DNA of 64,000 nucleotides from Gammaproteobacteria bacterium (lineage in GTDB: Bacteria > Pseudomonadota > Gammaproteobacteria > JAJDYQ01): positions 3,007 through 67,006 of the forward strand of contig JAJDYQ010000036.1 of assembly GCA_022825085.1 (NCBI GenBank). The letters run 5' to 3'. Every line of letters begins with the position of its first letter. Position 1 is the stretch's first letter. The translations under genes and the position numbers were made by a program. The notes below the pieces were generated by a model, which ran no database searches, was not told the origin of the DNA, and saw only the letters and a program-made list of their open reading frames with translations. Positions 1 through 64,000 of the stretch are shown piece by piece.

Positions 1-177
1 CAGCGAGATCAGGGAACCGGAAAAGCCAATCACGGCGGAATGGATCAGAAGGGCATAGAGATCAAGATCAACACCATTTTCCTGCAACAGGCCGCCTATC
101 CCCAATAAGCTGAACGTGATGCTCAGGATAAACATGACAGCGATGTTTGTAGCCAGAAATAAACCAACTCTCATCAT
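1..177 (-). CDS. htpX: Membrane protease HtpX, N-terminal part only (gene runs off the left edge)
   Basis: Not in the ORF track because there is no stop inside the window. Reverse translation from ATGATG at 177-172 gives MMRVGLFLATNIAVMFILSITFSLLGIGG..., the N-terminal TM pattern I remember for E. coli HtpX (MMRIALFLLTNLAVM...). Confidence 0.7.
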   Translation of the reverse strand, partial: MMRVGLFLATNIAVMFILSITFSLLGIGGLLQENGVDLDLYALLIHSAVIGFSGSLISL

Positions 178-242
178 GGGTTGCACCTTTACAATACCGG
201 ACGCGCTGGATTATAGAGGCGCGACAGGCCTAATCAAGACCT

Positions 243-800
243 TCATTTAAGTCTCAGGACAATACTTTCAATATCATTGCTGTTCAAGCGATGGCGTGTT
301 GCCTCAAGGTGTCTGAGTGACTCAAAAGGCCCCAGCATGACGCGATGCCAAGTCTTGTTTCCATGAGTAACTTTTTCAATTCCGGCCTCCAGGCCAAGGA
401 TTGAAATGCTGGCACGTCGCCGCTCGGCATCCTCCGGCTTGCGGAAAGAGCCGGCTTGCAGCCGGTATGGTTTTGCCTTGTCGGTTGTGGTGCCTGCCGA
501 ACCTTCACGAATCTGTTGACTGATAGTATGCGGCTCCACGCGCTCCTCACGGCTGGGCAGCAGTTTGTAAAATTCAATGGGAAGACTTTCCAGGACATCT
601 TCTTCCGGCGTATTCACTTTCGCTTCTGTCAGGGTGGTATCGCTGTCGGGGTTGCCGGTCAGGTTTTCCGGGATAATCGTGCCACTCATAACCAGCCAGC
701 AGCCGAGTATGCCCACGATAACTCCTGATAATCCACTCTTCCAGCAGAATCCGCATTGCCGGTTATGTTCGGGCAGTCTGACTTTCTTTGGAGCGGGCAT
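243..800 (-). CDS. SPOR domain membrane protein (FtsN/DedD-like peptidoglycan binding)
   Basis: 185-aa ORF with one N-terminal TM helix (GVIVGILGCWLVM). The C-terminus is SPOR-like: YRLQAGSFRKPEDAERRRASISILGLEAGIEKV...WHRVMLGPF. Confidence 0.6.
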   Translation of the reverse strand: MPAPKKVRLPEHNRQCGFCWKSGLSGVIVGILGCWLVMSGTIIPENLTGNPDSDTTLTEAKVNTPEEDVLESLPIEFYKLLPSREERVEPHTISQQIREGSAGTTTDKAKPYRLQAGSFRKPEDAERRRASISILGLEAGIEKVTHGNKTWHRVMLGPFESLRHLEATRHRLNSNDIESIVLRLK

Positions 801-814
801 TCGAGATGGCTATG

Positions 815-2587
815 TCAGTCGCGGTGCATTGCATCCGGGGCACTGACGCCGATAATGCGCAGGCCGTTGCGGATGATCTGCTGTGCTGCCCTGATCAGAC
901 AGAGGCGGGCATTACGCAGGCGTTCATCATCAACTATAAACTGGTGGGCGTTATAACAGGAATGCAAAGCCTGGGCGAGTTCACGCAGATAATAAGTAAT
1001 CTGATGTGGTTCATGCCGGCTTCCTGCGTTGGCGATCAGCTCTGCATAATTGCACATGACCCGGATTAGCTCCTGCTCCTGCTCCTCGGCAAGACATTCC
1101 AGATTATTCAGGCCCTGTTCCATATTCCAATGCAGGCCACGCTCCTTCAGTTCACGGAATACACTGCTGACGCGGGCATGAGCATACTGGATGTAATATA
1201 CTGGATTCTTGTTAGATCGGGATTTTGCCAGATCAATATCAAAATCCAGATGCTGGTCTGGTCGGCGCATGACATAGAAAAAACGGGTAGCATCATTGCC
1301 GGCATTTTGGCGCAGCTCACGCAAGGTGACGAAATGACCGGAGCGGGTTGACATTCTGACCTGCTCACCGCCTTCATAAAGACAGGCGAACTGCACGAGC
1401 ATCACCTCTAGCTGATCCGGTTTGGCACCCAGTGCCGTCATGGCAGCCTTGACACGGGCGATATAGCCATGATGGTCGGCTCCCCAGATATTGATCAGGC
1501 GATCATAGCCACGCTCCAGTTTATTGATGTGGTAAGCGATATCCGAGGCGAAATAGGTATGCAGCCCGTTATGGCGTTGCACGACGCGGTCTTTTTCATC
1601 GCCATAGGTGGAAGACTTGAACCACAATGCACCATCGCGTTCTTCAATATTGCCGGACTCCAGTAATTGGTTAATCACCCCCTGAATGGAGTGGTTCTCC
1701 ATGAGAGAAGACTCCGCAAACCACTCATCATACTGCACACCGAACTCATGCAGGTCGCGTGCGATATTGGCGGTGACTTCCGTCAGTCCCTGTTGGTGTA
1801 CCAGCCGGTAGTGTTCTTCGCCGAGCAGAGACCGACAACGGCTGATCAGTGCATCAATGTATAACTCCCCATCATCGCCCGGCCCATCAGTGGGCAGGTC
1901 GGCAGTAACAGATTCAGCCGGATGACGGAACGCATCGCCATTTTCCCGATGCAGGGTCGCGCCTATATCCCAGACATAATCACCCTGATAGCCGCTTGCT
2001 GGAAAGGGCAGTTGTACACCGGCCAGCTCAAGGTAGCGTAGCCAGACACTGACCGCGAGTATATCCATCTGCCGTCCGGAGTCATTCACATAATATTCAT
2101 TGTGTACCGAATAACCGTTGGCCTGCAGCAGGCTGGACAAAGAAGCTCCATAGGCAGCTCCCCGGCCATGACCGATATGCAAAGGCCCGGTCGGATTGGC
2201 CGAAACAAACTCGATTAGAACCCTGGTGCCTCTGCCTGACTCATTGCATCCAAAGGTATCGCCCTGCTCCAGGATCTGATTGATGATACTGCTGACCGGA
2301 CCGGACTTCAGAAAGAAGTTAATAAATCCCGGCCCTGCAATTTCTGTTTTTTCCAGCCAGTCAACACCAGGCATGGAATCGACAATCCTGTGTGCCAGAT
2401 CGAGCGGACTCATATTGGCAGACCGGGCCAGTACAAGTGCGATATTGCTGGCCAGATCGCCATGAGATGGATCGCGGGAGCGCTCCACTTTCAGAGGAGG
2501 GATATGGTCAATGTCCAGGATGCCCTGTTCCCTGAGCTGGTTGACCGCTGCACTCAACAATTCAATAAGCCGATCTTTCACATTCAT
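815..2587 (-). CDS. argS: Arginine--tRNA ligase
   Basis: 590-aa ORF with the class I HIGH motif (ANPTGPLHIGHGRGAAYG). Full-length ArgS-like layout, including the C-terminal anticodon-binding region. Confidence 0.95.
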   Translation of the reverse strand: MNVKDRLIELLSAAVNQLREQGILDIDHIPPLKVERSRDPSHGDLASNIALVLARSANMSPLDLAHRIVDSMPGVDWLEKTEIAGPGFINFFLKSGPVSSIINQILEQGDTFGCNESGRGTRVLIEFVSANPTGPLHIGHGRGAAYGASLSSLLQANGYSVHNEYYVNDSGRQMDILAVSVWLRYLELAGVQLPFPASGYQGDYVWDIGATLHRENGDAFRHPAESVTADLPTDGPGDDGELYIDALISRCRSLLGEEHYRLVHQQGLTEVTANIARDLHEFGVQYDEWFAESSLMENHSIQGVINQLLESGNIEERDGALWFKSSTYGDEKDRVVQRHNGLHTYFASDIAYHINKLERGYDRLINIWGADHHGYIARVKAAMTALGAKPDQLEVMLVQFACLYEGGEQVRMSTRSGHFVTLRELRQNAGNDATRFFYVMRRPDQHLDFDIDLAKSRSNKNPVYYIQYAHARVSSVFRELKERGLHWNMEQGLNNLECLAEEQEQELIRVMCNYAELIANAGSRHEPHQITYYLRELAQALHSCYNAHQFIVDDERLRNARLCLIRAAQQIIRNGLRIIGVSAPDAMHRD

Positions 2588-2687
2588 CCTTGTGGTGAAA
2601 GTCCGACAGAATAATACACAGGAGGACGCCGGTCCCAGCCCGTTGCAGCCGATGCACGGGTATGGCAGCAGCGGTACCGGATGCGGG

Positions 2688-3158
2688 CTATCGGTAAGCC
2701 CCTGCTGTAATGAACTGGCTGAAAGTTTCGCACCAGACTACGGCGGTGGTGTAATCATCCGGGTCGATATTGTCCGGCATCTCCACAACAAAATTTTCAA
2801 ATGTTTTCACATCACCGACCTGTGCAGACCGACTTTTTATTGCCTTGAATTGTTCCGCGTCCTCGACATACTTTGGTGCGAGATACAACTTGTAATCAGG
2901 GCCGGGTGCCAGCTTGCCCATAAATGAAATGGTGTCCTGACCGATGGATAGAGAGCCATCTCCCCAATGAAAGGGATCGCTGCCTTTCAGATCTCGCCTG
3001 AATGTCGTGGTATAGCTTGCTCCCTGGGCGCTCCTGCTGACCTCGGCCTGATCGGGCCCCTTTGGTGCGATCAAAATGGGCAGTGTATAGATTCCGACAG
3101 CGAAGCCCAATGAGAAAACGGCCCCGTGTGAGATGAAAAGTAGAATCAATTTTTTCAT
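2688..3158 (-). CDS. DM13 domain-containing exported protein
   Basis: The ORF track starts at 3284, but a signal-peptide-like MKKLILLFISHGAVFSLGFAVG begins at the ATG at 3158. The C-terminal half fits the DM13 pattern (HWGDGSLSI...GKLAPGPDYKLYLAP...). Confidence 0.55.
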   Translation of the reverse strand: MKKLILLFISHGAVFSLGFAVGIYTLPILIAPKGPDQAEVSRSAQGASYTTTFRRDLKGSDPFHWGDGSLSIGQDTISFMGKLAPGPDYKLYLAPKYVEDAEQFKAIKSRSAQVGDVKTFENFVVEMPDNIDPDDYTTAVVWCETFSQFITAGAYR

Positions 3159-3214
3159 GTGTCTAAAAGCAGATGATTGTCGATGAACCATTGGAGCATA
3201 TTTGCCTCGGCGGT

Positions 3215-4861
3215 TCAACTGTCTCTGAAGAGGCTGCTGACCAGCAGCCCTATCCCGGCGATACCGACAAGGGCCGGGATCCATGGTGCCAGTGATGTTG
3301 TTGCCGGCAGAATAGCGGCACCGATGAACAGGCTGCTACCGGCAATAGCTCTGCTGCGTCTGTTGCCGTTTGCAGCAATATGACTTTTAATCTCCTGCAG
3401 AGCCTCATCGTGTCGGTCAGTTTTCAGCTTCCCTTCATTGGCCTGTTTTAGAAACTCATGGGCCAGCAGGGGCAGTTGCGGAAGCTTCTCTCCCCACAAC
3501 GGCAGGTCATGTCTGAGTTGCCTTATCAGGGCACGATATCCGACCTGATCTCGCATCCAGCTTTCCAGAAAAGGTTTGGCGGTAACCCACAAATCCAGCT
3601 CGTCATATAATGTCCGTCCCAGGCCCTCTATATTTAACAGGGTTTTTTGTAACAGCACCAATTGTGGCTGTATTTCCATATTGAAGCGGCGGGCAGTTTG
3701 AAACAGACGCAATAACAACTGACCGAAGGAAATATCTTTTAGCGGCTTTTCAAAAATGGGCTCACAGACAGTACGTATTGCGGCCTCGAACTCATCGACA
3801 CGGGTATCCTCCGGCACCCAGCGTGAATCCACATGCAGTTGTGCCACACGGAAATAGTCACGCTCAAAGAAAGCGATAAAATTCTCGGCCAGATAACGTT
3901 TATCAGAAAGTGACAGGCTGCCCATAATGCCGAAATCCACGGCCATATAGCGCGGCTTTTCCGGATCCCTGACATCGACAAAGATATTGCCCGGATGCAT
4001 GTCTGCATGAAAAAAATTATGGGAAAACACTTGTGAGAAAAAAATTTCCACACCACGTTCAGAAAGTTCACGGAAATTGACGCCGGCGGTGCGCAGGGCA
4101 TCCATGTCGCCTATAGGCACACCACGAATCCGCTCCATGACCATCACATCCCTGCGGCAGAAATCCCAATACACCTCCGGCACATAAAGTAAATCTGAAC
4201 CCTCAAAATTACGCTTTAATTGTGCAGCGTTGGCGGCTTCTCGCATCAGATCAAGCTCATCCATCAGGGTTTTTTCATACTCCTGCACGACCTCGATGGG
4301 CCGCAGGCGTTTACCCTCGCTCCAATAACGGTTGGCCAGTCTGGCAATGGTATAAAGGATGCTCAGATCATGCCTGATCCAGCGCTCAACATCGGGCCGT
4401 AATACCTTGATGACTACCTCACGACCATCTTTCAGCCGGGCCGTATGTACCTGAGCGATAGAAGCCGAAGCCAGAGGTACCTCGCTGAACTCATCGAATA
4501 ACTGGTCAATCGGCTGCTTCAGGCTGCTCTCGATAATGGCCCGTGCCTGATTGCCTGGAAACGGAGGTACCCTGTCCTGCAACAATGCCAGCTCCTCGGC
4601 AATGCCGGAAGGTAACAGATCCCGACGAGTGGAAAGCATCTGCCCGAACTTGATAAAGATCGGCCCAAGATCTTCGAGTGCCCTGCGAATTCGCTTGCCG
4701 AGGGTCTCCTTGTGGTGAGAGAACCAATTCCAGGGCGCAGCATGGACAAGAAAGTGTAAGGGCCTGAGGATATGCGTCTCCAGCACAATCTCATCCAGAC
4801 CGTGCCGAACCAGAATACGATTAATGAAAACCAGACGAAAAAACTGTCTCAGGCCGAGCAT
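3215..4861 (-). CDS. ubiB: Ubiquinone biosynthesis regulatory kinase-like protein UbiB
   Basis: 548 aa with an ABC1/UbiB kinase-like core (ASIAQVH, FFHADMHPGNIF) and C-terminal TM helices. It sits downstream of ubiE-ubiJ. Confidence 0.9.
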   Translation of the reverse strand: MLGLRQFFRLVFINRILVRHGLDEIVLETHILRPLHFLVHAAPWNWFSHHKETLGKRIRRALEDLGPIFIKFGQMLSTRRDLLPSGIAEELALLQDRVPPFPGNQARAIIESSLKQPIDQLFDEFSEVPLASASIAQVHTARLKDGREVVIKVLRPDVERWIRHDLSILYTIARLANRYWSEGKRLRPIEVVQEYEKTLMDELDLMREAANAAQLKRNFEGSDLLYVPEVYWDFCRRDVMVMERIRGVPIGDMDALRTAGVNFRELSERGVEIFFSQVFSHNFFHADMHPGNIFVDVRDPEKPRYMAVDFGIMGSLSLSDKRYLAENFIAFFERDYFRVAQLHVDSRWVPEDTRVDEFEAAIRTVCEPIFEKPLKDISFGQLLLRLFQTARRFNMEIQPQLVLLQKTLLNIEGLGRTLYDELDLWVTAKPFLESWMRDQVGYRALIRQLRHDLPLWGEKLPQLPLLAHEFLKQANEGKLKTDRHDEALQEIKSHIAANGNRRSRAIAGSSLFIGAAILPATTSLAPWIPALVGIAGIGLLVSSLFRDS

Positions 4862-4966
4862 ACGGTGTCAGCCTCGGTCCATTCAGGCGGGAGTTTTATG
4901 ATGCGACTCTTTTCAGAAAGGTCTTGAATATCAGGCCCCTGTGTCAGGTCTATATCCGTCACCGGT

Positions 4967-5566
4967 TTATAATCCATCGCTACCAATCCGGTGATGTAAT
5001 CGTTGTACACGCATTGCAAAGCGTTCGACATCCGCCCGCAGCTCATCGACACCACGGACAAACTGCTCAACTTCATCCCTGACAGGCAGCTGTCGAGTCT
5101 CGGTCTGTAGATAATCTCTCAGGTCTTCGGCAAAAGCCTGTTTGGCTTGTCCCCCCCACTGTCGGCAATAACGAATTGTTTCACCGATATGAAAAGCGAT
5201 GGCATCCCCGGTATAGCGGGATAACCATTCCTCCCAGTCAAGATCAATGCCCTGCAGTAAATCTCCGAATGCCCGAGCGGCCTGCAGATCGCCGTCGAAT
5301 CGGAGATCGCGAGTATTGTTGCCGGAACCTGCACTGGCCAGGGCCAGTGGTGTGCCGGATATAGTGGCATCAGCACACTGCTCGAATTCATCCAGCAAAA
5401 TAACGTGGTCAGCAGTGAACCGGAAGAACAATGCCAGATCGACACCGGTCAGGTTAAGGCAGATACACCGACCATCCAGAGCGGGACAGATCAGGTCGGG
5501 TTGCTCCATAAGCAAACGATTAAAAGTGGCTTCAATACCAGCGAGGATAACGCCGGGCAGTTTCAA
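4967..5566 (-). CDS. ubiJ: Ubiquinone biosynthesis accessory factor UbiJ (SCP2-like)
   Basis: 199 aa located between ubiE and ubiB as in E. coli yigP. It has an N-terminal SCP2-like region and a C-terminal amphipathic helix. There is a 4-nt overlap with ubiE. Confidence 0.7.
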
Positions 5567-6336
5567 AACCGGTAACCCCGATGTACGGCGACGATGCCGC
5601 CTGCCAGATTATAGAACTGACAGCTCTCAAAGCCGGCTTCCTGCATCATGCACTTCAGTGTCTCCTGATCCGGGTGTCGTCGGATAGATTCTGCCAGATA
5701 GCGATAACTCTCTTCATCGCCGGCGATAGTCCGGCCCATTTTGGGCAGCACAGAAAAGGAATATAAATCATATAACCGGCTCAATCCCGGCACAGTGGGT
5801 TTTGAAAACTCCAGCACCAGCAAGCGCCCTCCCGGTTTCAGGCAGTGATACATGGAACGCAGAGCATTTTGCTTTGCCGTGACATTGCGCAGACCAAAGC
5901 CAATAGTAATGACATCAAAAAAGCGATCCGGGAACGGCAATGACTCGGCATCGGCCAGTACATATCTGACATTGCCGCTGATGCCCTCATCAATCAGACG
6001 GTCACGACCATTGCTGAGCATGGCAGGATTAATATCGGCAACGACCAGTTCGCCGTTATGGCCGATTGCCGACCACATGCGGGCAGCCAGATCGCCGGTA
6101 CCACTGGCCAGATCCAGCACGCGGTTGCCCGGCTTGAGCTGGCACAGGCTGACAGTAAAACGCTTCCAGAGACGATGCAGGCCACAGGACATGATATCGT
6201 TCATTACATCATATCTGTCGGCGACAGAATCAAAGACCTGCTTTACCCGCCGGGATTTTTCATCGTAGGGCACATCCTCGTAGCCGAAATCGACATAGCA
6301 TTTTTTGTCTGTAGCATCAACCATTTGACACAGCAT
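5563..6336 (-). CDS. ubiE: Demethylmenaquinone/ubiquinone C-methyltransferase UbiE
   Basis: SAM-binding motif [11 protein letters not shown] and full-length UbiE/MenG-like sequence. The true start may be a few codons inside (MVDATDKK). Confidence 0.9.
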
Positions 6337-6349
6337 GAAATAGAACTTG

Positions 6350-6718
6350 CTAAAGCTCCGGATGCTTATGCCCGGCCGCCTTTAATGCAGCCAGATATTT
6401 CTGCCAGTTACTGTTCTGATTCGTGCCCAGGCTATAAAGCCAGTCCCATGAAAAAATACCGGAATCATGTCCATCATCGAACACAATGCAGACCGCATAG
6501 CGGCCTACGGGTTCGATTTTCTCGATTTTTATATCCCTCTTGCCGATTTGTAATTTGTAAGATTCTGGCCCATGGCCCTGGACCTCTGCGGAAGGCGAAT
6601 GCGTGCGCAGATATTCTGCTGACAGTTCAAATACACTGCCTTCATCAAAACTGACGGTGAGCAACCTTGTTGCAGCATCATAATTCAATTCGGTAGGAAC
6701 AGGGCTATTGCTGGACAT
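6350..6718 (-). CDS. DUF971 (gamma-butyrobetaine hydroxylase-like N-terminal domain) protein
   Basis: 122 aa with the typical DUF971 pattern ([19 protein letters not shown]...[27 protein letters not shown]). Confidence 0.7.
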
Positions 6719-6729
6719 AATGACTGGCT

Positions 6730-8064
6730 CTATAAAATATAACGACTGAGATCTTCGTCCCTGGAAAGCCCGGACAAATTATGATCAACAAATGTACTGT
6801 CAATGCAAATCAGGGCTCCTTCCATATCCGATGCCTTGAACGAAACATCCTCAAGCAGGCGCTCCATAACAGTATGCAGGCGGCGGGCCCCGATATTTTC
6901 AATTCTTTCATTAACGGAATAGGCTACCTCAGCGACCTGGCGAACACCATCCTCGGCAAACTCGATATTGACTCCCTCAGTGGCCATCAGAGCAACATAC
7001 TGCTCGGTCAGGCTGGCATCCGGTTCAGTCAGGATTCGCACGAAATCCTCTGTTTTCAGTGCATCGAACTCGACCCGGATGGGCAGGCGGCCCTGCAGTT
7101 CGGGGATAAGGTCAGAGGGTTTGGAAAGCAAAAATGCGCCGGAAGCGATGAACAACACATGATCAGTCTTCACTATGCCGTATTTGGTGTTGACAGAACA
7201 ACCTTCAACCAATGGTAACAGATCGCGCTGTACACCTTCGCGGGATACATCCGGCCCATTTTGTCCGCCGTGTCTGGCTACCTTGTCGATTTCGTCGATG
7301 AAGACAATACCGTTCTGCTCTACATTTTCCAGTGCATGAAGCTTGATTTCCTCTTCATTGACAAGTTTGGCGGCCTCGTCATCCTGCAACAACTGACGGG
7401 CATTGGAGACTTTCAGGCGCCGGTTGGACTTCTTTGTATTAGACAGATTCTGGAACATACCCTGTAACTGACTGGTCATCTCTTCCATGCCAGGTGGTGC
7501 CATGATCTCCACGCCGATGGTTGTTCCGGAGACCTCAATCTCAATCTCCCTGTCCTCCAGCTCACCGCGATGCAGCTTGGAACGAAACTTCTCGCGGGTT
7601 GTATTATTCGGTCCATGGTCGTCGATATTATCAAAGCCCGGTGCATGGGGTGTGGGCAGCAAGGCATCAAGTATGCGTTCTTCGGCTTTGGCCTCGGCCT
7701 GCTTCCTGACATTTTCCATGGCGCTTTCGCGTGTCTGTTTTACTGCGACATCGACAAGGTCACGGATGATTGAATCAACTTCTTTGCCGACATAGCCAAC
7801 TTCGGTGAACCGGGTTGCTTCCACCTTGATGAATGGGGCATTTGCCAGTTTTGCCAGACGGCGGGAAATCTCTGTTTTGCCGACGCCGGTAGGCCCGATC
7901 ATCAGGATATTCTTGGGAGTGATTTCATTACGCAGCTCTTCATCAAGCTGCAAACGGCGCCAGCGGTTGCGCAGAGCGATAGCCACAGCACGTTTGGCGG
8001 CCTCCTGACCGACAATATGTTTATCGAGCTCGGTGACAATCTGTTTGGGATTTAATTCAGACAT
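6730..8064 (-). CDS. hslU: ATP-dependent protease ATPase subunit HslU
   Basis: Walker [13 protein letters not shown] and full-length HslU similarity. I take the start at [10 protein letters not shown] (8064) rather than the longest ORF (8121). Confidence 0.95.
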
Positions 8065-8104
8065 AATGACACATTCCTTGAGGTGTCGGGGCCATAATAG
8101 TGAC

Positions 8105-8641
8105 CTATCCCAATTCCTCAATCGTCAGGCTGGAGTTGGTATAGACACAAATACCGGCGGCGACGTTCAGGCCCTTTTCCACAATAGTACGCGCCGGCAG
8201 CTCTGTATTCTCAAACAGTGCGACAGCCGCAGACAAAGCGAACATGCCACCGGAACCGATAGCCATAATATCATTTTCGGGCTGAATGACATCACCATTA
8301 CCGGAAATAACCAGAGATGCCTCAAGGTCAGCGACAGCCAGCATTGCCTCCAGTCGTCTCAGCATACGATCAGTTCGCCAATCCTTGGCCAGCTCGACCG
8401 CAGCCCTTAACAAATTCCCGCCATGGGTGTCCAGTTTGCCCTCAAAGCGTTCAAACAAAGTAAAGGCATCGGCGGTGCCACCCGCAAATCCGGCAAGCAC
8501 TTTTTCATTATACAGGCGGCGTACCTTGCACGCATTACCCTTCATAACAGTACTGCCTGCCGAGACCTGTCCGTCTCCGCCGACGGCGACCCGACCATCG
8601 CGGCGGACAGACAGGATAGTAGTGCCTTGAAATGGTTCCAT
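8105..8641 (-). CDS. hslV: ATP-dependent protease subunit HslV
   Basis: [22 protein letters not shown]... is collinear with E. coli HslV. The start is taken at MEPFQG (8641), giving a short propeptide before the catalytic Thr. Confidence 0.95.
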
Positions 8642-8784
8642 ATATTGAATGTCCCGGATACAAAGGGGAGGCATTCTACATGAAAGTGTACAACCCGGAC
8701 ACAGCGGTGGAATGCCTTGTATCTCTCTGGAATTTTTATCAGAAAACCAGCGGGGCGGTCATGCGGATTGAACGGGCAATGCCA

Positions 8785-10569
8785 CTATCTGACGGTGTCA
8801 TCCGCCATGCTCAGAGGCAGCGTAATCCAGAAAGAACTTCCCTCGCCGGGTACGCTCGACATGTCAATTTCACCGTCCATCATCTCCAGCAGCTTCTGCG
8901 TCACCGCCAGACCGATACCCGTACCTTCAATGCCGGAAATATGGTCAATTCCGGCCCGCTCAAACGGCTGAAATATGGATGACTGCTTCTCTTTTGCTAC
9001 GCCTTTTCCGGTATCTGAAATAGTGATGCGCAGCCGTCTATCGCGGGTCTGCTCAGAGACGACCGTAACCGAACCATTGATCCGATTATATTTGATCGCA
9101 TTAGACAACAGATTGATCAATATCTGCTTCAGTCGTCGTCTGTCGGCCTGCAATGCGGTTTCCCCGTCATTCGAGAACCGGCTGCTGATTTGGATATTCC
9201 CTTTTTCAGCAAGTGGGCGGGTCAGCTCGATACATTCCATGACAAGCGGCTCGATATCGACTGACTCGCTCTCCACCTCAAAATGCCCGGCCTCGATTTT
9301 GGACAGATCCAGGACATCATTGATCAGTGCCAGCAGATGCTCTCCGGCCACAAGAATCTGCCGTACTGAAGCGATATTTTCCTCATCCTGCAGGCTCATT
9401 TCGAGCAACTGGGAAAAACCCAGAATAGCGTTCAGGGGGGTGCGTAACTCATGGCTCATACTCGACAAAAACTCAGACTTGGCCCGGTTGGCCGACTCGG
9501 CCTCATCCCGTGCATTAATGAGCATCTGCTCATACTGCTGGCGTTCTGTCATATCGCGTAACAGACAGGAAATAATGATTGTATCCCTCAATTTTATTGG
9601 TGTTGTGACCAGCTCAACCATAAATTGATGACCGTCGTGATGAGTGGCAGTGGTTTTGATATGCCGGGAAGCTCTGGTATCAATCTCCGGCAAAGTCAGC
9701 AGCTCACTGATCTTGCGATGCTGGAGTTCCGCGCCCTGATAGCCGAACAGCCTCTCTGCGGCGGTATTGGAAAGCAGCACACTGCCCTGATTGTCCAGAG
9801 TAATCAGGGCGTCAGCCATATCCGACAACAGATTCCTCTGGAAAATACTGCTGTACTCCAGATGCTTTCCTTTCTCAATGGCTTCCAGCCGGGTCTTGAT
9901 ATTAGTCAGAGTGACGTTATAGACCCTCAGGGCGGTGAGAGAGAGAAACAGGATGGAATAGGACAACACCGCCGCCAGAGCATAATTCAGGTACCCGCCT
10001 TGTAGCAGCATCATGATATCAAGTGGCAGTATGGTCAGGACAATAAGAGCGACCGACGGCTGCCACTGAAAGGCATGTGTTGCCACCGCGCCGGCACTGA
10101 TAGCGAACACAGTAAAGGCCAGGGCAACCTGCAATACGGCGGAGCTATCAGTAAAAAACCACAAGGCCCCCAACCCCCAGATAAGACCCGACACGACCGC
10201 CCCGGACATAAACAGTCTCTGCCAGACCGTGTCGGAAAACCGGGAAGCCTCCTTGCTGAATAAAAACGCGAACAACAACCGGCTACAGGACACAGCCATC
10301 AGCATCACAAGCCAGACTAACAGTTCATTATGCGACGAGAATGGCCACATAAAGGTCACAAACAAGAAGCCGGCGACAATATTGCTGAAGCCGCTGATAA
10401 ACAGCGATTTGTAAAGCAGAGCTATCTGCTCATGCAGTACATCGCGCTGATGGGTCTCGCCGGACAAATCATAATCGAAAGGCCGCATGGATAGATGACC
10501 AGGCATTTCAGCCGGGCTATCGTGAAGAACTGTATTGGCCACATCTGCACCATTGTGTTCAGAGACCAT
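8785..10569 (-). CDS. Membrane sensor histidine kinase with PAS domain; no response regulator adjacent
   Basis: N-terminal multi-TM region, then a PAS-like segment, an H-box SHELRTPLNAILGF and HATPase_c motifs (NAIKYN, DTGKGV, GTGIGL). Confidence 0.85.
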   Translation of the reverse strand: MVSEHNGADVANTVLHDSPAEMPGHLSMRPFDYDLSGETHQRDVLHEQIALLYKSLFISGFSNIVAGFLFVTFMWPFSSHNELLVWLVMLMAVSCSRLLFAFLFSKEASRFSDTVWQRLFMSGAVVSGLIWGLGALWFFTDSSAVLQVALAFTVFAISAGAVATHAFQWQPSVALIVLTILPLDIMMLLQGGYLNYALAAVLSYSILFLSLTALRVYNVTLTNIKTRLEAIEKGKHLEYSSIFQRNLLSDMADALITLDNQGSVLLSNTAAERLFGYQGAELQHRKISELLTLPEIDTRASRHIKTTATHHDGHQFMVELVTTPIKLRDTIIISCLLRDMTERQQYEQMLINARDEAESANRAKSEFLSSMSHELRTPLNAILGFSQLLEMSLQDEENIASVRQILVAGEHLLALINDVLDLSKIEAGHFEVESESVDIEPLVMECIELTRPLAEKGNIQISSRFSNDGETALQADRRRLKQILINLLSNAIKYNRINGSVTVVSEQTRDRRLRITISDTGKGVAKEKQSSIFQPFERAGIDHISGIEGTGIGLAVTQKLLEMMDGEIDMSSVPGEGSSFWITLPLSMADDTVR

Positions 10570-10694
10570 CTGGGTACACTTCCAACGACCAAGCCCGATC
10601 GCCGGGTCAGGGTAGATACTTGGAGAGGACGACTACAAAGCCTGTGACTGTTGCCGGGTCGCCGAACAATCGCCGGCGCAGTGCCATCATGTAC

Positions 10695-10973
10695 TTATAA
10701 CAGCGCATCTCTGATACCGGTTGCCTCATCCTTAAGCTCAATCCTCAGCTCGCCCGCTTTTGCCCTGACTTCAATGATCCCGGCTTTCAGCTCAAGTTGG
10801 GCTGCTGCCATTCCGGCTCTCACTTCTGATCGTGGTTCAGCGATATCGATTCGTGTGGTCGCTACCTCGGTTTTGTGATACTCCACCAGATCTTCTGCCA
10901 AGGTGCGGATCTGTTCCTCAGGCATGCCGAACCTGTCCAGTGCATCATAAATTTCCGACTGAATAATATTCAC
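10695..10973 (-). CDS. Hypothetical small coiled-coil protein
   Basis: 92-aa ORF rich in heptad-like E/K/A repeats. I recognise no motif. Coding status rests only on ORF length and isolation. Confidence 0.35.
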   Translation of the reverse strand: MNIIQSEIYDALDRFGMPEEQIRTLAEDLVEYHKTEVATTRIDIAEPRSEVRAGMAAAQLELKAGIIEVRAKAGELRIELKDEATGIRDALL

Positions 10974-11150
10974 ATTAAGCCTTATGCTGCCATTAATATA
11001 CTGGTAGCTTATTATTCTAGCATAAAACGGGTATTATGTACCTTCGCCCCTGAACTAATCAGGATCGGGTTCGGGAATAACGATGTTGCAAATCAAAGAA
11101 CCAGCCAGTACAGCATATGGTTGGCAGGCAGTTCCCCCTTTCTCTAATAG

Positions 11151-12164
11151 GTGTTGCCAGACAGTCAATCCTGGAAAGGTTCTTCTATGTTAATGTCTAG
11201 AAACAGATCCAAAATAAGCCTCAGAGTAGTTTCTCGTAACAAGGCGAGGGTGCGTGTTGCAATGCAAGTTCTCAAGGAGGTATTATTCGTCTATCGAAAT
11301 GCGGTCAATACCGACATTATCATTGTGGACTGGAAATGCTATCGCCCCGTTGGTCCATCATTGAATGCCATGGTTGGTATCGCATGGTTTCTGGAAAGAT
11401 GGGGCGTCACTCTGAAGTTTAAGCATCCTTCCAATGCAATGTGGCGACATTTCGAGAATAATACTCTGGCTAACTCAACGAACAGAGCAGAGCAAAAATA
11501 CCGTTCCGCCCGGCGGGTTATTATGTCTAGTTATATAGACTATATTGGGCATCGCTTTATTTCTTCCAAATATGGGCACAAAGTGCTCACCCAACTGTCC
11601 ATTAAGAAAGACCCCCAAAAGTCTGCGGATGAATGGTTTGCAAGCCATATCAAGGGGGATTGGGTGACCGTCCATTATCGTGGTACAGATGTAAGGAAGT
11701 ATAAGGACGGGTGGTGTAAAAGGAGATACAAAATAGATCTCAAGTCGTATGTTACCTATTTAAAGGCAGTGCTGGACAGTCAATGCAGCATTTTTGCCTG
11801 TTCGGATCAGGCACAGTTCATTGATGAGATGAAGGCGGCATTTCCAGGGTGAGTATTCGCACGAGATATAAAACGTTCTTACGATGACAAGCATCTTCAT
11901 GTTGATAGTGTCCCATTTGTGAACCCCAAGAGACCAGTGATAGATGCCGTGGTATATGCTCAGGAGAGAGATGCCTTGATAGATATTTTGGTATTGGCAA
12001 AGGCCGGGTTAATTTATACAATCGGTTCGGGGTTTATCAATGTGGTCAGATATTTCAATCCAGAGATTAAAGTTGTATCGCTGGACGGAAGAACAATAGG
12101 GAGGGGAAAAAACAATATGCCTATTCCTAGACAGGATTTATTCAAAAGATTGTCTTTGCTTTGA
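11151..12164 (+). pseudogene. Fucosyltransferase-like glycosyltransferase, paralogue 1, interrupted by one in-frame TGA
   Basis: ORFs 11151..11852 and 11919..12164 are in the same frame. The only interruption is TGA at 11850-11852, where paralogues 2-4 have Arg (AGA, CGA, CGG). The rest is collinear with the intact copies. Confidence 0.65.
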
Positions 12165-12251
12165 AGGGGTATGATGTGGCTGCCAGCTACCATATACATT
12201 CGATGGTGTCCGTATATCGCATAAGATTTTAATCCAAATCAGGTATTTGTA

Positions 12252-13184
12252 ATGTCTATTTCAAAGATTCGGCATACGGTCAGGCTTAATATAGCAAGGA
12301 TGTCGCTGGTAAAAAGAATATTATTATTCTATTGGGAGACTGTCGGTGTCGACAGTATCACTATGGGTTGGAAACGGTGTCGCCCTATTGGCCCGTCATT
12401 GAATAGTATGATTGTTGCCGCATGGTTTGCGGAAAGACGAGGCAAGCTTCTGAGATTTAAGCCTTCTCCTAATACAATATGGCGATATTTCGAGAATGAT
12501 ACCCTGGTCAACGCAATGAACAGACTAGGACAAGAGCACTGTTCTTCCCGGGAGATTCTCAGGATGAATTCGCTGTCTTGTCTTGGTCCTCTTATGTCCT
12601 CTGCATATGGATATAAGGTACTCACCCGGTTGTCCATCAAGGAAGATCTCCAAAAATCTGCTAACGAATGGTTTGAAAACCATATCAAGGGAGATTGGGT
12701 GGCTGTCCATTATCGTGGTACGGATGTATGGGGGGAGCCCAAGAGAGGGTTGAATAAAAGATGCAGATTAGAACTCAGGTTGTATGTGACTTATCTGAAA
12801 GAGGTGCTGGGAACCCAATGCACCATTTTTGCGTGTTCGGATCAAGCACAGTTCATTAATGAGATGAAAGTGGCATTCCCAGAGAGAGTGTTCGCACGCA
12901 ATATAAAACGCTCTTACAGTAACAAGCCTATTCATAATGATGGTCATCGACCGACACATCACGATAATAAAATATTCGAGCAGGAGGCAGATGCTTTGAT
13001 AGATATTCTGGTATTGGCAAAGGCCAGATTAATCTATACAACCGGCTCAGCGTTTGTGGATGTGGTCAGATACTTTAATCCAGAAACTAAAATTGTATCG
13101 CTGGATGGAAGAACAATAGGGAGGGGAAAAAACAATATGCCTATTCCTAGACAGGATTTATTCAAAAGATTATCCTTGTCTTGA
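12252..13184 (+). CDS. Fucosyltransferase-superfamily-like glycosyltransferase, paralogue 2
   Basis: 310 aa carrying three motifs in the order and form of the alpha-2/alpha-6/O-fucosyltransferase superfamily. They are VAVHYRGTDV (HxRxxD), IFACSDQAQF (xxSD/TD) and ADALIDILVLAKARLIYTTGSAFVDVVRYF (D..L....fIgT.sS.F). Confidence 0.6.
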   Translation: MSISKIRHTVRLNIARMSLVKRILLFYWETVGVDSITMGWKRCRPIGPSLNSMIVAAWFAERRGKLLRFKPSPNTIWRYFENDTLVNAMNRLGQEHCSSREILRMNSLSCLGPLMSSAYGYKVLTRLSIKEDLQKSANEWFENHIKGDWVAVHYRGTDVWGEPKRGLNKRCRLELRLYVTYLKEVLGTQCTIFACSDQAQFINEMKVAFPERVFARNIKRSYSNKPIHNDGHRPTHHDNKIFEQEADALIDILVLAKARLIYTTGSAFVDVVRYFNPETKIVSLDGRTIGRGKNNMPIPRQDLFKRLSLS

Positions 13185-13377
13185 GGGAACTCTGCATGGT
13201 TGCTGTCAGGTTGTCAGTTACCATTCCTTAGTCAAATCAGTTCACATCAGTTTAAGTCAATGACACAAAATTATGAACGCTACCGAATAACGGTGTCGCA
13301 AATCAAAGAGCCAGTAGTGTAGTATGTTGTTGGTGGGCACTGCCTCTTCTCAGTTATGCCAAATGCTTTCATGAATA

Positions 13378-14307
13378 ATGATTCAATCGATTATCAAGGA
13401 TAACAAAGTAAGACTGCAGCTTGCTAAAGGAATTTTGGGGGAGGTGCTACTGCTCTATTGGAACATAACCGGCACTGACAGTGTCACTCTGGATTGGAGA
13501 GGGAAAAATTATCGCCCTGTTGGCGCATCATTAGATTTCATGGTTGCCGTGGCATGGTTTATAGGAAGACGCGGCAAATTGCTGAGGTTTAAGCGGCCTT
13601 CTTATGCAATGTGGCGATACTTCGAGAATGATGCTTTGGATAGCTCAACAAACAAACTGGAGCGAAAATCCCGCCCCTCAAAGGAGGTTGCTGCAGGCTA
13701 TCCAGTGCTTTATCTTGCTCGTTTTATTTCCTCCGAGTATGGACATAAAGTGATCACTCGATTATCTATCAAGGAAGATTTTCAAAAATCTGCTAATGAA
13801 TGGTTTGCAAGCCATATCAAGGGAGATTGGGTGGCCGTCCATTATCGTGGTACGGATGTAGCGAAGATTAAGGACGTGTATAAAAAGAGATACAAAATAG
13901 ACCTCAAGCCATATGTGACTTATCTAAAAGAAGCGCTGGGCAGTCAATGCAGCATTTTTGCCTGTTCGGATCAGGCACAATTCATTGATGAGATGAAGGC
14001 GGTATTTCCAGGGCGAGTATTCGCACGAGATATAAAACGCTCTTGCGATGACAGGGCTATTCATAAGCACACTGCCCAATGTAAAGAGCAAGATATTTAT
14101 GATCAGGAGAGGGATGCCTTGATAGATGTTTTAGTATTGGCAAAGGCCGAATTAATCTATACAACCGGTTCAGGGCTTGTGGATGTGGTCAGGTATTTCA
14201 ATCCAGAGACTAAAATTGTATCGCTGGACGGAAGAACAATAGGGAGAGGGAAAAACAATGCGCCTATTCCTGAGCCGGATTTATTCGAAAGATTATCCCT
14301 GCCTTGA
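13378..14307 (+). CDS. Fucosyltransferase-superfamily-like glycosyltransferase, paralogue 3
   Basis: 309 aa with the same three motifs. The 3' third and about 65 nt of 3' flank are nearly identical to paralogue 4. Confidence 0.6.
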   Translation: MIQSIIKDNKVRLQLAKGILGEVLLLYWNITGTDSVTLDWRGKNYRPVGASLDFMVAVAWFIGRRGKLLRFKRPSYAMWRYFENDALDSSTNKLERKSRPSKEVAAGYPVLYLARFISSEYGHKVITRLSIKEDFQKSANEWFASHIKGDWVAVHYRGTDVAKIKDVYKKRYKIDLKPYVTYLKEALGSQCSIFACSDQAQFIDEMKAVFPGRVFARDIKRSCDDRAIHKHTAQCKEQDIYDQERDALIDVLVLAKAELIYTTGSGLVDVVRYFNPETKIVSLDGRTIGRGKNNAPIPEPDLFERLSLP

Positions 14308-14475
14308 GGGTCGCTGTATGATTGCTGTCCAGTTTATGATATCCAAGGTGTTGCTATCTCTTCCCTGAAGTCAGAGGTTATTCCTCGATCTGAGCACGGT
14401 GTATCCCGAAGCCACATTTCAGAAAATGCTCTGAAAGTTTTATACCGGCTGAGCAAGGCCGGGTATGACGCCTAT

Positions 14476-15651
14476 ATGGTGGGTGGTGCCGTGCGGGATT
14501 TGTTATTGGGGCATCATCCAAAGGATTTCGATGTGGTGACTAATGCCACACCGGAAGAGATCAGGCGATTGTTTCGGAATTGTCACCTGATCGGTCGTCG
14601 CTTTCGGCTGGCTCACATCCGTTATGGGCGGGAAATAATTGAAGTGGCCACCTTCAGGGCTTCCCATGAGGGGGCGCATAAAGGTCATGCAAGTCAGTTG
14701 AGTGATGGTCGTATTCTTCGCGATAATTCCTATGGGGATATCGACAGCGATGTTATGCGGCGTGACCTGACATGTAATGCACTGTTTTATAACGTTAAAG
14801 ACTTCAGTATCGTTGATTATGTGGGTGGTGTTGCAGATATAAATGCCCGGCAGATTCGTGTTATTGGCGATCCTGAGACGCGCTATCGTGAAGATCCGGT
14901 CAGGATGCTGCGGGCACTGCGTTTTGTGGCCAGACTGGATTTCCATCTGTCCTTTGAATCGGCGCAGCCAATCAATGATCTGGCCCCCATGCTGGATGAT
15001 ATTCCTGCTGCCCGTTTGTCTGATGAAGTATTAAAGCTGTTTCAGAAAGGCCATGCCCTGCGCAGCTTTGAGGTTCTCAGGGAATACGGGTTGTTCGGCT
15101 ATCTGTTTTTACAGACTGAAGAGGCTCTGGATATGGACTCCGATCATTATATTGAATCTTTTGTACGCGCAGGTCTGGAAAATACGGACAAGCGGGTTGA
15201 CAGTGGCAAGCCGGTGAATCCGGCATTTTTATATGCTTTTCTGCTTTGGGGAAACCTGAGACAGGCAATGTATGATGAGGCGCAGGGTGATATGGGCAAT
15301 ATTGCCATGATGAATGCAGTGGCTCAGGATATATTTCAGGGACAGGTTGAGCAGACGGCGATGCCTAAGCGTTTTTCAATTCAGGCGCGTGAGATATGGA
15401 CCTTGCAGCCAAGGTTTGAGCAGCGTCGTGGCAAGCGTCCTCTGAGACTATTAAGCCATCCGCGCTTTCGGGCGGCCTATGATTTTTTATTGTTGCGTAA
15501 TCAGGCAGGTGAAGATCTTCAGGAGCTCTGTGAGTGGTGGACAGATTTTCAGGAACAAGAGGCCGATCATGTACAGGCGGCACAGAACAACAATCGAAAT
15601 CGTCGACCGCACAGGCGCTCTCGGAGAGTGCGAAGGCAGGTGGCCGGGTAG
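14476..15651 (+). CDS. pcnB: Poly(A) polymerase I; true start probably upstream at a non-canonical codon
   Basis: MVGGAVRDLLLGHHPKDFDVVTNATPEEI is the PcnB nucleotidyltransferase core. In-frame upstream sequence (from 14377) still reads [33 protein letters not shown], which is conserved PcnB N-terminal sequence. Confidence 0.9.
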   Translation: MVGGAVRDLLLGHHPKDFDVVTNATPEEIRRLFRNCHLIGRRFRLAHIRYGREIIEVATFRASHEGAHKGHASQLSDGRILRDNSYGDIDSDVMRRDLTCNALFYNVKDFSIVDYVGGVADINARQIRVIGDPETRYREDPVRMLRALRFVARLDFHLSFESAQPINDLAPMLDDIPAARLSDEVLKLFQKGHALRSFEVLREYGLFGYLFLQTEEALDMDSDHYIESFVRAGLENTDKRVDSGKPVNPAFLYAFLLWGNLRQAMYDEAQGDMGNIAMMNAVAQDIFQGQVEQTAMPKRFSIQAREIWTLQPRFEQRRGKRPLRLLSHPRFRAAYDFLLLRNQAGEDLQELCEWWTDFQEQEADHVQAAQNNNRNRRPHRRSRRVRRQVAG

Positions 15652-15656
15652 CCGGC

Positions 15657-16175
15657 ATGTCAGTCAGAACCCATATTGGCCTCGGCAGCAACCAAGGTGC
15701 TTCGATAGATACCCTGTTGATGGCGATTGAGTCGATCAGGGATTATGCGCGGGATGGCCTGATTGATGTATCACGGTTTTATCAAACCGAGCCGGTTGGT
15801 CTGCCGAATCAACCTGACTTTATCAATGCGGTGATAGCGCTGAGAACCGAACTTTCCCCCGAGGTCTTGCTGGGCAAGCTGCAGCTGATAGAAAAACGGC
15901 ATAAACGTCAGCGTGGCAGTGAGCAGTGGGGGCCTCGCACCCTTGATCTCGATATACTGCTCTATGGTGGTCGTACAGTAGAAAGCGAGGCGCTGATGAT
16001 TCCTCATCCGCGAATGACGGAAAGGCGTTTTGTATTGAGACCCTTAATGGATATTGATCCAGATATTGAAATTCCTGGTCATGGTATGGCACGGACCTGC
16101 CTGTGCAGATGTGATTCTTTGAGGATGGAAGAAATTAAAATGTCTGTCGGAAGACCATATCCAGATGCTTTATAA
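15657..16175 (+). CDS. folK: 2-amino-4-hydroxy-6-hydroxymethyldihydropteridine diphosphokinase
   Basis: MSVRTHIGLGSNQG...YQTEPVG...GPRTLDLDILLY...IPHPRM are HPPK signatures. The start is taken at 15657, just after the pcnB stop. Confidence 0.9.
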   Translation: MSVRTHIGLGSNQGASIDTLLMAIESIRDYARDGLIDVSRFYQTEPVGLPNQPDFINAVIALRTELSPEVLLGKLQLIEKRHKRQRGSEQWGPRTLDLDILLYGGRTVESEALMIPHPRMTERRFVLRPLMDIDPDIEIPGHGMARTCLCRCDSLRMEEIKMSVGRPYPDAL

Positions 16176-16235
16176 TGGCGCTGTCCATCCCTGCTGGAAA
16201 TCAAGCACAGAAGATATTGTATATCCCCGGATATA

Positions 16236-17051
16236 ATGAATTTGAGCACTCAAACCAAACGTCTGGCAATCACTGATCTTCGCGCCATGAAGCGTGAGGG
16301 CCGGAAAATTGCCTGTATGACCGCTTACGATGCCACTTTTACAGTGCTGCAAGAAGAGGCGGGAATGGATGTCATTCTTGTCGGAGATTCATTAGGGATG
16401 GTGGTGCAGGGGCATGACAGTACACTGCCGGTGACGGTGGATGATGTTGTTTATCACCTGAAAAGTGTCAGCCGCGTCAGCCGCTGCGCATTTATCATTG
16501 GTGATATGCCCTTTATGAGCTATGCCAACCCGCAACAGGCGATTGAGAATGCCGCTCGTTTGATGCAGGAAGGCGGTGCCCATATGGTCAAGCTGGAAGG
16601 TAGTGAAACACAGCTATCAGTTGTACCTGAGTTAAGTCAACGTGGCATACCGGTCTGCGCCCACCTGGGCCTGCAACCACAGGCTGTACATAAGATGGGT
16701 GGATACCGGGTGCAGGGGCGCGATGAATCCAGTGCCACCGGCATGTTGCGCGATGCCCGTGCGCTTGCGGAACACGGAGCTGATATGTTGCTGCTGGAAT
16801 GTGTGCCGGCAGAGTTGGCAAAATCCATTTCCGGGGCAGTTGAAATTCCTGTCATCGGGATAGGTGCAGGTGGCAGTTGTGATGGCCAGATACTCGTATT
16901 ACAGGATGCGATTGGCCTGACTGTTGGGCGCATGCCCAGATTCGCAAGGGATTTTTCAGAGCAGCAGCAACATCCGGCCCAGGCAATACGCGCCTATATC
17001 AAAGCGGTGAAGGATGGTAGTTTCCCTGCGGATGAACACTGCTTCACCTGA
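16236..17051 (+). CDS. panB: 3-methyl-2-oxobutanoate hydroxymethyltransferase
   Basis: 271 aa, MTAYDA...ILVGDSLGMV...VKLEG...HLGLQPQ, full-length PanB pattern. Confidence 0.95.
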   Translation: MNLSTQTKRLAITDLRAMKREGRKIACMTAYDATFTVLQEEAGMDVILVGDSLGMVVQGHDSTLPVTVDDVVYHLKSVSRVSRCAFIIGDMPFMSYANPQQAIENAARLMQEGGAHMVKLEGSETQLSVVPELSQRGIPVCAHLGLQPQAVHKMGGYRVQGRDESSATGMLRDARALAEHGADMLLLECVPAELAKSISGAVEIPVIGIGAGGSCDGQILVLQDAIGLTVGRMPRFARDFSEQQQHPAQAIRAYIKAVKDGSFPADEHCFT

Positions 17052-17072
17052 GCAATATCTCCCTCCTGGTTC

Positions 17073-17921
17073 ATGTTGACCGTATCTTCGATAGCCGGGC
17101 TGCGCCGTATCATTGCGGAATATCGTAAGATGGGACAATCTGTCGGGTTTGTGCCAACCATGGGTAATCTGCATGCAGGTCATCTGATGCTTGTTGATAA
17201 AGCCGACTCCCTTTCAGACCGTGTGATTGCCAGTATCTTCGTAAACCCTACCCAGTTCGGCCCGAACGAAGACTATGAGGGCTATCCCCGCACCGAAGAA
17301 GAAGATGCGAAAAAGCTTGAAACGCATGCTGCCGATGTTCTTTTTCTGCCTTCAGTAGAGACCATGTACAGTGATGTGAACAGCACGACGACAGTAAGCG
17401 TGCCTTATCTGTCTTCTACACTGTGCGGCGAATCACGCCCGGGCCATTTCGATGGAGTAGCGACTATTGTGACCAAGCTGTTGAATATTGTGCAGCCCGA
17501 CATTGCCGTATTCGGAGGAAAGGACTACCAGCAGCTGGTCTTGATTCGGCAGATGGTGAGCGAGCTGGCAATACCGACGCAGATTGTCGCCTGCGATACC
17601 TGCCGAGAGGAAGACGGGCTGGCCATGAGTTCACGCAATATTTACCTGAGCAGGGAGCATCGCCGTATTGCGCCGGGGTTGTATCAGGAACTATGCCGGG
17701 CAGTCGATATGATCCGGCGGCGAAAAGCCGGTTTTGATGAGATAAACCTGCAAACAAGAGCAAATCTGGAGCAACAGGGCTTTCAGGTTCAATACATTGA
17801 AGTCAGACGTCAGGGCGACCTGCGGCCACCGGCAGCAGAAGATAAATTGCTGATCATATTAGGTGCTGTCTGTCTTGCTAGCACCCGTCTTATCGACAAC
17901 ATTATTTTCGAACTGGATTAA
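17073..17921 (+). CDS. panC: Pantoate--beta-alanine ligase
   Basis: 282 aa, VPTMGNLHAGHL...FVNPTQFGPNEDY...GHFDGV, PanC signatures. Confidence 0.95.
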   Translation: MLTVSSIAGLRRIIAEYRKMGQSVGFVPTMGNLHAGHLMLVDKADSLSDRVIASIFVNPTQFGPNEDYEGYPRTEEEDAKKLETHAADVLFLPSVETMYSDVNSTTTVSVPYLSSTLCGESRPGHFDGVATIVTKLLNIVQPDIAVFGGKDYQQLVLIRQMVSELAIPTQIVACDTCREEDGLAMSSRNIYLSREHRRIAPGLYQELCRAVDMIRRRKAGFDEINLQTRANLEQQGFQVQYIEVRRQGDLRPPAAEDKLLIILGAVCLASTRLIDNIIFELD

Positions 17922-18106
17922 ACTCAAGTATTCTGGCCCGGGCGAGAAGAGCTCAGGCGGCATGGTCCTGGCTCGAAATCATCGTCATGATCGCCTGTTA
18001 TACGTTTGCCAGAAGTTTGGGATGAATACAAATCAGTGACGCCCTGCACGCTTTTCGCTATATTTCGTGCCCGGCTTACAAACTATGAAATAGAGGTCTG
18101 AACGAA

Positions 18107-18304
18107 ATGAGTGCTCAAGATGATTTTACCCGGGTGTTTATCTGGATATTAGGTTTGCTGGTATTATTTACCATTGTGGTTGCGCTGGTTGCCCGTTCCA
18201 TCGGCACAGACGAAAACAGCGGTCCTATGAGTGATAAAGATATTGACAGGCGCACCATGCCCTACGGCAATGTCAAGGTTGCCGGAGACAAAGGAGGCGG
18301 CTGA
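18107..18304 (+). CDS. Small membrane-anchored protein resembling only the anchor/linker of membrane-bound cytochrome c5
   Basis: 65 aa with one TM helix, then DIDRRTMPYGNVKVAG, similar to the linker (ERLRPVGTVAV) I remember from anchored c5-type cytochromes. No CxxCH follows. Confidence 0.3.
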   Translation: MSAQDDFTRVFIWILGLLVLFTIVVALVARSIGTDENSGPMSDKDIDRRTMPYGNVKVAGDKGGG

Positions 18305-18445
18305 GAATCTGTGCTGACAGATCGGCATAAAGCAGCAGTGAAGCTGTAGGTGATGAAGTGACCCATTGTTCTGGCTGCTTGAGTGTTCCCTGATTGTCCA
18401 TGGCCGGATGCCGTATTGCGGACATGAAAATACTATAACCTGACC

Positions 18446-18916
18446 TTGATGGTATTGCTGCCAATGACAGATGCCGCCTCCAATATCACGACCGCAACTT
18501 TTCTGCGCAGACTCGGTGCGATGCTGTACGACGGCCTGCTGCTGTCTGCTCTGCTGATGGTGGCCGCCCTGCCGGTGGTGCTTATTGCCGGAGCAAACAG
18601 CGAATTTTTTAAAAGCCCGACCTATACATTGTATTTATATGTGATCAGCTTCTTGTTCTTTGGCTGGTTCTGGACCCACGGTGGGCAAACCCTGGGGATG
18701 CGTAGCTGGAAATTGCAGGTTACCTGCGACGATGGCTTTAAGCTTGGCTGGGATAATGCCTTGATGCGTTTTCTAGGGGCCACATTATCCCTGTGTGTAT
18801 TCGGTATCGGCTTTTTCTGGATATTATTGGACTCCGAGAGACTGGCATGGCACGACCGTCTTTCCAGAACCCATGTTCTGCACAATCCAGACTCAGGGAA
18901 AATACCGATTGATTAA
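18446..18916 (+). CDS. RDD family membrane protein
   Basis: 156 aa, RRLGAMLYDGLLL...GQTLGMRSWKLQV...WHDRLS, RDD-domain pattern with three TM helices. Confidence 0.7.
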   Translation: MMVLLPMTDAASNITTATFLRRLGAMLYDGLLLSALLMVAALPVVLIAGANSEFFKSPTYTLYLYVISFLFFGWFWTHGGQTLGMRSWKLQVTCDDGFKLGWDNALMRFLGATLSLCVFGIGFFWILLDSERLAWHDRLSRTHVLHNPDSGKIPID

Positions 18917-19045
18917 AAAACGGCTGCATGATCAACGGACTACACAGATACGTCACTCAGGCCCATCTTTTATGAGACAAACCTCCAGATTTATTCTGCA
19001 TATTGTACAATGGCGATCAATCCATGGATTGGCGGGATATGCTCG

Positions 19046-20140
19046 ATGGTTGGATTTGTAAATACGCCGGATTATGAACACGGAACCCGGGGCGTTACAG
19101 GTATTTTGCTGACGAATCTGGGTACCCCTGACGAGCCCAGGGCCAGCGCATTGCGTCGCTACCTTGCCGAATTTTTATCGGACCCCCGTGTGGTGGAATT
19201 CCCGCGCCTATTATGGATGCTTGTCCTGCATGGCATCATTTTGAATATCCGCCCGCGTCGCTCTGCTGAGGCCTATGCCAGAGTATGGACCAATGAAGGT
19301 TCTCCACTGCGGGTCATTTTGGAGAAGCAGGCGATAGCTGTTGAAACAGCCCTGCAGGCCAGAATTGATGGACCTGTCAAGGTCGAGCTGGCGATGCGCT
19401 ACGGCAAGCCTTCTATTGCCGATGGTCTGGAAAAGCTCCGTCAGGCCAACTGTACTCGCCTGCTGGTATTGCCGCTTTACCCGCAATACTCCGCAAGCAC
19501 ATCGGCTTCTACCTTCGATGCCGTTGCTGATACGCTGAAAACCTGGCGCCGGGTGCCGCAATTCCGCATGGTTATGGATTACCACCGGCATGACGCCTGG
19601 GTGGAGGCGGTCGCTCGCTCTATCCGCGAGCACTGGCAGAGACATGGCCGCAAGCAGAAACTCTTGATGTCGTTCCACGGTTTGCCGAGGCGCTTCCTGA
19701 CCAATGGCGACCCCTATCATTGCCAGTGCCATACCAGCGCCCGCCTGATTGCAGAAAAATTGAAACTGGCCGATGATGACTGGCAACTGGTTTTCCAGTC
19801 CCGCTTTGGACGGGAAGAGTGGTTGAGGCCTTACTGTGACCATACTCTGAAAGAGTGGGGAGAGAGCGGTGTTGAAGGTGTTGATGTAGTGTGCCCCGGC
19901 TTTTCTGCGGATTGTCTGGAAACACTGGAAGAGATTGCTATGGAAAATCGTGATATATTCCTCTCTGCTGGTGGTGGGCAGTATGCTTATATTCCGGCGC
20001 TCAATGACCACCCGGATCATATTGACGCCCTGACCAGCCTGATTGAGCAGAATCTCGCTGGCTGGTGTCTGGAGAGCGAACCGATCGAACAGCTACAGGC
20101 ATCCCGCAGCCGTGCTCTGGCCTGTGGTGCGCGGCAATAG
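19046..20140 (+). CDS. hemH: Ferrochelatase
   Basis: GILLTNLGTPD...RRYLAEFLSDPRVVE...LPLYPQYSASTS...FSFHGLP, HemH signatures. The start is taken at MVGFVN (19046). Confidence 0.9.
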   Translation: MVGFVNTPDYEHGTRGVTGILLTNLGTPDEPRASALRRYLAEFLSDPRVVEFPRLLWMLVLHGIILNIRPRRSAEAYARVWTNEGSPLRVILEKQAIAVETALQARIDGPVKVELAMRYGKPSIADGLEKLRQANCTRLLVLPLYPQYSASTSASTFDAVADTLKTWRRVPQFRMVMDYHRHDAWVEAVARSIREHWQRHGRKQKLLMSFHGLPRRFLTNGDPYHCQCHTSARLIAEKLKLADDDWQLVFQSRFGREEWLRPYCDHTLKEWGESGVEGVDVVCPGFSADCLETLEEIAMENRDIFLSAGGGQYAYIPALNDHPDHIDALTSLIEQNLAGWCLESEPIEQLQASRSRALACGARQ

Positions 20141-20181
20141 CGAGTAAAACTTTGGTCTAGGACATATACGGAATACTTCTT

Positions 20182-21195
20182 ATGAATAATGAGGAAAAAA
20201 TCAGAGCTGTTGAACTGCGTGATGAAGGAGAAACCTCCATGCGAGAAATTCACCCTCTATTGGAATCTCTGGATTTACGCACGGGTTACAGCAATAACAT
20301 TCTGATCCGCATGGTGATTATTGCGGGGGTAATTGCCGGCCTGGTGATCTGGCAACTTGATCTGATAAAGGATATCTACATTCGCCATCAGATTGAAGGT
20401 ATTGGCCCGCTGATTAACAGTAGTATCCTGGTGCTGTTTGCTGCGGGGTTACTCAAGCTGGTAATGATGTTCACACGCTATTCAAGGGAGGAGGCAGCCT
20501 TGAATCGTTTTATTCGCAACATCAGCCGGGACTCTACGGATCCAGTCAGGCGCGTGCCGATGAATTCACTTGTCTCGCGCCGCTACATGCTGATGCAGGC
20601 GATGTATGAGCAGCGTGTATTGATTAATCACAGCGCGCTGGCTTCCATGCTGCTGGCCAGTGAGAGCACCCGTACCAGCATGGCGAGATTCATCAACAAT
20701 ATTCTTATCCTGGCCGGGGTATTCGGCACAATCGTTTCGTTGTCCGTTGCCTTGTTGGGAGCTTCTGACTTGCTGACCGGTACGGATGGCACGGATGGTA
20801 TGTCAACCGTGCTCTCCGGCATGTCAACGGCGCTGTCAACCACCATTACGGCGATTATATGTTACCTGTATTTTGGTTATTTCTTCCTCAAGCTGCGGGA
20901 TGTGCAGACCAATGTCATAAACAGTATCGAACAGGTTACTGCGGCACTGCTGATGCCGAAATTCGGCCTGCGAAGTGATACGGTTATGCAGGATATTGCC
21001 TCTCTGGTACACAAGATGCAGAGTCTGGTTGGCAAGCTGGAAGAATCTCAGGCACGTTATTCGGCCTCGGGCCAAAAACTTCTTGATGCTGTCAGTAGTT
21101 ATGGTATTCGGGGCCAAACCATTTCCAGCGACATCAGCACCATAAAGCAGCTGCTTCGCTCCGGTTTCAGGCTGCATGAAGATGATGAAAATTAA
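20182..21195 (+). CDS. MotA/TolQ/ExbB-family proton-channel-like membrane protein
   Basis: 337 aa with four predicted TM helices. The C-terminal pair carries the family pattern: AGVFGTIVSL ... GMSTALSTTITAIICYLYFGYF (compare LGLLGTVxGM ... ALxTTxxGL). Confidence 0.6.
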   Translation: MNNEEKIRAVELRDEGETSMREIHPLLESLDLRTGYSNNILIRMVIIAGVIAGLVIWQLDLIKDIYIRHQIEGIGPLINSSILVLFAAGLLKLVMMFTRYSREEAALNRFIRNISRDSTDPVRRVPMNSLVSRRYMLMQAMYEQRVLINHSALASMLLASESTRTSMARFINNILILAGVFGTIVSLSVALLGASDLLTGTDGTDGMSTVLSGMSTALSTTITAIICYLYFGYFFLKLRDVQTNVINSIEQVTAALLMPKFGLRSDTVMQDIASLVHKMQSLVGKLEESQARYSASGQKLLDAVSSYGIRGQTISSDISTIKQLLRSGFRLHEDDEN

Positions 21196-21232
21196 ATACA
21201 GACTCGTGCCGGAATAGACAGGAGCAAACCCA

Positions 21233-22174
21233 GTGTTTACTGATGGCTTTACCGACCTTCGTATGAATCGCCAATCCGGTCAGGGTGATGATAGCTTCTG
21301 GCCGTCATTTACCGACATCATGACCGTGATCGTAATGATTTTCCTGTTGGCCATGGTAGTTGTGATGATTCGCAACAGCGAGCTGATCGTGAAGCTGAGG
21401 ACTACCATGGAGGCTGAACGTGAGCAGGCTGAACTGGTGCGTAAAACGGCTTCGGAAAAAGAGGGCCTGGCAATTCGCCTGATTGAGGTTGAACAATTGC
21501 TGTCCATGCTGCGCATGGAAAGTATGAAGATCACGGAACAACGTGATCTGGCACGCAAAAGTCTGGCAACACGCGATGCCGAACTGCATCAGGCGCGTTC
21601 CGATCTGGTTTCGTCCCAGGCATCTCTTGAGTCAACACGCAGCGAACTGGCACAGACCAGTGAAACCTTGCAGCAGACCAATACCCGCCTCGAACAGACC
21701 ACACAACAGCGTGATACCCTGTCCACTCAGCTTGCGGACAGTCGCAGCAGATATGCCGGCCTGCAAAGAGACTATCAGCAGCAGGGGCAGCAGCTACAAT
21801 CTGTCAGGCTTGATGCCGAGAACGTGAGCAGCAAACTTGCCGTGCTGGGTGGAGAGTATGATGATCTCAAGGAGAAATACGACAAACTGGTCAGGCCGGC
21901 CCGCACACCACGCGGCAAGACAGTAGTTGAAGTTCGTAAGACCAAGGTTGACGGCAATGAGCGGATCGCCATCAAACTGCCCGGTGAGGATGGTTTCAAA
22001 ACGGTCAATGAGCCTCGAATGCACAAAGAATTGGCCTCTCTGAAAGAAAAGTTTGACAAAACACTTTACGTCAAGATCATCTTTCCGGAAGACAGCGGTC
22101 TTTCATATAGCGAAGCCTGGGGCTTTACCAGCCAGCTGCATAATAAATACGATTACTACTTTCAGGAACAGTAA
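21233..22174 (+). CDS. MotB/ExbD-like TM anchor fused to a long coiled coil and an ExbD/TolR-like C-terminal domain
   Basis: GTG start. The N-terminus WPSFTDIMTVIVMIFLLAMVVV has the stator B-subunit pattern, with the Asp in the helix. Roughly 170 heptad-rich residues follow. The C-terminus VVEVRKTKVDGNERIAIKL...LYVKIIFPEDSGLSYSEAWGFTSQL resembles the ExbD/TolR periplasmic fold. I see no OmpA-like peptidoglycan-binding motif. Confidence 0.5.
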   Translation: MFTDGFTDLRMNRQSGQGDDSFWPSFTDIMTVIVMIFLLAMVVVMIRNSELIVKLRTTMEAEREQAELVRKTASEKEGLAIRLIEVEQLLSMLRMESMKITEQRDLARKSLATRDAELHQARSDLVSSQASLESTRSELAQTSETLQQTNTRLEQTTQQRDTLSTQLADSRSRYAGLQRDYQQQGQQLQSVRLDAENVSSKLAVLGGEYDDLKEKYDKLVRPARTPRGKTVVEVRKTKVDGNERIAIKLPGEDGFKTVNEPRMHKELASLKEKFDKTLYVKIIFPEDSGLSYSEAWGFTSQLHNKYDYYFQEQ

Positions 22175-22212
22175 GCGGCAGGGCAGTACCTCTCGGTGAT
22201 GAGCACCCCACC

Positions 22213-23343
22213 ATGAAATCATTGCGTTGGATAGCGCCGGTCACTTTTTTGCTGGCGATAGCGGTTGCGATCATGCTGGTCATCTCGAAACCGAGGGCAA
22301 ATACCGTGACCAGTACCGAGCCGGTCCGTCTGATTAATACCGTAACGATTCAACCGGATGTTCATTCGCCGTCCCTGCCGCTGTTTGTCAGAGTATCCAC
22401 ACCAAACCACGCCAGACTGCGCTCCGCCATTACAGCAGATATTAAAGAGATTATTGCGCTCGATGGAGACAGGGTAAGCAAAGGCGAAACACTGTTGCTG
22501 CTTGATGATCGGGAGGCGAGGCTGACGGTTCGGCAACGCCGGGCCGATATTCAGGACAGCCAGTCGCAGATTGATGCCGAGAATCTTGACCATAAAAATG
22601 AGATGTTTGTTATACAAAACGACGATGGCGAAGACGCCAGACGCAATCGTGAGCAAATTATCGAAAGACATAAAATCCGCCTGCGCGGGTTGGAGTCCCA
22701 AAAGCTGCGTGCCGAAGTTGCTCTCGAACTGGCCGAGCTGGACCTGCAGCGCACAGTGATTACCGCACCATTCGATGGGCAGGTCACACAGCTACATGTC
22801 TCTGTCGGCGACCGTGTCTCCCCCGGAGATCGCCTGATTGATGTCTATGACCGCCGATCCATGGAGCTGATTGGGCCCATACCGCGTCGTTATCAGGCGA
22901 CTTTGCAACAGGCGCTGGATAATGGTGAGCCACTGGCGGCTGTTTCCATCGATTCGGATACCATCATTCAAGCTGAACTTGTTCGTCTGGGTGGTGAGGT
23001 CAATGAGCGCAGCGGTGGGGTTAATGCCATATTCAGCATTACACAGGGTGGTGAATCTCTATCTCTGGGGCGCAGCCTCAGAGTTCAGCTACAGCTCCCG
23101 GCTGTTGCCAACAGTTTTGTTTTGAGCAATGCCGCCCTGTATGGTGCTGATACCATTTACCGGGTCGTCGATGGCCGCTTACAGGCTGTCAGGGTAAGTC
23201 GCCTTGGTGATTATATCGACAAAGAGCAGCCAGACGGCTCCCTGCTGCTCAGTGGAGAGGTGCGGGCAGGTGATGTTATTATGACCACACAGCTTCCCAA
23301 TGCGTCTGAGAACCTGCCTGTAAAAATCAGTAATCCATATTGA
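22213..23343 (+). CDS. Efflux RND transporter periplasmic adaptor (MFP/HlyD family)
   Basis: 376 aa with a TM anchor, a lipoyl-like hairpin (GDRVSKGETLLLLDD ... VITAPFDGQVTQLHVSVGDRVSPGDRL) and a coiled-coil insert. Confidence 0.85.
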   Translation: MKSLRWIAPVTFLLAIAVAIMLVISKPRANTVTSTEPVRLINTVTIQPDVHSPSLPLFVRVSTPNHARLRSAITADIKEIIALDGDRVSKGETLLLLDDREARLTVRQRRADIQDSQSQIDAENLDHKNEMFVIQNDDGEDARRNREQIIERHKIRLRGLESQKLRAEVALELAELDLQRTVITAPFDGQVTQLHVSVGDRVSPGDRLIDVYDRRSMELIGPIPRRYQATLQQALDNGEPLAAVSIDSDTIIQAELVRLGGEVNERSGGVNAIFSITQGGESLSLGRSLRVQLQLPAVANSFVLSNAALYGADTIYRVVDGRLQAVRVSRLGDYIDKEQPDGSLLLSGEVRAGDVIMTTQLPNASENLPVKISNPY

Positions 23344-26300
23344 TGTCTGACTTCAAGCATCGCGGTAATATTATCGGCACCTTCGCGCAGCATCGTGTTG
23401 CAGCCAATTTGTTAATGGTCATTATGATCATGTGTGGTTCTTTGGCACTATTCTATATTAACACACAGTTTTTTCCGGGCTATACCCTTGAAACTATTAA
23501 CGTGCGTGTTGCCTGGCGCGGTGCCAGTCCAGAAGAAATCGAAGATGGTCTGACCAATCGAATAGAAGAGGCGTTACGCACCCAGGAAAATCTGCGCACC
23601 ATGACCTCAACTTCGGTCGAAGGAATTTCTTCGATCACGCTGGAATATGAAACCGGTACCGATATGCCACGCGCTCTCGATCAGGTGCAGGAAAAGATCG
23701 CGCTGATCCGCGATTTACCTGCCGATATCGAGCAACCAGAAATTACCCGGATGACGATTTATGAACGTGTCGCAAGGCTGTTAATCTGGAGTGAGCACGA
23801 TGCACGCGCCTTGCCAGAATTGGCGCAACGACTGCAAAGAGAGCTATTGGACCGTGGCATATCGAGCGTTGAGATGACTGGATTGGAAAAGCAGGAAATT
23901 GCCATTCAGCTTTCTATCGAAGACATGCAGGAAATGAATATCTCGCTGGATCAGCTTGGGCGGCATATTGCCCGGCTCAGTGCCGAAGCACCGGTCGGCA
24001 ATATCAACCGTGATCTGTTGAGCCAGCAACTACGCAGCCCGAATAAAATTAAACAGGTCGAAGAATATGCCGAAGTACCACTGAATTTTGCAGGACAGAC
24101 CCTGCGCCTGGGTGATGTTGCCAATATCGAACGCCGTGCCCGTGATAATGAGACTACGATGAGCTATCGGGGATATCCGGCTATTGAGCTGCGCCTGCTT
24201 CGTATCGAAGGTTTTGACAGCCTGAAATCGGCACGCATCCTTGCAGAGTGGCTGGCTGAAACCGAACCCACATTGCCGCCTGGAATAGGCATACGGGTCT
24301 ATGATGAGCGCTGGCAGTACATTATGCAGCGCATCGGCCTGTTATTGGAGAACGGCCTTACCGGTCTGTTACTGGTTATTGCCATTTTGTTTTTCTTTTT
24401 GCGTGGCCCGGTAGCGTTCTGGGTTGCGGTCGGCATTCCGGTTTCCTTTATGGCGGCGCTGGCGGCGCTGTATGTATTTGGTGGTTCGATCAACATGGTC
24501 AGTCTGTTTGGCCTTATCATGGCTGTGGGTATTATCGTTGATGATGCTATTGTGGTGGGTGAGGATGCCATGACCCACTATCAGATGGGTGAGTCACCAC
24601 TCTCCGCTGCCGAAGGCGGTGCCTGGCGTATGCTTGCGCCTGTCATTTCTTCATCGCTAACAACGGTTGCCGCCTTCATTCCTTTGATGATGCTCGGCGG
24701 TTTTATTGGCAAGCTGTTATTTGCCATCCCGTTGGTAATTATCTGTGCCATACTGGCTTCGCTGATTGAGAGCTTTTTGATTCTGCCCGGTCATTTACGC
24801 TATTCCTTTGAGCGTATGCGTTCGCTCGGAGCAATCTCGGATCGACGCCGGCAAATGGAAGGCTGGTTTGACCACTTCCGTGATGGACACTTTCGTCGCT
24901 GGGTTGAATGCTGTATCGCCCACCCATGGCATACCCTGATGATTTTACTGGCTGTGGTTATCGTTACCATTGGTTTATTGGCCGGCAAGCGTATTCCATT
25001 TACTTTCATGCCACAAACAGAATCCGGTCAGATATCAGCCAATATCCAGTTCGCTGCCGGTACGCCGCGCCATATCGTCCGTGACTACGTGGCGACCGTG
25101 GAAAGGGCGCTGGATGATATGAATGAAGAGTTTCCCGGTGTCATTCTGCTGTACTCCAGTCGCCTCGGTGAAAACCTCAGCCGTCACAGCCGCAGCTCGC
25201 AAAGAGGTGACCGCTACGCCAGCATCCTGATCGAACTGACTCCCTCCGATGAACGTGATATGCGCAACCCCGAGTTCATCCGCCAGTTGCGTTCACGTGT
25301 CAATGAACCGGCGGCATTGGAAAATCTGCTGATTACCAGTCGGCAGGCCGGGCCGGGTGGACGCGATCTGACCTTTCAGTTAACCGGCTCATCACCACTG
25401 CAACTGAAGCAAGCGGCTGAGGCATTGAAAGAGATTCTGAATAATACCCGCTCGGTATTCAGTGTCGATGACGATATGCCATACGGTCAGACCCAGCTTA
25501 TCTTCAAACTCAATGCACAGGGTAAATCGCTGGGCATTACTACCGAGGCGATCAGCCAACAGATGCGAGCGGCGTATGATGGCTTCATCGTGCAAATCTT
25601 CCAGGACGGTTTTGATGAAATCGAGGTGCGCACTGTATTGCATGATGAACAGCGTAATGGCTTTTCCATGCTGGAGTCATTACCCATCATGCTGCCGGAT
25701 GGCGAACAGGCTGTGCTGGGGTCACTGGTTGATTTCCATCATCAACGCGGCTTTGAAATACTGCGCCATGAAAAAGGCCGACTGGCGCTCGAAGTCTCGG
25801 CCGATATCGACGAGACACAGGGCAATGCCAATGAAATCACCAATGAGATATTGACTCATGCGCTGCCCGGTATTGCTGCACGCTATAACATTGAATTTGC
25901 CGCCGTTGGTAATGCCGCCGATCAGCAGCAGACTTTCAGTGAGATGAAGATCGGTTCGCTGTTCGCATTGGCGCTGATCTACCTCATACTGGCCTGGATA
26001 TTTTCGTCCTATGGCTGGCCGCTGGTAGTGATAGCGATTATTCCATTCGCCATCATCGGTGCCATACTGGGACATTGGTTGACCGGTATCAACTTAACGA
26101 TTCTTTCACTGTTCGGTCTGTTTGGACTCGCCGGCATTGTCGTCAACGACTCAATCATTCTGGTGACATTTTACCGGCACCTGCGCAAGGAAGGCATGCC
26201 GCGACAACAGGCCATTGTGGAAGCCTCGGTGCGACGCCTGCGTGCCGTATTGCTCACGTCACTGACCACGATTGCCGGACTGACGCCACTTTTATTTGAA

Positions 26301-26471
26301 ACTTCGGTGCAGGCACAGTTTTTAATCCCCATGGCCACCTCCATCGTTTTTGGGTTGGGATTTTCGACGGTACTGGTTTTGGTTCTGGTGCCGTTGTTGC
26401 TGAATGCGTATGAAGCTCTGGCGGAGAAACTGTCAGGTCAGGCATCGGTAGCAGCGCCTGTGGTGAATTAA
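23340..26471 (+). CDS. Efflux RND transporter permease (AcrB/AcrD/AcrF family)
   Basis: 1043 aa with a 12-TM pseudo-repeat architecture and the conserved VGIIVDDAIVV / AGIVVNDSIIL TM4/TM10 motifs. There is a 4-nt overlap with the adaptor gene. Confidence 0.9.
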   Translation: MMSDFKHRGNIIGTFAQHRVAANLLMVIMIMCGSLALFYINTQFFPGYTLETINVRVAWRGASPEEIEDGLTNRIEEALRTQENLRTMTSTSVEGISSITLEYETGTDMPRALDQVQEKIALIRDLPADIEQPEITRMTIYERVARLLIWSEHDARALPELAQRLQRELLDRGISSVEMTGLEKQEIAIQLSIEDMQEMNISLDQLGRHIARLSAEAPVGNINRDLLSQQLRSPNKIKQVEEYAEVPLNFAGQTLRLGDVANIERRARDNETTMSYRGYPAIELRLLRIEGFDSLKSARILAEWLAETEPTLPPGIGIRVYDERWQYIMQRIGLLLENGLTGLLLVIAILFFFLRGPVAFWVAVGIPVSFMAALAALYVFGGSINMVSLFGLIMAVGIIVDDAIVVGEDAMTHYQMGESPLSAAEGGAWRMLAPVISSSLTTVAAFIPLMMLGGFIGKLLFAIPLVIICAILASLIESFLILPGHLRYSFERMRSLGAISDRRRQMEGWFDHFRDGHFRRWVECCIAHPWHTLMILLAVVIVTIGLLAGKRIPFTFMPQTESGQISANIQFAAGTPRHIVRDYVATVERALDDMNEEFPGVILLYSSRLGENLSRHSRSSQRGDRYASILIELTPSDERDMRNPEFIRQLRSRVNEPAALENLLITSRQAGPGGRDLTFQLTGSSPLQLKQAAEALKEILNNTRSVFSVDDDMPYGQTQLIFKLNAQGKSLGITTEAISQQMRAAYDGFIVQIFQDGFDEIEVRTVLHDEQRNGFSMLESLPIMLPDGEQAVLGSLVDFHHQRGFEILRHEKGRLALEVSADIDETQGNANEITNEILTHALPGIAARYNIEFAAVGNAADQQQTFSEMKIGSLFALALIYLILAWIFSSYGWPLVVIAIIPFAIIGAILGHWLTGINLTILSLFGLFGLAGIVVNDSIILVTFYRHLRKEGMPRQQAIVEASVRRLRAVLLTSLTTIAGLTPLLFETSVQAQFLIPMATSIVFGLGFSTVLVLVLVPLLLNAYEALAEKLSGQASVAAPVVN

Positions 26472-26535
26472 AGAGTAAGCTGCTGTTTCGCAAAATATCA
26501 ATGTAATAAATAGTTTAAACGAGTTATAATGTCCG

Positions 26536-26567
26536 CTTTCCCCAAAAGGCATTGCGGGAAAGTTTTT
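26536..26567 (+). terminator. Candidate rho-independent terminator after the RND gene
   Basis: CTTTCCC (26536-26542) pairs with GGGAAAG (26556-26562) and is followed by TTTTT. The loop is long (13 nt), so this is only moderate. Confidence 0.4.
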
Positions 26568-26616
26568 AATTCATGATATTTAACAATCAATTCTGGTGCT
26601 TTAAAAAGATTTCAAA

Positions 26617-27546
26617 ATGATCCTTACCAGAATCATACCTACAAAAGAAAGGGTGCGGTTTGCAAAATTAACTTTGCGGCACGCATTATTATTCTTGCGA
26701 AATACAGTGAGTGCAAACAGTATTACTGTGGATTGGAGAGAGAATTACCCTGTTGCTACAGCATTAGATTGCATAGTTGCCGCGGCATGGCTTCTGGAAA
26801 TACGGGGCATCACCCTGAAGTTTAGGCAGTCCTCCAATGCAATGTGGCAGCATTTCGAGAGTGATACTCTGAGCAAGGCAACGGACAGGTCAGAGCAGGA
26901 ATCCAGCTCTTCCCGGGAGGTTATTCTGGCCAAATCGATGGCCTATATTGCGACGATTTTTATTTCCTCCGAGTATGGACATAAAGTAATTACCCGATTG
27001 TCTATCAAGGAAGACCTCAGAAAGTCTGCCAATGAGTGGTTTGAAAACCATATCAAGGGAGATTGGGTAGCCGTCCATTATCGTGGCACAGATATAAGGG
27101 AAAATCGGAATGGATATTGTAAAAGCAGATACAGGATAGAGATGAAGCCGTATGTGAATTATCTGAAAGGGGTGCTGGACAGTCAATGCAGCATTTTTGC
27201 CTGTTCGGATCAGGCACAATTCATTGATGAGGTGAAGGCGGCATTTCCAGGGCGGGTGTTCGCGCGAGATATAAAACGCTCTTACGATGGCAAGCCTCTT
27301 CATCTTAACTTTGTCCCGCTTGCGGAGAGTCACGATTATGATCAGGAGAGGGATGCCTTGATAGATGTTTTAGTATTGGCAAAGGCCGAATTAATCTATA
27401 CAACCGGTTCAGGGTTTGTAGATGTGGTCAGATATTTTAATCCAGAGACTAAAATTGTATCGCTGGACGGAAGAACAATAGGGAGAGGGAAAAACAATGC
27501 GCCTATTCCTGAGCCGGATTTATTCAAAAGATTATCCCTGCCTTGA
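26617..27546 (+). CDS. Fucosyltransferase-superfamily-like glycosyltransferase, paralogue 4
   Basis: 309 aa with the same HYRGTD / IFACSDQ / ERDALIDVLVLAKAELIYTTGSGFVDVVRYF motifs. The last ~70 residues are almost identical to paralogue 3. Confidence 0.6.
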   Translation: MILTRIIPTKERVRFAKLTLRHALLFLRNTVSANSITVDWRENYPVATALDCIVAAAWLLEIRGITLKFRQSSNAMWQHFESDTLSKATDRSEQESSSSREVILAKSMAYIATIFISSEYGHKVITRLSIKEDLRKSANEWFENHIKGDWVAVHYRGTDIRENRNGYCKSRYRIEMKPYVNYLKGVLDSQCSIFACSDQAQFIDEVKAAFPGRVFARDIKRSYDGKPLHLNFVPLAESHDYDQERDALIDVLVLAKAELIYTTGSGFVDVVRYFNPETKIVSLDGRTIGRGKNNAPIPEPDLFKRLSLP

Positions 27547-27705
27547 GGAGGCGCACTGTATGATTGCTGTTAAACTGCCTGTTTTATGATTCAAGGTATT
27601 GCTGTTGCTTCCTTACCACCAATGTTCTTGAAGAAATACCGGTGCGTAAAAATTTCGAAAATCCGGTTATAATATTAAGCCTTATCAAATTCGGTTACCG
27701 GTTGT

Positions 27706-28635
27706 ATGCGACTTGTTCGTGGTTTGGTGAATCTGGCTGAGGGGGCAGTTCCCTGTGCGCTGACAATCGGCAATTTCGATGGTCTGCATCTTGGTCATCA
27801 GGAAATCCTTCGGTCACTGGTCGTTGCGGCGGAAAAGCGGAATCTGCTCGCCTCGCTGATGATTTTTGAGCCGCAGCCACTGGAATTTTTCCTTGGAGAG
27901 AAGGCACCGGCTCGTCTGTATCGGTTTGCGGACAAGCTGCGAGTGTTGGGGGAGATACCGCTCGATCAGGTGATTGCGATGGACTTTAACCGCCATCTGG
28001 CGGAAATGTCTGCCGGGGACTTTATCCGGCATATCCTTGTCGGGCGATTAAATATGAAATACCTGCTGGTTGGTGATGACTTTCGCTTTGGCAGGGACCG
28101 GGCCGGCGATTTTGAAGTACTAAAGGCTGCGGCAGATCGATATGATTTCGAGCTGCAAAGAATGGATAATGTGCTGGCATCCAGGCGTCGGGTGAGTAGT
28201 ACGGCCGTTCGTGAATTGCTATATCGTGGAGACATCGAAGCCGCGAACCGGCTGCTGGGGCGTCCCTATACCATGTGTGGCCGGGTTGTACATGATCGCA
28301 AGCTGGGGCGTGATATTGGCTGGCCGACCATTAATATCCCGGTGCGTCGCCGACATTCACCGTTATCCGGGGTTTATGCAGCACGTGTATCCGGTGTGGA
28401 GGATGATGTTATTTTGAATGGTGTGGCCAGTATTGGTACCCGGCCAACGGTGAACGGCGTGGACTGGATGCTGGAGGTATTTTTATTCGATTGGTCGGGT
28501 GACTGTTATGGTCGGCGGGTCAATGTGGAGTTTATAAAACATCTGCGCAAGGAAGAAAAATTTGAAAATTTACAGGCAATGACATTACAGATTGAACGTG
28601 ATGCAAAAGCTGCCAGAGAAGCACTGGATATATGA
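27706..28635 (+). CDS. ribF: Bifunctional riboflavin kinase / FMN adenylyltransferase
   Basis: 309 aa, [15 protein letters not shown]...FEPQP...VGDDFRFG...GWPTINI, RibF signatures. Confidence 0.95.
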
Positions 28636-31466
28636 GCAACGAAAACAAAATGAATTACAAGGCAACTTTGAATCTGCCAAAGACAGCGTTCCCGATGAAG
28701 GCCGGTTTGGCACAGCGCGAACCGGAAATACTGAAGTTCTGGGACGAGATTAAGCTTTACTCGAAGATGAGAGAGCAGAGCAGGAACAGGCCGAAATATA
28801 TTTTGCATGATGGGCCGCCTTATGCAAACGGCGATATCCATATTGGTCATGCCGTCAACAAGATACTGAAAGACATTATCATTAAATCAAAGACACTGAG
28901 CGGCTTTGATGCCCCTTATATTCCGGGCTGGGACTGCCATGGCCTGCCGATTGAACATCAGGTTGAAAAGAAAAAAGGCCGTCCGGGCCGGAAAATCAGT
29001 ACACGTGAATTTCGCGATGCCTGCCGTGCATACGCCGATAAGCAGATCGACAGACAGCGGCAGGACTTTATACGCCTGGGTATAACCGGTGACTGGCAAA
29101 AGCCCTACCTCACCATGAACCATGATTTTGAGGCAGACATTATACGCTCGCTTGGCCGGCTGATTGAAAATGGGCATCTGCACAGAGGGCATAAGCCGGT
29201 TTACTGGTGTACCGACTGCTGCTCCGCTCTGGCCGAAGCCGAGGTGGAATATCAGGACAGAATATCGCCGGCGATTGATGTGCGTTTTCAGGTAGAGGAC
29301 ATGGCGGCATTCCACTCTGCAACGAGTGTCAACACAGAAGGAATGCCCGCCAGCATTTTGATCTGGACTACCACACCATGGACACTGCCGGCCAATCAGG
29401 CGGTATGCCTCCATCCCGATTTGGAATACTCCATAAGCAGGATCTGCATCGATGGCGTGGAGGAAATCATCGTGCTGGCCGATACATTGAGTGAAGCCTG
29501 CCTGAAACGTTATGGGGCTGAAAACAAGGAAGTGCTGTCCCGTGTGGCGGGCGACAGACTTGAGGGCCTGCTGTTGCAGCACCCGTTCTATGATCGCCGG
29601 GTGCCCGTGATACTGGGTGAGCACGTTACAACGGATGCGGGTACCGGTGCCGTTCATACAGCCCCTGGACATGGGGCCGATGATTTTAATGTTGGACAGA
29701 AATATAACCTGCCGATCGATAATCCGGTAGGCAGTGATGGCTGCTTTATTGAAGGCACCGGATTATTTGCAGGTCAATTTATTATGAAGGCCAATGATGC
29801 GATAATGAATGTGCTCAGTGAGCGTGGCCGATTACTGCATGTCGCCGAACTGTCGCATTCCTATCCGCACTGCTGGCGTCACAAGTCCCCGACCATTTTC
29901 CGGGCAACACCCCAGTGGTTTATCAGTATGGATCAAAATGGCCTGCGTAAAAATGCGCTGAAGGCCATTGATCAGGTCCATTGGACTCCGGACTGGGGTC
30001 AGGTACGTATTCGCGGCATGATTGAAAATCGTCCGGACTGGTGTATCTCGCGTCAGCGCACATGGGGAGTGCCCATCCCGATTTTTATTCACAAGGACAC
30101 CGGAGAACCGCATCCGAACGCCATTGAATGGATCGAACAGATTGCAAAAAGAGTTGAAAAGGATGGTATTGATGCCTGGCTTGAACTTGAACCGGAAGAA
30201 TTGCTGGGAGATGCCGCCGGTCAGTACATCAAGGTGACCGATATACTCGATGTCTGGTTTGACTCTGGTTCCACGCATCACGGTGTACTGGAGCGTCACG
30301 ATGACCTGCGCTACCCGGCTGATCTTTATCTGGAAGGTTCAGACCAACATCGCGGATGGTTTCATTCTTCCCTGTTGACGGCTGTCGGCATGAATGGCGT
30401 GCCGCCCTATAAAAATGTACTGACACATGGATTTGCGGTTGACAAGGATGGCAGGAAAATGTCCAAGTCTCTTGGCAATGTGGTACAGCCACAGAAAGTA
30501 GTAGGACAGTTGGGAGCTGATGTTCTGCGCCTGTGGGTGGCGGCCACAGATTACCGTAATGAGATGCATGTTTCAGATGAAATTCTTAAGCGGATATCCG
30601 AATCCTATCGTCGTATGCGGAACACAGTCCGTTATCTGCTGGCCAATCTGGAGGGCTTTGACCCGGCCAGCAACCGCATTGACGTGGAGAATATGCTGTC
30701 ACTGGATCGCTGGGCAATCAGGCGTACGGCCCAACTGCAACAAGAATTGATACAGTCTTATAATGACTTCAACTTTCACCTGATCTACCAGAAAGTACAT
30801 AATTTCTGTACCGTGGATATGGGCTCGTTCTACCTCGATATTCTCAAAGATCGAATCTATACCATGCGCACCGACTCAACTGCCCGCCGCTCTGCACAGA
30901 CCGCCATGTTTGATATCGCCGAGGCATTAGTACGCTGGCTGGCACCCATCCTGAGCTTTACGGCCGAGGAAATCTGGAAGCACATGCCCGGAGAGCGGAA
31001 TGAATCGGTCTTCCTGAACCAATGGTATGAGCAAATGGCAGGGCATGATGAACAGGTATTCAATGATCAATTCTGGGCCGGCATCATGTCGATACGTGAT
31101 CAGGTCTCCCGTGAACTGGAAAAGGCACGCAAGGAAAAAATAATAGGCTCCTCTCTGGAAGCAGAAGTTGATATTTACTGCGATGACCGCACCATGGAGA
31201 TGCTAAGCCAATTCGGTGACGAATTGCGCTTTGTATTCATTACCTCTTATGCACGAGTACATCCGCTGGACAAAAAACCGGATGAAGCTGTGATGGCAGA
31301 AGGCAGGGATGATTTATGGATGACGGTCAAGGCGACCAGCCATAATAAATGTGAGCGCTGCTGGCACCATCGTGAAGATGTTAGTTCGCACCCTGACCAC
31401 AAGACCCTGTGCGGGCGCTGTGTCGAAAATGTGGATAGTGACGGTGAACGCCGTTTACATGTTTGA
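28632..31466 (+). CDS. ileS: Isoleucine--tRNA ligase
   Basis: 944 aa with HIGH ([13 protein letters not shown]), KMSKS (KMSKSLGN) and the C-terminal zinc-finger cysteines (CERCWHH...CGRC). Confidence 0.97.
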
Positions 31467-31975
31467 TGTCGAAAGTTTCTGCAACACGATGGCCGTATGC
31501 CAGACACTGGCTGCTGCTGTCTTTTCTGGTGGTCATGCTGGATCAACTGACCAAGTTATGGGCCCAGTCTGCGCTGCAATATCACCAGCCCATACCGGTT
31601 ATGCCCATGTTCAACTTAACCCTGGCATACAATACCGGCGCGGCCTTTAGCTTCCTGAGTGATGCTGGCGGCTGGCAGCGCTGGTTCTTCATCGTACTGA
31701 CCCTCATTATCTGTGGCATCATACTGCGCTGGATATGGAACATGCGGGCCCAGGAAAGGCTACATGCGGCGGCGCTGGCACTGATTCTCGGTGGTGCCAT
31801 TGGCAACCTGATTGACCGTGTCTGGCTCGGTTACGTGATCGACTTCATTGATATCTACTATCAGCAATACCACTGGCCGATATTTAACATTGCCGATTCA
31901 GCGATTACAGTCGGCGTGATTTTACTGATATATGACCTGTTCGTTAATCAGCGCCATGGAACCGATGATGAGTGA
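31463..31975 (+). CDS. lspA: Lipoprotein signal peptidase II
   Basis: 170 aa, DQLTK...NTGAAFSF...[10 protein letters not shown]...DFI...WPIFNIADS, LspA signatures. Confidence 0.93.
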
Positions 31976-32402
31976 AATCGCACCAGGCAGCCGCATCACC
32001 ATGCACCTTTCACTCACCCTCGAAGACGGCACGGTAGCAGAAGACACGTTTGACGGAGAACCACTGGAATTTACGATGGGCGATGGCAGCCTGAACGAAG
32101 GTCTGGAAATGGCACTGTATGGCCTCAGGGCCGGCGACGAACAAACCGTGACCATGACGCCCGATCAAACATTTGGTTTTTACGACCCGGAAAACATCCA
32201 TGAAGTACCCCTGAGCGATTTTCCCGCCGATGCCCGACCTGAAGAAAACCAGATTATTGTCTTTACCACACCATCGGGCGATGAAGTAGCCGGAGCCATC
32301 AGGAAAGTTTCAACGGATACCGTGCTGGTTGACTTTAACCACCCACTCGCCGGCCATGATTTGCTGTACAGGGTAAAAATTCTGAAGGTTGCCCGCATTT
32401 AA
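31968..32402 (+). CDS. fkpB: FKBP-type peptidyl-prolyl cis-trans isomerase (FkpB/SlpA type)
   Basis: ITMHLSLTLEDGTVAEDTF...EFTMGDGSL...LEMALYGLRAGD...VDFNHPLAGHDL, FKBP with an IF insert. The start is taken at MSEIAPG. This is the usual position after lspA. Confidence 0.85.
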   Translation: MSEIAPGSRITMHLSLTLEDGTVAEDTFDGEPLEFTMGDGSLNEGLEMALYGLRAGDEQTVTMTPDQTFGFYDPENIHEVPLSDFPADARPEENQIIVFTTPSGDEVAGAIRKVSTDTVLVDFNHPLAGHDLLYRVKILKVARI

Positions 32403-33670
32403 GAACAGGCGGCAGCATGGATTGTGAGCAGTAACTCGGACTCATCAATCAGGCGATATTCCGGCACCTTCCCGGATAGCTGTTCGCTTTTATCGAGGAT
32501 AATCGACACCCCTTCCCCCCGTTTATCCATAATATGCGTGCGATGACTGACGAGGCCATCCTGCGCAATCGGACAGCGTGCCAATTGGCTGGTAATTGCT
32601 TCATTTCTGGTGGCCTGCCGAAGTGGCAGACTTTCCGGAGTCATCGTATTGACCAGAAGCCCCGGCGTGTATAACTCCAGTCGATCATCAAATAACCGAA
32701 GCCGTACCTTGCTGCCCGACATGGAATAGTCCCGATGGGCTACCGCGTTGGTGACCGCCTCAAATACAGCAGTCATGTCATACTGGGGAATATCCTCGCG
32801 TCCACCCCCGGAATTTTTTCTCGCCGCCACCCGCATATTTTTTTCAACAAACCGACATGCCTCAATGATCTGCTGATCCAGCGGCCCGGCTATATCCTGG
32901 GCATCGCGCTGATATGCCTCCTCCGAACCTGCGGATATCGCGGTTCCACGGTATGCGACTGCCTGAATGAAGGCATTGGAGAGAAACTGTTGGGGTTGTC
33001 TGGAGGCTAACAGCACGCCAGCTATCGTGGGTCGCCAGACACCAGCGTCATCCTGGAAAGCCATGCCGAGTTTGGAGAGAAACAGCCCGGTCGAATCAGT
33101 TGTGAGTGGCGTCGCAAAGCGCTGCCACAGCGCCTCATCCAGATCATCAAGTGTCGCAGTGGGAACGGGTATTTCGTCATACCGGATAAGCCTGGACTGG
33201 CTGCGCTGCTGAAATAATCGCTGCAGTTGTTCAGGAGAGACGGGTCGCTTTGATGAGCCGACACGATGAAAATAACCCCCCGGACTTTGGTGAACAAACA
33301 GGCTTCGGGGAATCTCCACACGCACTACTGGCCTCTCAGTCCCGGTACTATCCGGCAGGTTCATGCGTTCGATAATGGGAGTTGCAGGCGGTTCCAGAGA
33401 ATCTTCACAAGCCTGCCTCACCAGTGCTTCCACTGCATCCAGTCGCTCAACAGGAATTCCTGATACTTCGCGCTCGTCATCGACCCCTAAAAGGAGCACA
33501 CCCCCGCGTGAGTTGGCAAAAGCAGCGAGTTCATCGGCAAGGGCATCCCGCCTCGGTCCCCGTATCTCACCACCTGCAAAGCGAACTTCCTTCAATTCCA
33601 GAAAGCAGCCTTCCCCAAGACTGATTTTTTTCAGTAATTCACTGCGTGTCGCGTACATGTCAGATCTCAC
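32399..33670 (-). CDS. AlbA_2 (Schlafen-like, 'divergent AAA') + HATPase_c_4 domain protein
   Basis: 423 aa with a GTG start. The N-terminus LELKEVRFAGGEI...LADELAAFANSRGGVLLLGVDDEREVSGIP shows the AlbA_2 pattern. The C-terminus (FEAVTNAVAHRDYS...VRLRLFDDRLELYTPG) shows the HATPase_c_4 pattern. Confidence 0.65.
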   Translation of the reverse strand: MRSDMYATRSELLKKISLGEGCFLELKEVRFAGGEIRGPRRDALADELAAFANSRGGVLLLGVDDEREVSGIPVERLDAVEALVRQACEDSLEPPATPIIERMNLPDSTGTERPVVRVEIPRSLFVHQSPGGYFHRVGSSKRPVSPEQLQRLFQQRSQSRLIRYDEIPVPTATLDDLDEALWQRFATPLTTDSTGLFLSKLGMAFQDDAGVWRPTIAGVLLASRQPQQFLSNAFIQAVAYRGTAISAGSEEAYQRDAQDIAGPLDQQIIEACRFVEKNMRVAARKNSGGGREDIPQYDMTAVFEAVTNAVAHRDYSMSGSKVRLRLFDDRLELYTPGLLVNTMTPESLPLRQATRNEAITSQLARCPIAQDGLVSHRTHIMDKRGEGVSIILDKSEQLSGKVPEYRLIDESELLLTIHAAACS

Positions 33671-34185
33671 GACCTGAATGAACCCAACTCGAAGGCATCA
33701 ATCTGCCGTTTCAATCCCTTGAGCGTGTCGCGTCCGGCGACTCTTGAAATCGGTTGGTCAGGTTCGCGGCGCTTGAAAATAACGTACTGCACCATGCTTT
33801 CGCCGAGAAATTGCAGGCCCATCTGGTTTTCATGGTTGTCCTTCCAGACAGCGCGTAGATTGCCGTTATCCATCAACACCAGATTCCCCCTGCGTAAATG
33901 GGGTTCTGACTGGATAAAGCGCCAGAAGTCGGCCTCGGATGCGCTGCTCAATGAATACCCGTCATCCGCCCCAAGATCGCGCAGTTCGCTGATTCTCGTT
34001 GAGTATGCTTGAGATTGAGTTTGTTGCAAATCGATCAAAGCAAAAGCAGTGCCGGAGAGGGTTGAAATCGAAGAATTGCTATCGCATTCAGGTGTTTGAT
34101 GATCCCTGATTATTCGGATTGCAGCAACCTGTGCGGTTCCGTCCCAGAGGCGGCTCAATGTTAAATGTGGGTTTAATCTCCACAC
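33667..34185 (-). CDS. Hypothetical protein (start uncertain), translationally coupled to the AlbA_2 gene
   Basis: The stop TGA overlaps the GTG start of the downstream gene (GTGA at 33670-33667). I recognise no motif. The first ~33 codons overlap the 70-aa ORF in another frame. Confidence 0.35.
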   Translation of the reverse strand: MWRLNPHLTLSRLWDGTAQVAAIRIIRDHQTPECDSNSSISTLSGTAFALIDLQQTQSQAYSTRISELRDLGADDGYSLSSASEADFWRFIQSEPHLRRGNLVLMDNGNLRAVWKDNHENQMGLQFLGESMVQYVIFKRREPDQPISRVAGRDTLKGLKRQIDAFELGSFRS

Positions 34186-34300
34186 CCAGTTTGCTCAGTT
34201 CCCGCTCCAGTTGTTCGTGGGCAGAAACGACTGCCTTGTCGATGTTCTTGTTTTCTTTGGCAATTTTTTTTAAGTTCCCCAATTTTCTTTGATCTCGCAT
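34088..34300 (-). CDS. Hypothetical small protein downstream of the SDH-family protease
   Basis: 70-aa ORF starting 2 nt after the protease stop. It has a charged helical N-terminus (KLGNLKKIAKENKNIDKAVVSAHEQLERELSKLG) and an odd tail (GRNRTGCCNPNNQGSSNT) lying in the overlap with the next ORF. Confidence 0.3.
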   Translation of the reverse strand: MRDQRKLGNLKKIAKENKNIDKAVVSAHEQLERELSKLGVEIKPTFNIEPPLGRNRTGCCNPNNQGSSNT

Positions 34301-34301
34301 G

Positions 34302-35159
34302 CTAAAAATACTCCTTTGTATGAATGAAGGATGGATGGTTCTCGCGAACCATATAGTCTGTCAATAGACCAAAGTATGCACGAACCTGCTTATAAAGCTT
34401 AGCATTATCTTCAAGGTTGTCAATTTTTAGTTTGACCTCATCCCCACGTAGTGTTTCTCTATCAATGGCGCGACCGTGAGAATGCCACCTTTCGGGGTTA
34501 TTAAGCAGCGCAGCAATCTTTCCGGCTCGGTCTTCTTTCATTTTCTCGGTTACATTTTTTTGACGTCTCTCCGTTTTCTCCCAGTTCTTAAATTTATATT
34601 GGGTTAGCCACTTAATGAGCAGCTCAATCGACAGCTCTCTTGCTTGTTCGAATTGATACAATTCACCCAAGTCCAGCTTATTCAGCAATGCATACTCGGC
34701 GGTTGTAAGCGCCCTTTGCTTCGCCTTCTCGTTTAATCGCTCATACTGATTCAAATAAGATAACGCAGGAACGAGCTTTCCATCTCTTTCAATCTGTGGA
34801 TCAATCGGGCCCAAGCATGACAAGTGATCCATTATTATCCGGTCTGCACTCAGAGCAAAAATTGTACCCGCAGACATTGCTTGATCGGGTACGATTACTG
34901 TCATATCGTCATAGAATGATCGAATCGTCGTCACCATTCGTTCCACAATCTCGACTATTCCGCCAGGAGTGTCCAAAATGACAGCGACTGGTTTTTGGTG
35001 CGATAAGCTTTCAATTGCGACACGAAGCTTCAACTCTAATCCATGTAGTATAGGGCTTACTACAGTAACGACTTCCGCATCGATAGTTTTGCCAATTTGG
35101 ATCAATTGCCGATTTAATTCGCTTTTAATGCAGGTGTCTAAAGGTCTCATGATTGTCAC
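34302..35159 (-). CDS. SDH-family Clp-fold serine proteinase (ClpP/SppA-like)
   Basis: 285 aa. VAVILDTPGGIVE (compare ClpP INSPGG) and DQAMSAGTIFALSADRIIM (nucleophile-Ser strand), then a helical C-terminal extension. The start is GTG at 35159 or ATG at 35150. Confidence 0.6.
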   Translation of the reverse strand: MTIMRPLDTCIKSELNRQLIQIGKTIDAEVVTVVSPILHGLELKLRVAIESLSHQKPVAVILDTPGGIVEIVERMVTTIRSFYDDMTVIVPDQAMSAGTIFALSADRIIMDHLSCLGPIDPQIERDGKLVPALSYLNQYERLNEKAKQRALTTAEYALLNKLDLGELYQFEQARELSIELLIKWLTQYKFKNWEKTERRQKNVTEKMKEDRAGKIAALLNNPERWHSHGRAIDRETLRGDEVKLKIDNLEDNAKLYKQVRAYFGLLTDYMVRENHPSFIHTKEYF

Positions 35160-35368
35160 TATAACAAGATCAAAACTATTGTCGATATCACTCCGGTGTT
35201 AGTATCACAATGCACGTCTTATCGCAAACCGGGCTTCTATAGTACAGGTTCTTAGGCAATTCTTCCCGGCACAATGGGTGATGCGACGGACAGCCAATTC
35301 CGGGGGTGTATCTCGATTGCGAATGCGGGCTGTCGCTTTGCTTCTTCGTTTGCTGCTCATCATATCAG

Positions 35369-36523
35369 TCATGTGTCCGCTTCCAGCAGATGGAACATGA
35401 GGGAGGTGGTCAGGTTGTCTGCGGCATGTGACCCGCGCATTGCCAGTTTGGAATTGGTATGCGCTGACTCGACAATGTTTGTGAATTGTTGCTGTTGCTT
35501 CAGTGGGGGCACGGTAATCCAGATATTCTTTATGTCTTTATCGGATACTGCCGGGTAGTTTGCTCCCCTGACTTGTGACGATATTGTTTCTACGAAAAAC
35601 GGTGATGTGACATGGCTGAATAGATAAAGTGGTTCTATCAATTTACGGTTCGCTCGCAGTACGCAAAAGCCGGTTGATGCAATTTCACGATTCAGTTCAT
35701 CTGGCACGATTGCAACGGCATTCAGATTCGGTCTGACCGACGATACAAGGATATCATCCGTCCGAATTTCCTTTCTTGCCCGACTTGGCGCATCTTTGCC
35801 GAGCAGCAATCGGGTGGCGGCAATTCTCTTCTGAACGGTGTCAATACCGGAAATATCGACATAGCGAAATTGAGCTGAGGGAGTTTCTCCGGGGTTGCGG
35901 GTCTCTGTCTGCACGCAAACCTGCCCTATCCTGCATTTCGTCCACCCCATCGGATTGTCTGTCGGGTTGCCGAACATTTTGATGAACAGGGCCGGGATGA
36001 ATTCCTGCAGGCGTTCCTGTGCCTGTTTGCGCAGCCGCTCGATTTTGGCCGCCCGGTTCAGGATGTTGACGATGCGGCGTTGTTCGTTGAGCGGGGGGAG
36101 GGGAATTTCCAGATTTTGAACATCCCGCAACGTAATGCCCTTGACAGTCGCGCCTGTTCCCTTGTGTTCGATCTCTGGGCCAAGGTACTTCAGCGACCAG
36201 AACAAGAACTCGGGTAGCAGGCCTTCAGCAGGCACAACGGCCTTGATGTCTTGGTTTATCGCAAGATCGACATCGGCTATTGCGACTTTACCTAGACCTA
36301 CCCTTGTTACAAGGAGAACAGTCCCCGACGAAACAATTTTCGACGCCGAGTTATCCAGCCCTTCCTGAGAAATGAACTCATCCGTTTGCGAGATTCGATC
36401 TGCTCGAAAATCCTTCACGGTCGCCCACGGAATGTGTCCATTCCAATATTGCCGAATTTTCCGGGATGGTGTTCCCCCGCCCATGAATTGGCAAATCTCA
36501 CCGAGTGAGGTCGTTGATATCAT
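35369..36523 (-). CDS. hsdS: Type I restriction-modification specificity subunit HsdS
   Basis: 384 aa with two TRD halves, each ending in a conserved helix (PLPPLNEQRRIVNIL... / VPPLKQQQQFTNIV...). There is a 4-nt overlap with hsdM. Confidence 0.9.
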   Translation of the reverse strand: MISTTSLGEICQFMGGGTPSRKIRQYWNGHIPWATVKDFRADRISQTDEFISQEGLDNSASKIVSSGTVLLVTRVGLGKVAIADVDLAINQDIKAVVPAEGLLPEFLFWSLKYLGPEIEHKGTGATVKGITLRDVQNLEIPLPPLNEQRRIVNILNRAAKIERLRKQAQERLQEFIPALFIKMFGNPTDNPMGWTKCRIGQVCVQTETRNPGETPSAQFRYVDISGIDTVQKRIAATRLLLGKDAPSRARKEIRTDDILVSSVRPNLNAVAIVPDELNREIASTGFCVLRANRKLIEPLYLFSHVTSPFFVETISSQVRGANYPAVSDKDIKNIWITVPPLKQQQQFTNIVESAHTNSKLAMRGSHAADNLTTSLMFHLLEADT

Positions 36524-38151
36524 TGGGAAGTTGTTCTCCGAACCGCCTCGGCCAACCCCTCAGTCTCCCCCAGAATCTCCGTCTCAATCGCCCGCAATTC
36601 CTCCAGAATTTCCAGTGGGTCGCGGTGTTCTACCCTGGCCCGGTTTTGTGGTCGGTGGCGGTTGGCGCTGAGGTTGTAGTCGGCGGTGCGGATGGCGTCG
36701 GTGTCGGCGAACCACCATTTTTCTGTCCAGTCGGTGTTCGGGTCGCGGTCGTGCCATGTTATCCATTGTGCCTGCCGGTTGCGGAATGCTTCGGTCAGGG
36801 CGGGCAGGTCGTCTTCTTCGATGGGCTGGTCGTGGTTGGCGTCCAGTTTGAAGCCGTCGTTGTCGGCGTGCAGGAACATCACCCGCTCGGTTGTGCCGCC
36901 CTTGCGGAATATCAGTACCGAGGTTTTGACGCCGGAGTAGGGGTTGAATACGCCGCCCGGCAGTGACAGCACGGCTTCGATGGTGTTGTTTTCGAGCAGT
37001 TTGCGCCGCAGTTCGCGGTGTGCGCCGGTGGAGCCGAACAGTACGCCTTCCGGGACGACGACCCCGCAGCGGCCGCCTTCCTGCAACTGGTTGAGCATGT
37101 ATTGCAGGAACAGCAGTTCGGTCTGCGCCGTTTTGCCGATTTTCACGTCTTCGACAATGCGGTCCTTGTCCAGTCGGCCGGAGAATGGCGGATTGGCGAG
37201 GATGACATCGAATCCATTGGCGGGCAGGCCGAGTTCCGCTCTGGCGGTGCGGTCCAGTGAGCGGGTCAGGGCGTCACGCCGCAATATGTGGACATGGTCG
37301 AGGCCGCGCAGGGTCAGGTTCATGGTGGCGAGGCGTACCATCTGCGGATCAACATCGGTGCCATAGAAGGTGGCCTCGTGTAGCTGTCTGACCGCATCGC
37401 GGCTGAGTATGTCGCCCAGCCCGCGCCGGATTTTCTTGCCATCCGCCTCCATTTCTTCAATGCCGTCGGGCGAGGAGTTGGCGAGCCGGATGTGGTCCCA
37501 GGCGCCGACCAGAAAGCCGGCGGTGCCGGCCGCCGGGTCGTATATCGTTTCGCCAATGCGGGGATCGACCAGTCGGATCAGGGTGCGGATGACATGGCGC
37601 GGTGTGCGGAATTGGCCGAGTTCGCCGGCCTGCCGGATCTGGCGCAGCACATGCTCGAACAGGTCGCCCTTGGTATCTGCATCCACGCGGTGCAGATGCA
37701 GGTCGTTGAGCTGGCTGACTACCTGGGTGAGCACGGTCGGTTCGTCGATGATCAGCCGGGCACCGTCCATGAAGTCAGTCGCGCCATTGGCAGCGATTGC
37801 GGCATGGAATGCGAAGACTTCTTCGCGTACCCAGTTGACCAGCCGCTCGCCGTTCAGTGCATTCGCCCAGGATGACCAGCGCAGCCGTTCTCCCGGCACG
37901 GTGGTCTCGCCCGATTGGGGTGCATTGCGTGGGTCGCGCAGGGTCCATTTGTCTTTGAAGGCGCTGTTGTAGGGTGCGGTGCCCGGTCGCTTTGCCGCAC
38001 GTACCCGCGCCGCGTCTGCTGCTTCGTACATATAGAAATAGATCAGAAAACTGAGTTGTTCGGCGTTTTGTGCGGGGTTCGGGTAGCCGCCGCCGAACAG
38101 GTAATCGCGGATGCGGTCGATGCCGCGCCGCAGTTCGGGGGTCATGGGCAT
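36520..38151 (-). CDS. hsdM: Type I restriction-modification DNA methyltransferase HsdM (N6-adenine)
   Basis: 543 aa with motif I (YDPAAGTAGFL) and motif IV (ILANPPFSG). An HsdM N-terminal helical domain is present. Confidence 0.93.
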   Translation of the reverse strand: MPMTPELRRGIDRIRDYLFGGGYPNPAQNAEQLSFLIYFYMYEAADAARVRAAKRPGTAPYNSAFKDKWTLRDPRNAPQSGETTVPGERLRWSSWANALNGERLVNWVREEVFAFHAAIAANGATDFMDGARLIIDEPTVLTQVVSQLNDLHLHRVDADTKGDLFEHVLRQIRQAGELGQFRTPRHVIRTLIRLVDPRIGETIYDPAAGTAGFLVGAWDHIRLANSSPDGIEEMEADGKKIRRGLGDILSRDAVRQLHEATFYGTDVDPQMVRLATMNLTLRGLDHVHILRRDALTRSLDRTARAELGLPANGFDVILANPPFSGRLDKDRIVEDVKIGKTAQTELLFLQYMLNQLQEGGRCGVVVPEGVLFGSTGAHRELRRKLLENNTIEAVLSLPGGVFNPYSGVKTSVLIFRKGGTTERVMFLHADNDGFKLDANHDQPIEEDDLPALTEAFRNRQAQWITWHDRDPNTDWTEKWWFADTDAIRTADYNLSANRHRPQNRARVEHRDPLEILEELRAIETEILGETEGLAEAVRRTTSQ

Positions 38152-40277
38152 TATCCTTTCTCCATGCGGGAATCGTCCGGTTTGCCAAACACGGCGGCAT
38201 TGAGTTCGGTGATCAGCCGCTCCAGGGATTGCTCGCCGCCGAACACGCGCCGCGCCTGGTCGTAGCCTCCGAGTGCAGTGAACGGGTGACCGTCAAAGTC
38301 CCATTCGCCAAACGCATCCATCATGTCTGTCTTGACACGGCTGCCGATCAGCCCTACCCAGCGCATCTGTTCGGTGTTGAATCCTTTGTGTTCGCTTCGC
38401 CATGCCTCAAATTTCATGCCGATGGCAGCAGCGCGTGCTTCGTGTTCCGGCGGACGCACGATCCGACCGCTTTCGTCCAGAGTGAGCCAGTCGCGGCTCA
38501 TCGGGTCGATGTGGTCGTTGACATCCAGGGTCAGCAGTTGGTGGGGTTCACCGGGGGTGTAGCCGGGTTGCGTTTCGTGGATATGACTGCCGCTGACTGC
38601 TGCATCGTCGTCGCCGTGAAAATCGGTCACGCCGACAAAGTCGAAGATCGTGAATCCGGTCTTGTCGATATGCGGTGCCTTGCGGGTGCCGCGCCCGCGC
38701 ATCTGCCGGTACAGGATGGTGCTGCGGGTGAATCGCGCCATGACCAGATTGACCACTTCCGGGCAGTCAAAGCCGGTATCGAGCATGTTGACGCTGACCA
38801 GGATTTGCGGGAATTCTTCTTCCTTGAAGCGTTTGATGATGGCACCGGGATCGGGTGCCGGACCCCCACCGACATCGCTGACCACGAAGTCGGCGTAGCG
38901 CGTCGCCGGATGTGGTTTTTTGTCGGCGAAGTGTGCATCGAACATTTCTGCCAGTGTTTCGGCATGTCGTTTGGTCACCGCGAACACGATGGTTTTGCCC
39001 CAGGTGGGCCAGCGTCGGATGCCGTCGCGGCCCATGAAGCCCTTTTCGTGCGCATCACGAAATTCCCTTACCAGGGCGCGGTTGCGTTCGGGGATGGTGA
39101 ACCGGCGTTCCAGGGTGCGCGGATCGACCGTGATGGTGTCCTGGCCCAAACTGGCGAATTGTTTTTCAAATTCGGTACGGGTCTGTTCGTCCATCGCGCT
39201 CCAGTCGAGTTCGTTGCGGCTGACCGGGAATCCACCTTCGGCAGCGGTTTTGACGGTCATGGCCCGGTATATGCGGTAGGGGACCAGATGGCCTGCATGG
39301 ATGGCGGTGCGCAGGGTGTAGCGGTAGGTCGGTTCGGTGAGTTCGAAAAATCGCAGTGTGTCGCGCACGAATTGACTGTCTTCCGGGTCGGGGGAGTGGT
39401 CGGCCTCCGCGGTGCAGGGGGTGGCGGTCAGGCCGAGTTGAACGCCATCGAAATGTCGCAGTACGCCACTCCACTGGCCGTAGATGGAGCGGTGGCATTC
39501 GTCGGTGATGACCAGATCGAAGTAGCCGGGGGAGAGGTTGCGGTAGTCTGCAATCAGGGTTTGCAGGGTGGCGATGGTGATGCGTTTGGCGCGGTCAAAG
39601 CCACGACCGGGGCGCAGCACATGGCAGGGGTAGTCGCGCAGGTGGTCGGTAAAGGCGTCTTCGGCCTGCCGCGCCAGGGCGATGCGATCCACCAGAAACA
39701 GTACGCGGGTGATCCTGCCTGCCTCGAACAGTCGCTTGATGAAGGCGGTCGCTGTGCGGGTTTTGCCGGTGCCTGTCGCCATTTCGACCAGCAGTTTGCG
39801 TCGTCCACGGGAGACTTCGGCAGACAGTGCTTCAATACATTCTATCTGGTAGTCGCGGTTGACGATTTGCCGGTCGATGGCGATTGTGGCGAGGTCGCGG
39901 CGGGTCTGTCGTGCTGCGATGTGCCGTTCGAGATCGTCCTGGGCATAGAAGCCAGCGATTGGGCGGGCGTGGGCGTCTGTTTCCCGGTCCAGAAATCGCA
40001 CTTCTTCGCCATTTGACAGGAATACGAAGGGTACATTGAGCTGTTCGGCATAGTGGCACCCCTGGTCCTGCGCTGTTATGGGGTCGGTGCTGGCCCGCTT
40101 GGCTTCCAGTATTGCCATGGGCCGGCCCTGTCGGTCGCACAGCACATAGTCGGCCTGGGTGCCGTCGGGCAGGGTGTGTTCGAATAACACGCTGGAGCCG
40201 TCAGTCAGGTTCCAGCTTGCATCCTTGAGCAGGGCATCGATCTTGACTCGTGCGAAGGCTTCGGTGGTGCCGCTCAT
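38151..40277 (-). CDS. hsdR: Type I restriction endonuclease subunit HsdR (short form)
   Basis: 708 aa. N-terminal PD-(D/E)xK nuclease (DYVL...ILEAKRAS), Walker A MATGTGKT, DEAD-box ITDECHRS, helicase C motifs (MRGRGTR). Confidence 0.9.
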   Translation of the reverse strand: MSGTTEAFARVKIDALLKDASWNLTDGSSVLFEHTLPDGTQADYVLCDRQGRPMAILEAKRASTDPITAQDQGCHYAEQLNVPFVFLSNGEEVRFLDRETDAHARPIAGFYAQDDLERHIAARQTRRDLATIAIDRQIVNRDYQIECIEALSAEVSRGRRKLLVEMATGTGKTRTATAFIKRLFEAGRITRVLFLVDRIALARQAEDAFTDHLRDYPCHVLRPGRGFDRAKRITIATLQTLIADYRNLSPGYFDLVITDECHRSIYGQWSGVLRHFDGVQLGLTATPCTAEADHSPDPEDSQFVRDTLRFFELTEPTYRYTLRTAIHAGHLVPYRIYRAMTVKTAAEGGFPVSRNELDWSAMDEQTRTEFEKQFASLGQDTITVDPRTLERRFTIPERNRALVREFRDAHEKGFMGRDGIRRWPTWGKTIVFAVTKRHAETLAEMFDAHFADKKPHPATRYADFVVSDVGGGPAPDPGAIIKRFKEEEFPQILVSVNMLDTGFDCPEVVNLVMARFTRSTILYRQMRGRGTRKAPHIDKTGFTIFDFVGVTDFHGDDDAAVSGSHIHETQPGYTPGEPHQLLTLDVNDHIDPMSRDWLTLDESGRIVRPPEHEARAAAIGMKFEAWRSEHKGFNTEQMRWVGLIGSRVKTDMMDAFGEWDFDGHPFTALGGYDQARRVFGGEQSLERLITELNAAVFGKPDDSRMEKG

Positions 40278-40699
40278 GTTGCCGTCCAGGGATCGATGAC
40301 TTCTACATCCATGCCCTCGAAGTCGCGGATGTTGCGGGTGACCACTGCCATTTCCTGCGAACGTGCGATGGCAGCTATCTGGCAGTCGATTGGTGCGATG
40401 GGGCGACCGATGGCGCGGTGCATGGCGGCAATGTCTGCATATTGGCAGGCTGCAGCGCGGTCGAAAGAAAGGATTCGACCATTGAAATCTTCTCGCAAAA
40501 TTGCCTCGACCACGAGAGCAAGCGCATCCCGGCGTCGGCCCATAGGTAGAGTCGCAACACCATAGCGCAACTCCGCTTCACCAACCGCCGAGAAATATAA
40601 ATCTATCGCTGAACGTTCCTCGACCCACGCCTCTACCGCCGGATGCAGCGACGGACGCAGGAGTTCGGATACGACATTGGTGTCAAGCAGCCAGGACAC
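40274..40699 (-). CDS. vapC: PIN-domain ribonuclease toxin VapC (FitB-like)
   Basis: LLDTNVVSEL...AVGEAELRYG...DCQIAAIA...VVTRNIRDF, PIN acidic residues. I place the start at GTG 40699, 10 nt after the vapB stop. The stop overlaps the hsdR ATG (ATGA). Confidence 0.85.
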   Translation of the reverse strand: MSWLLDTNVVSELLRPSLHPAVEAWVEERSAIDLYFSAVGEAELRYGVATLPMGRRRDALALVVEAILREDFNGRILSFDRAAACQYADIAAMHRAIGRPIAPIDCQIAAIARSQEMAVVTRNIRDFEGMDVEVIDPWTAT

Positions 40700-40709
40700 G
40701 GTCGTATGC

Positions 40710-40958
40710 TTAATCGAAGGAAGGCAGTTCACGCCCCGGGCCGCGTGGTGGCAACTCCAGGTCCACTCCACCGAGGGGCTCGATCCGGGCTCGGATGATA
40801 CTCACAAGATTCCGGCAATCCGGTTTGTGACCGACAGCTTGGCGGAGGATCTGTCGGGCTTCCTCTTCCATTGAGCGGTGATGTTCCGCAGCCTGCACGC
40901 GCAGACGCGCCTTTACATCGTCGTCGAGATTGCGAATCGTGATGCTTGCCATGGTCAT
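40710..40958 (-). CDS. vapB: Antitoxin VapB (FitA/Arc-like ribbon-helix-helix)
   Basis: 82 aa, MASITIRNLDDDVKARLRVQAAEHHRSMEEEARQILR, a typical RHH antitoxin N-terminus. Confidence 0.8.
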   Translation of the reverse strand: MTMASITIRNLDDDVKARLRVQAAEHHRSMEEEARQILRQAVGHKPDCRNLVSIIRARIEPLGGVDLELPPRGPGRELPSFD

Positions 40959-40994
40959 GTCCCCTGATGGTTGCAGCGGTTTAATTTACACCTC

Positions 40995-41009
40995 GATTGC
41001 AGTGCAATC
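40995..41009. promoter_or_regulatory. Perfect inverted repeat upstream of vapB, candidate VapB operator
   Basis: GATTGC-AGT-GCAATC, located 37-51 nt upstream of the vapB start on the minus strand. Confidence 0.35.
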
Positions 41010-41103
41010 AAGGCATCGCAAGCCTGCCATGATGGTCTGTTTCGGGATTCCCTGCGTAAAACCCGTTATCCCGGACAGGTTCATGCTCTATAATGACCGC
41101 ATC

Positions 41104-41643
41104 ATGAAACCCCTGCTCATACTTGCCGGATTTATCGACCGGCTGAACGCCTGGGTCGGCAAGTCAGTAAGCTGGCTGGTCCTGGCCGTTGTTGTGGTGA
41201 CGTTTGCGGTGGTCGTCATGCGCTACGGCTTTCAGTTTGGTCGCATCTGGATACAGGAGAGTTATCTCTGGATGCACGCCGTTGTTTTCATGCTTGGTGC
41301 TGCATGGACCTTGCAGGATGGGGGGCATGTGTGTGTCGATGTGCTGCACCGTAAATTATCCCCTCGTGCTCAAAGCCGGATTAATCTGCTGGGCGTTATC
41401 CTGTTGCTCGTACCGACTTGTACATTGATCCTCTGGATCAGCCTGCCTTATGTGGTGACTTCCTGGCAGCTCATGGAGGGTTCCAGACAGACAGGCGGCA
41501 TCCCGGCGATTTTTCTGCTGAAATCGATTATTCCATTAGCGGCCCTGCTGTTGTTGTTGCAGGGTATATCCATGGCTATCCATAACGCCGCACGCATCAT
41601 GGGGCTGGAGGATTTCCCCGCAGACTGCGAGAGTAAGACATGA
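41104..41643 (+). CDS. dctQ: TRAP transporter small permease (DctQ/FcbT2 type)
   Basis: Start taken at MKPLLILAGFIDRLNAWVGKSVSWLVL (41104). Four TM helices, with a 4-nt overlap with dctM. Confidence 0.85.
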   Translation: MKPLLILAGFIDRLNAWVGKSVSWLVLAVVVVTFAVVVMRYGFQFGRIWIQESYLWMHAVVFMLGAAWTLQDGGHVCVDVLHRKLSPRAQSRINLLGVILLLVPTCTLILWISLPYVVTSWQLMEGSRQTGGIPAIFLLKSIIPLAALLLLLQGISMAIHNAARIMGLEDFPADCESKT

Positions 41644-43022
41644 ACGAATGGATGGCGCTGTGGTTGTTCCTGACCGTGTGTCTGGTTCTGCTGGCAGGCT
41701 TCCCGGTGGCATTCAGTCTGGCCGGCACCGCCATTCTGTTCAGTGGTATCGGCATCCTTACCAATACGTTTAATCCCGGTGATTTTGGCTTTTTGTCCGG
41801 GCGGCTGTTCGGGATAATGACCAATGAGACGCTCGCCGCCGTGCCGCTGTTTGTCTTTATGGGGGTTATGCTGGAACGTTCCCGTGTCGCCGAAAATCTG
41901 CTGGATACCATGGCGATGCTGTTTGGTTCCCTGCCCGGCGGATTGGGTATATCCGTCACCATTGTCGGTATGTTGCTGGCGGCCAGTACCGGAATCGTCG
42001 GGGCAACCGTGGTCACCATGGGTCTGTTGTCTTTGCCGACCATGCTGCGCCGCGGTTATTCACCCGCTGTTTCCTGTGGCACGATCTGTGCGTCCGGCAC
42101 CCTGGGGCAGATTATTCCGCCTTCCATCGTGCTCGTGTTGCTCGGTGATGTGCTGTCCAGTGCCTATCAGCAGGCGCAGCTTTCCCTGAATATCTTTTCT
42201 CCCGAAACGGTTTCGGTCGGTGATCTCTTTGCCGGTGCGCTGATACCCGGTTTGTTGCTTGTCTTTATGTATATCGTCTGGCTGGTACTGGTCTCGATCA
42301 TCAAGCCTGAGGCCATGCCTGCCATACCCGCCGCCGAACATACCCTGAATCGCCGGCAGTTGTTGTTGCAGACATTGCATGTGCTGGTGCCGCCCACGAT
42401 GCTGATTTTCGCCGTGCTTGGTTCCATTCTGGCCGGCCTGGCAACACCGACCGAGGCGGCTTCTGTCGGTGCCGTCGGTGCCATCCTGCTCGCTGTCGGT
42501 CAGCGGCAGTTCAATATGGATATATTGCGGGATGTTGTGCGCACCACCACCCGGATTTCCTGTATGGTTTTTCTTATCCTGATCGGTGCTTCCATTTTTT
42601 CGCTGGTATTTCGTGGTTTTGGCGGGGATGATGCGGTGCATCGCCTGCTCAGCAGCCTGCCCGGTGGCGTGTTTGGTGCCATGCTGGCCGTCATGGTGTT
42701 GATGTTTCTGCTCGGGTTTGTACTTGATTTTATCGAAATTATCTTTGTCATTGTGCCCATCGTCGGCCCGGTCCTGCTGACCATGGGCGTCGACCCCGTC
42801 TGGCTGGGTGTGATGATAGCGATCAACCTGCAAACTTCATTTTTGACACCGCCATTCGGCTTTTCTATTTTCTATCTGCGCGGCGTCGCGCCCGCCGGTG
42901 TGACGACGACCCAAATCTATAAAGGCGTGCTGCCCTTTATTGTGATCCAGTTGCTTGCTTTGATCATACTCTCGGTCTGGCCTCTACTCGTCACATGGCT
43001 TCCTGAAATTATTTACGGGTAG
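41640..43022 (+). CDS. dctM: TRAP transporter large permease (DctM/FcbT3 type)
   Basis: 460 aa, polytopic, with the typical DctM N-terminus (MALWLFLTVCLVLLAGFPVAFSLAG) and C-terminal FYLRGVAP motif. Confidence 0.9.
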   Translation: MNEWMALWLFLTVCLVLLAGFPVAFSLAGTAILFSGIGILTNTFNPGDFGFLSGRLFGIMTNETLAAVPLFVFMGVMLERSRVAENLLDTMAMLFGSLPGGLGISVTIVGMLLAASTGIVGATVVTMGLLSLPTMLRRGYSPAVSCGTICASGTLGQIIPPSIVLVLLGDVLSSAYQQAQLSLNIFSPETVSVGDLFAGALIPGLLLVFMYIVWLVLVSIIKPEAMPAIPAAEHTLNRRQLLLQTLHVLVPPTMLIFAVLGSILAGLATPTEAASVGAVGAILLAVGQRQFNMDILRDVVRTTTRISCMVFLILIGASIFSLVFRGFGGDDAVHRLLSSLPGGVFGAMLAVMVLMFLLGFVLDFIEIIFVIVPIVGPVLLTMGVDPVWLGVMIAINLQTSFLTPPFGFSIFYLRGVAPAGVTTTQIYKGVLPFIVIQLLALIILSVWPLLVTWLPEIIYG

Positions 43023-43037
43023 TTTGCCACATCCTGT

Positions 43038-43142
43038 TTTCAGATGGTGATTCTCTTCTTCGAGTTCTCTGGGATAGGCTGTCATTGAGGTATCCATGCC
43101 ATTCAACTCGGAGAGCTGCTTCTGAACAGTGGCATAAATAAG
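43038..43142 (-). mobile_element. Degenerate fragment of an IS3-family orfA transposase
   Basis: Minus-strand translation LIYATVQKQLSELNGMDTSMTAYPRELEEENHHLK resembles the conserved FYTWRKKYGGMEVSEAKRLKALEDENARLK segment of IS3/IS407 OrfA. It is truncated on both sides. Confidence 0.35.
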
Positions 43143-43186
43143 TGGCTGTATTTTTTCTCGGATGCCTGACGCCTGACTGAGTAGCG

Positions 43187-43237
43187 GCAATGGAGCGCAG
43201 CAGAGTTGCCGTCCGAGTGCAGCGCCTTGTTAATTGC
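43187..43237 (-). repeat. Cassette-junction repeat, copy A (left-hand attC-like half only)
   Basis: Plus strand GCAATGGAGCGCAGCAGAGTTGCCGTCCGAGTGCAGCGCCTTGTTAATTGC. It matches 46727-46768 in blocks of 22 and 14 nt. The TAA of the TTAAC core is the stop codon of the methyltransferase. Confidence 0.4.
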
Positions 43238-44780
43238 TGGCTCTGGCTTTGTACTTCGATTTTGATTCTGCAATACTCAGCTCGATCTGCCCTGTCAGGG
43301 TATCCACTTGTGCCGCTCCATGACTCTGGTATTGAGCAAGCTCACCAAGCTCTTTTGCAACTTCTTTTATTGATAGCCTCCTCAATATTTGTGTTGTTAT
43401 GGGGCGCTTTTCATCCCAGAAAATGATTGAATCAAAAAATTCCTGCGCAGGTTCGGATGTTATTAAGTGATAAACAAATTCCGCCTCTTTTTTTGTGTCA
43501 AATGACAAAAAGTTGACTGTATCGTCAAATACGACGGTTTTTCCGCTTAGTGGCCCTACAAGATTAAACTTTAGTCTTTTGTATAGACCCGATATTGCAA
43601 CTTTCCATCTTTTGAAGGAATATTCTCCAATACCGAAAACTGAAAAATCAGGCTTGTTTTTGTAAATGGAGCTTTTCCGATTATCAAGATATTCTCGGTG
43701 GCTCATCAAATATTCCCATGTATTCGGCGCACTATTCTTTATAATTGCAGTATCTTCTCCAACATGCCTCTGTGTTATTAAAACCACTTTTCGGTATGCC
43801 CCTATTCTCCCGTTCCCTACATCCGAGCTTTTTAATAACGGATAAATATACTCGTCTTCACATTCTATATTTTCGCCAAGCCCATTCTTGTATCCATTAT
43901 TAGATGGCTCTAACTCCATTATTTTTGAGCAGTCATGTTTTATACCCGACCTCCAAATATATTTCGGATCTTGTCCTCTCAGGTGTCTCCATTTTTCATA
44001 TTTGGTTACATCATTGACTACATACCCGTCTCTTTCTCCAATAATATGTGAAGACATTGAGGAGTCCAGGGATTTATATACTTCACAATCCGCATTTCCT
44101 GTATCTGTTGTCAAAATGAACAGACATGCTTCCACTGATGCACCAAAATATGTTTTGGCATTGACAGGGTATATATGACCGAAGAAACGATGATTTGGGT
44201 TTTGCCTTACTTGCCGCATGACTTTTCTGGCAACAGAGTATTTACAAAGAAATGCTATTGCGCCTTCTCTTTGCGAGAGCCATTTCACATGTTGCAACAG
44301 CATCCATTCTGAAATATCAAAATTTGCGGAACCTGTAATAGCTTCGATGCCTTTCCTGTTTTGAAAGTTAGATTTATCTGGCAGATTCTGGCTATTGAGC
44401 AACCCTAGTTCGCTGCTTGTCACCCAGGGTGGATTGCCAATTATGAGAAGGTATCCAGGCAATCCAGCAATCACATTATCCCAATTTGTACTAAAGAAAT
44501 CTGCCTCATTGACTATCGGACTATTTTTACCAGAATCCGTCCCTGACAATGATCTCGCTTCTTTTACATAAAGAGGATTAATTTCAAAACCAAGAATTTT
44601 TGATTGTTTAAACCCTTCATGAGAGGCATGAATAAATGCGCCTTTTCCACACGTTGGTTCTATAATAACATCCGGATTTATTCCATGATTTCGTTTCAGA
44701 ATATCAACAACCTTTCTGGCTAAATCAATGGGGGTTTGAAAATCTCCAAACTGCCATTTATTAATGGTCTTCTTTGCCAT
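43230..44780 (-). CDS. Type II N6-adenine DNA methyltransferase (gamma class, TaqI/Eco57I-like)
   Basis: 516 aa with motif I IIEPTCGKGAFI upstream of motif IV IIGNPPW. The C-terminal half is a presumed target-recognition domain. Confidence 0.85.
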   Translation of the reverse strand: MAKKTINKWQFGDFQTPIDLARKVVDILKRNHGINPDVIIEPTCGKGAFIHASHEGFKQSKILGFEINPLYVKEARSLSGTDSGKNSPIVNEADFFSTNWDNVIAGLPGYLLIIGNPPWVTSSELGLLNSQNLPDKSNFQNRKGIEAITGSANFDISEWMLLQHVKWLSQREGAIAFLCKYSVARKVMRQVRQNPNHRFFGHIYPVNAKTYFGASVEACLFILTTDTGNADCEVYKSLDSSMSSHIIGERDGYVVNDVTKYEKWRHLRGQDPKYIWRSGIKHDCSKIMELEPSNNGYKNGLGENIECEDEYIYPLLKSSDVGNGRIGAYRKVVLITQRHVGEDTAIIKNSAPNTWEYLMSHREYLDNRKSSIYKNKPDFSVFGIGEYSFKRWKVAISGLYKRLKFNLVGPLSGKTVVFDDTVNFLSFDTKKEAEFVYHLITSEPAQEFFDSIIFWDEKRPITTQILRRLSIKEVAKELGELAQYQSHGAAQVDTLTGQIELSIAESKSKYKARASN

Positions 44781-44783
44781 AAC

Positions 44784-45449
44784 TCATCGAATCCTTGTGA
44801 TGCCAGATACCTCTCCAGCTTTCTGTATAATTCGACTATACTGAAGTCGCCACTGAAGAGCATTTGATATCGTCAAGTATCCTTGATTTGGTGGAGATTC
44901 CAGGATTTTGTCTGCAAGCTGTTCTGCACCAATTTCATCTACAGGTAAATTTCGTTCTATGATAAATGCTATTACATCATCCTTGTTTCCTTCTCTTTCA
45001 AGTATCTCCAGAAGCCCTTTGGTGGTTTGAAAATCTGCTGTGCGCTCTTTTTCTGCAAAAATCGTATGCTGCATAGTTAGCCTTCCGGTTCTTCTTTGGT
45101 CATCGTCAGATTTTTCATATACAAACACAAGCAGATGATAGTCCAATCCGAATATTTTCTGTGACGCAGACTTGAAAGGACATGATGACTGAGGTTGTTT
45201 AATACTTGTTGCTTTTATATCAACTCCAAGATCAGGCAAGTCTATCCCCGATGCAGAATTTCCTTGCTCATATTCATATTCTTCTGCGAGATAAGAAGTA
45301 AACTTCTGCTCCAGATATGTGCCCACAGCTTTACCGTCTGTCACGCCATAGAGAGAAGGTTCATCATGCGAGGTCTCCATGCCGGCGAAATTTGACGCCT
45401 CTTCTTGAAGCGCTTCTATTGTCAGTATTTGTTTCATATGTTTCCCCAT
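44784..45449 (-). CDS. Putative type II restriction endonuclease (PD-(D/E)xK), partner of the 516-aa methyltransferase
   Basis: 221 aa ending 3 nt before the MTase start. Candidate catalytic motif SGIDLPDLGVDIKAT (D...D-x-K). The ATG at 45437 has the better RBS (GGGGAAAC). Confidence 0.55.
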   Translation of the reverse strand: MGKHMKQILTIEALQEEASNFAGMETSHDEPSLYGVTDGKAVGTYLEQKFTSYLAEEYEYEQGNSASGIDLPDLGVDIKATSIKQPQSSCPFKSASQKIFGLDYHLLVFVYEKSDDDQRRTGRLTMQHTIFAEKERTADFQTTKGLLEILEREGNKDDVIAFIIERNLPVDEIGAEQLADKILESPPNQGYLTISNALQWRLQYSRIIQKAGEVSGITRIR

Positions 45450-45459
45450 GTTTTTTTGC

Positions 45460-45553
45460 GGCCAATGTCTGGTTCAGCCGTGCACCGAAGGCGCGTTGGA
45501 TGGAGGGGTGCATGCAGCCTAGCCTTGAAACGAACTGGAACCATTTGTTATGC
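45460..45553 (-). repeat. attC-like imperfect palindrome (junction E)
   Basis: Minus strand: GCATAAC-AAATG-GTTCCAG...CTGAAC-CAGAC-ATTGGCC. L'' GTTCCAG pairs with L' CTGAAC, leaving one unpaired C, and both spacers are 5 nt. R' has A instead of the canonical G. The TAA in R'' is the stop of the DUF3800 gene. Confidence 0.45.
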
Positions 45554-46678
45554 ATTCATTATAATGGAGTTATACATCAGTTGTTGACCAATAAACTGAA
45601 TGTATTCATGCATGCCTTCCAGCAAGGGTATTCCTTCCTTCGACCGAGAGTGTAACTCTTGCAGGAGTACCGCGTTTCGTTGGGCTTCCAATTCAGAGAG
45701 ATCAATATAATTGATGTCAGGGAATAAGCTCCCCGGGACTATAATTTCAGAGATATACTTTCTCCATTTTAAGGCATGTTTGTCTGAGTTATTGGTTATG
45801 GCGAAAATGGAAGCTGCTGCTATAGTATCGGCTAGTTGGATGCCATGATAGGTTTTTGAGGCTACCAGCTTAATTGAGCCAGATAAATTAAATGTAATAG
45901 GATGGTCGTCACCAGCAATGCTTAAATATTTTTTATCTTCACGGTTGATCATCACTTTGTATAGCTGCTGATCATGGTGTAATGGTTTAGCATCATCACA
46001 AATGGCCGTGAGCTGTTCATATTCTTGTCCCCACGCTGCTAACAATGTGAACAAAGAGCTATCAGTCAAGTCTAATATCCATTTATCTAGCCCATTATCA
46101 GCCAATGAGTCTAGCTCTTGTTTTATAGATGACTTTTTGTTTTCGGCAAACTCCCGAATCTGTACCAATATTGGTGAATTTTCTGGATGAGTAGAGCTGC
46201 TGAAGATATTTTCTAGGTTTACTTCTTCATCGCTCCTCATCAATGATTCAAACTCTAAAAGTATCTCTTCTGCGCCGGCTCCTCGCGTCGCCAACTCGAT
46301 ATATAAAATGTTTGCAATAAATCTATGGAAATTTATGTCATAAAACATGGAGCTTTGTTCAGATATGCATGGCTCAAAAATGTACTCAAAAAATTTGCTA
46401 GCTAATGCATACTTTTTATTAGAAAGAGATATTTTTATCCTTCCTCTAAATTTTCTCATTATTTCGGATATTGCCTTCCTTCCTTTGCTGGATTTTACAA
46501 GCTGCCTTCCCTTTAATTCACTGTTCTGTATGCTATATTTTTTGATTAGGTACTCAACAAAGTCTTTTGCTTCGTCGTCATTTGTTGCAACGGAACTGTA
46601 TGAAAAAAATTCTTGATTTGGACTTAGGAGGTTATTTCCTGTAAAACCTGATTCATCAAAATATATTTTTTGAGACAT
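45548..46678 (-). CDS. DUF3800 domain protein
   Basis: 376 aa with the N-terminus MSQKIYFDESGFTGNNLL (the DUF3800 hallmark xYxDESG). A single-gene block between two junction repeats. Confidence 0.7.
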   Translation of the reverse strand: MSQKIYFDESGFTGNNLLSPNQEFFSYSSVATNDDEAKDFVEYLIKKYSIQNSELKGRQLVKSSKGRKAISEIMRKFRGRIKISLSNKKYALASKFFEYIFEPCISEQSSMFYDINFHRFIANILYIELATRGAGAEEILLEFESLMRSDEEVNLENIFSSSTHPENSPILVQIREFAENKKSSIKQELDSLADNGLDKWILDLTDSSLFTLLAAWGQEYEQLTAICDDAKPLHHDQQLYKVMINREDKKYLSIAGDDHPITFNLSGSIKLVASKTYHGIQLADTIAAASIFAITNNSDKHALKWRKYISEIIVPGSLFPDINYIDLSELEAQRNAVLLQELHSRSKEGIPLLEGMHEYIQFIGQQLMYNSIIMNA

Positions 46679-46726
46679 CTTGAACTCTATGGTTGTTTGA
46701 ATGCATAATCCCCAAGCTCACCGATG

Positions 46727-46768
46727 GCAATAGAACGCAGCAGAGTTGTCGACAGCACCTTGTTAGGT
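46727..46768 (-). repeat. Cassette-junction repeat, copy B (left-hand attC-like half only)
   Basis: Plus strand GCAATAGAACGCAGCAGAGTTGTCGACAGCACCTTGTTAGGTG. On the minus strand ACCTAAC fits RYYYAAC, and its TAA is the stop codon of the MTase-glycosylase gene. Confidence 0.4.
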
Positions 46769-48730
46769 GTTTTGATTGCGATAGCGATAAAGATACCAAG
46801 CGCCAATGCTTTTATATGGTTCCCAGCGTTTTGATATTTTTATAATTGAATTAATATCATCTTGCGGAACTTTGTAAACACTGCTTATTATCTTCTTTAG
46901 TGCCAAGTCATGTTGAGGGAACACATTAAGCCTAGCGAGCCCAAAAAGCAGGTACATATCTACCGTCCAATCTCCGATGCCTTTTATTTTTTTCAACTCA
47001 TAGCGAACTACATCATCACTTTCAGTTTGTAAATCTCTAAGTATCAGGCTTTTATCATTTATCTTGGTGCTGAGGTCATAAATATACTCATACTTTCTAT
47101 CTGATATGCCAGATGATTTAACATTTTCTCTGATTATTTTAAGGAAATTACATGCTGAGATGCTTTTGCCGCTGAATAATCCCTTAAATTTCTTGATTAT
47201 TGAGTCGGCGGCTAATTTTGATAACTGCTGACTAATGATCGCATCAACAAGAAATTCAAACCCGGTATGATTGCCAATCAAGTTGCATGGCCCTACCTCA
47301 TTTATTATTTTAGCTAATTTTTTATCTTCTTTGTGCAAGTAAAAGATAATATCTGCATAACTGCTTTCTTCTACGCCATTCGATGTGTTACTCAATCGAG
47401 AGCTCGAAGCATTGTTTCTGAGAAACCATTCTTGAGAAAATCTTCTTAGCTCATCTGGAGAGCATTGTGGGAGAAAAAAGGAAAAATCGTAAATAGTACT
47501 ATGATTCGGATTTGGGTAACTTGGGGAATGTTCATTATCCATATCTAGTGAACCAAAAAGAGTTTGCTGCTTGCTATTAATCCTTTTGCCAAGAACCTTT
47601 TTGGGGGTGACAAAATCTCCCATAGGTTCCAGTCCTTTCTCAAAGCGATTAAGAGTCGTCTTAATCGCCTCAATACTGTTGTCAACTCCAATCCAGTTCC
47701 TCTGCATTTTATCTGCCACTGCAAGGGTAGTGCCTGACCCTGCAAAGCAATCAAAAATTAAATCTCCAGGATTAGATGATGCTGATACTATTCGTTTCAA
47801 TAAGTCTGGATTCTTCTCGGTAGGATACCCGGTTATTTTCACGTTTTGATTGTGCGCATCACGAAAGTCTAGCCAGATATCCTGTACTCCAACGCCAGAG
47901 TGTTCATCCAAGTATATTTTTCTTCGAGGATTTCCGTTTTTTGACCAGTAAATTTCGCCTCTGACATCCATTTCATCTAATAACTTAGGCGTATACTGCC
48001 AATGTTTGCCAGGCGGTGGCATTTTTCCTCGCCAAGGCTTACCCGTTTCACCATTTCGTGTACCGGGTGCATGAACTGGAACCTTCATAAACCTGCGACC
48101 TGTATTTTCTTCGACATATTGATATTCTTTCTGGCTTTCTTCTGATAAGGGTACAGTCTGTTTGTTCCATATGTAATTTCTGGTTTTCGTATAGAATAGG
48201 ATGAAGTCTGCAATATTCCCATATGCTTTACGAGTGTAATTTTTCGGATTGCATTTTTTACGGATAATTAAATTTCTATAGTTTTCTGATCCAAATATCT
48301 CATCCATTATAATTTTCATTTCGAAAATCATTTTTTCATCTAAGTGCAAATATATAGAACCATTATTAGATAGGAGTTTATGCAGTAGAATAAGACGTGC
48401 CCGCAAGAATTCTACGAAAGCCGCGCCAGACAATGTGTCATCATATGCTTGCGATTGTTTTCGAGAAAGAAAACGACTTTGGGTTGCAAATGGTGGATCA
48501 ATATAGATAAGACTAATTTTTCCACAAACTGCCTTATCATCCAAAAGCGTCCTTAACACATCAAGATTATCTCCAAAATACAGCCTTTTCCCGGTTGTGC
48601 TTGAATTGAACGCATCAAAACAGGGGGGTTGTATTTTTAGCAATTCTTCTTCGCTTATCTTATCTTTGTAGGCAAGATGTACCTTGCCATTTAATTTTGC
48701 GTTATCTTTCTTTGGAATTCCTGTTGCCAT
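46763..48730 (-). CDS. DNA methyltransferase (beta class, N6A/N4C type) fused to a C-terminal AlkA-like HhH-GPD DNA glycosylase domain
   Basis: 655 aa. Motif IV SLIYIDPPF lies near the N-terminus and motif I DLIFDCFAGSGTT at about residue 325. The last ~190 aa read LKKIKGIGDWTVDMYLLFGLARLNVFPQHDLALKK (HhH + Gly-rich loop + Asp), as in AlkA/3-methyladenine glycosylase II. Confidence 0.8.
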   Translation of the reverse strand: MATGIPKKDNAKLNGKVHLAYKDKISEEELLKIQPPCFDAFNSSTTGKRLYFGDNLDVLRTLLDDKAVCGKISLIYIDPPFATQSRFLSRKQSQAYDDTLSGAAFVEFLRARLILLHKLLSNNGSIYLHLDEKMIFEMKIIMDEIFGSENYRNLIIRKKCNPKNYTRKAYGNIADFILFYTKTRNYIWNKQTVPLSEESQKEYQYVEENTGRRFMKVPVHAPGTRNGETGKPWRGKMPPPGKHWQYTPKLLDEMDVRGEIYWSKNGNPRRKIYLDEHSGVGVQDIWLDFRDAHNQNVKITGYPTEKNPDLLKRIVSASSNPGDLIFDCFAGSGTTLAVADKMQRNWIGVDNSIEAIKTTLNRFEKGLEPMGDFVTPKKVLGKRINSKQQTLFGSLDMDNEHSPSYPNPNHSTIYDFSFFLPQCSPDELRRFSQEWFLRNNASSSRLSNTSNGVEESSYADIIFYLHKEDKKLAKIINEVGPCNLIGNHTGFEFLVDAIISQQLSKLAADSIIKKFKGLFSGKSISACNFLKIIRENVKSSGISDRKYEYIYDLSTKINDKSLILRDLQTESDDVVRYELKKIKGIGDWTVDMYLLFGLARLNVFPQHDLALKKIISSVYKVPQDDINSIIKISKRWEPYKSIGAWYLYRYRNQNT

Positions 48731-48743
48731 TTCTCACCTATGC

Positions 48744-49613
48744 CTAAGATTGTAACCAATCTTCCGTGATTCGTTCTGAGAACATTCTCAATGTCACAAC
48801 TTTTACCTTTCCATCCCATGAGTTCTCAATATAGGCATAGTCACGCCACATAGAACCGAGAAGTAAACCTGGGCCGTCATTTAGGAATATGACCTTGAGG
48901 TTCATGCCTTTAGATTCGGCATAACCAAGAATCTCACTGGCACAATCACGATATTGGCCAGTTCGGTCATCTTCTTGTGCACCCCCTCTATCTGAATCGT
49001 AGCGAGTAAGGCCTACTGCGACTGGATTGCCATCATTAATCAATACAAAGTCTACTGGGCGGTCAGGCTTTGGATAATCGCCAAATAATTCGCCTAGAAT
49101 TACATCTTTTCCTGCTCGTTCTGGCCCAATTATATCTAAATGTGAATATTGCTCTCGAACGATATTAAATAGCCGTTCTGTCAGATCGTAACCTTTCTTA
49201 CCCCTATCCTTATACTCCCAGAGTACGGCGCATAATGCCTCATCTGGCATTGGACGAGATTTAAATTTTGACTGCACTTCAGTAATTGGTCGAAATCTGT
49301 AACCAAATTGATCGCATATGCTTTGGGCGGCAGATTTCTTTTTCAACATTTCCACAGGTGTTTCCGGGCTAGCATATTTTCTGAACACTCGATATAGCTG
49401 TATTCGCATCCACTGTGGTTTCGTTTCTGATATTTCCAGAAATAAATTGGTAGAGGAATGAGATGACTCCAATAAATGCCCAAATGTAACCAACACAGGT
49501 TTATATAATTCACATGCTCGTGGTAACACATCAGGGTAATACTCTCCAGTGGATAAAGTAATCCAAATATGTCCATCTTCCTGATAATCGCCAAATGATT
49601 TTTCTCTATTCAA
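48744..49613 (-). CDS. Hypothetical protein in the endonuclease position of the MTase-glycosylase cassette
   Basis: 289 aa with a TTG start, ending 13 nt before the MTase-glycosylase start. I cannot name a motif with confidence (PVDFVLINDGNPVAVGLTRYDSDRGGAQEDD is the most conserved-looking stretch). Confidence 0.4.
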   Translation of the reverse strand: MNREKSFGDYQEDGHIWITLSTGEYYPDVLPRACELYKPVLVTFGHLLESSHSSTNLFLEISETKPQWMRIQLYRVFRKYASPETPVEMLKKKSAAQSICDQFGYRFRPITEVQSKFKSRPMPDEALCAVLWEYKDRGKKGYDLTERLFNIVREQYSHLDIIGPERAGKDVILGELFGDYPKPDRPVDFVLINDGNPVAVGLTRYDSDRGGAQEDDRTGQYRDCASEILGYAESKGMNLKVIFLNDGPGLLLGSMWRDYAYIENSWDGKVKVVTLRMFSERITEDWLQS

Positions 49614-49643
49614 TTCAAGCTCTATCCTCTGGTTTTATATGCC

Positions 49644-49729
49644 TAGCAACCATATTAAGGGGCGACTCACCGCGAAGCGGTGAGACATCCCAGCAGCCAA
49701 AGGTTGTGCCTTGAATTATTTGTTAAATT
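49644..49729 (-). repeat. attC-like imperfect palindrome (junction C)
   Basis: Minus strand: ATTTAAC-AAATA-ATTCAAGG...CCTTAAT-ATG-GTTGCTA. ATTCAAGG pairs with CCTTAAT, leaving one unpaired C. A perfect 8-bp hairpin CTCACCGC/GCGGTGAG lies in the centre (49666-49684). The right spacer is shorter than canonical. Confidence 0.4.
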
Positions 49730-49730
49730 C

Positions 49731-50105
49731 TTAATCAATGGATCTTCCAAGTAGCTTCGAAATTAAACTTACCAAGCTGCATTCTTCCCGGCGAGCGTTA
49801 CTGCCTAAGTGGTAATTTCTTACTGCGAAATACAGGCCAATGAGGCCTGTGGCTATGCCGACCCACTGAAGCCAATGCAGGCGACGAGCAAAGGCTGCTT
49901 CCAGTATTGGGTAGTGCATATTGCTTCCTTGCTCTTGGAGAATTGACCCTATCCAAGATGGCAACACGAAGTAAAAGGTGACAAATGATATGCCTCCGAG
50001 CCAAAGAGCGCCTGACCAGCTTGCCTTTGATCCGATAACGGCTACATCTCGAACTATTGATGAGGCATAGCTTCTTCGTCTGTATCTATGACGGTATCCC
50101 ATCAT
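49731..50105 (-). CDS. Hypothetical small membrane protein (first cassette)
   Basis: 124 aa with a basic N-terminus (YRHRYRRRSY) and two clear TM helices. RBS AAGGAAGG precedes the ATG. Confidence 0.4.
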   Translation of the reverse strand: MMGYRHRYRRRSYASSIVRDVAVIGSKASWSGALWLGGISFVTFYFVLPSWIGSILQEQGSNMHYPILEAAFARRLHWLQWVGIATGLIGLYFAVRNYHLGSNARREECSLVSLISKLLGRSID

Positions 50106-50124
50106 CCTTCCTTGGCTTGCTTGA

Positions 50125-50195
50125 GCTTAACGACCGAGTTCAGCCGGGACGGCACGCGAAATGAGCCGGATGCCGGTTGGAACGATTGGTTCTAT
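50125..50195 (-). repeat. attC-like imperfect palindrome (junction D), best match to the canonical layout
   Basis: Minus strand: ATAGAAC-CAATC-GTTCCAACCGG...CCGGCTGAAC-TCGGTC-GTTAAGC. R' fits GTTRRRY. L''/L' pair with unpaired bases. About 70 nt in total, starting ~59 nt after the dctP stop and ending 20 nt before the next ORF. Confidence 0.5.
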
Positions 50196-50253
50196 GGCAT
50201 CCGGCTGATGCGATGCAAAGGGCCAGCCTTTCAGGTCAGTTCATGCCCGGTGC

Positions 50254-51381
50254 TTAGCTCCGGGCATTCATGTAGGCGCGTTCCGAAATATCATGCCATG
50301 CTTTGGCCTGGTCCCTGAATGACACAAACGATTCATAGACCTTGCGGCTTAACGGGTCTTTGGCGGCGGCTTCGGCTACTACTTCGTCGGAAATTGCCTT
50401 TAATTTTGCCAGTACTTCATTCGGGAATTTGCGCAGGTCAACACGGTGTTCTTCCACCAGGGATTTAAGTGCCTGATTGTTGCGCGCCGTGTATTCAGCC
50501 AGCATGTCCTGATTCGCTACGCGGCTGGCGTTGGTCACTATGCTTTGCAGGTCATCTGGCAGGGCCCTGAAGGCATCTCTGTTGATAAAGCATTCCATCG
50601 TCGAACCTGGTTCATGCCAGCCGGGATAGTAGTAGTGTTTTGCTGCTTTATACAGGCCGAAGGCCAGATCGTTGTATGGGCCGACCCATTCGGTCGCATC
50701 AATGGCACCGGATTGCAGTGATGGAAAAATCTCGCCGCCCGGCAGTGATACCGGTGTGCCGCCGGCACGTTTCAGGACTTCGCCTCCCAGTCCGGGGATG
50801 CGCATTTTCAGGCCCTCAAGGTCGGCAACGCTGTTAATTTCCTTGTTAAACCAGCCACCCATCTGCACTCCGGTGTTACCGGCGGCGGTAGGTACCAGTC
50901 CGAAGGGGGCATAGACCTCTGCCCACAGCTCCATGCCGTTGCCATGGTAAAGCCATGAGTTCATTTCCTGGCCCGTCAAGCCAAAAGGAACGGCAGTAAA
51001 AAACTGCGCGGCTTCCGACTTGCCCTTCCAGTAATAGGCGGCACCATGCCCCATTTCAGCCGTGCCCTGGGAAACGGCGTCAAAAATTTCAAAGGCGGGA
51101 ACCAGTTCTCCGGCACCATAGACCTTGACCGTGAGACGGCCACCGCTCATCTCGCCAATCAGCTTCGCCAGATGATTGGCACCTGTGCCCAAACCCGGGA
51201 AGTTCTTCGGCCAGGTGGTGACCATTTTCCATTCCATGGTTTCCGATCCGGTCGCCGGTGCAGGCTCCGGGGCGGAAGTTGATACTTCCTGTGTGCTTTG
51301 TTCCGCTTTGTCACAGGCTGCGACAGAACCGCCCAGTAATGCGGTTACTGCTGCGTTTTTAATAAAACCACGACGTTCCAT
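50254..51381 (-). CDS. dctP: TRAP transporter substrate-binding protein (DctP/FcbT1 type), Tat signal plus lipobox
   Basis: Start taken at MERRGFIKNAAVTALLGGSVAAC (51381, RBS GGAGGA). The rest is DctP-family (YYWKGKSEAAQFFTAVPFGL...). Confidence 0.85.
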   Translation of the reverse strand: MERRGFIKNAAVTALLGGSVAACDKAEQSTQEVSTSAPEPAPATGSETMEWKMVTTWPKNFPGLGTGANHLAKLIGEMSGGRLTVKVYGAGELVPAFEIFDAVSQGTAEMGHGAAYYWKGKSEAAQFFTAVPFGLTGQEMNSWLYHGNGMELWAEVYAPFGLVPTAAGNTGVQMGGWFNKEINSVADLEGLKMRIPGLGGEVLKRAGGTPVSLPGGEIFPSLQSGAIDATEWVGPYNDLAFGLYKAAKHYYYPGWHEPGSTMECFINRDAFRALPDDLQSIVTNASRVANQDMLAEYTARNNQALKSLVEEHRVDLRKFPNEVLAKLKAISDEVVAEAAAKDPLSRKVYESFVSFRDQAKAWHDISERAYMNARS

Positions 51382-51458
51382 TTCAATCCTCCTTTGGGAT
51401 TTCCAGTTCAGGGATGCTCCGGCCAGTTGGGGAGCTTCTCCTGATAGTAAATGAATTG

Positions 51459-51640
51459 TTATATCGGTTGCAAGTCGGCATAGGTGATCACCAGCCATTT
51501 CGGGCCGGCCTCGGCAAAATGGACTTCAATACGCGCATGTGGCCCGGCACCTTCCATATTGGCCACCATGCGCCAGATTTTCTGTGGTTTATCCGCTGGC
51601 CCAGCCTGCAGCACCGCTGTTGCGTCTGATCGACTAAAAA
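51459..51640 (-). pseudogene. Duplicated fragment of the uvrD 3' end
   Basis: 51460-51562 is almost identical to 53129-53231 (two mismatches seen), and similarity decays over the next ~50-80 nt. It encodes ...NMEGAGPHARIEVHFAEAGPKWLVITYADLQPI, the same C-terminus as the intact UvrD. Confidence 0.7.
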
Positions 51641-51790
51641 GGCCGGCATTCCCGCCAGGAAGGGCACTATGGCTTTGCCTGGAGGGAACATCACTGTCTT
51701 GACTAGCAGAGCCCATGCAGTTATTGAACAACATATTAATCTGAAGTAGTATAAATTGATCGACAGGGCTCGGCTTTCGATGAGCAGGAG

Positions 51791-52768
51791 TTGAAAATGA
51801 CAGACGTAAAAGGTCCATTTATCTTTGTCGCGATAGTGATCGTGGGTTGTCTTGGTGCTGGTGTCGCGCTTGCTACCTTCACCGAACAGGTGACCGCGCT
51901 GGTGGTCTCGGTAGTGCTTGCATGCGCTGTTTCCTCACTTCTCTACGGAATTCTGGGTGGTGTCTCACAGGCTGGCTTTAACTTTGGCCCACTCAGTATG
52001 GGTGGCAGCGCAGCAGTGCTTCTCGGCAGCGTTTTCCTGTTTAATAAGGCGCTGGAGCCGCAACTCAGAGAGATTCGCGATTATGATGTGGAGGTGGCTG
52101 TGGAGCAGGCTGTTGCCGCAGCGCTGCAGGATGCCAGGTTCGATTTCTACCAACACGTGGAACCGAACACGAACTGGTTTGCTGTCAACAGGGCGACGGC
52201 AGTTCCGACCAGGATTGAGTTTAGGGATCCTCAAGGGACTGGCTCTGTGAAAGTCGTGCATCGTCCATACAATCCGATCTTGCGTCTGAAGCTTGAGAAG
52301 CAAGACGAAAATTCCTTTTTGGTTCTCGGAGTCAATGCAGATTCGGGCGATAGCCTGGGTTATATCCAGTCGCAACATCTGAGCAATATCATTGGCTCAT
52401 CCGAGGAGCTTACGCCAAGCAGGATATATGGGCCTCAAAAACTGCATCTCTCGCTCGCAGGAGAACTTGCCGAGGATACGCCGCGGGAGTGGGGGTCAAG
52501 TGATCGCTGCCTGGGCAGAAGCCTGCCCATGCAGCTCCGTGTTGTCAGCTTCCGCCGAGGCTACGCAAACTACCAGGTCTCCGTCTGTGGCACCTCTGAT
52601 GATGACGCCGTCAACCACGAATCGAGCCTTTCCAAAGGTGATGCCGAACTCGTTAGCTTTGAAATCGAGGGCGAGACGCGGCATTTCCTCATTGCGGTGC
52701 TTGCGGCCAACCATACGGGGTCCCCGTTATGGTCTAGCTTCCTGGTCATCGAGATGGTGGAAAGCTGA
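51791..52768 (+). CDS. Hypothetical membrane protein (3 N-terminal TM helices + soluble domain) between the uvrD 3' repeats
   Basis: 325-aa ORF with a TTG start. I recognise no motif. Confidence 0.45.
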   Translation: MKMTDVKGPFIFVAIVIVGCLGAGVALATFTEQVTALVVSVVLACAVSSLLYGILGGVSQAGFNFGPLSMGGSAAVLLGSVFLFNKALEPQLREIRDYDVEVAVEQAVAAALQDARFDFYQHVEPNTNWFAVNRATAVPTRIEFRDPQGTGSVKVVHRPYNPILRLKLEKQDENSFLVLGVNADSGDSLGYIQSQHLSNIIGSSEELTPSRIYGPQKLHLSLAGELAEDTPREWGSSDRCLGRSLPMQLRVVSFRRGYANYQVSVCGTSDDDAVNHESSLSKGDAELVSFEIEGETRHFLIAVLAANHTGSPLWSSFLVIEMVES

Positions 52769-53002
52769 GGGACGCCGGATACCGCAAACTACCAGTCACG
52801 GCGTTACGCCCTCTGACGCAGACCACGAGTTGGCTTCGGCGAAGGTCTCTTCTTTGAGAACCTCAAGCTGTGCATATTCAGAATGCCGAGATCACCACGG
52901 CAATGGGCTTGTATTACGGTTGATGCCAACAGGGCTGTGTTGTGCGTTGAATCAGCGCCCCCGGCCCAAGTAAGCCCTTCTCTATCGGATCGTCGAAAAG
53001 TA

Positions 53003-53095
53003 TTGCCCGGTATTTACGGCTCATCTGGCGGTGCCGTGAAGGTAATTGCCCACATCGAAGCCCCCACGGTGATCAAGCAGATCCTCTTAATCAGG
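53003..53095 (+). mobile_element. Possible degenerate C-terminal fragment of an IS91-family (Y2) transposase
   Basis: Translation LPGIYGSSGGAVKVIAHIEAPTVIKQILL resembles the CPxCGGxMKVIAxIExPxVIxKIL tail I remember from IS91-family transposases. The Cys residues are lost. Confidence 0.3.
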
Positions 53096-53127
53096 ATTTT
53101 TCGCGCCCGCCAATATTGAACGAGTCA

Positions 53128-55302
53128 CTATATCGGTTGCAAGTCGGCATAGGTGATCACCAGCCATTTCGGGCCGGCCTCGGCAAAATGGACTTCAATG
53201 CGGGCATGTGGCCCGGCACCTTCCATATTGGTTACCATGCCTTCGCCGAATTTTTTGTGATTTACCCGCTGACCCAGCCTGAACGGGCTTTGTGCTGCTG
53301 CTGAAGGCCGGTCTGTGGGCAGGCCATCATGGGCCGCCTGTGTGATGCCGATCCGGGGGCGGATTTCATTGAGGAGATTGGCCGGTATTTCTTTTGCAAA
53401 CCGGGATATTTCCCGATAACCCTCGCTACCGTGCAGGGTTCTGGATTCGGCATAGCTCAACACCAGTTCTTCACGGGCCCGTGTAATCCCGACATAGCAG
53501 AGCCGGCGTTCTTCTTCAAGCTCGGACCCGTCGCCGGAATGGCGTGAGTGAGGGAACAGTCCTTCTTCCATTCCGCATAAAAAAACCAGTTGAAACTCCA
53601 GTCCCTTGGCACTGTGCAGTGTCATTAATTGCACACTGGCTTCTCCCGCAGCACTTTGTCCTTCTCCGGCTTCCAGTGCTGCATGGGTCAGAAATGCGGT
53701 CAGCATATCCATGTCCGGCTGTCCATCCGGGTCATAGCCATGGGTGAACCCGCGTGCAGCACTGACCAGCTCTTCCAGGTTTTCCAGCTTTTGTTCGGCC
53801 TTTTCGCCCTTGCCTTTGGCATAGTGGCTGGATAGCCCGGAGTGTGCAATGACATGGTTCACTTGCTCGTGTAATGGTGCGGTTTCTATCTGCCCGGCCA
53901 TGGAATCAATGAGTTTCAGAAAAGCAAGCAGGGCGTTGCTGGCCCGTGCCGTGAGTCGATCCCCGCCGGTTAACGAGGTTGCAGCCCGCCACAGGGTGAT
54001 GGATTGTTCGCGTGCGACCTGCCGAATGGTTTCCATTGTGCGCTCGCCAATACCGCGGCTGGGCATGTTCACTACACGTTCAAATGAGGCATCATCGTTG
54101 CGGTTGTTAATCAGGCGCAGGTAGGCGAGAGCGTCCTTGATCTCGGCTCTCTCGAAGAACCGCAGCCCCCCATATACACGATACGGTATGTCCTTGGCGA
54201 CGAGCTGCTCTTCAAACAGGCGTGACTGGGCATTGGAACGGTACAGTATGGCGATATCGGCATATGACTGCCCCTTGTCAACCGCCTGTTGTATGCGTTC
54301 GATGACAAAGCTCGCCTCTTCGCGGTCATTCCAGGCAGCATACAGCTCAATCGGTGCGCCGTCGCGGTCATTGGTCCAGAGTTTTTTGCCCATGCGACCG
54401 GAGTTGTTATCGATAAGTGCATTGGCGGCCGCCAGGATATTGCCGGTGGAACGATAGTTCTGCTCCAGTCTGATGGTCCGTGCCTGTGAGTAGTCTTTGG
54501 TAAAATTCAGGATGTTTTCGATGCGTGCGCCGCGCCAGCCATAAATGGACTGATCATCATCCCCCACAACAAAAGGATCGATCTGTTCACCTGCCAGCAG
54601 GCGTATCCAGGCATATTGAATCGCGTTTGTATCCTGAAACTCATCGGCCAGAATATGGATGAAACGTTCCTGATAGTGCTTCAGTAAGTCCGGCGTGTCG
54701 CGTAAAGTCTCCTGTGTGCGCAACAGCATCTCGGCGAAGTCAACCAGCCCTGAGCGCTGACAGGTTTCCTCATAGGCGCGATAAATGTCAATCGTCTGTA
54801 TCTGAATGGGGTCACCATAGTCGTTGAGATGCTGGTGACGGCGCCCTTCATCCTTTTGCGCATTGATGAACCATTGCACCTGACGGGGCGGATAACGCGA
54901 CTCATCCACTTCAAGCGACTTCATCACTCGTCGAATCAGCCGGTACTGGTCATCTGCATCCAGCACCTGAAAATCCTCAATCAGTCTGGCTTCACGCCAG
55001 TGCTGGCGGAGAAAGCGGTGCGCCAGTCCGTGAAATGTGCCAATCCACATCGCGCCGACAGGGTGGCGCAGTATGGCTTCCGCCCGGCTGCGCATTTCGT
55101 GGGCCGCCTTGTTGGTAAAGGTAACCGCCATGATTTGGTACGGGGACACGCCTGCAACCTCAATCAGCCAGGCTATGCGGTGAATCAGGACGCGGGTTTT
55201 GCCGCTGCCGGCTCCTGCCAGAACCAGCACCGCACCATCGGAGCATGAGACTGCTTCACGCTGAGCAGGATTCAGTTCCTCCAATATATGAGAGACATCC
55301 AT
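53128..55302 (-). CDS. uvrD: DNA helicase II
   Basis: 724 aa. MDVSHILEELNPAQREAV...VLAGAGSGKTRVLIHRIAWL is collinear with E. coli UvrD, and the SF1 motifs are present throughout. Confidence 0.93.
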   Translation of the reverse strand: MDVSHILEELNPAQREAVSCSDGAVLVLAGAGSGKTRVLIHRIAWLIEVAGVSPYQIMAVTFTNKAAHEMRSRAEAILRHPVGAMWIGTFHGLAHRFLRQHWREARLIEDFQVLDADDQYRLIRRVMKSLEVDESRYPPRQVQWFINAQKDEGRRHQHLNDYGDPIQIQTIDIYRAYEETCQRSGLVDFAEMLLRTQETLRDTPDLLKHYQERFIHILADEFQDTNAIQYAWIRLLAGEQIDPFVVGDDDQSIYGWRGARIENILNFTKDYSQARTIRLEQNYRSTGNILAAANALIDNNSGRMGKKLWTNDRDGAPIELYAAWNDREEASFVIERIQQAVDKGQSYADIAILYRSNAQSRLFEEQLVAKDIPYRVYGGLRFFERAEIKDALAYLRLINNRNDDASFERVVNMPSRGIGERTMETIRQVAREQSITLWRAATSLTGGDRLTARASNALLAFLKLIDSMAGQIETAPLHEQVNHVIAHSGLSSHYAKGKGEKAEQKLENLEELVSAARGFTHGYDPDGQPDMDMLTAFLTHAALEAGEGQSAAGEASVQLMTLHSAKGLEFQLVFLCGMEEGLFPHSRHSGDGSELEEERRLCYVGITRAREELVLSYAESRTLHGSEGYREISRFAKEIPANLLNEIRPRIGITQAAHDGLPTDRPSAAAQSPFRLGQRVNHKKFGEGMVTNMEGAGPHARIEVHFAEAGPKWLVITYADLQPI

Positions 55303-55561
55303 CAGGCAGGTCTATGTGTCGGGTCCAGTACCCTGATATCCGGGTTGGTATAGAGCAAGCGATTGTAGCCGGGATTGCAGGTCAGGGCTATGGTGCAGTA
55401 ATGCTGTTTCCGGTGGTTGTCAGTCGGCCGGTCTGTCGGATACTGGCCGATTGACGGAAGCCCGGCCAATAACCGTTTTTTAAAGCAGCCAGCAGTCTGC
55501 TATCGGGCAGCACATTGTTGAGCCGGATGCCGGAAAATTATTTTGATTTTTTGTTGCATAT

Positions 55562-55584
55562 GAGAATGATTCTTAATATTATTC
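55562..55584. promoter_or_regulatory. Candidate Fur box upstream of the iron(III) ABC transporter
   Basis: GAGAATGATTCTTAATATTATTC compared with the Fur consensus GATAATGATAATCATTATC (about two thirds identical by eye). It lies ~110 nt upstream of fbpA. Confidence 0.4.
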
Positions 55585-55690
55585 GTTTCATGCTATTCGT
55601 TGACCGTGCAGTGCTGGTGATTCCCGCTTTTTGGATGTGGCAGGCAGGGCGAAAGCACAAATTTATTGAGTATCTAAAATGGAGTTAGCA

Positions 55691-56716
55691 ATGAAAGTAG
55701 AAAATTATCAGGCACTTAAAGTGCTTGCCATGCTGTTATCCGGTGCCATGCTTTCCGTGGCATCATTTGTTGTGACGGCTGCCGACGAGCTGGTGGTTTA
55801 TTCGGCGCGTAAAGAGCATCTGATTAAGCCCTTGTTTGACGCCTATAGCGAAAAAACCGGTGTCGATATCAGATATATTACGGATAAGGCGGCACCCCTG
55901 CTGGAGCGTTTGCATGCTGAAGGTGAGAACTCACCGGCGGATATGTTGATTACTGTCGATGCGGGTAATCTGTGGCAGGCGGCCGAGAAAGGTGTACTGG
56001 CCCCGGTAAAGTCGGATGCGCTGGAGAAAAATATCCCGGCCTATCTGCGTGATGCCGATGGTCACTGGTTTGGCCTGTCGGTGCGTGCGCGTACCATTGT
56101 TTATGCACCTGACCGTGTCAAGTCTGGTGAGTTGACAACCTATGAAGGGCTTGCCGATCCGAAGTGGCAAGGCCGGTTGTGTTTGCGCACTTCCAAAAAG
56201 GTCTATAACCAGTCGCTGATTGCCATGATGATCGCTCAGCATGGTGAGGCCAAAACTGAAGAGATTGTCAGGGGCTGGGTTGCCAATCTGGCGACGGCAC
56301 CATTTTCAAATGACACCAGGACCATGGAGGCAATTGCCGCAGGCCAGTGTGATGTCGGTATTGTGAATACCTATTACTATGGTCGCCTGATGAAGAAATC
56401 TCCCGATACCCGATTGGCATTGTTCTGGCCAAACCAGAGTGATCGTGGTGTACACGTTAATATCTCTGGTGCAGGGGTGACCCGATATGCCCGCCACCGT
56501 GACGAGGCGATTAAACTGATCGAATGGTTGTCCGGTAGCGAGGCGCAAGGGATGTTTGCCGGCCTGAATCTGGAGTATCCGGCCAATCCCGATGTGGCCC
56601 CCGATGCCGCTGTACTGGCCTGGGGTGACTTCAGGCAGGATCGGTTGAATGTCTCAAAGGCTGGTGAATTGCAGGCTGATTCAGTGATGTTGATGGACCG
56701 GGCAGGTTATAAATAG
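55691..56716 (+). CDS. fbpA: Fe(3+) ABC transporter substrate-binding protein
   Basis: Signal peptide, then [20 protein letters not shown]...TVDAGNLW...NTYYYGR, FbpA/AfuA pattern. The start at 55691 follows GGAG. Confidence 0.85.
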
Positions 56717-56811
56717 TGGTTGCTGTCCGGCTCCGATCAGGAATCTTTGTTAAAGGTTGCTACAATGGGAATCGATGAAAGCCGGACTTTTCACCGGCAA
56801 ATCCGTTCGGG

Positions 56812-58428
56812 ATGTCGCGTATAAAAATTTCGGTCTGGAAGATAGCCACGATCATGCTGGCCATGATCGTGGTTTTCCCATTGTTGGTGGTTTTCTCTGG
56901 CTGGATGCAGACCGGCAATACGGTATGGCAGCATCTGGCAGAGACGGTGTTGGCCGACCTGCTGATCAATACGGTCTGGTTGTTGCTCGGCGTTGGTGTG
57001 CTGGTCACCATACTGGGCGTTGGTCTTGCCTGGTTGACGGTGATGTGTGAGTTTCCGGGTTGCAGGCTGTTTGACTGGTTATTGATGTTGCCGCTGGCGG
57101 TGCCTGCTTATGTCATGGCCTTTGTTGCATTGGGCACAATGGATTTTGCCGGTCCCGTGCAGAGTACTCTGCGAAGTATGTTGGGACATGATGGTTACTG
57201 GTTTCCGGAAGTGCGATCAACGGGTGGTGTTATTACTGCCATGTCACTGGTGCTGTACCCTTATGTTTACATGCTGGCGCGTTCATCTTTTCTGACCCAG
57301 GGTAACAGCCTGATTGAGACGGCCCGTTCCCTGGGCTTGTCGGCTTGGGGTGCCTTTTTTCGTGTCAGTATTCCGACAGCACGTCCCGCTATTGTGGCCG
57401 GCTTGTCTCTGGCTCTGATGGAGACGCTGGCCGATTTCGGTACGGTTGCGGTCTTTAATTACGATACCTTTACCACCGCAATCTACAAGGCATGGTTTGG
57501 TCTGTTCAATCTGCAGGCAGCTTCGCAACTGGCTTCTTTCCTTCTGGTGTTCGTTTTGATTGCGCTGACGACCGAGAGGCAGTTGCGTGGTCGCGCCAGA
57601 TACCATGAGACAGGACGAAGCAATCGTATTTTTCGTTATCGCCTCAATGGCTGGAGAAAGTGGGGGGCTGTCATGGCGGCAGGGCTGGTGCTGGTGATTG
57701 CCTTTATTGTTCCCGTGCTGCAACTGGGCCTTTGGGCGTGGGAGGTCATGGCAGAGGATCTGAACAGTCGATACTGGGGGCTGTTGTGGCATACCCTCGT
57801 ACTGGGGGGTATAGCCGCTGCGTTAACCGTCATCAGTGCCATGATACTGGCCTTCGCTCGTCGCTATCGAGCTGATCTGACAATTAAAAGTGCGGTGAAT
57901 ATCGCCACTCTGGGTTACGCCCTGCCTGGATCGGTGCTTGCAGTCGGCATCATGCTGGCTTTTACCAGTATTGATAATTTTATAAATACTCTGGCGGCTC
58001 TTGCCGGGCTGGAAATTTCTGGGCAGATATTGACCGGCAGTGTGTTTGCTCTGATTATTGCCTATGTGGTGCGCTTCCTTGCCGTGGCTTATGGGCCAAT
58101 AGACAGTGGTCTCGGACGCATACGCACCAGTCTGGCCGAGGCAGCGCACGGACTTGGAGCATCGGCGATGACCACCATGTTCCGGGTTTATATGCCACTG
58201 CTCAGGCCCGGTTTGTTGACAGCGGGTTTACTGGTATTGGTGGATGTCATGAAGGAAATGCCTGCTACCATGTTACTGCGCCCATTCGGGTGGGATACGC
58301 TTGCAGTACGTATCCATGAGATGACATCCGAAGGGGAATGGGAACGTGCTGCCCTGCCGGCGATTACTCTTATCCTTGTCGGTCTGGTGCCTGTCATCAT
58401 ATTGGTCAGACGTTCTGCGAGGCATTAA
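56812..58428 (+). CDS. fbpB: Fe(3+) ABC transporter permease (duplicated domain)
   Basis: 538 aa with two tandem BPD-type permease halves, each with an EAA-like loop (ETARSLGLSAW / EAAHGLGASAM). Confidence 0.88.
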   Translation: MSRIKISVWKIATIMLAMIVVFPLLVVFSGWMQTGNTVWQHLAETVLADLLINTVWLLLGVGVLVTILGVGLAWLTVMCEFPGCRLFDWLLMLPLAVPAYVMAFVALGTMDFAGPVQSTLRSMLGHDGYWFPEVRSTGGVITAMSLVLYPYVYMLARSSFLTQGNSLIETARSLGLSAWGAFFRVSIPTARPAIVAGLSLALMETLADFGTVAVFNYDTFTTAIYKAWFGLFNLQAASQLASFLLVFVLIALTTERQLRGRARYHETGRSNRIFRYRLNGWRKWGAVMAAGLVLVIAFIVPVLQLGLWAWEVMAEDLNSRYWGLLWHTLVLGGIAAALTVISAMILAFARRYRADLTIKSAVNIATLGYALPGSVLAVGIMLAFTSIDNFINTLAALAGLEISGQILTGSVFALIIAYVVRFLAVAYGPIDSGLGRIRTSLAEAAHGLGASAMTTMFRVYMPLLRPGLLTAGLLVLVDVMKEMPATMLLRPFGWDTLAVRIHEMTSEGEWERAALPAITLILVGLVPVIILVRRSARH

Positions 58429-58442
58429 ACCGGAGATGGATC

Positions 58443-59486
58443 ATGGCGGGTACGCTGGAAATTAAAAATATTCGATGCAGTTACGGCCGGGAAACTATCG
58501 TTGATAATTTTTCGCTTGATTTCAGTGATGCCACGCTGAATTGTTTATTGGGTCCCAGTGGCTGCGGCAAGACAACAGTACTGCGGGCAATAGCCGGCTT
58601 CGAGCCGATTCAGGCCGGCGAGATTATTCTGGACGGCCGGGTCATATCTTCCAGAGGGATGACTGTGCCCCCTGAGCAACGTGGTATTGGCATGGTGTTT
58701 CAGGACTATGCCCTTTTCCCGCATTTATCGGTAGCAGACAATGTCAGCTTCGGGTTGCACAAGTCGGGCAAAACAGAAAAGCGCAGGATTGCCGAAGAAA
58801 TGCTGGAGCTGGTTGGTCTGGAGGATTATCTGGATCGTTACCCGCATGAGCTATCCGGAGGGCAACAGCAGCGTGTGGCGGTTGCCAGGGCACTCGCCCC
58901 GCATCCCCCGTTAATTTTGATGGATGAGCCTTTTTCAAATCTCGATGTTGACCTGCGAGAGAGGCTGGTTCTCGATATTCGTGAAGTCCTGCGTCAAAGA
59001 CAGACCACGACCCTGTTTGTGACGCACGATCAGGGAGAGGCATTCATCATCGGTGAGCATGTTGGTGTAATGCACAACGGTTGTATCATGCAATGGGATT
59101 TGCCGTATAACCTGTACCATGAACCATGCAATCGTTTCGTTGCGGACTTTATTGGCCAGGGACGCTTGATTGAAGGTGTTTTGGCAGGCCCTGAATCGGT
59201 TAATACTTCTCTGGGGCTGTTAAAGGGTAATTGTGCTTACGCATGGCCGAAAGATACCAGGGTGGATGTATTGTTACGGCCCGATGATGTGCTGCTGGAT
59301 GTTGAAGGTGGGGTGGATTGCCTGATTACAGATCGGCACTTTAAGGGGGCGCAGATCATGTACACACTGCGCACGCCACATGGTGATGAGCTGCTGTCAC
59401 TGATGCCCAGCCATCTCGATATTAACGCCGGTCAGAAAGTCAGGGTTGGTATTGATGCAGAGCATCTGGTGATGTTCCGGCAATAG
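58443..59486 (+). CDS. fbpC: Fe(3+) ABC transporter ATP-binding protein
   Basis: Walker A GPSGCGKTT, signature LSGGQQQRV, Walker B LILMDEP. The start is taken at MAGTLEIKN (58443). Confidence 0.9.
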   Translation: MAGTLEIKNIRCSYGRETIVDNFSLDFSDATLNCLLGPSGCGKTTVLRAIAGFEPIQAGEIILDGRVISSRGMTVPPEQRGIGMVFQDYALFPHLSVADNVSFGLHKSGKTEKRRIAEEMLELVGLEDYLDRYPHELSGGQQQRVAVARALAPHPPLILMDEPFSNLDVDLRERLVLDIREVLRQRQTTTLFVTHDQGEAFIIGEHVGVMHNGCIMQWDLPYNLYHEPCNRFVADFIGQGRLIEGVLAGPESVNTSLGLLKGNCAYAWPKDTRVDVLLRPDDVLLDVEGGVDCLITDRHFKGAQIMYTLRTPHGDELLSLMPSHLDINAGQKVRVGIDAEHLVMFRQ

Positions 59487-59516
59487 TTGGCAGGGAGGCA
59501 GGTCATTAGCGGGGAG

Positions 59517-60797
59517 CTAGCAACGTTCTACAGACTCAACCATGGCATGGCACAGCCTGTTAAGGTCTTCCTCCTCGATGATATAGGGCGGCATGATATA
59601 GATAAATCGGTTGAAAGGTCTTATCCAGACCCCGCGTTCGACAAATATCCGGCAAAGCTCGGCCTGATCAATCGGATTATGGGTTTCTATAACGCCAATG
59701 GCACCCAGCACACGCACATCAAGTACGGCGGATGACTGGCGAGCGGGTTCAAGCCCGACACGCATGATTTTTTCGATAGTATGAACCCGTTGTTGCCAGT
59801 TGCTTTGCAGAAGCAGGTTAATGCTGACACCGGCCACAGCACAGGCCAGAGGATTGGCCATAAAAGTAGGGCCATGCATGAATACACCTGCCGGAGATTC
59901 ATGGATCGCCTGGGCGACATCCCCGGTCGTCATGACGGCCGCCATACTCATCATGCCGCCGGTCAGTGCTTTTCCGAAACAAAGAATGTCCGGTACGACC
60001 CCCGCATGCTGCATTGCAAAAAACTCGCCGGTTCGACCAAAGCCGGTTGCAATTTCATCGAAGATCAACAGCAGGCCATGTCTGTCACATATCCGGCGCA
60101 GACACTGCAGGTATTCTGGATGGTAAAACCACATGCCTCCAGCTCCCTGTGCGATGGGTTCAATAATGACAGCAGCGACTTCATGTTCATGCACTTCCAC
60201 CAGATTTTCCATGGCCTCAAAGTCGAGCCGATCCCAGTTTTCATGGAATCGGCATTTCGGGCGTGGCGCATGGATATTCCGGTTGAGAATGCCTTGAAAC
60301 ATGGAATGCATACCATTTTCCGGGTCACTGACAGACATGGCCCCACAGGTATCGCCATGGTAACCACCAAGAACGGTCAGAAACTTCGTTTTTTTGATAT
60401 GGCCTTTCGCCTGATGGTACTGTACAGCCATCTTCAGCGCAGCCTCCACTGCCACCGAACCTGAGTCAACATAAAAAATAGAGCGTAATGATTGAGGTGT
60501 TATGTCAATCAATGCCTGACCGAGCCGTACCGCAGGCTCATGTGTCAGGCCGCCGAACATGACGTGTGATATCTGATCAACCTGATCTTTGATGGCTTCA
60601 TTCAGGGCCGGGTGGCTGTATCCATGTATGACGCTCCACCAGGAGGCCATACCATCAATCAGTTGGCGACCATCTTTCAGCTTTATCCGGCAGCCCTCGG
60701 CAGACTCAACAACAAAGACGGGATCGTCACTGTCCAGCACCGCATATGGGTGCCATAAATGTCTTTTGTCAAAGTTCTGTATTGTCTCTGGGGTCAT
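59517..60797 (-). CDS. bioA: Adenosylmethionine-8-amino-7-oxononanoate aminotransferase
   Basis: 426 aa. HLWHPY..., class III aminotransferase PLP-lysine region (DEIATGFGRTG...PDILCFGKALTGG). Confidence 0.92.
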   Translation of the reverse strand: MTPETIQNFDKRHLWHPYAVLDSDDPVFVVESAEGCRIKLKDGRQLIDGMASWWSVIHGYSHPALNEAIKDQVDQISHVMFGGLTHEPAVRLGQALIDITPQSLRSIFYVDSGSVAVEAALKMAVQYHQAKGHIKKTKFLTVLGGYHGDTCGAMSVSDPENGMHSMFQGILNRNIHAPRPKCRFHENWDRLDFEAMENLVEVHEHEVAAVIIEPIAQGAGGMWFYHPEYLQCLRRICDRHGLLLIFDEIATGFGRTGEFFAMQHAGVVPDILCFGKALTGGMMSMAAVMTTGDVAQAIHESPAGVFMHGPTFMANPLACAVAGVSINLLLQSNWQQRVHTIEKIMRVGLEPARQSSAVLDVRVLGAIGVIETHNPIDQAELCRIFVERGVWIRPFNRFIYIMPPYIIEEEDLNRLCHAMVESVERC

Positions 60798-60808
60798 GCG
60801 GCTGGTGC

Positions 60809-61258
60809 TTATTGTTCGGAGAGCATGTCTTGTTTCGGGGCAGGGCCTTCGAGTATTTCATAATCGTGGGTGATTTCAGCCGTTTTGCCCAGCATGACGG
60901 ACGCAGAGCAGTACCTGTTTGCCGACATGCTGATACAGCGGGAAACATGCTTTTCAGAAAGTTCCAGACCATAGACGCGGAAATGAATATGAATTCTGGT
61001 ATAGACCCGCGGTATTTCGTCCGTGCGTTCCGCATCAATATCCACAGTGCAGTCGAGTACCTTCTGGCGGGCTTTTTGCAGCATTCGAACCACATCAAAT
61101 GCAGTGCAGCCGCCCAGGCCGAGCAGCAGCATCTCCATGGGGCGGGGGCCCAGATTGCGACCGCCGGATTCGGCCGGTCCGTCCATGGTGATCACATGTC
61201 CGCTGCCCGTTTGCCCCGTAAAGCTGCCTGCTTCGCGCCATCTTATCTGTGCCTTCAT
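60809..61258 (-). CDS. OsmC family peroxiredoxin-like protein
   Basis: 149 aa, GPRPMEMLLLGLGGCTAFDV...CSASVML, the two conserved Cys of OsmC/Ohr. Confidence 0.8.
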   Translation of the reverse strand: MKAQIRWREAGSFTGQTGSGHVITMDGPAESGGRNLGPRPMEMLLLGLGGCTAFDVVRMLQKARQKVLDCTVDIDAERTDEIPRVYTRIHIHFRVYGLELSEKHVSRCISMSANRYCSASVMLGKTAEITHDYEILEGPAPKQDMLSEQ

Positions 61259-61412
61259 GGTATCCCTTTTTCATTTAAGTGCTGGAACTGAAGCCAAAAG
61301 GGTAGCATAATCATAATTTCATATTTGTTGATGGTGCCGGAGAGTTTGCCCGGATATGCCTGAAGAACGTATCAGAGTCACTTTACGGTCCATGTCACAG
61401 AAGGAATCTATA

Positions 61413-62072
61413 ATGCAACAAAAGCTGCCAGTGCAAGGTCGGGGAGAAGGGCAGGGAGGCTATTTGTCCCGATTTCTTACGCACTGCCGCAAGCACCTGT
61501 ATCCCAAGAATGCAACAATTATTGAGGCAGGGCAGAAGCCGGATGTGCTTTATTACATTATTTCCGGTTCTGTAACCGTACTGATCGAAGATCCGGATGG
61601 TCAGAGAATTGTTCTGGCCTACCTGAGTCGGGGGGATTTCTTCGGAGAAATGGGCCTGTTCGATGAAAAGGAGCAGCGTAGTGCATGGGTCCGAACCAGA
61701 GAGAAGTGCGAGCTGGCCGAGATCAGCTACAGCCGATTTCGCCAGATTGCCAAGGACGATGCTGAGGTGCTCTTTGCGCTGGTTGGACAGATAGCGGCTC
61801 GCCTGCGCAAGACCTCCCGCAAGTTTGTCGATTTGGCGTTTCTGGATGTGGCGGGTCGTGTTGCGCGTACATTGCTGGAGCTTAGTCAGGAGCCTGATGC
61901 GATGACGCATCCGGATGGTATGCAGATCAAAATTACCCGCCTTGAGATCAGCAATATCGTGGGTTGTTCCCGTGAGATGGCGGGCCGGGTTTTAAAAGAG
62001 CTGGAAGAACAGGGCCTGATTTCAGCCAAGGGCAAGACGATTGTTGTACATGGAGGGCGAACAACGCCATAG
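61413..62072 (+). CDS. crp: cAMP receptor protein family transcriptional regulator (CRP/Vfr)
   Basis: cNMP-binding GDFFGEMGLF..RSAWVRT and C-terminal HTH RLEISNIVGCSREMAGRVLKELE. The start is taken at MQQKL (61413, preceded by AAGGAA). Confidence 0.88.
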   Translation: MQQKLPVQGRGEGQGGYLSRFLTHCRKHLYPKNATIIEAGQKPDVLYYIISGSVTVLIEDPDGQRIVLAYLSRGDFFGEMGLFDEKEQRSAWVRTREKCELAEISYSRFRQIAKDDAEVLFALVGQIAARLRKTSRKFVDLAFLDVAGRVARTLLELSQEPDAMTHPDGMQIKITRLEISNIVGCSREMAGRVLKELEEQGLISAKGKTIVVHGGRTTP

Positions 62073-62156
62073 TCTAACCAAGTACAGGATATACTGCGGC
62101 CTGCCGAGATGTTGTATTCACTATTTATCTAAGTATTACTGAAGGAGGAAGTTCAA

Positions 62157-62387
62157 ATGCTTTTTTTATCTGCTTTATTATTTTTAGTTGCATGGGTCTG
62201 GATGATTGTCACGGCGTTCAAGTCGGATCAGGTTGTATGGGGGGTGGTAATGATTTTATTTTTCCCGGCGCACTACCTGTACGGTATCCTGCATTGGAGC
62301 AAAGTGACCATCCCGTTTATCATGCTGCTGATATCGACCGGTCTGATGTTCACAATATCGCCCGAGGAAGTGGCGCATCTTCGATGA
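62157..62387 (+). CDS. Hypothetical small membrane protein
   Basis: 76 aa with three hydrophobic helices. RBS GGAGGAAG lies upstream. Confidence 0.4.
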   Translation: MLFLSALLFLVAWVWMIVTAFKSDQVVWGVVMILFFPAHYLYGILHWSKVTIPFIMLLISTGLMFTISPEEVAHLR

Positions 62388-62640
62388 GCTCACAGGAATA
62401 ACCAAGGACCACAGGGCCGCCTGCATAAGGGTTTCTTATGCTTGATATGATAATTCTGAATTGCTTTTGGGCCCTGCGGGGCTATGGTGTGTGTTGCACC
62501 AGTAAGGAGGTGGTTCGTTGCTTTTGTCGGAAACCCGCTGTAAGCATTTGTTTTTCAGCAAGTATTTTGTCAACTGTGCTCGCCAGACAGTCCTTTCGTG
62601 TAAAAAACCTTTTACTGACAGTTAACTAACGGAGTAAATC

Positions 62641-63108
62641 ATGCCTACTTTTGTACGCACCGAAAAGTGTGATGGCTGCAAGGGCCAGGATAAGACTGCT
62701 TGCATGTACATCTGCCCACATGACCTGATGAAACTTGATAAGGATGGTTCGGAGACCGGTCATGCGATGAAGTCCTACAATCAGGAGCCGGAGCAATGCT
62801 GGGAATGCTATTCCTGCGTGAAGATCTGCCCCCAGAATGCCATTGAGGCCCGCCACTATGCAGATATTGTGCCTCTGGGTGGTTCGGTGCAGCCCCTGCG
62901 AGGTTCTGACTCCATCATGTGGACCATCAAGTTCCGTAACGGCACCATGAAGCGTTTCAAGTTCCCGATTCGCACCACCCCGGAAGGTTCCATTGACCCT
63001 TATGCGGGCAAGCCGGAGGCTGATATGGGAAAGATCACCGGGAACGGCTTCTTTGTAGAGCAAAACGGCTATCGTACCGGTGATCCGGGCGAGCTGCTGC
63101 GCACGTAA
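62641..63108 (+). CDS. aprB: Adenylylsulfate reductase beta subunit
   Basis: 155 aa, MPTFVRTEKCDGCKG...CMYICPHDLM...CWECYSCVKICPQNAI, the two [4Fe-4S] cysteine clusters of AprB. Confidence 0.93.
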   Translation: MPTFVRTEKCDGCKGQDKTACMYICPHDLMKLDKDGSETGHAMKSYNQEPEQCWECYSCVKICPQNAIEARHYADIVPLGGSVQPLRGSDSIMWTIKFRNGTMKRFKFPIRTTPEGSIDPYAGKPEADMGKITGNGFFVEQNGYRTGDPGELLRT

Positions 63109-63149
63109 TTGTTGTTATTGTTCAGGTACAAACAATAGGAGAGATTAAG

Positions 63150-64000
63150 ATGGGTGAATTTGGAAATCCCGAAGTTGTCGAGGAAAGCGTTGATATTTTG
63201 CTGATCGGCGGCGGCATGGCCTGCTGTGGTGCAGGTTTTGAAATCATGCGCTGGGTCGAGGCGGCCAAAAAAGACGGTCATGATCTGTCTGTCAAGCTGG
63301 TTGACAAGGCAGCCATGGATCGTTCCGGTGCGGTTGCACAGGGACTGTCCGCGATCAACACGTACATCGGTACAGAGCAGGATCCTGCGGATTATGCCCG
63401 CATGGTCTCCAACGATTTGATGGGTATTACCCGTGATGATCTGGTCTATGATCTGGGCCGTCATGTTGACGAATCTGTACACCTGTTTGAAGAATGGGGC
63501 CTGCCGATCTGGAAAACCGACGAAAACGGTGAGCGCTTCGATGGTTCAAAGGGCATGACGCCTCTGAAGGACGGCGGCAAACCTGTGCGTTCCGGCAAGT
63601 GGCAGATCATGATCAATGGTGAATCCTATAAATGGATCGTTGCCGAGGCCGCGAAAAAGGCGTTGGGCACTGAGCGCATTCAGGAGCGTATTTTTATCGT
63701 CAAGCTGGTCAATGACAAAAATGATAAAAATCGCATTGCCGGGGCGGTTGGCTTTTCTACTCGCGAAGACAAGGTGGTTGTTTATACCGCCAAAGCGATC
63801 CTGCTGGCTGCCGGTGGTTGCGTGAACATCTTCCGCCCGCGCTCTGTCGGCGAAGGTACCGGGCGTGCCTGGTATCCGGTGTGGAATGCAGGTTCGACTT
63901 ACGCCATGGCCGCTGAGGCCGGTGCCGAACTGACCATGATGGAAAACCGTTTCGTGCCGACTCGTTTCAAGGATGGTTATGGCCCGGTAGGTGCCTGGTT
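63150..64000 (+). CDS. aprA: Adenylylsulfate reductase alpha subunit (partial, runs off the right edge)
   Basis: Not in the ORF track because there is no stop in the window. The ATG at 63150 follows AGGAGAG. MGEFGNPEVVEESVDILLIGGGMACCGAGFE... is the AprA FAD-binding N-terminus, and the frame stays open to 64000. Confidence 0.93.
   Translation, partial: MGEFGNPEVVEESVDILLIGGGMACCGAGFEIMRWVEAAKKDGHDLSVKLVDKAAMDRSGAVAQGLSAINTYIGTEQDPADYARMVSNDLMGITRDDLVYDLGRHVDESVHLFEEWGLPIWKTDENGERFDGSKGMTPLKDGGKPVRSGKWQIMINGESYKWIVAEAAKKALGTERIQERIFIVKLVNDKNDKNRIAGAVGFSTREDKVVVYTAKAILLAAGGCVNIFRPRSVGEGTGRAWYPVWNAGSTYAMAAEAGAELTMMENRFVPTRFKDGYGPVGAW

Follow-up and report, generated by a model that had tools for sequence, protein, structure and literature searches.

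Two co-oriented genes on the reverse strand form a restriction-modification (R-M) cassette within the window, that is, the whole 64,000-nucleotide stretch of gammaproteobacterial DNA analysed here. The first gene (48744..49613, reverse strand) starts with TTG and encodes a 289-aa type IIP restriction endonuclease of the BstEII family. In a phmmer search of the PDB, this ORF matched BstEII (9ibq) with E = 1.4e-83 and 51% identity, and its residues 5-288 aligned with BstEII residues 3-286, which represents the full length. The initial annotation had found no family to name for this ORF and had considered it an AP-site processor or an unknown nuclease; both descriptions give way to a homolog of a structurally solved type IIP endonuclease. 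Because the ORF is a full-length BstEII homolog, the cassette is a type II R-M system of the BstEII/EcaI type, and the 51% identity suggests that the protein cuts G^GTNACC. R.BstEII is still named 'hypothetical protein' in RefSeq. An intergenic spacer of 13 nt (48731..48743, reverse strand), as originally reported, separates the endonuclease gene from the downstream methyltransferase gene in an operon layout of R then M. The same order with short spacers was also found in loci L001, L009, L011, L013 and L073, a cognate methyltransferase adjoins the BstEII-type homolog in most of 80 related genome loci, and R.BstEII and M.BstEII are likewise paired on the prototype plasmid pBSO1. The cassette is horizontally acquired and lies within a low-GC defence islet of ~7 kb, where its neighbours are a second R-M system and a DUF3800 gene. 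GGTNACC occurs at 20 sites in the 64-kb window versus 10.2 expected, and this absence of depletion is consistent with recent acquisition of the cassette.

The second gene (46763..48730, reverse strand; stop codon at 46763-46765) encodes a 655-aa protein in which a DNA methyltransferase is fused to a DNA glycosylase. Residues 1-446 (47393..48730, reverse strand) constitute a beta-class N6_N4 DNA methyltransferase module (PF01555) of the M.BstEII/M.EcaI family. Pfam N6_N4_Mtase was matched over residues 72-358 with E = 1.1e-46 and 160.1 bits versus a gathering cut-off of 26.7, and the PADLOC model MTase_II (PDLC03354; E = 6.8e-140) spanned residues 12-379 only. On the same strand lie motif IV, DPPF (48488..48499; residues 78-81), which is invariant in the family alignment and part of the stretch IYIDPPF beginning at residue 75, and the AdoMet-binding loop of motif I, FAGSGTT (47726..47746; residues 329-335), in which G331, S332, G333 and T334 are invariant. 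The enzyme belongs to the beta class because motif IV precedes motif I. Profile and motifs thus upheld the complete beta-class amino-methyltransferase and the two-gene R-M cassette of the initial annotation, which had placed the second motif about 260 residues after IYIDPPF; the spacing is about 250.

The corresponding known system is BstEII of Geobacillus stearothermophilus (R.BstEII, PDB 9ibq/9ic8; pBSO1, NZ_CP128495.1), with its isoschizomer EcaI, a type IIP two-gene system that also has a beta-class methyltransferase. M.BstEII of pBSO1 (WP_053532338.1), whose gene adjoins one 100% identical to BstEII, shares 60% identity with residues 1-374 of the fusion. By homology, the recognition site is presumed to be GGTNACC, in which the methyltransferase would produce m6A. 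The prototype M consists of 431 aa without a glycosylase, whereas M in the window carries a glycosylase of ~200 aa; the prototype genes are convergent with an HTH gene upstream, whereas here R precedes M in the same orientation. The segment comprising residues 405-446 (an HxPIxDF strand and a helix) is common to unfused and split relatives, and a 72%-identical relative of the same R-M family carries an unfused methyltransferase. The R-M core is therefore already known, as the initial annotation had allowed, and only its glycosylase appendage is unusual.

A short linker of low confidence (47366..47392, reverse strand; residues 447-455) joins the two parts; AlphaFold pLDDT was below 50 over residues 442-456, and free-living glycosylases start at positions equivalent to ~455-461 of the fusion. 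The remainder, residues 456-655 (46766..47365, reverse strand), is a short HhH-GPD DNA glycosylase domain of the AlkA/Mag type. PF00730 (HhH-GPD) was matched on these C-terminal ~200 residues with 32.2 bits versus a gathering score of 26.2, and phmmer against the PDB retrieved Mag2 (4b21, 8e-23), a B. halodurans protein (2h56, 1e-20), D. radiodurans AlkA2 (DrAlkA2; 2yg8, 4e-18) and Mag1 (3s6i, 9e-18). The domain was modelled with block-mean pLDDT of ~84-93; the exceptions are one 10-residue block (68) and the final five residues (70). Foldseek superposed it on Mag1/Mag2/DrAlkA2-type structures with target-normalised TM scores of 0.74-0.88 and rmsd of 2.0-4.2 Å, and on Mag2 with TM of 0.86-0.88 and rmsd of 2.0-2.2 Å; the interdomain geometry of the 655-aa model is of low confidence (pTM 0.53).

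The HhH-GPD signature LKKIKGIGDWTVDMYLLFGLARLNVFPQHD (46907..46996, reverse strand; residues 579-608) ends with Asp608 at the catalytic position (codon 46907-46909, reverse strand). Within QHD608LAL, this residue lines up with the conserved Asp of the HhH-GPD superfamily in all four PDB structures and is kept in 100% of 117 fused and 86 free-living relatives, among which G584, G586, W588 and D608 are 97-100% conserved. No fused-specific change was seen at conserved positions when these 117 fused and 86 free-living sequences were compared. The four PDB proteins share the fold, the HhH GIG-W motif and the Asp with the domain, and like it they have no E. coli AlkA N-terminal domain; they are free-standing repair proteins, whereas the glycosylase studied here is the C-terminal part of a methyltransferase from an R-M system. 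The NCBIfam AlkA equivalog PRK10308 scored 15 bits versus a cut-off of 229, over profile positions 204-273 only, with no counterpart of the TBP-like domain at the N-terminus of E. coli AlkA; the short domain, which corresponds to the DrAlkA2/Mag1 form, is therefore 'AlkA-type' in a broad sense and not an AlkA ortholog. These results agree with the initial annotation, which had read an AlkA-type HhH-GPD domain with a retained catalytic Asp from the C-terminal part. The domain appears complete and catalytically equipped, and activity is predicted; the Asp alone is no proof of it, because Mag2, an inactive AP-site binder, also keeps this residue.

The methyltransferase-glycosylase architecture was found in at least 119 protein clusters from many phyla (51-100% identity, 640-690 aa), drawn from NCBI, ENA, JGI and Logan and including megabase contigs. 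The fused proteins form one clade of the methyltransferase family, with carriers in Nitrospira, Desulfobacterales, Poribacteria, Entotheonella, Kiritimatiellae, Polyangiaceae and Armatimonadetes, and one member bears the annotation 'Modification methylase EcaI (modular protein)'. The fusion, which might have seemed unique to this DNA, is hence widespread. It is also real, since the identical 655-aa protein occurs on two independently assembled contigs, one of them a Logan assembly. Loci L007-L013 also have the glycosylase part in frame. Free-living glycosylases in housekeeping neighbourhoods reach 65-74% identity to some of the fused domains; the genes for these close relatives are glycosylase-like, occur in single copy and carry the annotation 3-methyladenine glycosylase II. 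The initial annotation was aware of no described module of this kind, and we likewise found no description of a methyltransferase-AlkA-type glycosylase fusion in the searchable literature, nor did the fused or the split glycosylase match any family among the PADLOC models, even at E <= 1. We have high confidence in the identity and architecture of the cassette, a BstEII/EcaI-type R-M system with a methyltransferase-glycosylase fusion.

Glycosylases are also linked to R-M systems in other forms. In a split module of the same BstEII-type family, a separate glycosylase gene overlaps the methyltransferase gene through an ATGA stop/start; in this arrangement, M(438 aa)-ATGA-G(201 aa), the parts run collinear with those of the fusion, and the glycosylase belongs to a different lineage, only ~30% identical to the fused domain. 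The split module is a mobile resolvase-R-M-G unit that was found in a Stutzerimonas isolate, on Burkholderiaceae chromosomes and on ParA/Rep plasmids, with an Abi_C gene following it in some loci. Its GC content is 0.60 for the glycosylase versus 0.51 for R and M, indicating a mosaic origin. Plasmids of Aeromonas and Comamonas carry a close match to the split-module glycosylase (92.6% identity), placed after an unrelated D12-class (Dam-like) adenine methylase and a SacI-family nuclease; DNA similarity between the BstEII-type split module and the SacI-type module is limited to the glycosylase ORF, with no shared flanks. More distant glycosylase relatives are housekeeping genes, some of them beside Ogt, UDG, Fpg or Vsr. 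All three linked methyltransferases are adenine-N6 enzymes, and three linkages do not suffice to establish adenine specificity. Given at least 119 fusion clusters, a second lineage and the SacI-type module, the linkage appears to have been selected rather than to have arisen by accident. Since related glycosylases accompany further restriction systems as well, mobile R-M elements may carry with them an enzyme that repairs methylation damage.

We propose that R would cut unmethylated GGTNACC in incoming DNA and M would methylate the adenine at host sites, while the tethered glycosylase would stand outside restriction and serve base-excision repair on the host's own DNA. It would remove ring-N-methylated bases, namely 3mA, 7mG and plausibly 1mA and 3mC as does DrAlkA2; this substrate range is a prediction, since identity to DrAlkA2, Mag1, Mag2 and 2h56 is only 26-29%. 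DrAlkA2, with the same short architecture, excises 3meA, 7meG, 1mA and 3mC (PMC5128194), and other glycosylases of the superfamily likewise remove such bases (PMC6746446). AdoMet chemistry would be the source of the lesions, which most plausibly are by-products made by the methyltransferase when it acts on a flipped-out adenine. To our knowledge, off-target ring-N methylation is documented for C5-cytosine methyltransferases and not for N6-adenine enzymes, and we can only infer such a lesion source for an N6-adenine methyltransferase. A precedent for alkylation damage by methyltransferases in bacteria is M.SssI, whose expression raises AT mutations in E. coli without AlkB (bioRxiv 10.64898/2026.01.24.701492). 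Fusion or translational coupling would keep glycosylase and methylase at equal dose, and a mobile R-M module would thereby bring its own damage control into a new host. Of the two functions weighed in the initial annotation, repair is favoured over an effector role because a complete conventional nuclease is already present, because free-living housekeeping glycosylases share 65-74% identity with the fused domain, and because no conserved position shows a fused-specific change. The need for a glycosylase is not general, since most BstEII/EcaI-type systems, including the prototype and the 72%-identical relative, work without one; the location next to a second R-M system and a DUF3800 gene within a defence islet, which also fits defence, counts against a repair role. 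We consider repair of methylation damage by the glycosylase to be an evenly balanced proposition, and the complete statement of identity, architecture and repair has about the same even chance of being right. A broader reading is that adenine-N6 R-M methyltransferases make toxic 1mA/3mA lesions and that mobile modules have repeatedly recruited an alkylbase glycosylase as an eraser, either fused to M, coupled after M, or placed after R in the SacI-type module; we put this forward tentatively, as somewhat less probable than not.

R-M systems are usually seen as devices for cutting and protecting, and their only well-known repair accessory is the Vsr endonuclease, which accompanies m5C methyltransferases of the Dcm type (as the 'V' gene of an R-M system) and acts on m5C deamination. 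The HhH-GPD T/G mismatch glycosylase Mig.Mth adjoins the MthTI R-M system on plasmid pFV1. In both cases a repair enzyme coupled to a methyltransferase corrects methylation-promoted damage, and Mig.Mth shares the HhH-GPD assignment; however, these enzymes address 5-methylcytosine deamination (T:G) with C5-cytosine methylases, whereas the partner here is an adenine-N6 enzyme, the glycosylase is of AlkA/Mag type and the two are covalently fused. Rosic et al. reportedly observed in 2018 that eukaryotic DNMTs co-evolve with the ALKB2 dealkylase. The DNMT-ALKB2 and M.SssI-AlkB cases share with the present one the idea that methyltransferases make alkylation lesions and so travel with alkylation repair. 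The DNMT-ALKB2 relationship involves cytosine-C5 methylation, oxidative dealkylation and genome-level co-occurrence, in contrast to an adenine methylase and a base-excision glycosylase joined in an operon or a fusion.

Instead of serving the methyltransferase, the glycosylase may be a passenger, a repair gene linked to an addictive mobile R-M system that benefits the host against environmental or endogenous alkylation unrelated to methyltransferase chemistry, with the fusion arising by loss of a stop codon between adjacent genes. The collinear split form, from which one stop-codon loss would yield the fusion, fits this reading, as do the mosaic GC content of the split module, the identity of the domain with housekeeping relatives at conserved positions, and the housekeeping nature of more distant relatives near Ogt, UDG, Fpg and Vsr. 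However, one and the same glycosylase ORF has been joined exactly to the 3' ends of two R-M operons that are otherwise unrelated, the BstEII family captured a second glycosylase lineage independently, and the fusion has stayed intact in at least 119 clusters. Such repeated capture specifically by R-M operons, in the loci examined, probably exceeds what simple hitch-hiking would lead one to expect, and we judge a passenger role unlikely.

A second restriction arm, in which the glycosylase would excise modified or unusual bases of invaders that escape BstEII-type cleavage and create lethal abasic sites, the host lacking the target base, is rather improbable. Neither glycosylase matches a PADLOC defence model, the partner is a methylase or the end of an operon and never a nuclease fusion, and both the complete classical nuclease and the 65-74% identity to free-living non-defence genes, with no specificity-type substitutions, argue against it. 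It draws support from the low-GC islet with the second R-M system and DUF3800, from the Abi_C gene after the split module in some loci, from the broad pockets of AlkA-type enzymes and from the existence of glycosylase-based defence (Brig1). R.PabI and Brig1, whose folds we take to be unrelated to the fused domain, and the END nucleases all place a glycosylase or glycosylase-fold domain inside a defence locus. HhH-fold EndoIII/Ogg-like domains of END nucleases sense hypermodified phage DNA, which also speaks for such an arm, and the END C-terminal domain bears no resemblance to the predicted Brig1 structure (PMC12191111). In END proteins the domain is joined to a nuclease and no longer has its catalytic residues (PMC12191111), whereas here the Asp is kept, the partner is a methylase and the nuclease is separate.

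A non-catalytic, Mag2-like module that binds DNA or abasic sites and targets the methyltransferase to DNA or repair intermediates is less probable still. The HhH motif is a DNA-binding element, and S. pombe Mag2 gives the best PDB matches in sequence as well as in structure, in entries whose depositors describe a glycosylase homolog in complex with abasic or damaged DNA; however, active Mag1 and DrAlkA2 and uncharacterised 2h56 are nearly as similar (26-29% identity versus 28% for Mag2, TM 0.74-0.80), Asp608, W588 and other pocket and HhH residues are 97-100% conserved, as expected for an enzyme, and the genes of close free-living relatives occur in single copy under the annotation 3-methyladenine glycosylase II. 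An assembly or frameshift artefact that joined two genes, an idea to which the split version with the same gene order in other genomes lends itself, was refuted by the identical protein in two independent assemblies, by at least 119 clusters from four sources with intact architecture, and by the in-frame glycosylase of loci L007-L013, and its probability is negligible.

An alkylation-repair glycosylase is thus tied to adenine-methylase R-M systems in three architectures and two lineages, on plasmids and islands and across many phyla. If the glycosylase does erase methylase lesions, the idea of by-product damage by methyltransferases would extend to bacterial adenine methylases, and the glycosylase would play for these enzymes the part that Vsr has beside Dcm and ALKB2 beside DNMTs. 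R-M systems would then impose a hidden cost on their carriers, for which Asp608 and DPPF mutants, Stutzerimonas chloritidismutans AW-1 and Aeromonas caviae KAM339 offer handles. If it is a second restriction arm instead, it would represent a new defence based on a methyltransferase-tethered glycosylase. In the databases, the fusion proteins bear only generic 'DNA methyltransferase' names.

Both minus-strand genes described in the initial annotation, a 289-aa ORF (48744-49613; hereafter R) and a 655-aa ORF (46763-48730), are present with 13 nt between them, in an islet of ~7 kb with a GC content of 0.35-0.41 versus ~0.55 in the flanks, where TRAP-transporter genes are located. The 289-aa ORF, previously assigned to no nameable family, was found to be a full-length homolog of the crystallised endonuclease BstEII (PDB 9ibq; E = 1.4e-83, 51% identity over 282 residues); it had no match among the Pfam, NCBIfam, and PADLOC models. 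The BstEII prototype gene was found at 4768-5631 of plasmid pBSO1 of Geobacillus stearothermophilus ATCC 12980 (compared locus L183, NZ_CP128495.1), and is convergent to a gene for a 431-aa "site-specific DNA-methyltransferase" that lacks a glycosylase and shares 60% identity with residues 1-374 of the methyltransferase part of the 655-aa fusion (M). The pBSO1 nuclease, WP_080997636.1, is 100% identical to PDB 9ibq over 284 residues, yet its RefSeq name is "hypothetical protein." A fused relative in Ca. Nitrospira nitrosa is annotated as "Modification methylase EcaI (modular protein)," and EcaI is an isoschizomer of BstEII (GGTNACC). As judged from the BstEII homology of R, the likeness of M to the pBSO1 methylase, and the EcaI annotation, the cassette is a BstEII/EcaI-type type IIP R-M system, whose core belongs to a known, structurally characterised family.

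GGTNACC occurs 20 times in the window versus 10.2 expected, with no site inside the islet. Avoidance of this sequence as a sign of activity was rejected, because none is seen in the window; the unavoided sites fit a recent acquisition and mean that many host sites are in need of protection. At two fused loci, one from a Nitrospira MAG (L007, 4115-4998) and one from a Desulfobacterales MAG (L008, ~4123-4985), a frameshift interrupts the nuclease gene, at the same place (around residue 137-141) despite the different phyla, and the M-glycosylase gene is intact in both. At a fused locus of Polyangiaceae (L012), no nuclease was found. The nuclease could have decayed while the fusion was kept, or the MAGs could contain sequencing errors.

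The proposed domain make-up of the 655-aa protein was confirmed. The beta-class methyltransferase is matched by PF01555 at residues 72-358 (1.1e-46), with the motifs DPPF (residue 78) and FAGSGTT (residue 329), and the C-terminal HhH-GPD domain (residues 456-655) scores 32.2 bits in Pfam versus a gathering score of 26.2, with the Asp of QHD608LAL aligned with the conserved HhH-GPD Asp, as had been claimed. This C-terminal part matched solved short AlkA/Mag-type glycosylases, namely Schizosaccharomyces pombe Mag2 (8e-23), B. halodurans 2h56 (1e-20), D. radiodurans AlkA2 (DrAlkA2; 4e-18), and Mag1 (9e-18). In an AlphaFold model (42 homologs), block-mean pLDDT for the domain is about 84-93, except for a single block at 68, and the modelled domain was superposed by Foldseek on Mag2, Mag1, and DrAlkA2 with TM scores of 0.76-0.88. 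In contrast to E. coli AlkA, whose equivalog model it does not pass, the fused glycosylase has no AlkA N-terminal domain and corresponds to the short form of DrAlkA2 and Mag1. Besides 3meA and 7meG, DrAlkA2 excises 1-methyladenine and 3-methylcytosine (PMC5128194; see also PMC6746446).

A whole-protein search yielded at least 119 fused clusters (90% level), 51-100% identical and mostly 640-690 aa long with a few shorter partials, all of them containing PF01555 and PF00730; the sources were NCBI, ENA, JGI, and Logan, with megabase contigs among them. When 50%-identity representatives were searched exhaustively with the methylase only, the whole fused group was represented by a single protein-collection entry (P0094) and one fragment, and the next nearest methylases (455, 458, and 428 aa) were without the glycosylase domain. 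In the set of species-representative genomes, Nitrospira, Desulfobacterales, Poribacteria, Entotheonella, Kiritimatiellae, and Polyangiaceae have fused genes. EcaI-type methylases are mostly unfused (cyanobacteria, Chloroflexota, Verrucomicrobiota, and others), and a BstEII-like nuclease adjoins the methylase in most loci, fused or unfused; in one 72% identical entry, P0120, the gene is unfused and the R-M layout is unchanged. The cluster count, the clade confinement, and the unfused relatives together indicate that the fusion is genuine, conserved, and restricted to one clade, and that the R-M family as such can do without it. A domain-only search of the protein collection returned zero fused proteins and missed even the parent protein, P0001. 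Candidate selection by shared words seems to overlook a match that is limited to one domain of a longer protein, and hence, architecture surveys with that search undercount fusions. A neighbour-joining tree was rejected as proof of a single fusion event, because fused and free-living domains interleave and bootstrap support is nil.

Stand-alone close homologs were likewise rejected as proof of a housekeeping origin, because many top matches proved to be fusion-gene fragments or remnants: of the 120 domain matches, 22 were at least 80% identical to a fused protein, with alignments beginning in the linker or inside the methyltransferase. The free-living set was restricted to 195-220-aa matches with less than 76% identity to any fused protein. 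True free-living genes (~200-209 aa) are 65-74% identical to some fused domains, and the three that were checked, on long contigs, all lie in ordinary chromosomal, housekeeping contexts. Every strongly conserved position was common to the fused (n = 117) and free-living (n = 86) sets (Q501/Q502/S504, S543/K546, G584/G586, W588, D608, and W636/P638), with D608 conserved at 100% in both, and no fused-specific substitutions appeared in this comparison.

Glycosylases are also linked to R-M operons as separate genes. Stutzerimonas chloritidismutans AW-1 (NZ_AOFQ01000011.1) has an R-M system of this family, in which R shares 69% and M 61% identity with the window's proteins; its M stop codon is overlapped by the ATG of the next gene, a separate 202-aa HhH-GPD gene whose product shares only ~30% identity with the fused domain. 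The resolvase-R-M-glycosylase unit of AW-1 recurs with 93-94% DNA identity, both in chromosomes of Burkholderiaceae, where it adjoins Abi_C, and on ParA/Rep plasmids. The AW-1 glycosylase has a host-like GC content (0.596 versus 0.51); however, a resident host gene beside a landed R-M system was rejected, because recurrence of the unit in unrelated chromosomal and plasmid contexts at such identity points to a mobile module rather than a chance insertion by a host gene. Homologs of this glycosylase with 73-93% identity directly follow an unrelated R-M system, made up of a D12-class (Dam-like) adenine methylase and a SacI-family endonuclease; this trio is found in metagenomes and in cultured Aeromonas caviae and Comamonas sp., on whose plasmids RefSeq annotates it in tandem (methylase, SacI-family nuclease, and 3-methyladenine glycosylase at 2807-5570 of A. 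caviae pKAM339_3, locus L099, NZ_AP024943.1). Both this plasmid and that of Comamonas sp. C11 (L102) are small MOBQ plasmids, and one trio-bearing MOBQ plasmid also carries blaGES-24 and aac(6')-Ib, so that clinical resistance plasmids are among the vehicles of the R-M-glycosylase module.

At the DNA level, the BstEII-type and SacI-type modules resemble each other only in the glycosylase ORF, for which reason a shared backbone that includes the glycosylase and received different R-M insertions was rejected. More distant relatives (41-56% identity) have ordinary neighbours such as SIMPL and CoA-transferase, and the family as a whole is therefore not R-M-associated. This linkage pattern, together with the ordinary distant relatives, indicates that two sub-branches of a housekeeping glycosylase family were captured by R-M operons, and that one of them moved between two unrelated R-M systems. 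The methylases in all three linkages are adenine-N6 enzymes.

These comparisons established what the genes are, how the domains are arranged, that the catalytic residues are kept, that the linkage is conserved and recurs, and that the modules are mobile. As for function, R and M would operate as in BstEII/EcaI, and the glycosylase would excise methylated bases from host DNA for base-excision repair, the lesions being putative by-products of the AdoMet-dependent methylase; a flipped-out adenine exposes N1 and N3. In any new host, fusion or translational coupling would then keep the amount of repair enzyme in step with that of the methylase. We know of no documented off-target ring methylation by adenine methylases, and the glycosylase domain is missing from most members of the methylase family. 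Methylase by-products are the favoured candidate source of lesions by analogy with Vsr-Dcm, with DNMT-ALKB2, and with the AlkB-dependent mutagenesis caused by M.SssI in E. coli (bioRxiv 10.64898/2026.01.24.701492). Linkage of a repair enzyme to a methylase has precedent for m5C. It is conceivable, if rather doubtful, that the glycosylase is a passenger repair gene, gaining merely from being tied to an addictive element. A role as a second restriction arm that targets modified phage DNA is supported by the position in the islet and by the existence of glycosylase or HhH-based defences (Brig1 and the END nucleases; END: PMC12191111), but is unlikely in view of the complete nuclease already there, the closeness of the domain to housekeeping genes, and the lack of a PADLOC match. 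The residues shared with free-living relatives, D608 included, suggest a catalytically competent domain from an ordinary alkylbase-repair family, and a non-catalytic, Mag2-like binder is highly improbable. An artefact is excluded by the number of fused clusters.

No description of a methylase-AlkA/Mag fusion or of an R-M-linked alkylbase glycosylase was found in literature searches or in PADLOC, and database names for the fusion proteins are generic only. Recurrence in three architectures makes directly testable the hypothesis that methylases carry a self-inflicted alkylation cost.

The low-GC islet also holds a second complete type II R-M system (43230-46678), co-oriented with the first, consisting of a 221-aa endonuclease (NCBIfam NF052465, 6.5e-105; labelled PF27258 NspV) and a 516-aa methyltransferase (PADLOC MTase_II, 2e-167); the two modules are separated by a 376-aa DUF3800 gene. 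TTCGAA, the NspV recognition site, occurs 9 times in the window versus 17.3 expected. Directly 3' of both methyltransferase genes, at 43186-43211 and 46726-46751 (extended, ~45 nt), is a common element that reads TAACAAGGYGCTG...CGRCAACTCTGCTGCGYTCYATTGCC on the gene strand and is present in only two copies, with none expected by chance. No stable hairpin was found in it (z ~0 to 1.25), and hence, with two copies only, an integron attC site or a terminator is unlikely; the element may be a scar left at a module boundary or by recombination.

Elsewhere in the window, a 128-nt direct repeat (91%; 51444-51571 and 53113-53240), which is the duplicated 3' end of a UvrD/Rep-like helicase gene (53128-55302, minus strand), flanks a 1.67-kb insert with a 325-aa ORF (51791-52768, plus strand); the segment looks like an insertion with target duplication. 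A GC-rich segment (36000-41000; 0.57-0.64 versus ~0.52), possibly another defence or mobile islet, contains, as read from translation only, a 708-aa minus-strand ORF with helicase-like motifs (TGTGKT, DECH; 38151-40277), followed by a PIN/VapC-like ORF (40274-40771) and a small antitoxin-like ORF (40710-40958).
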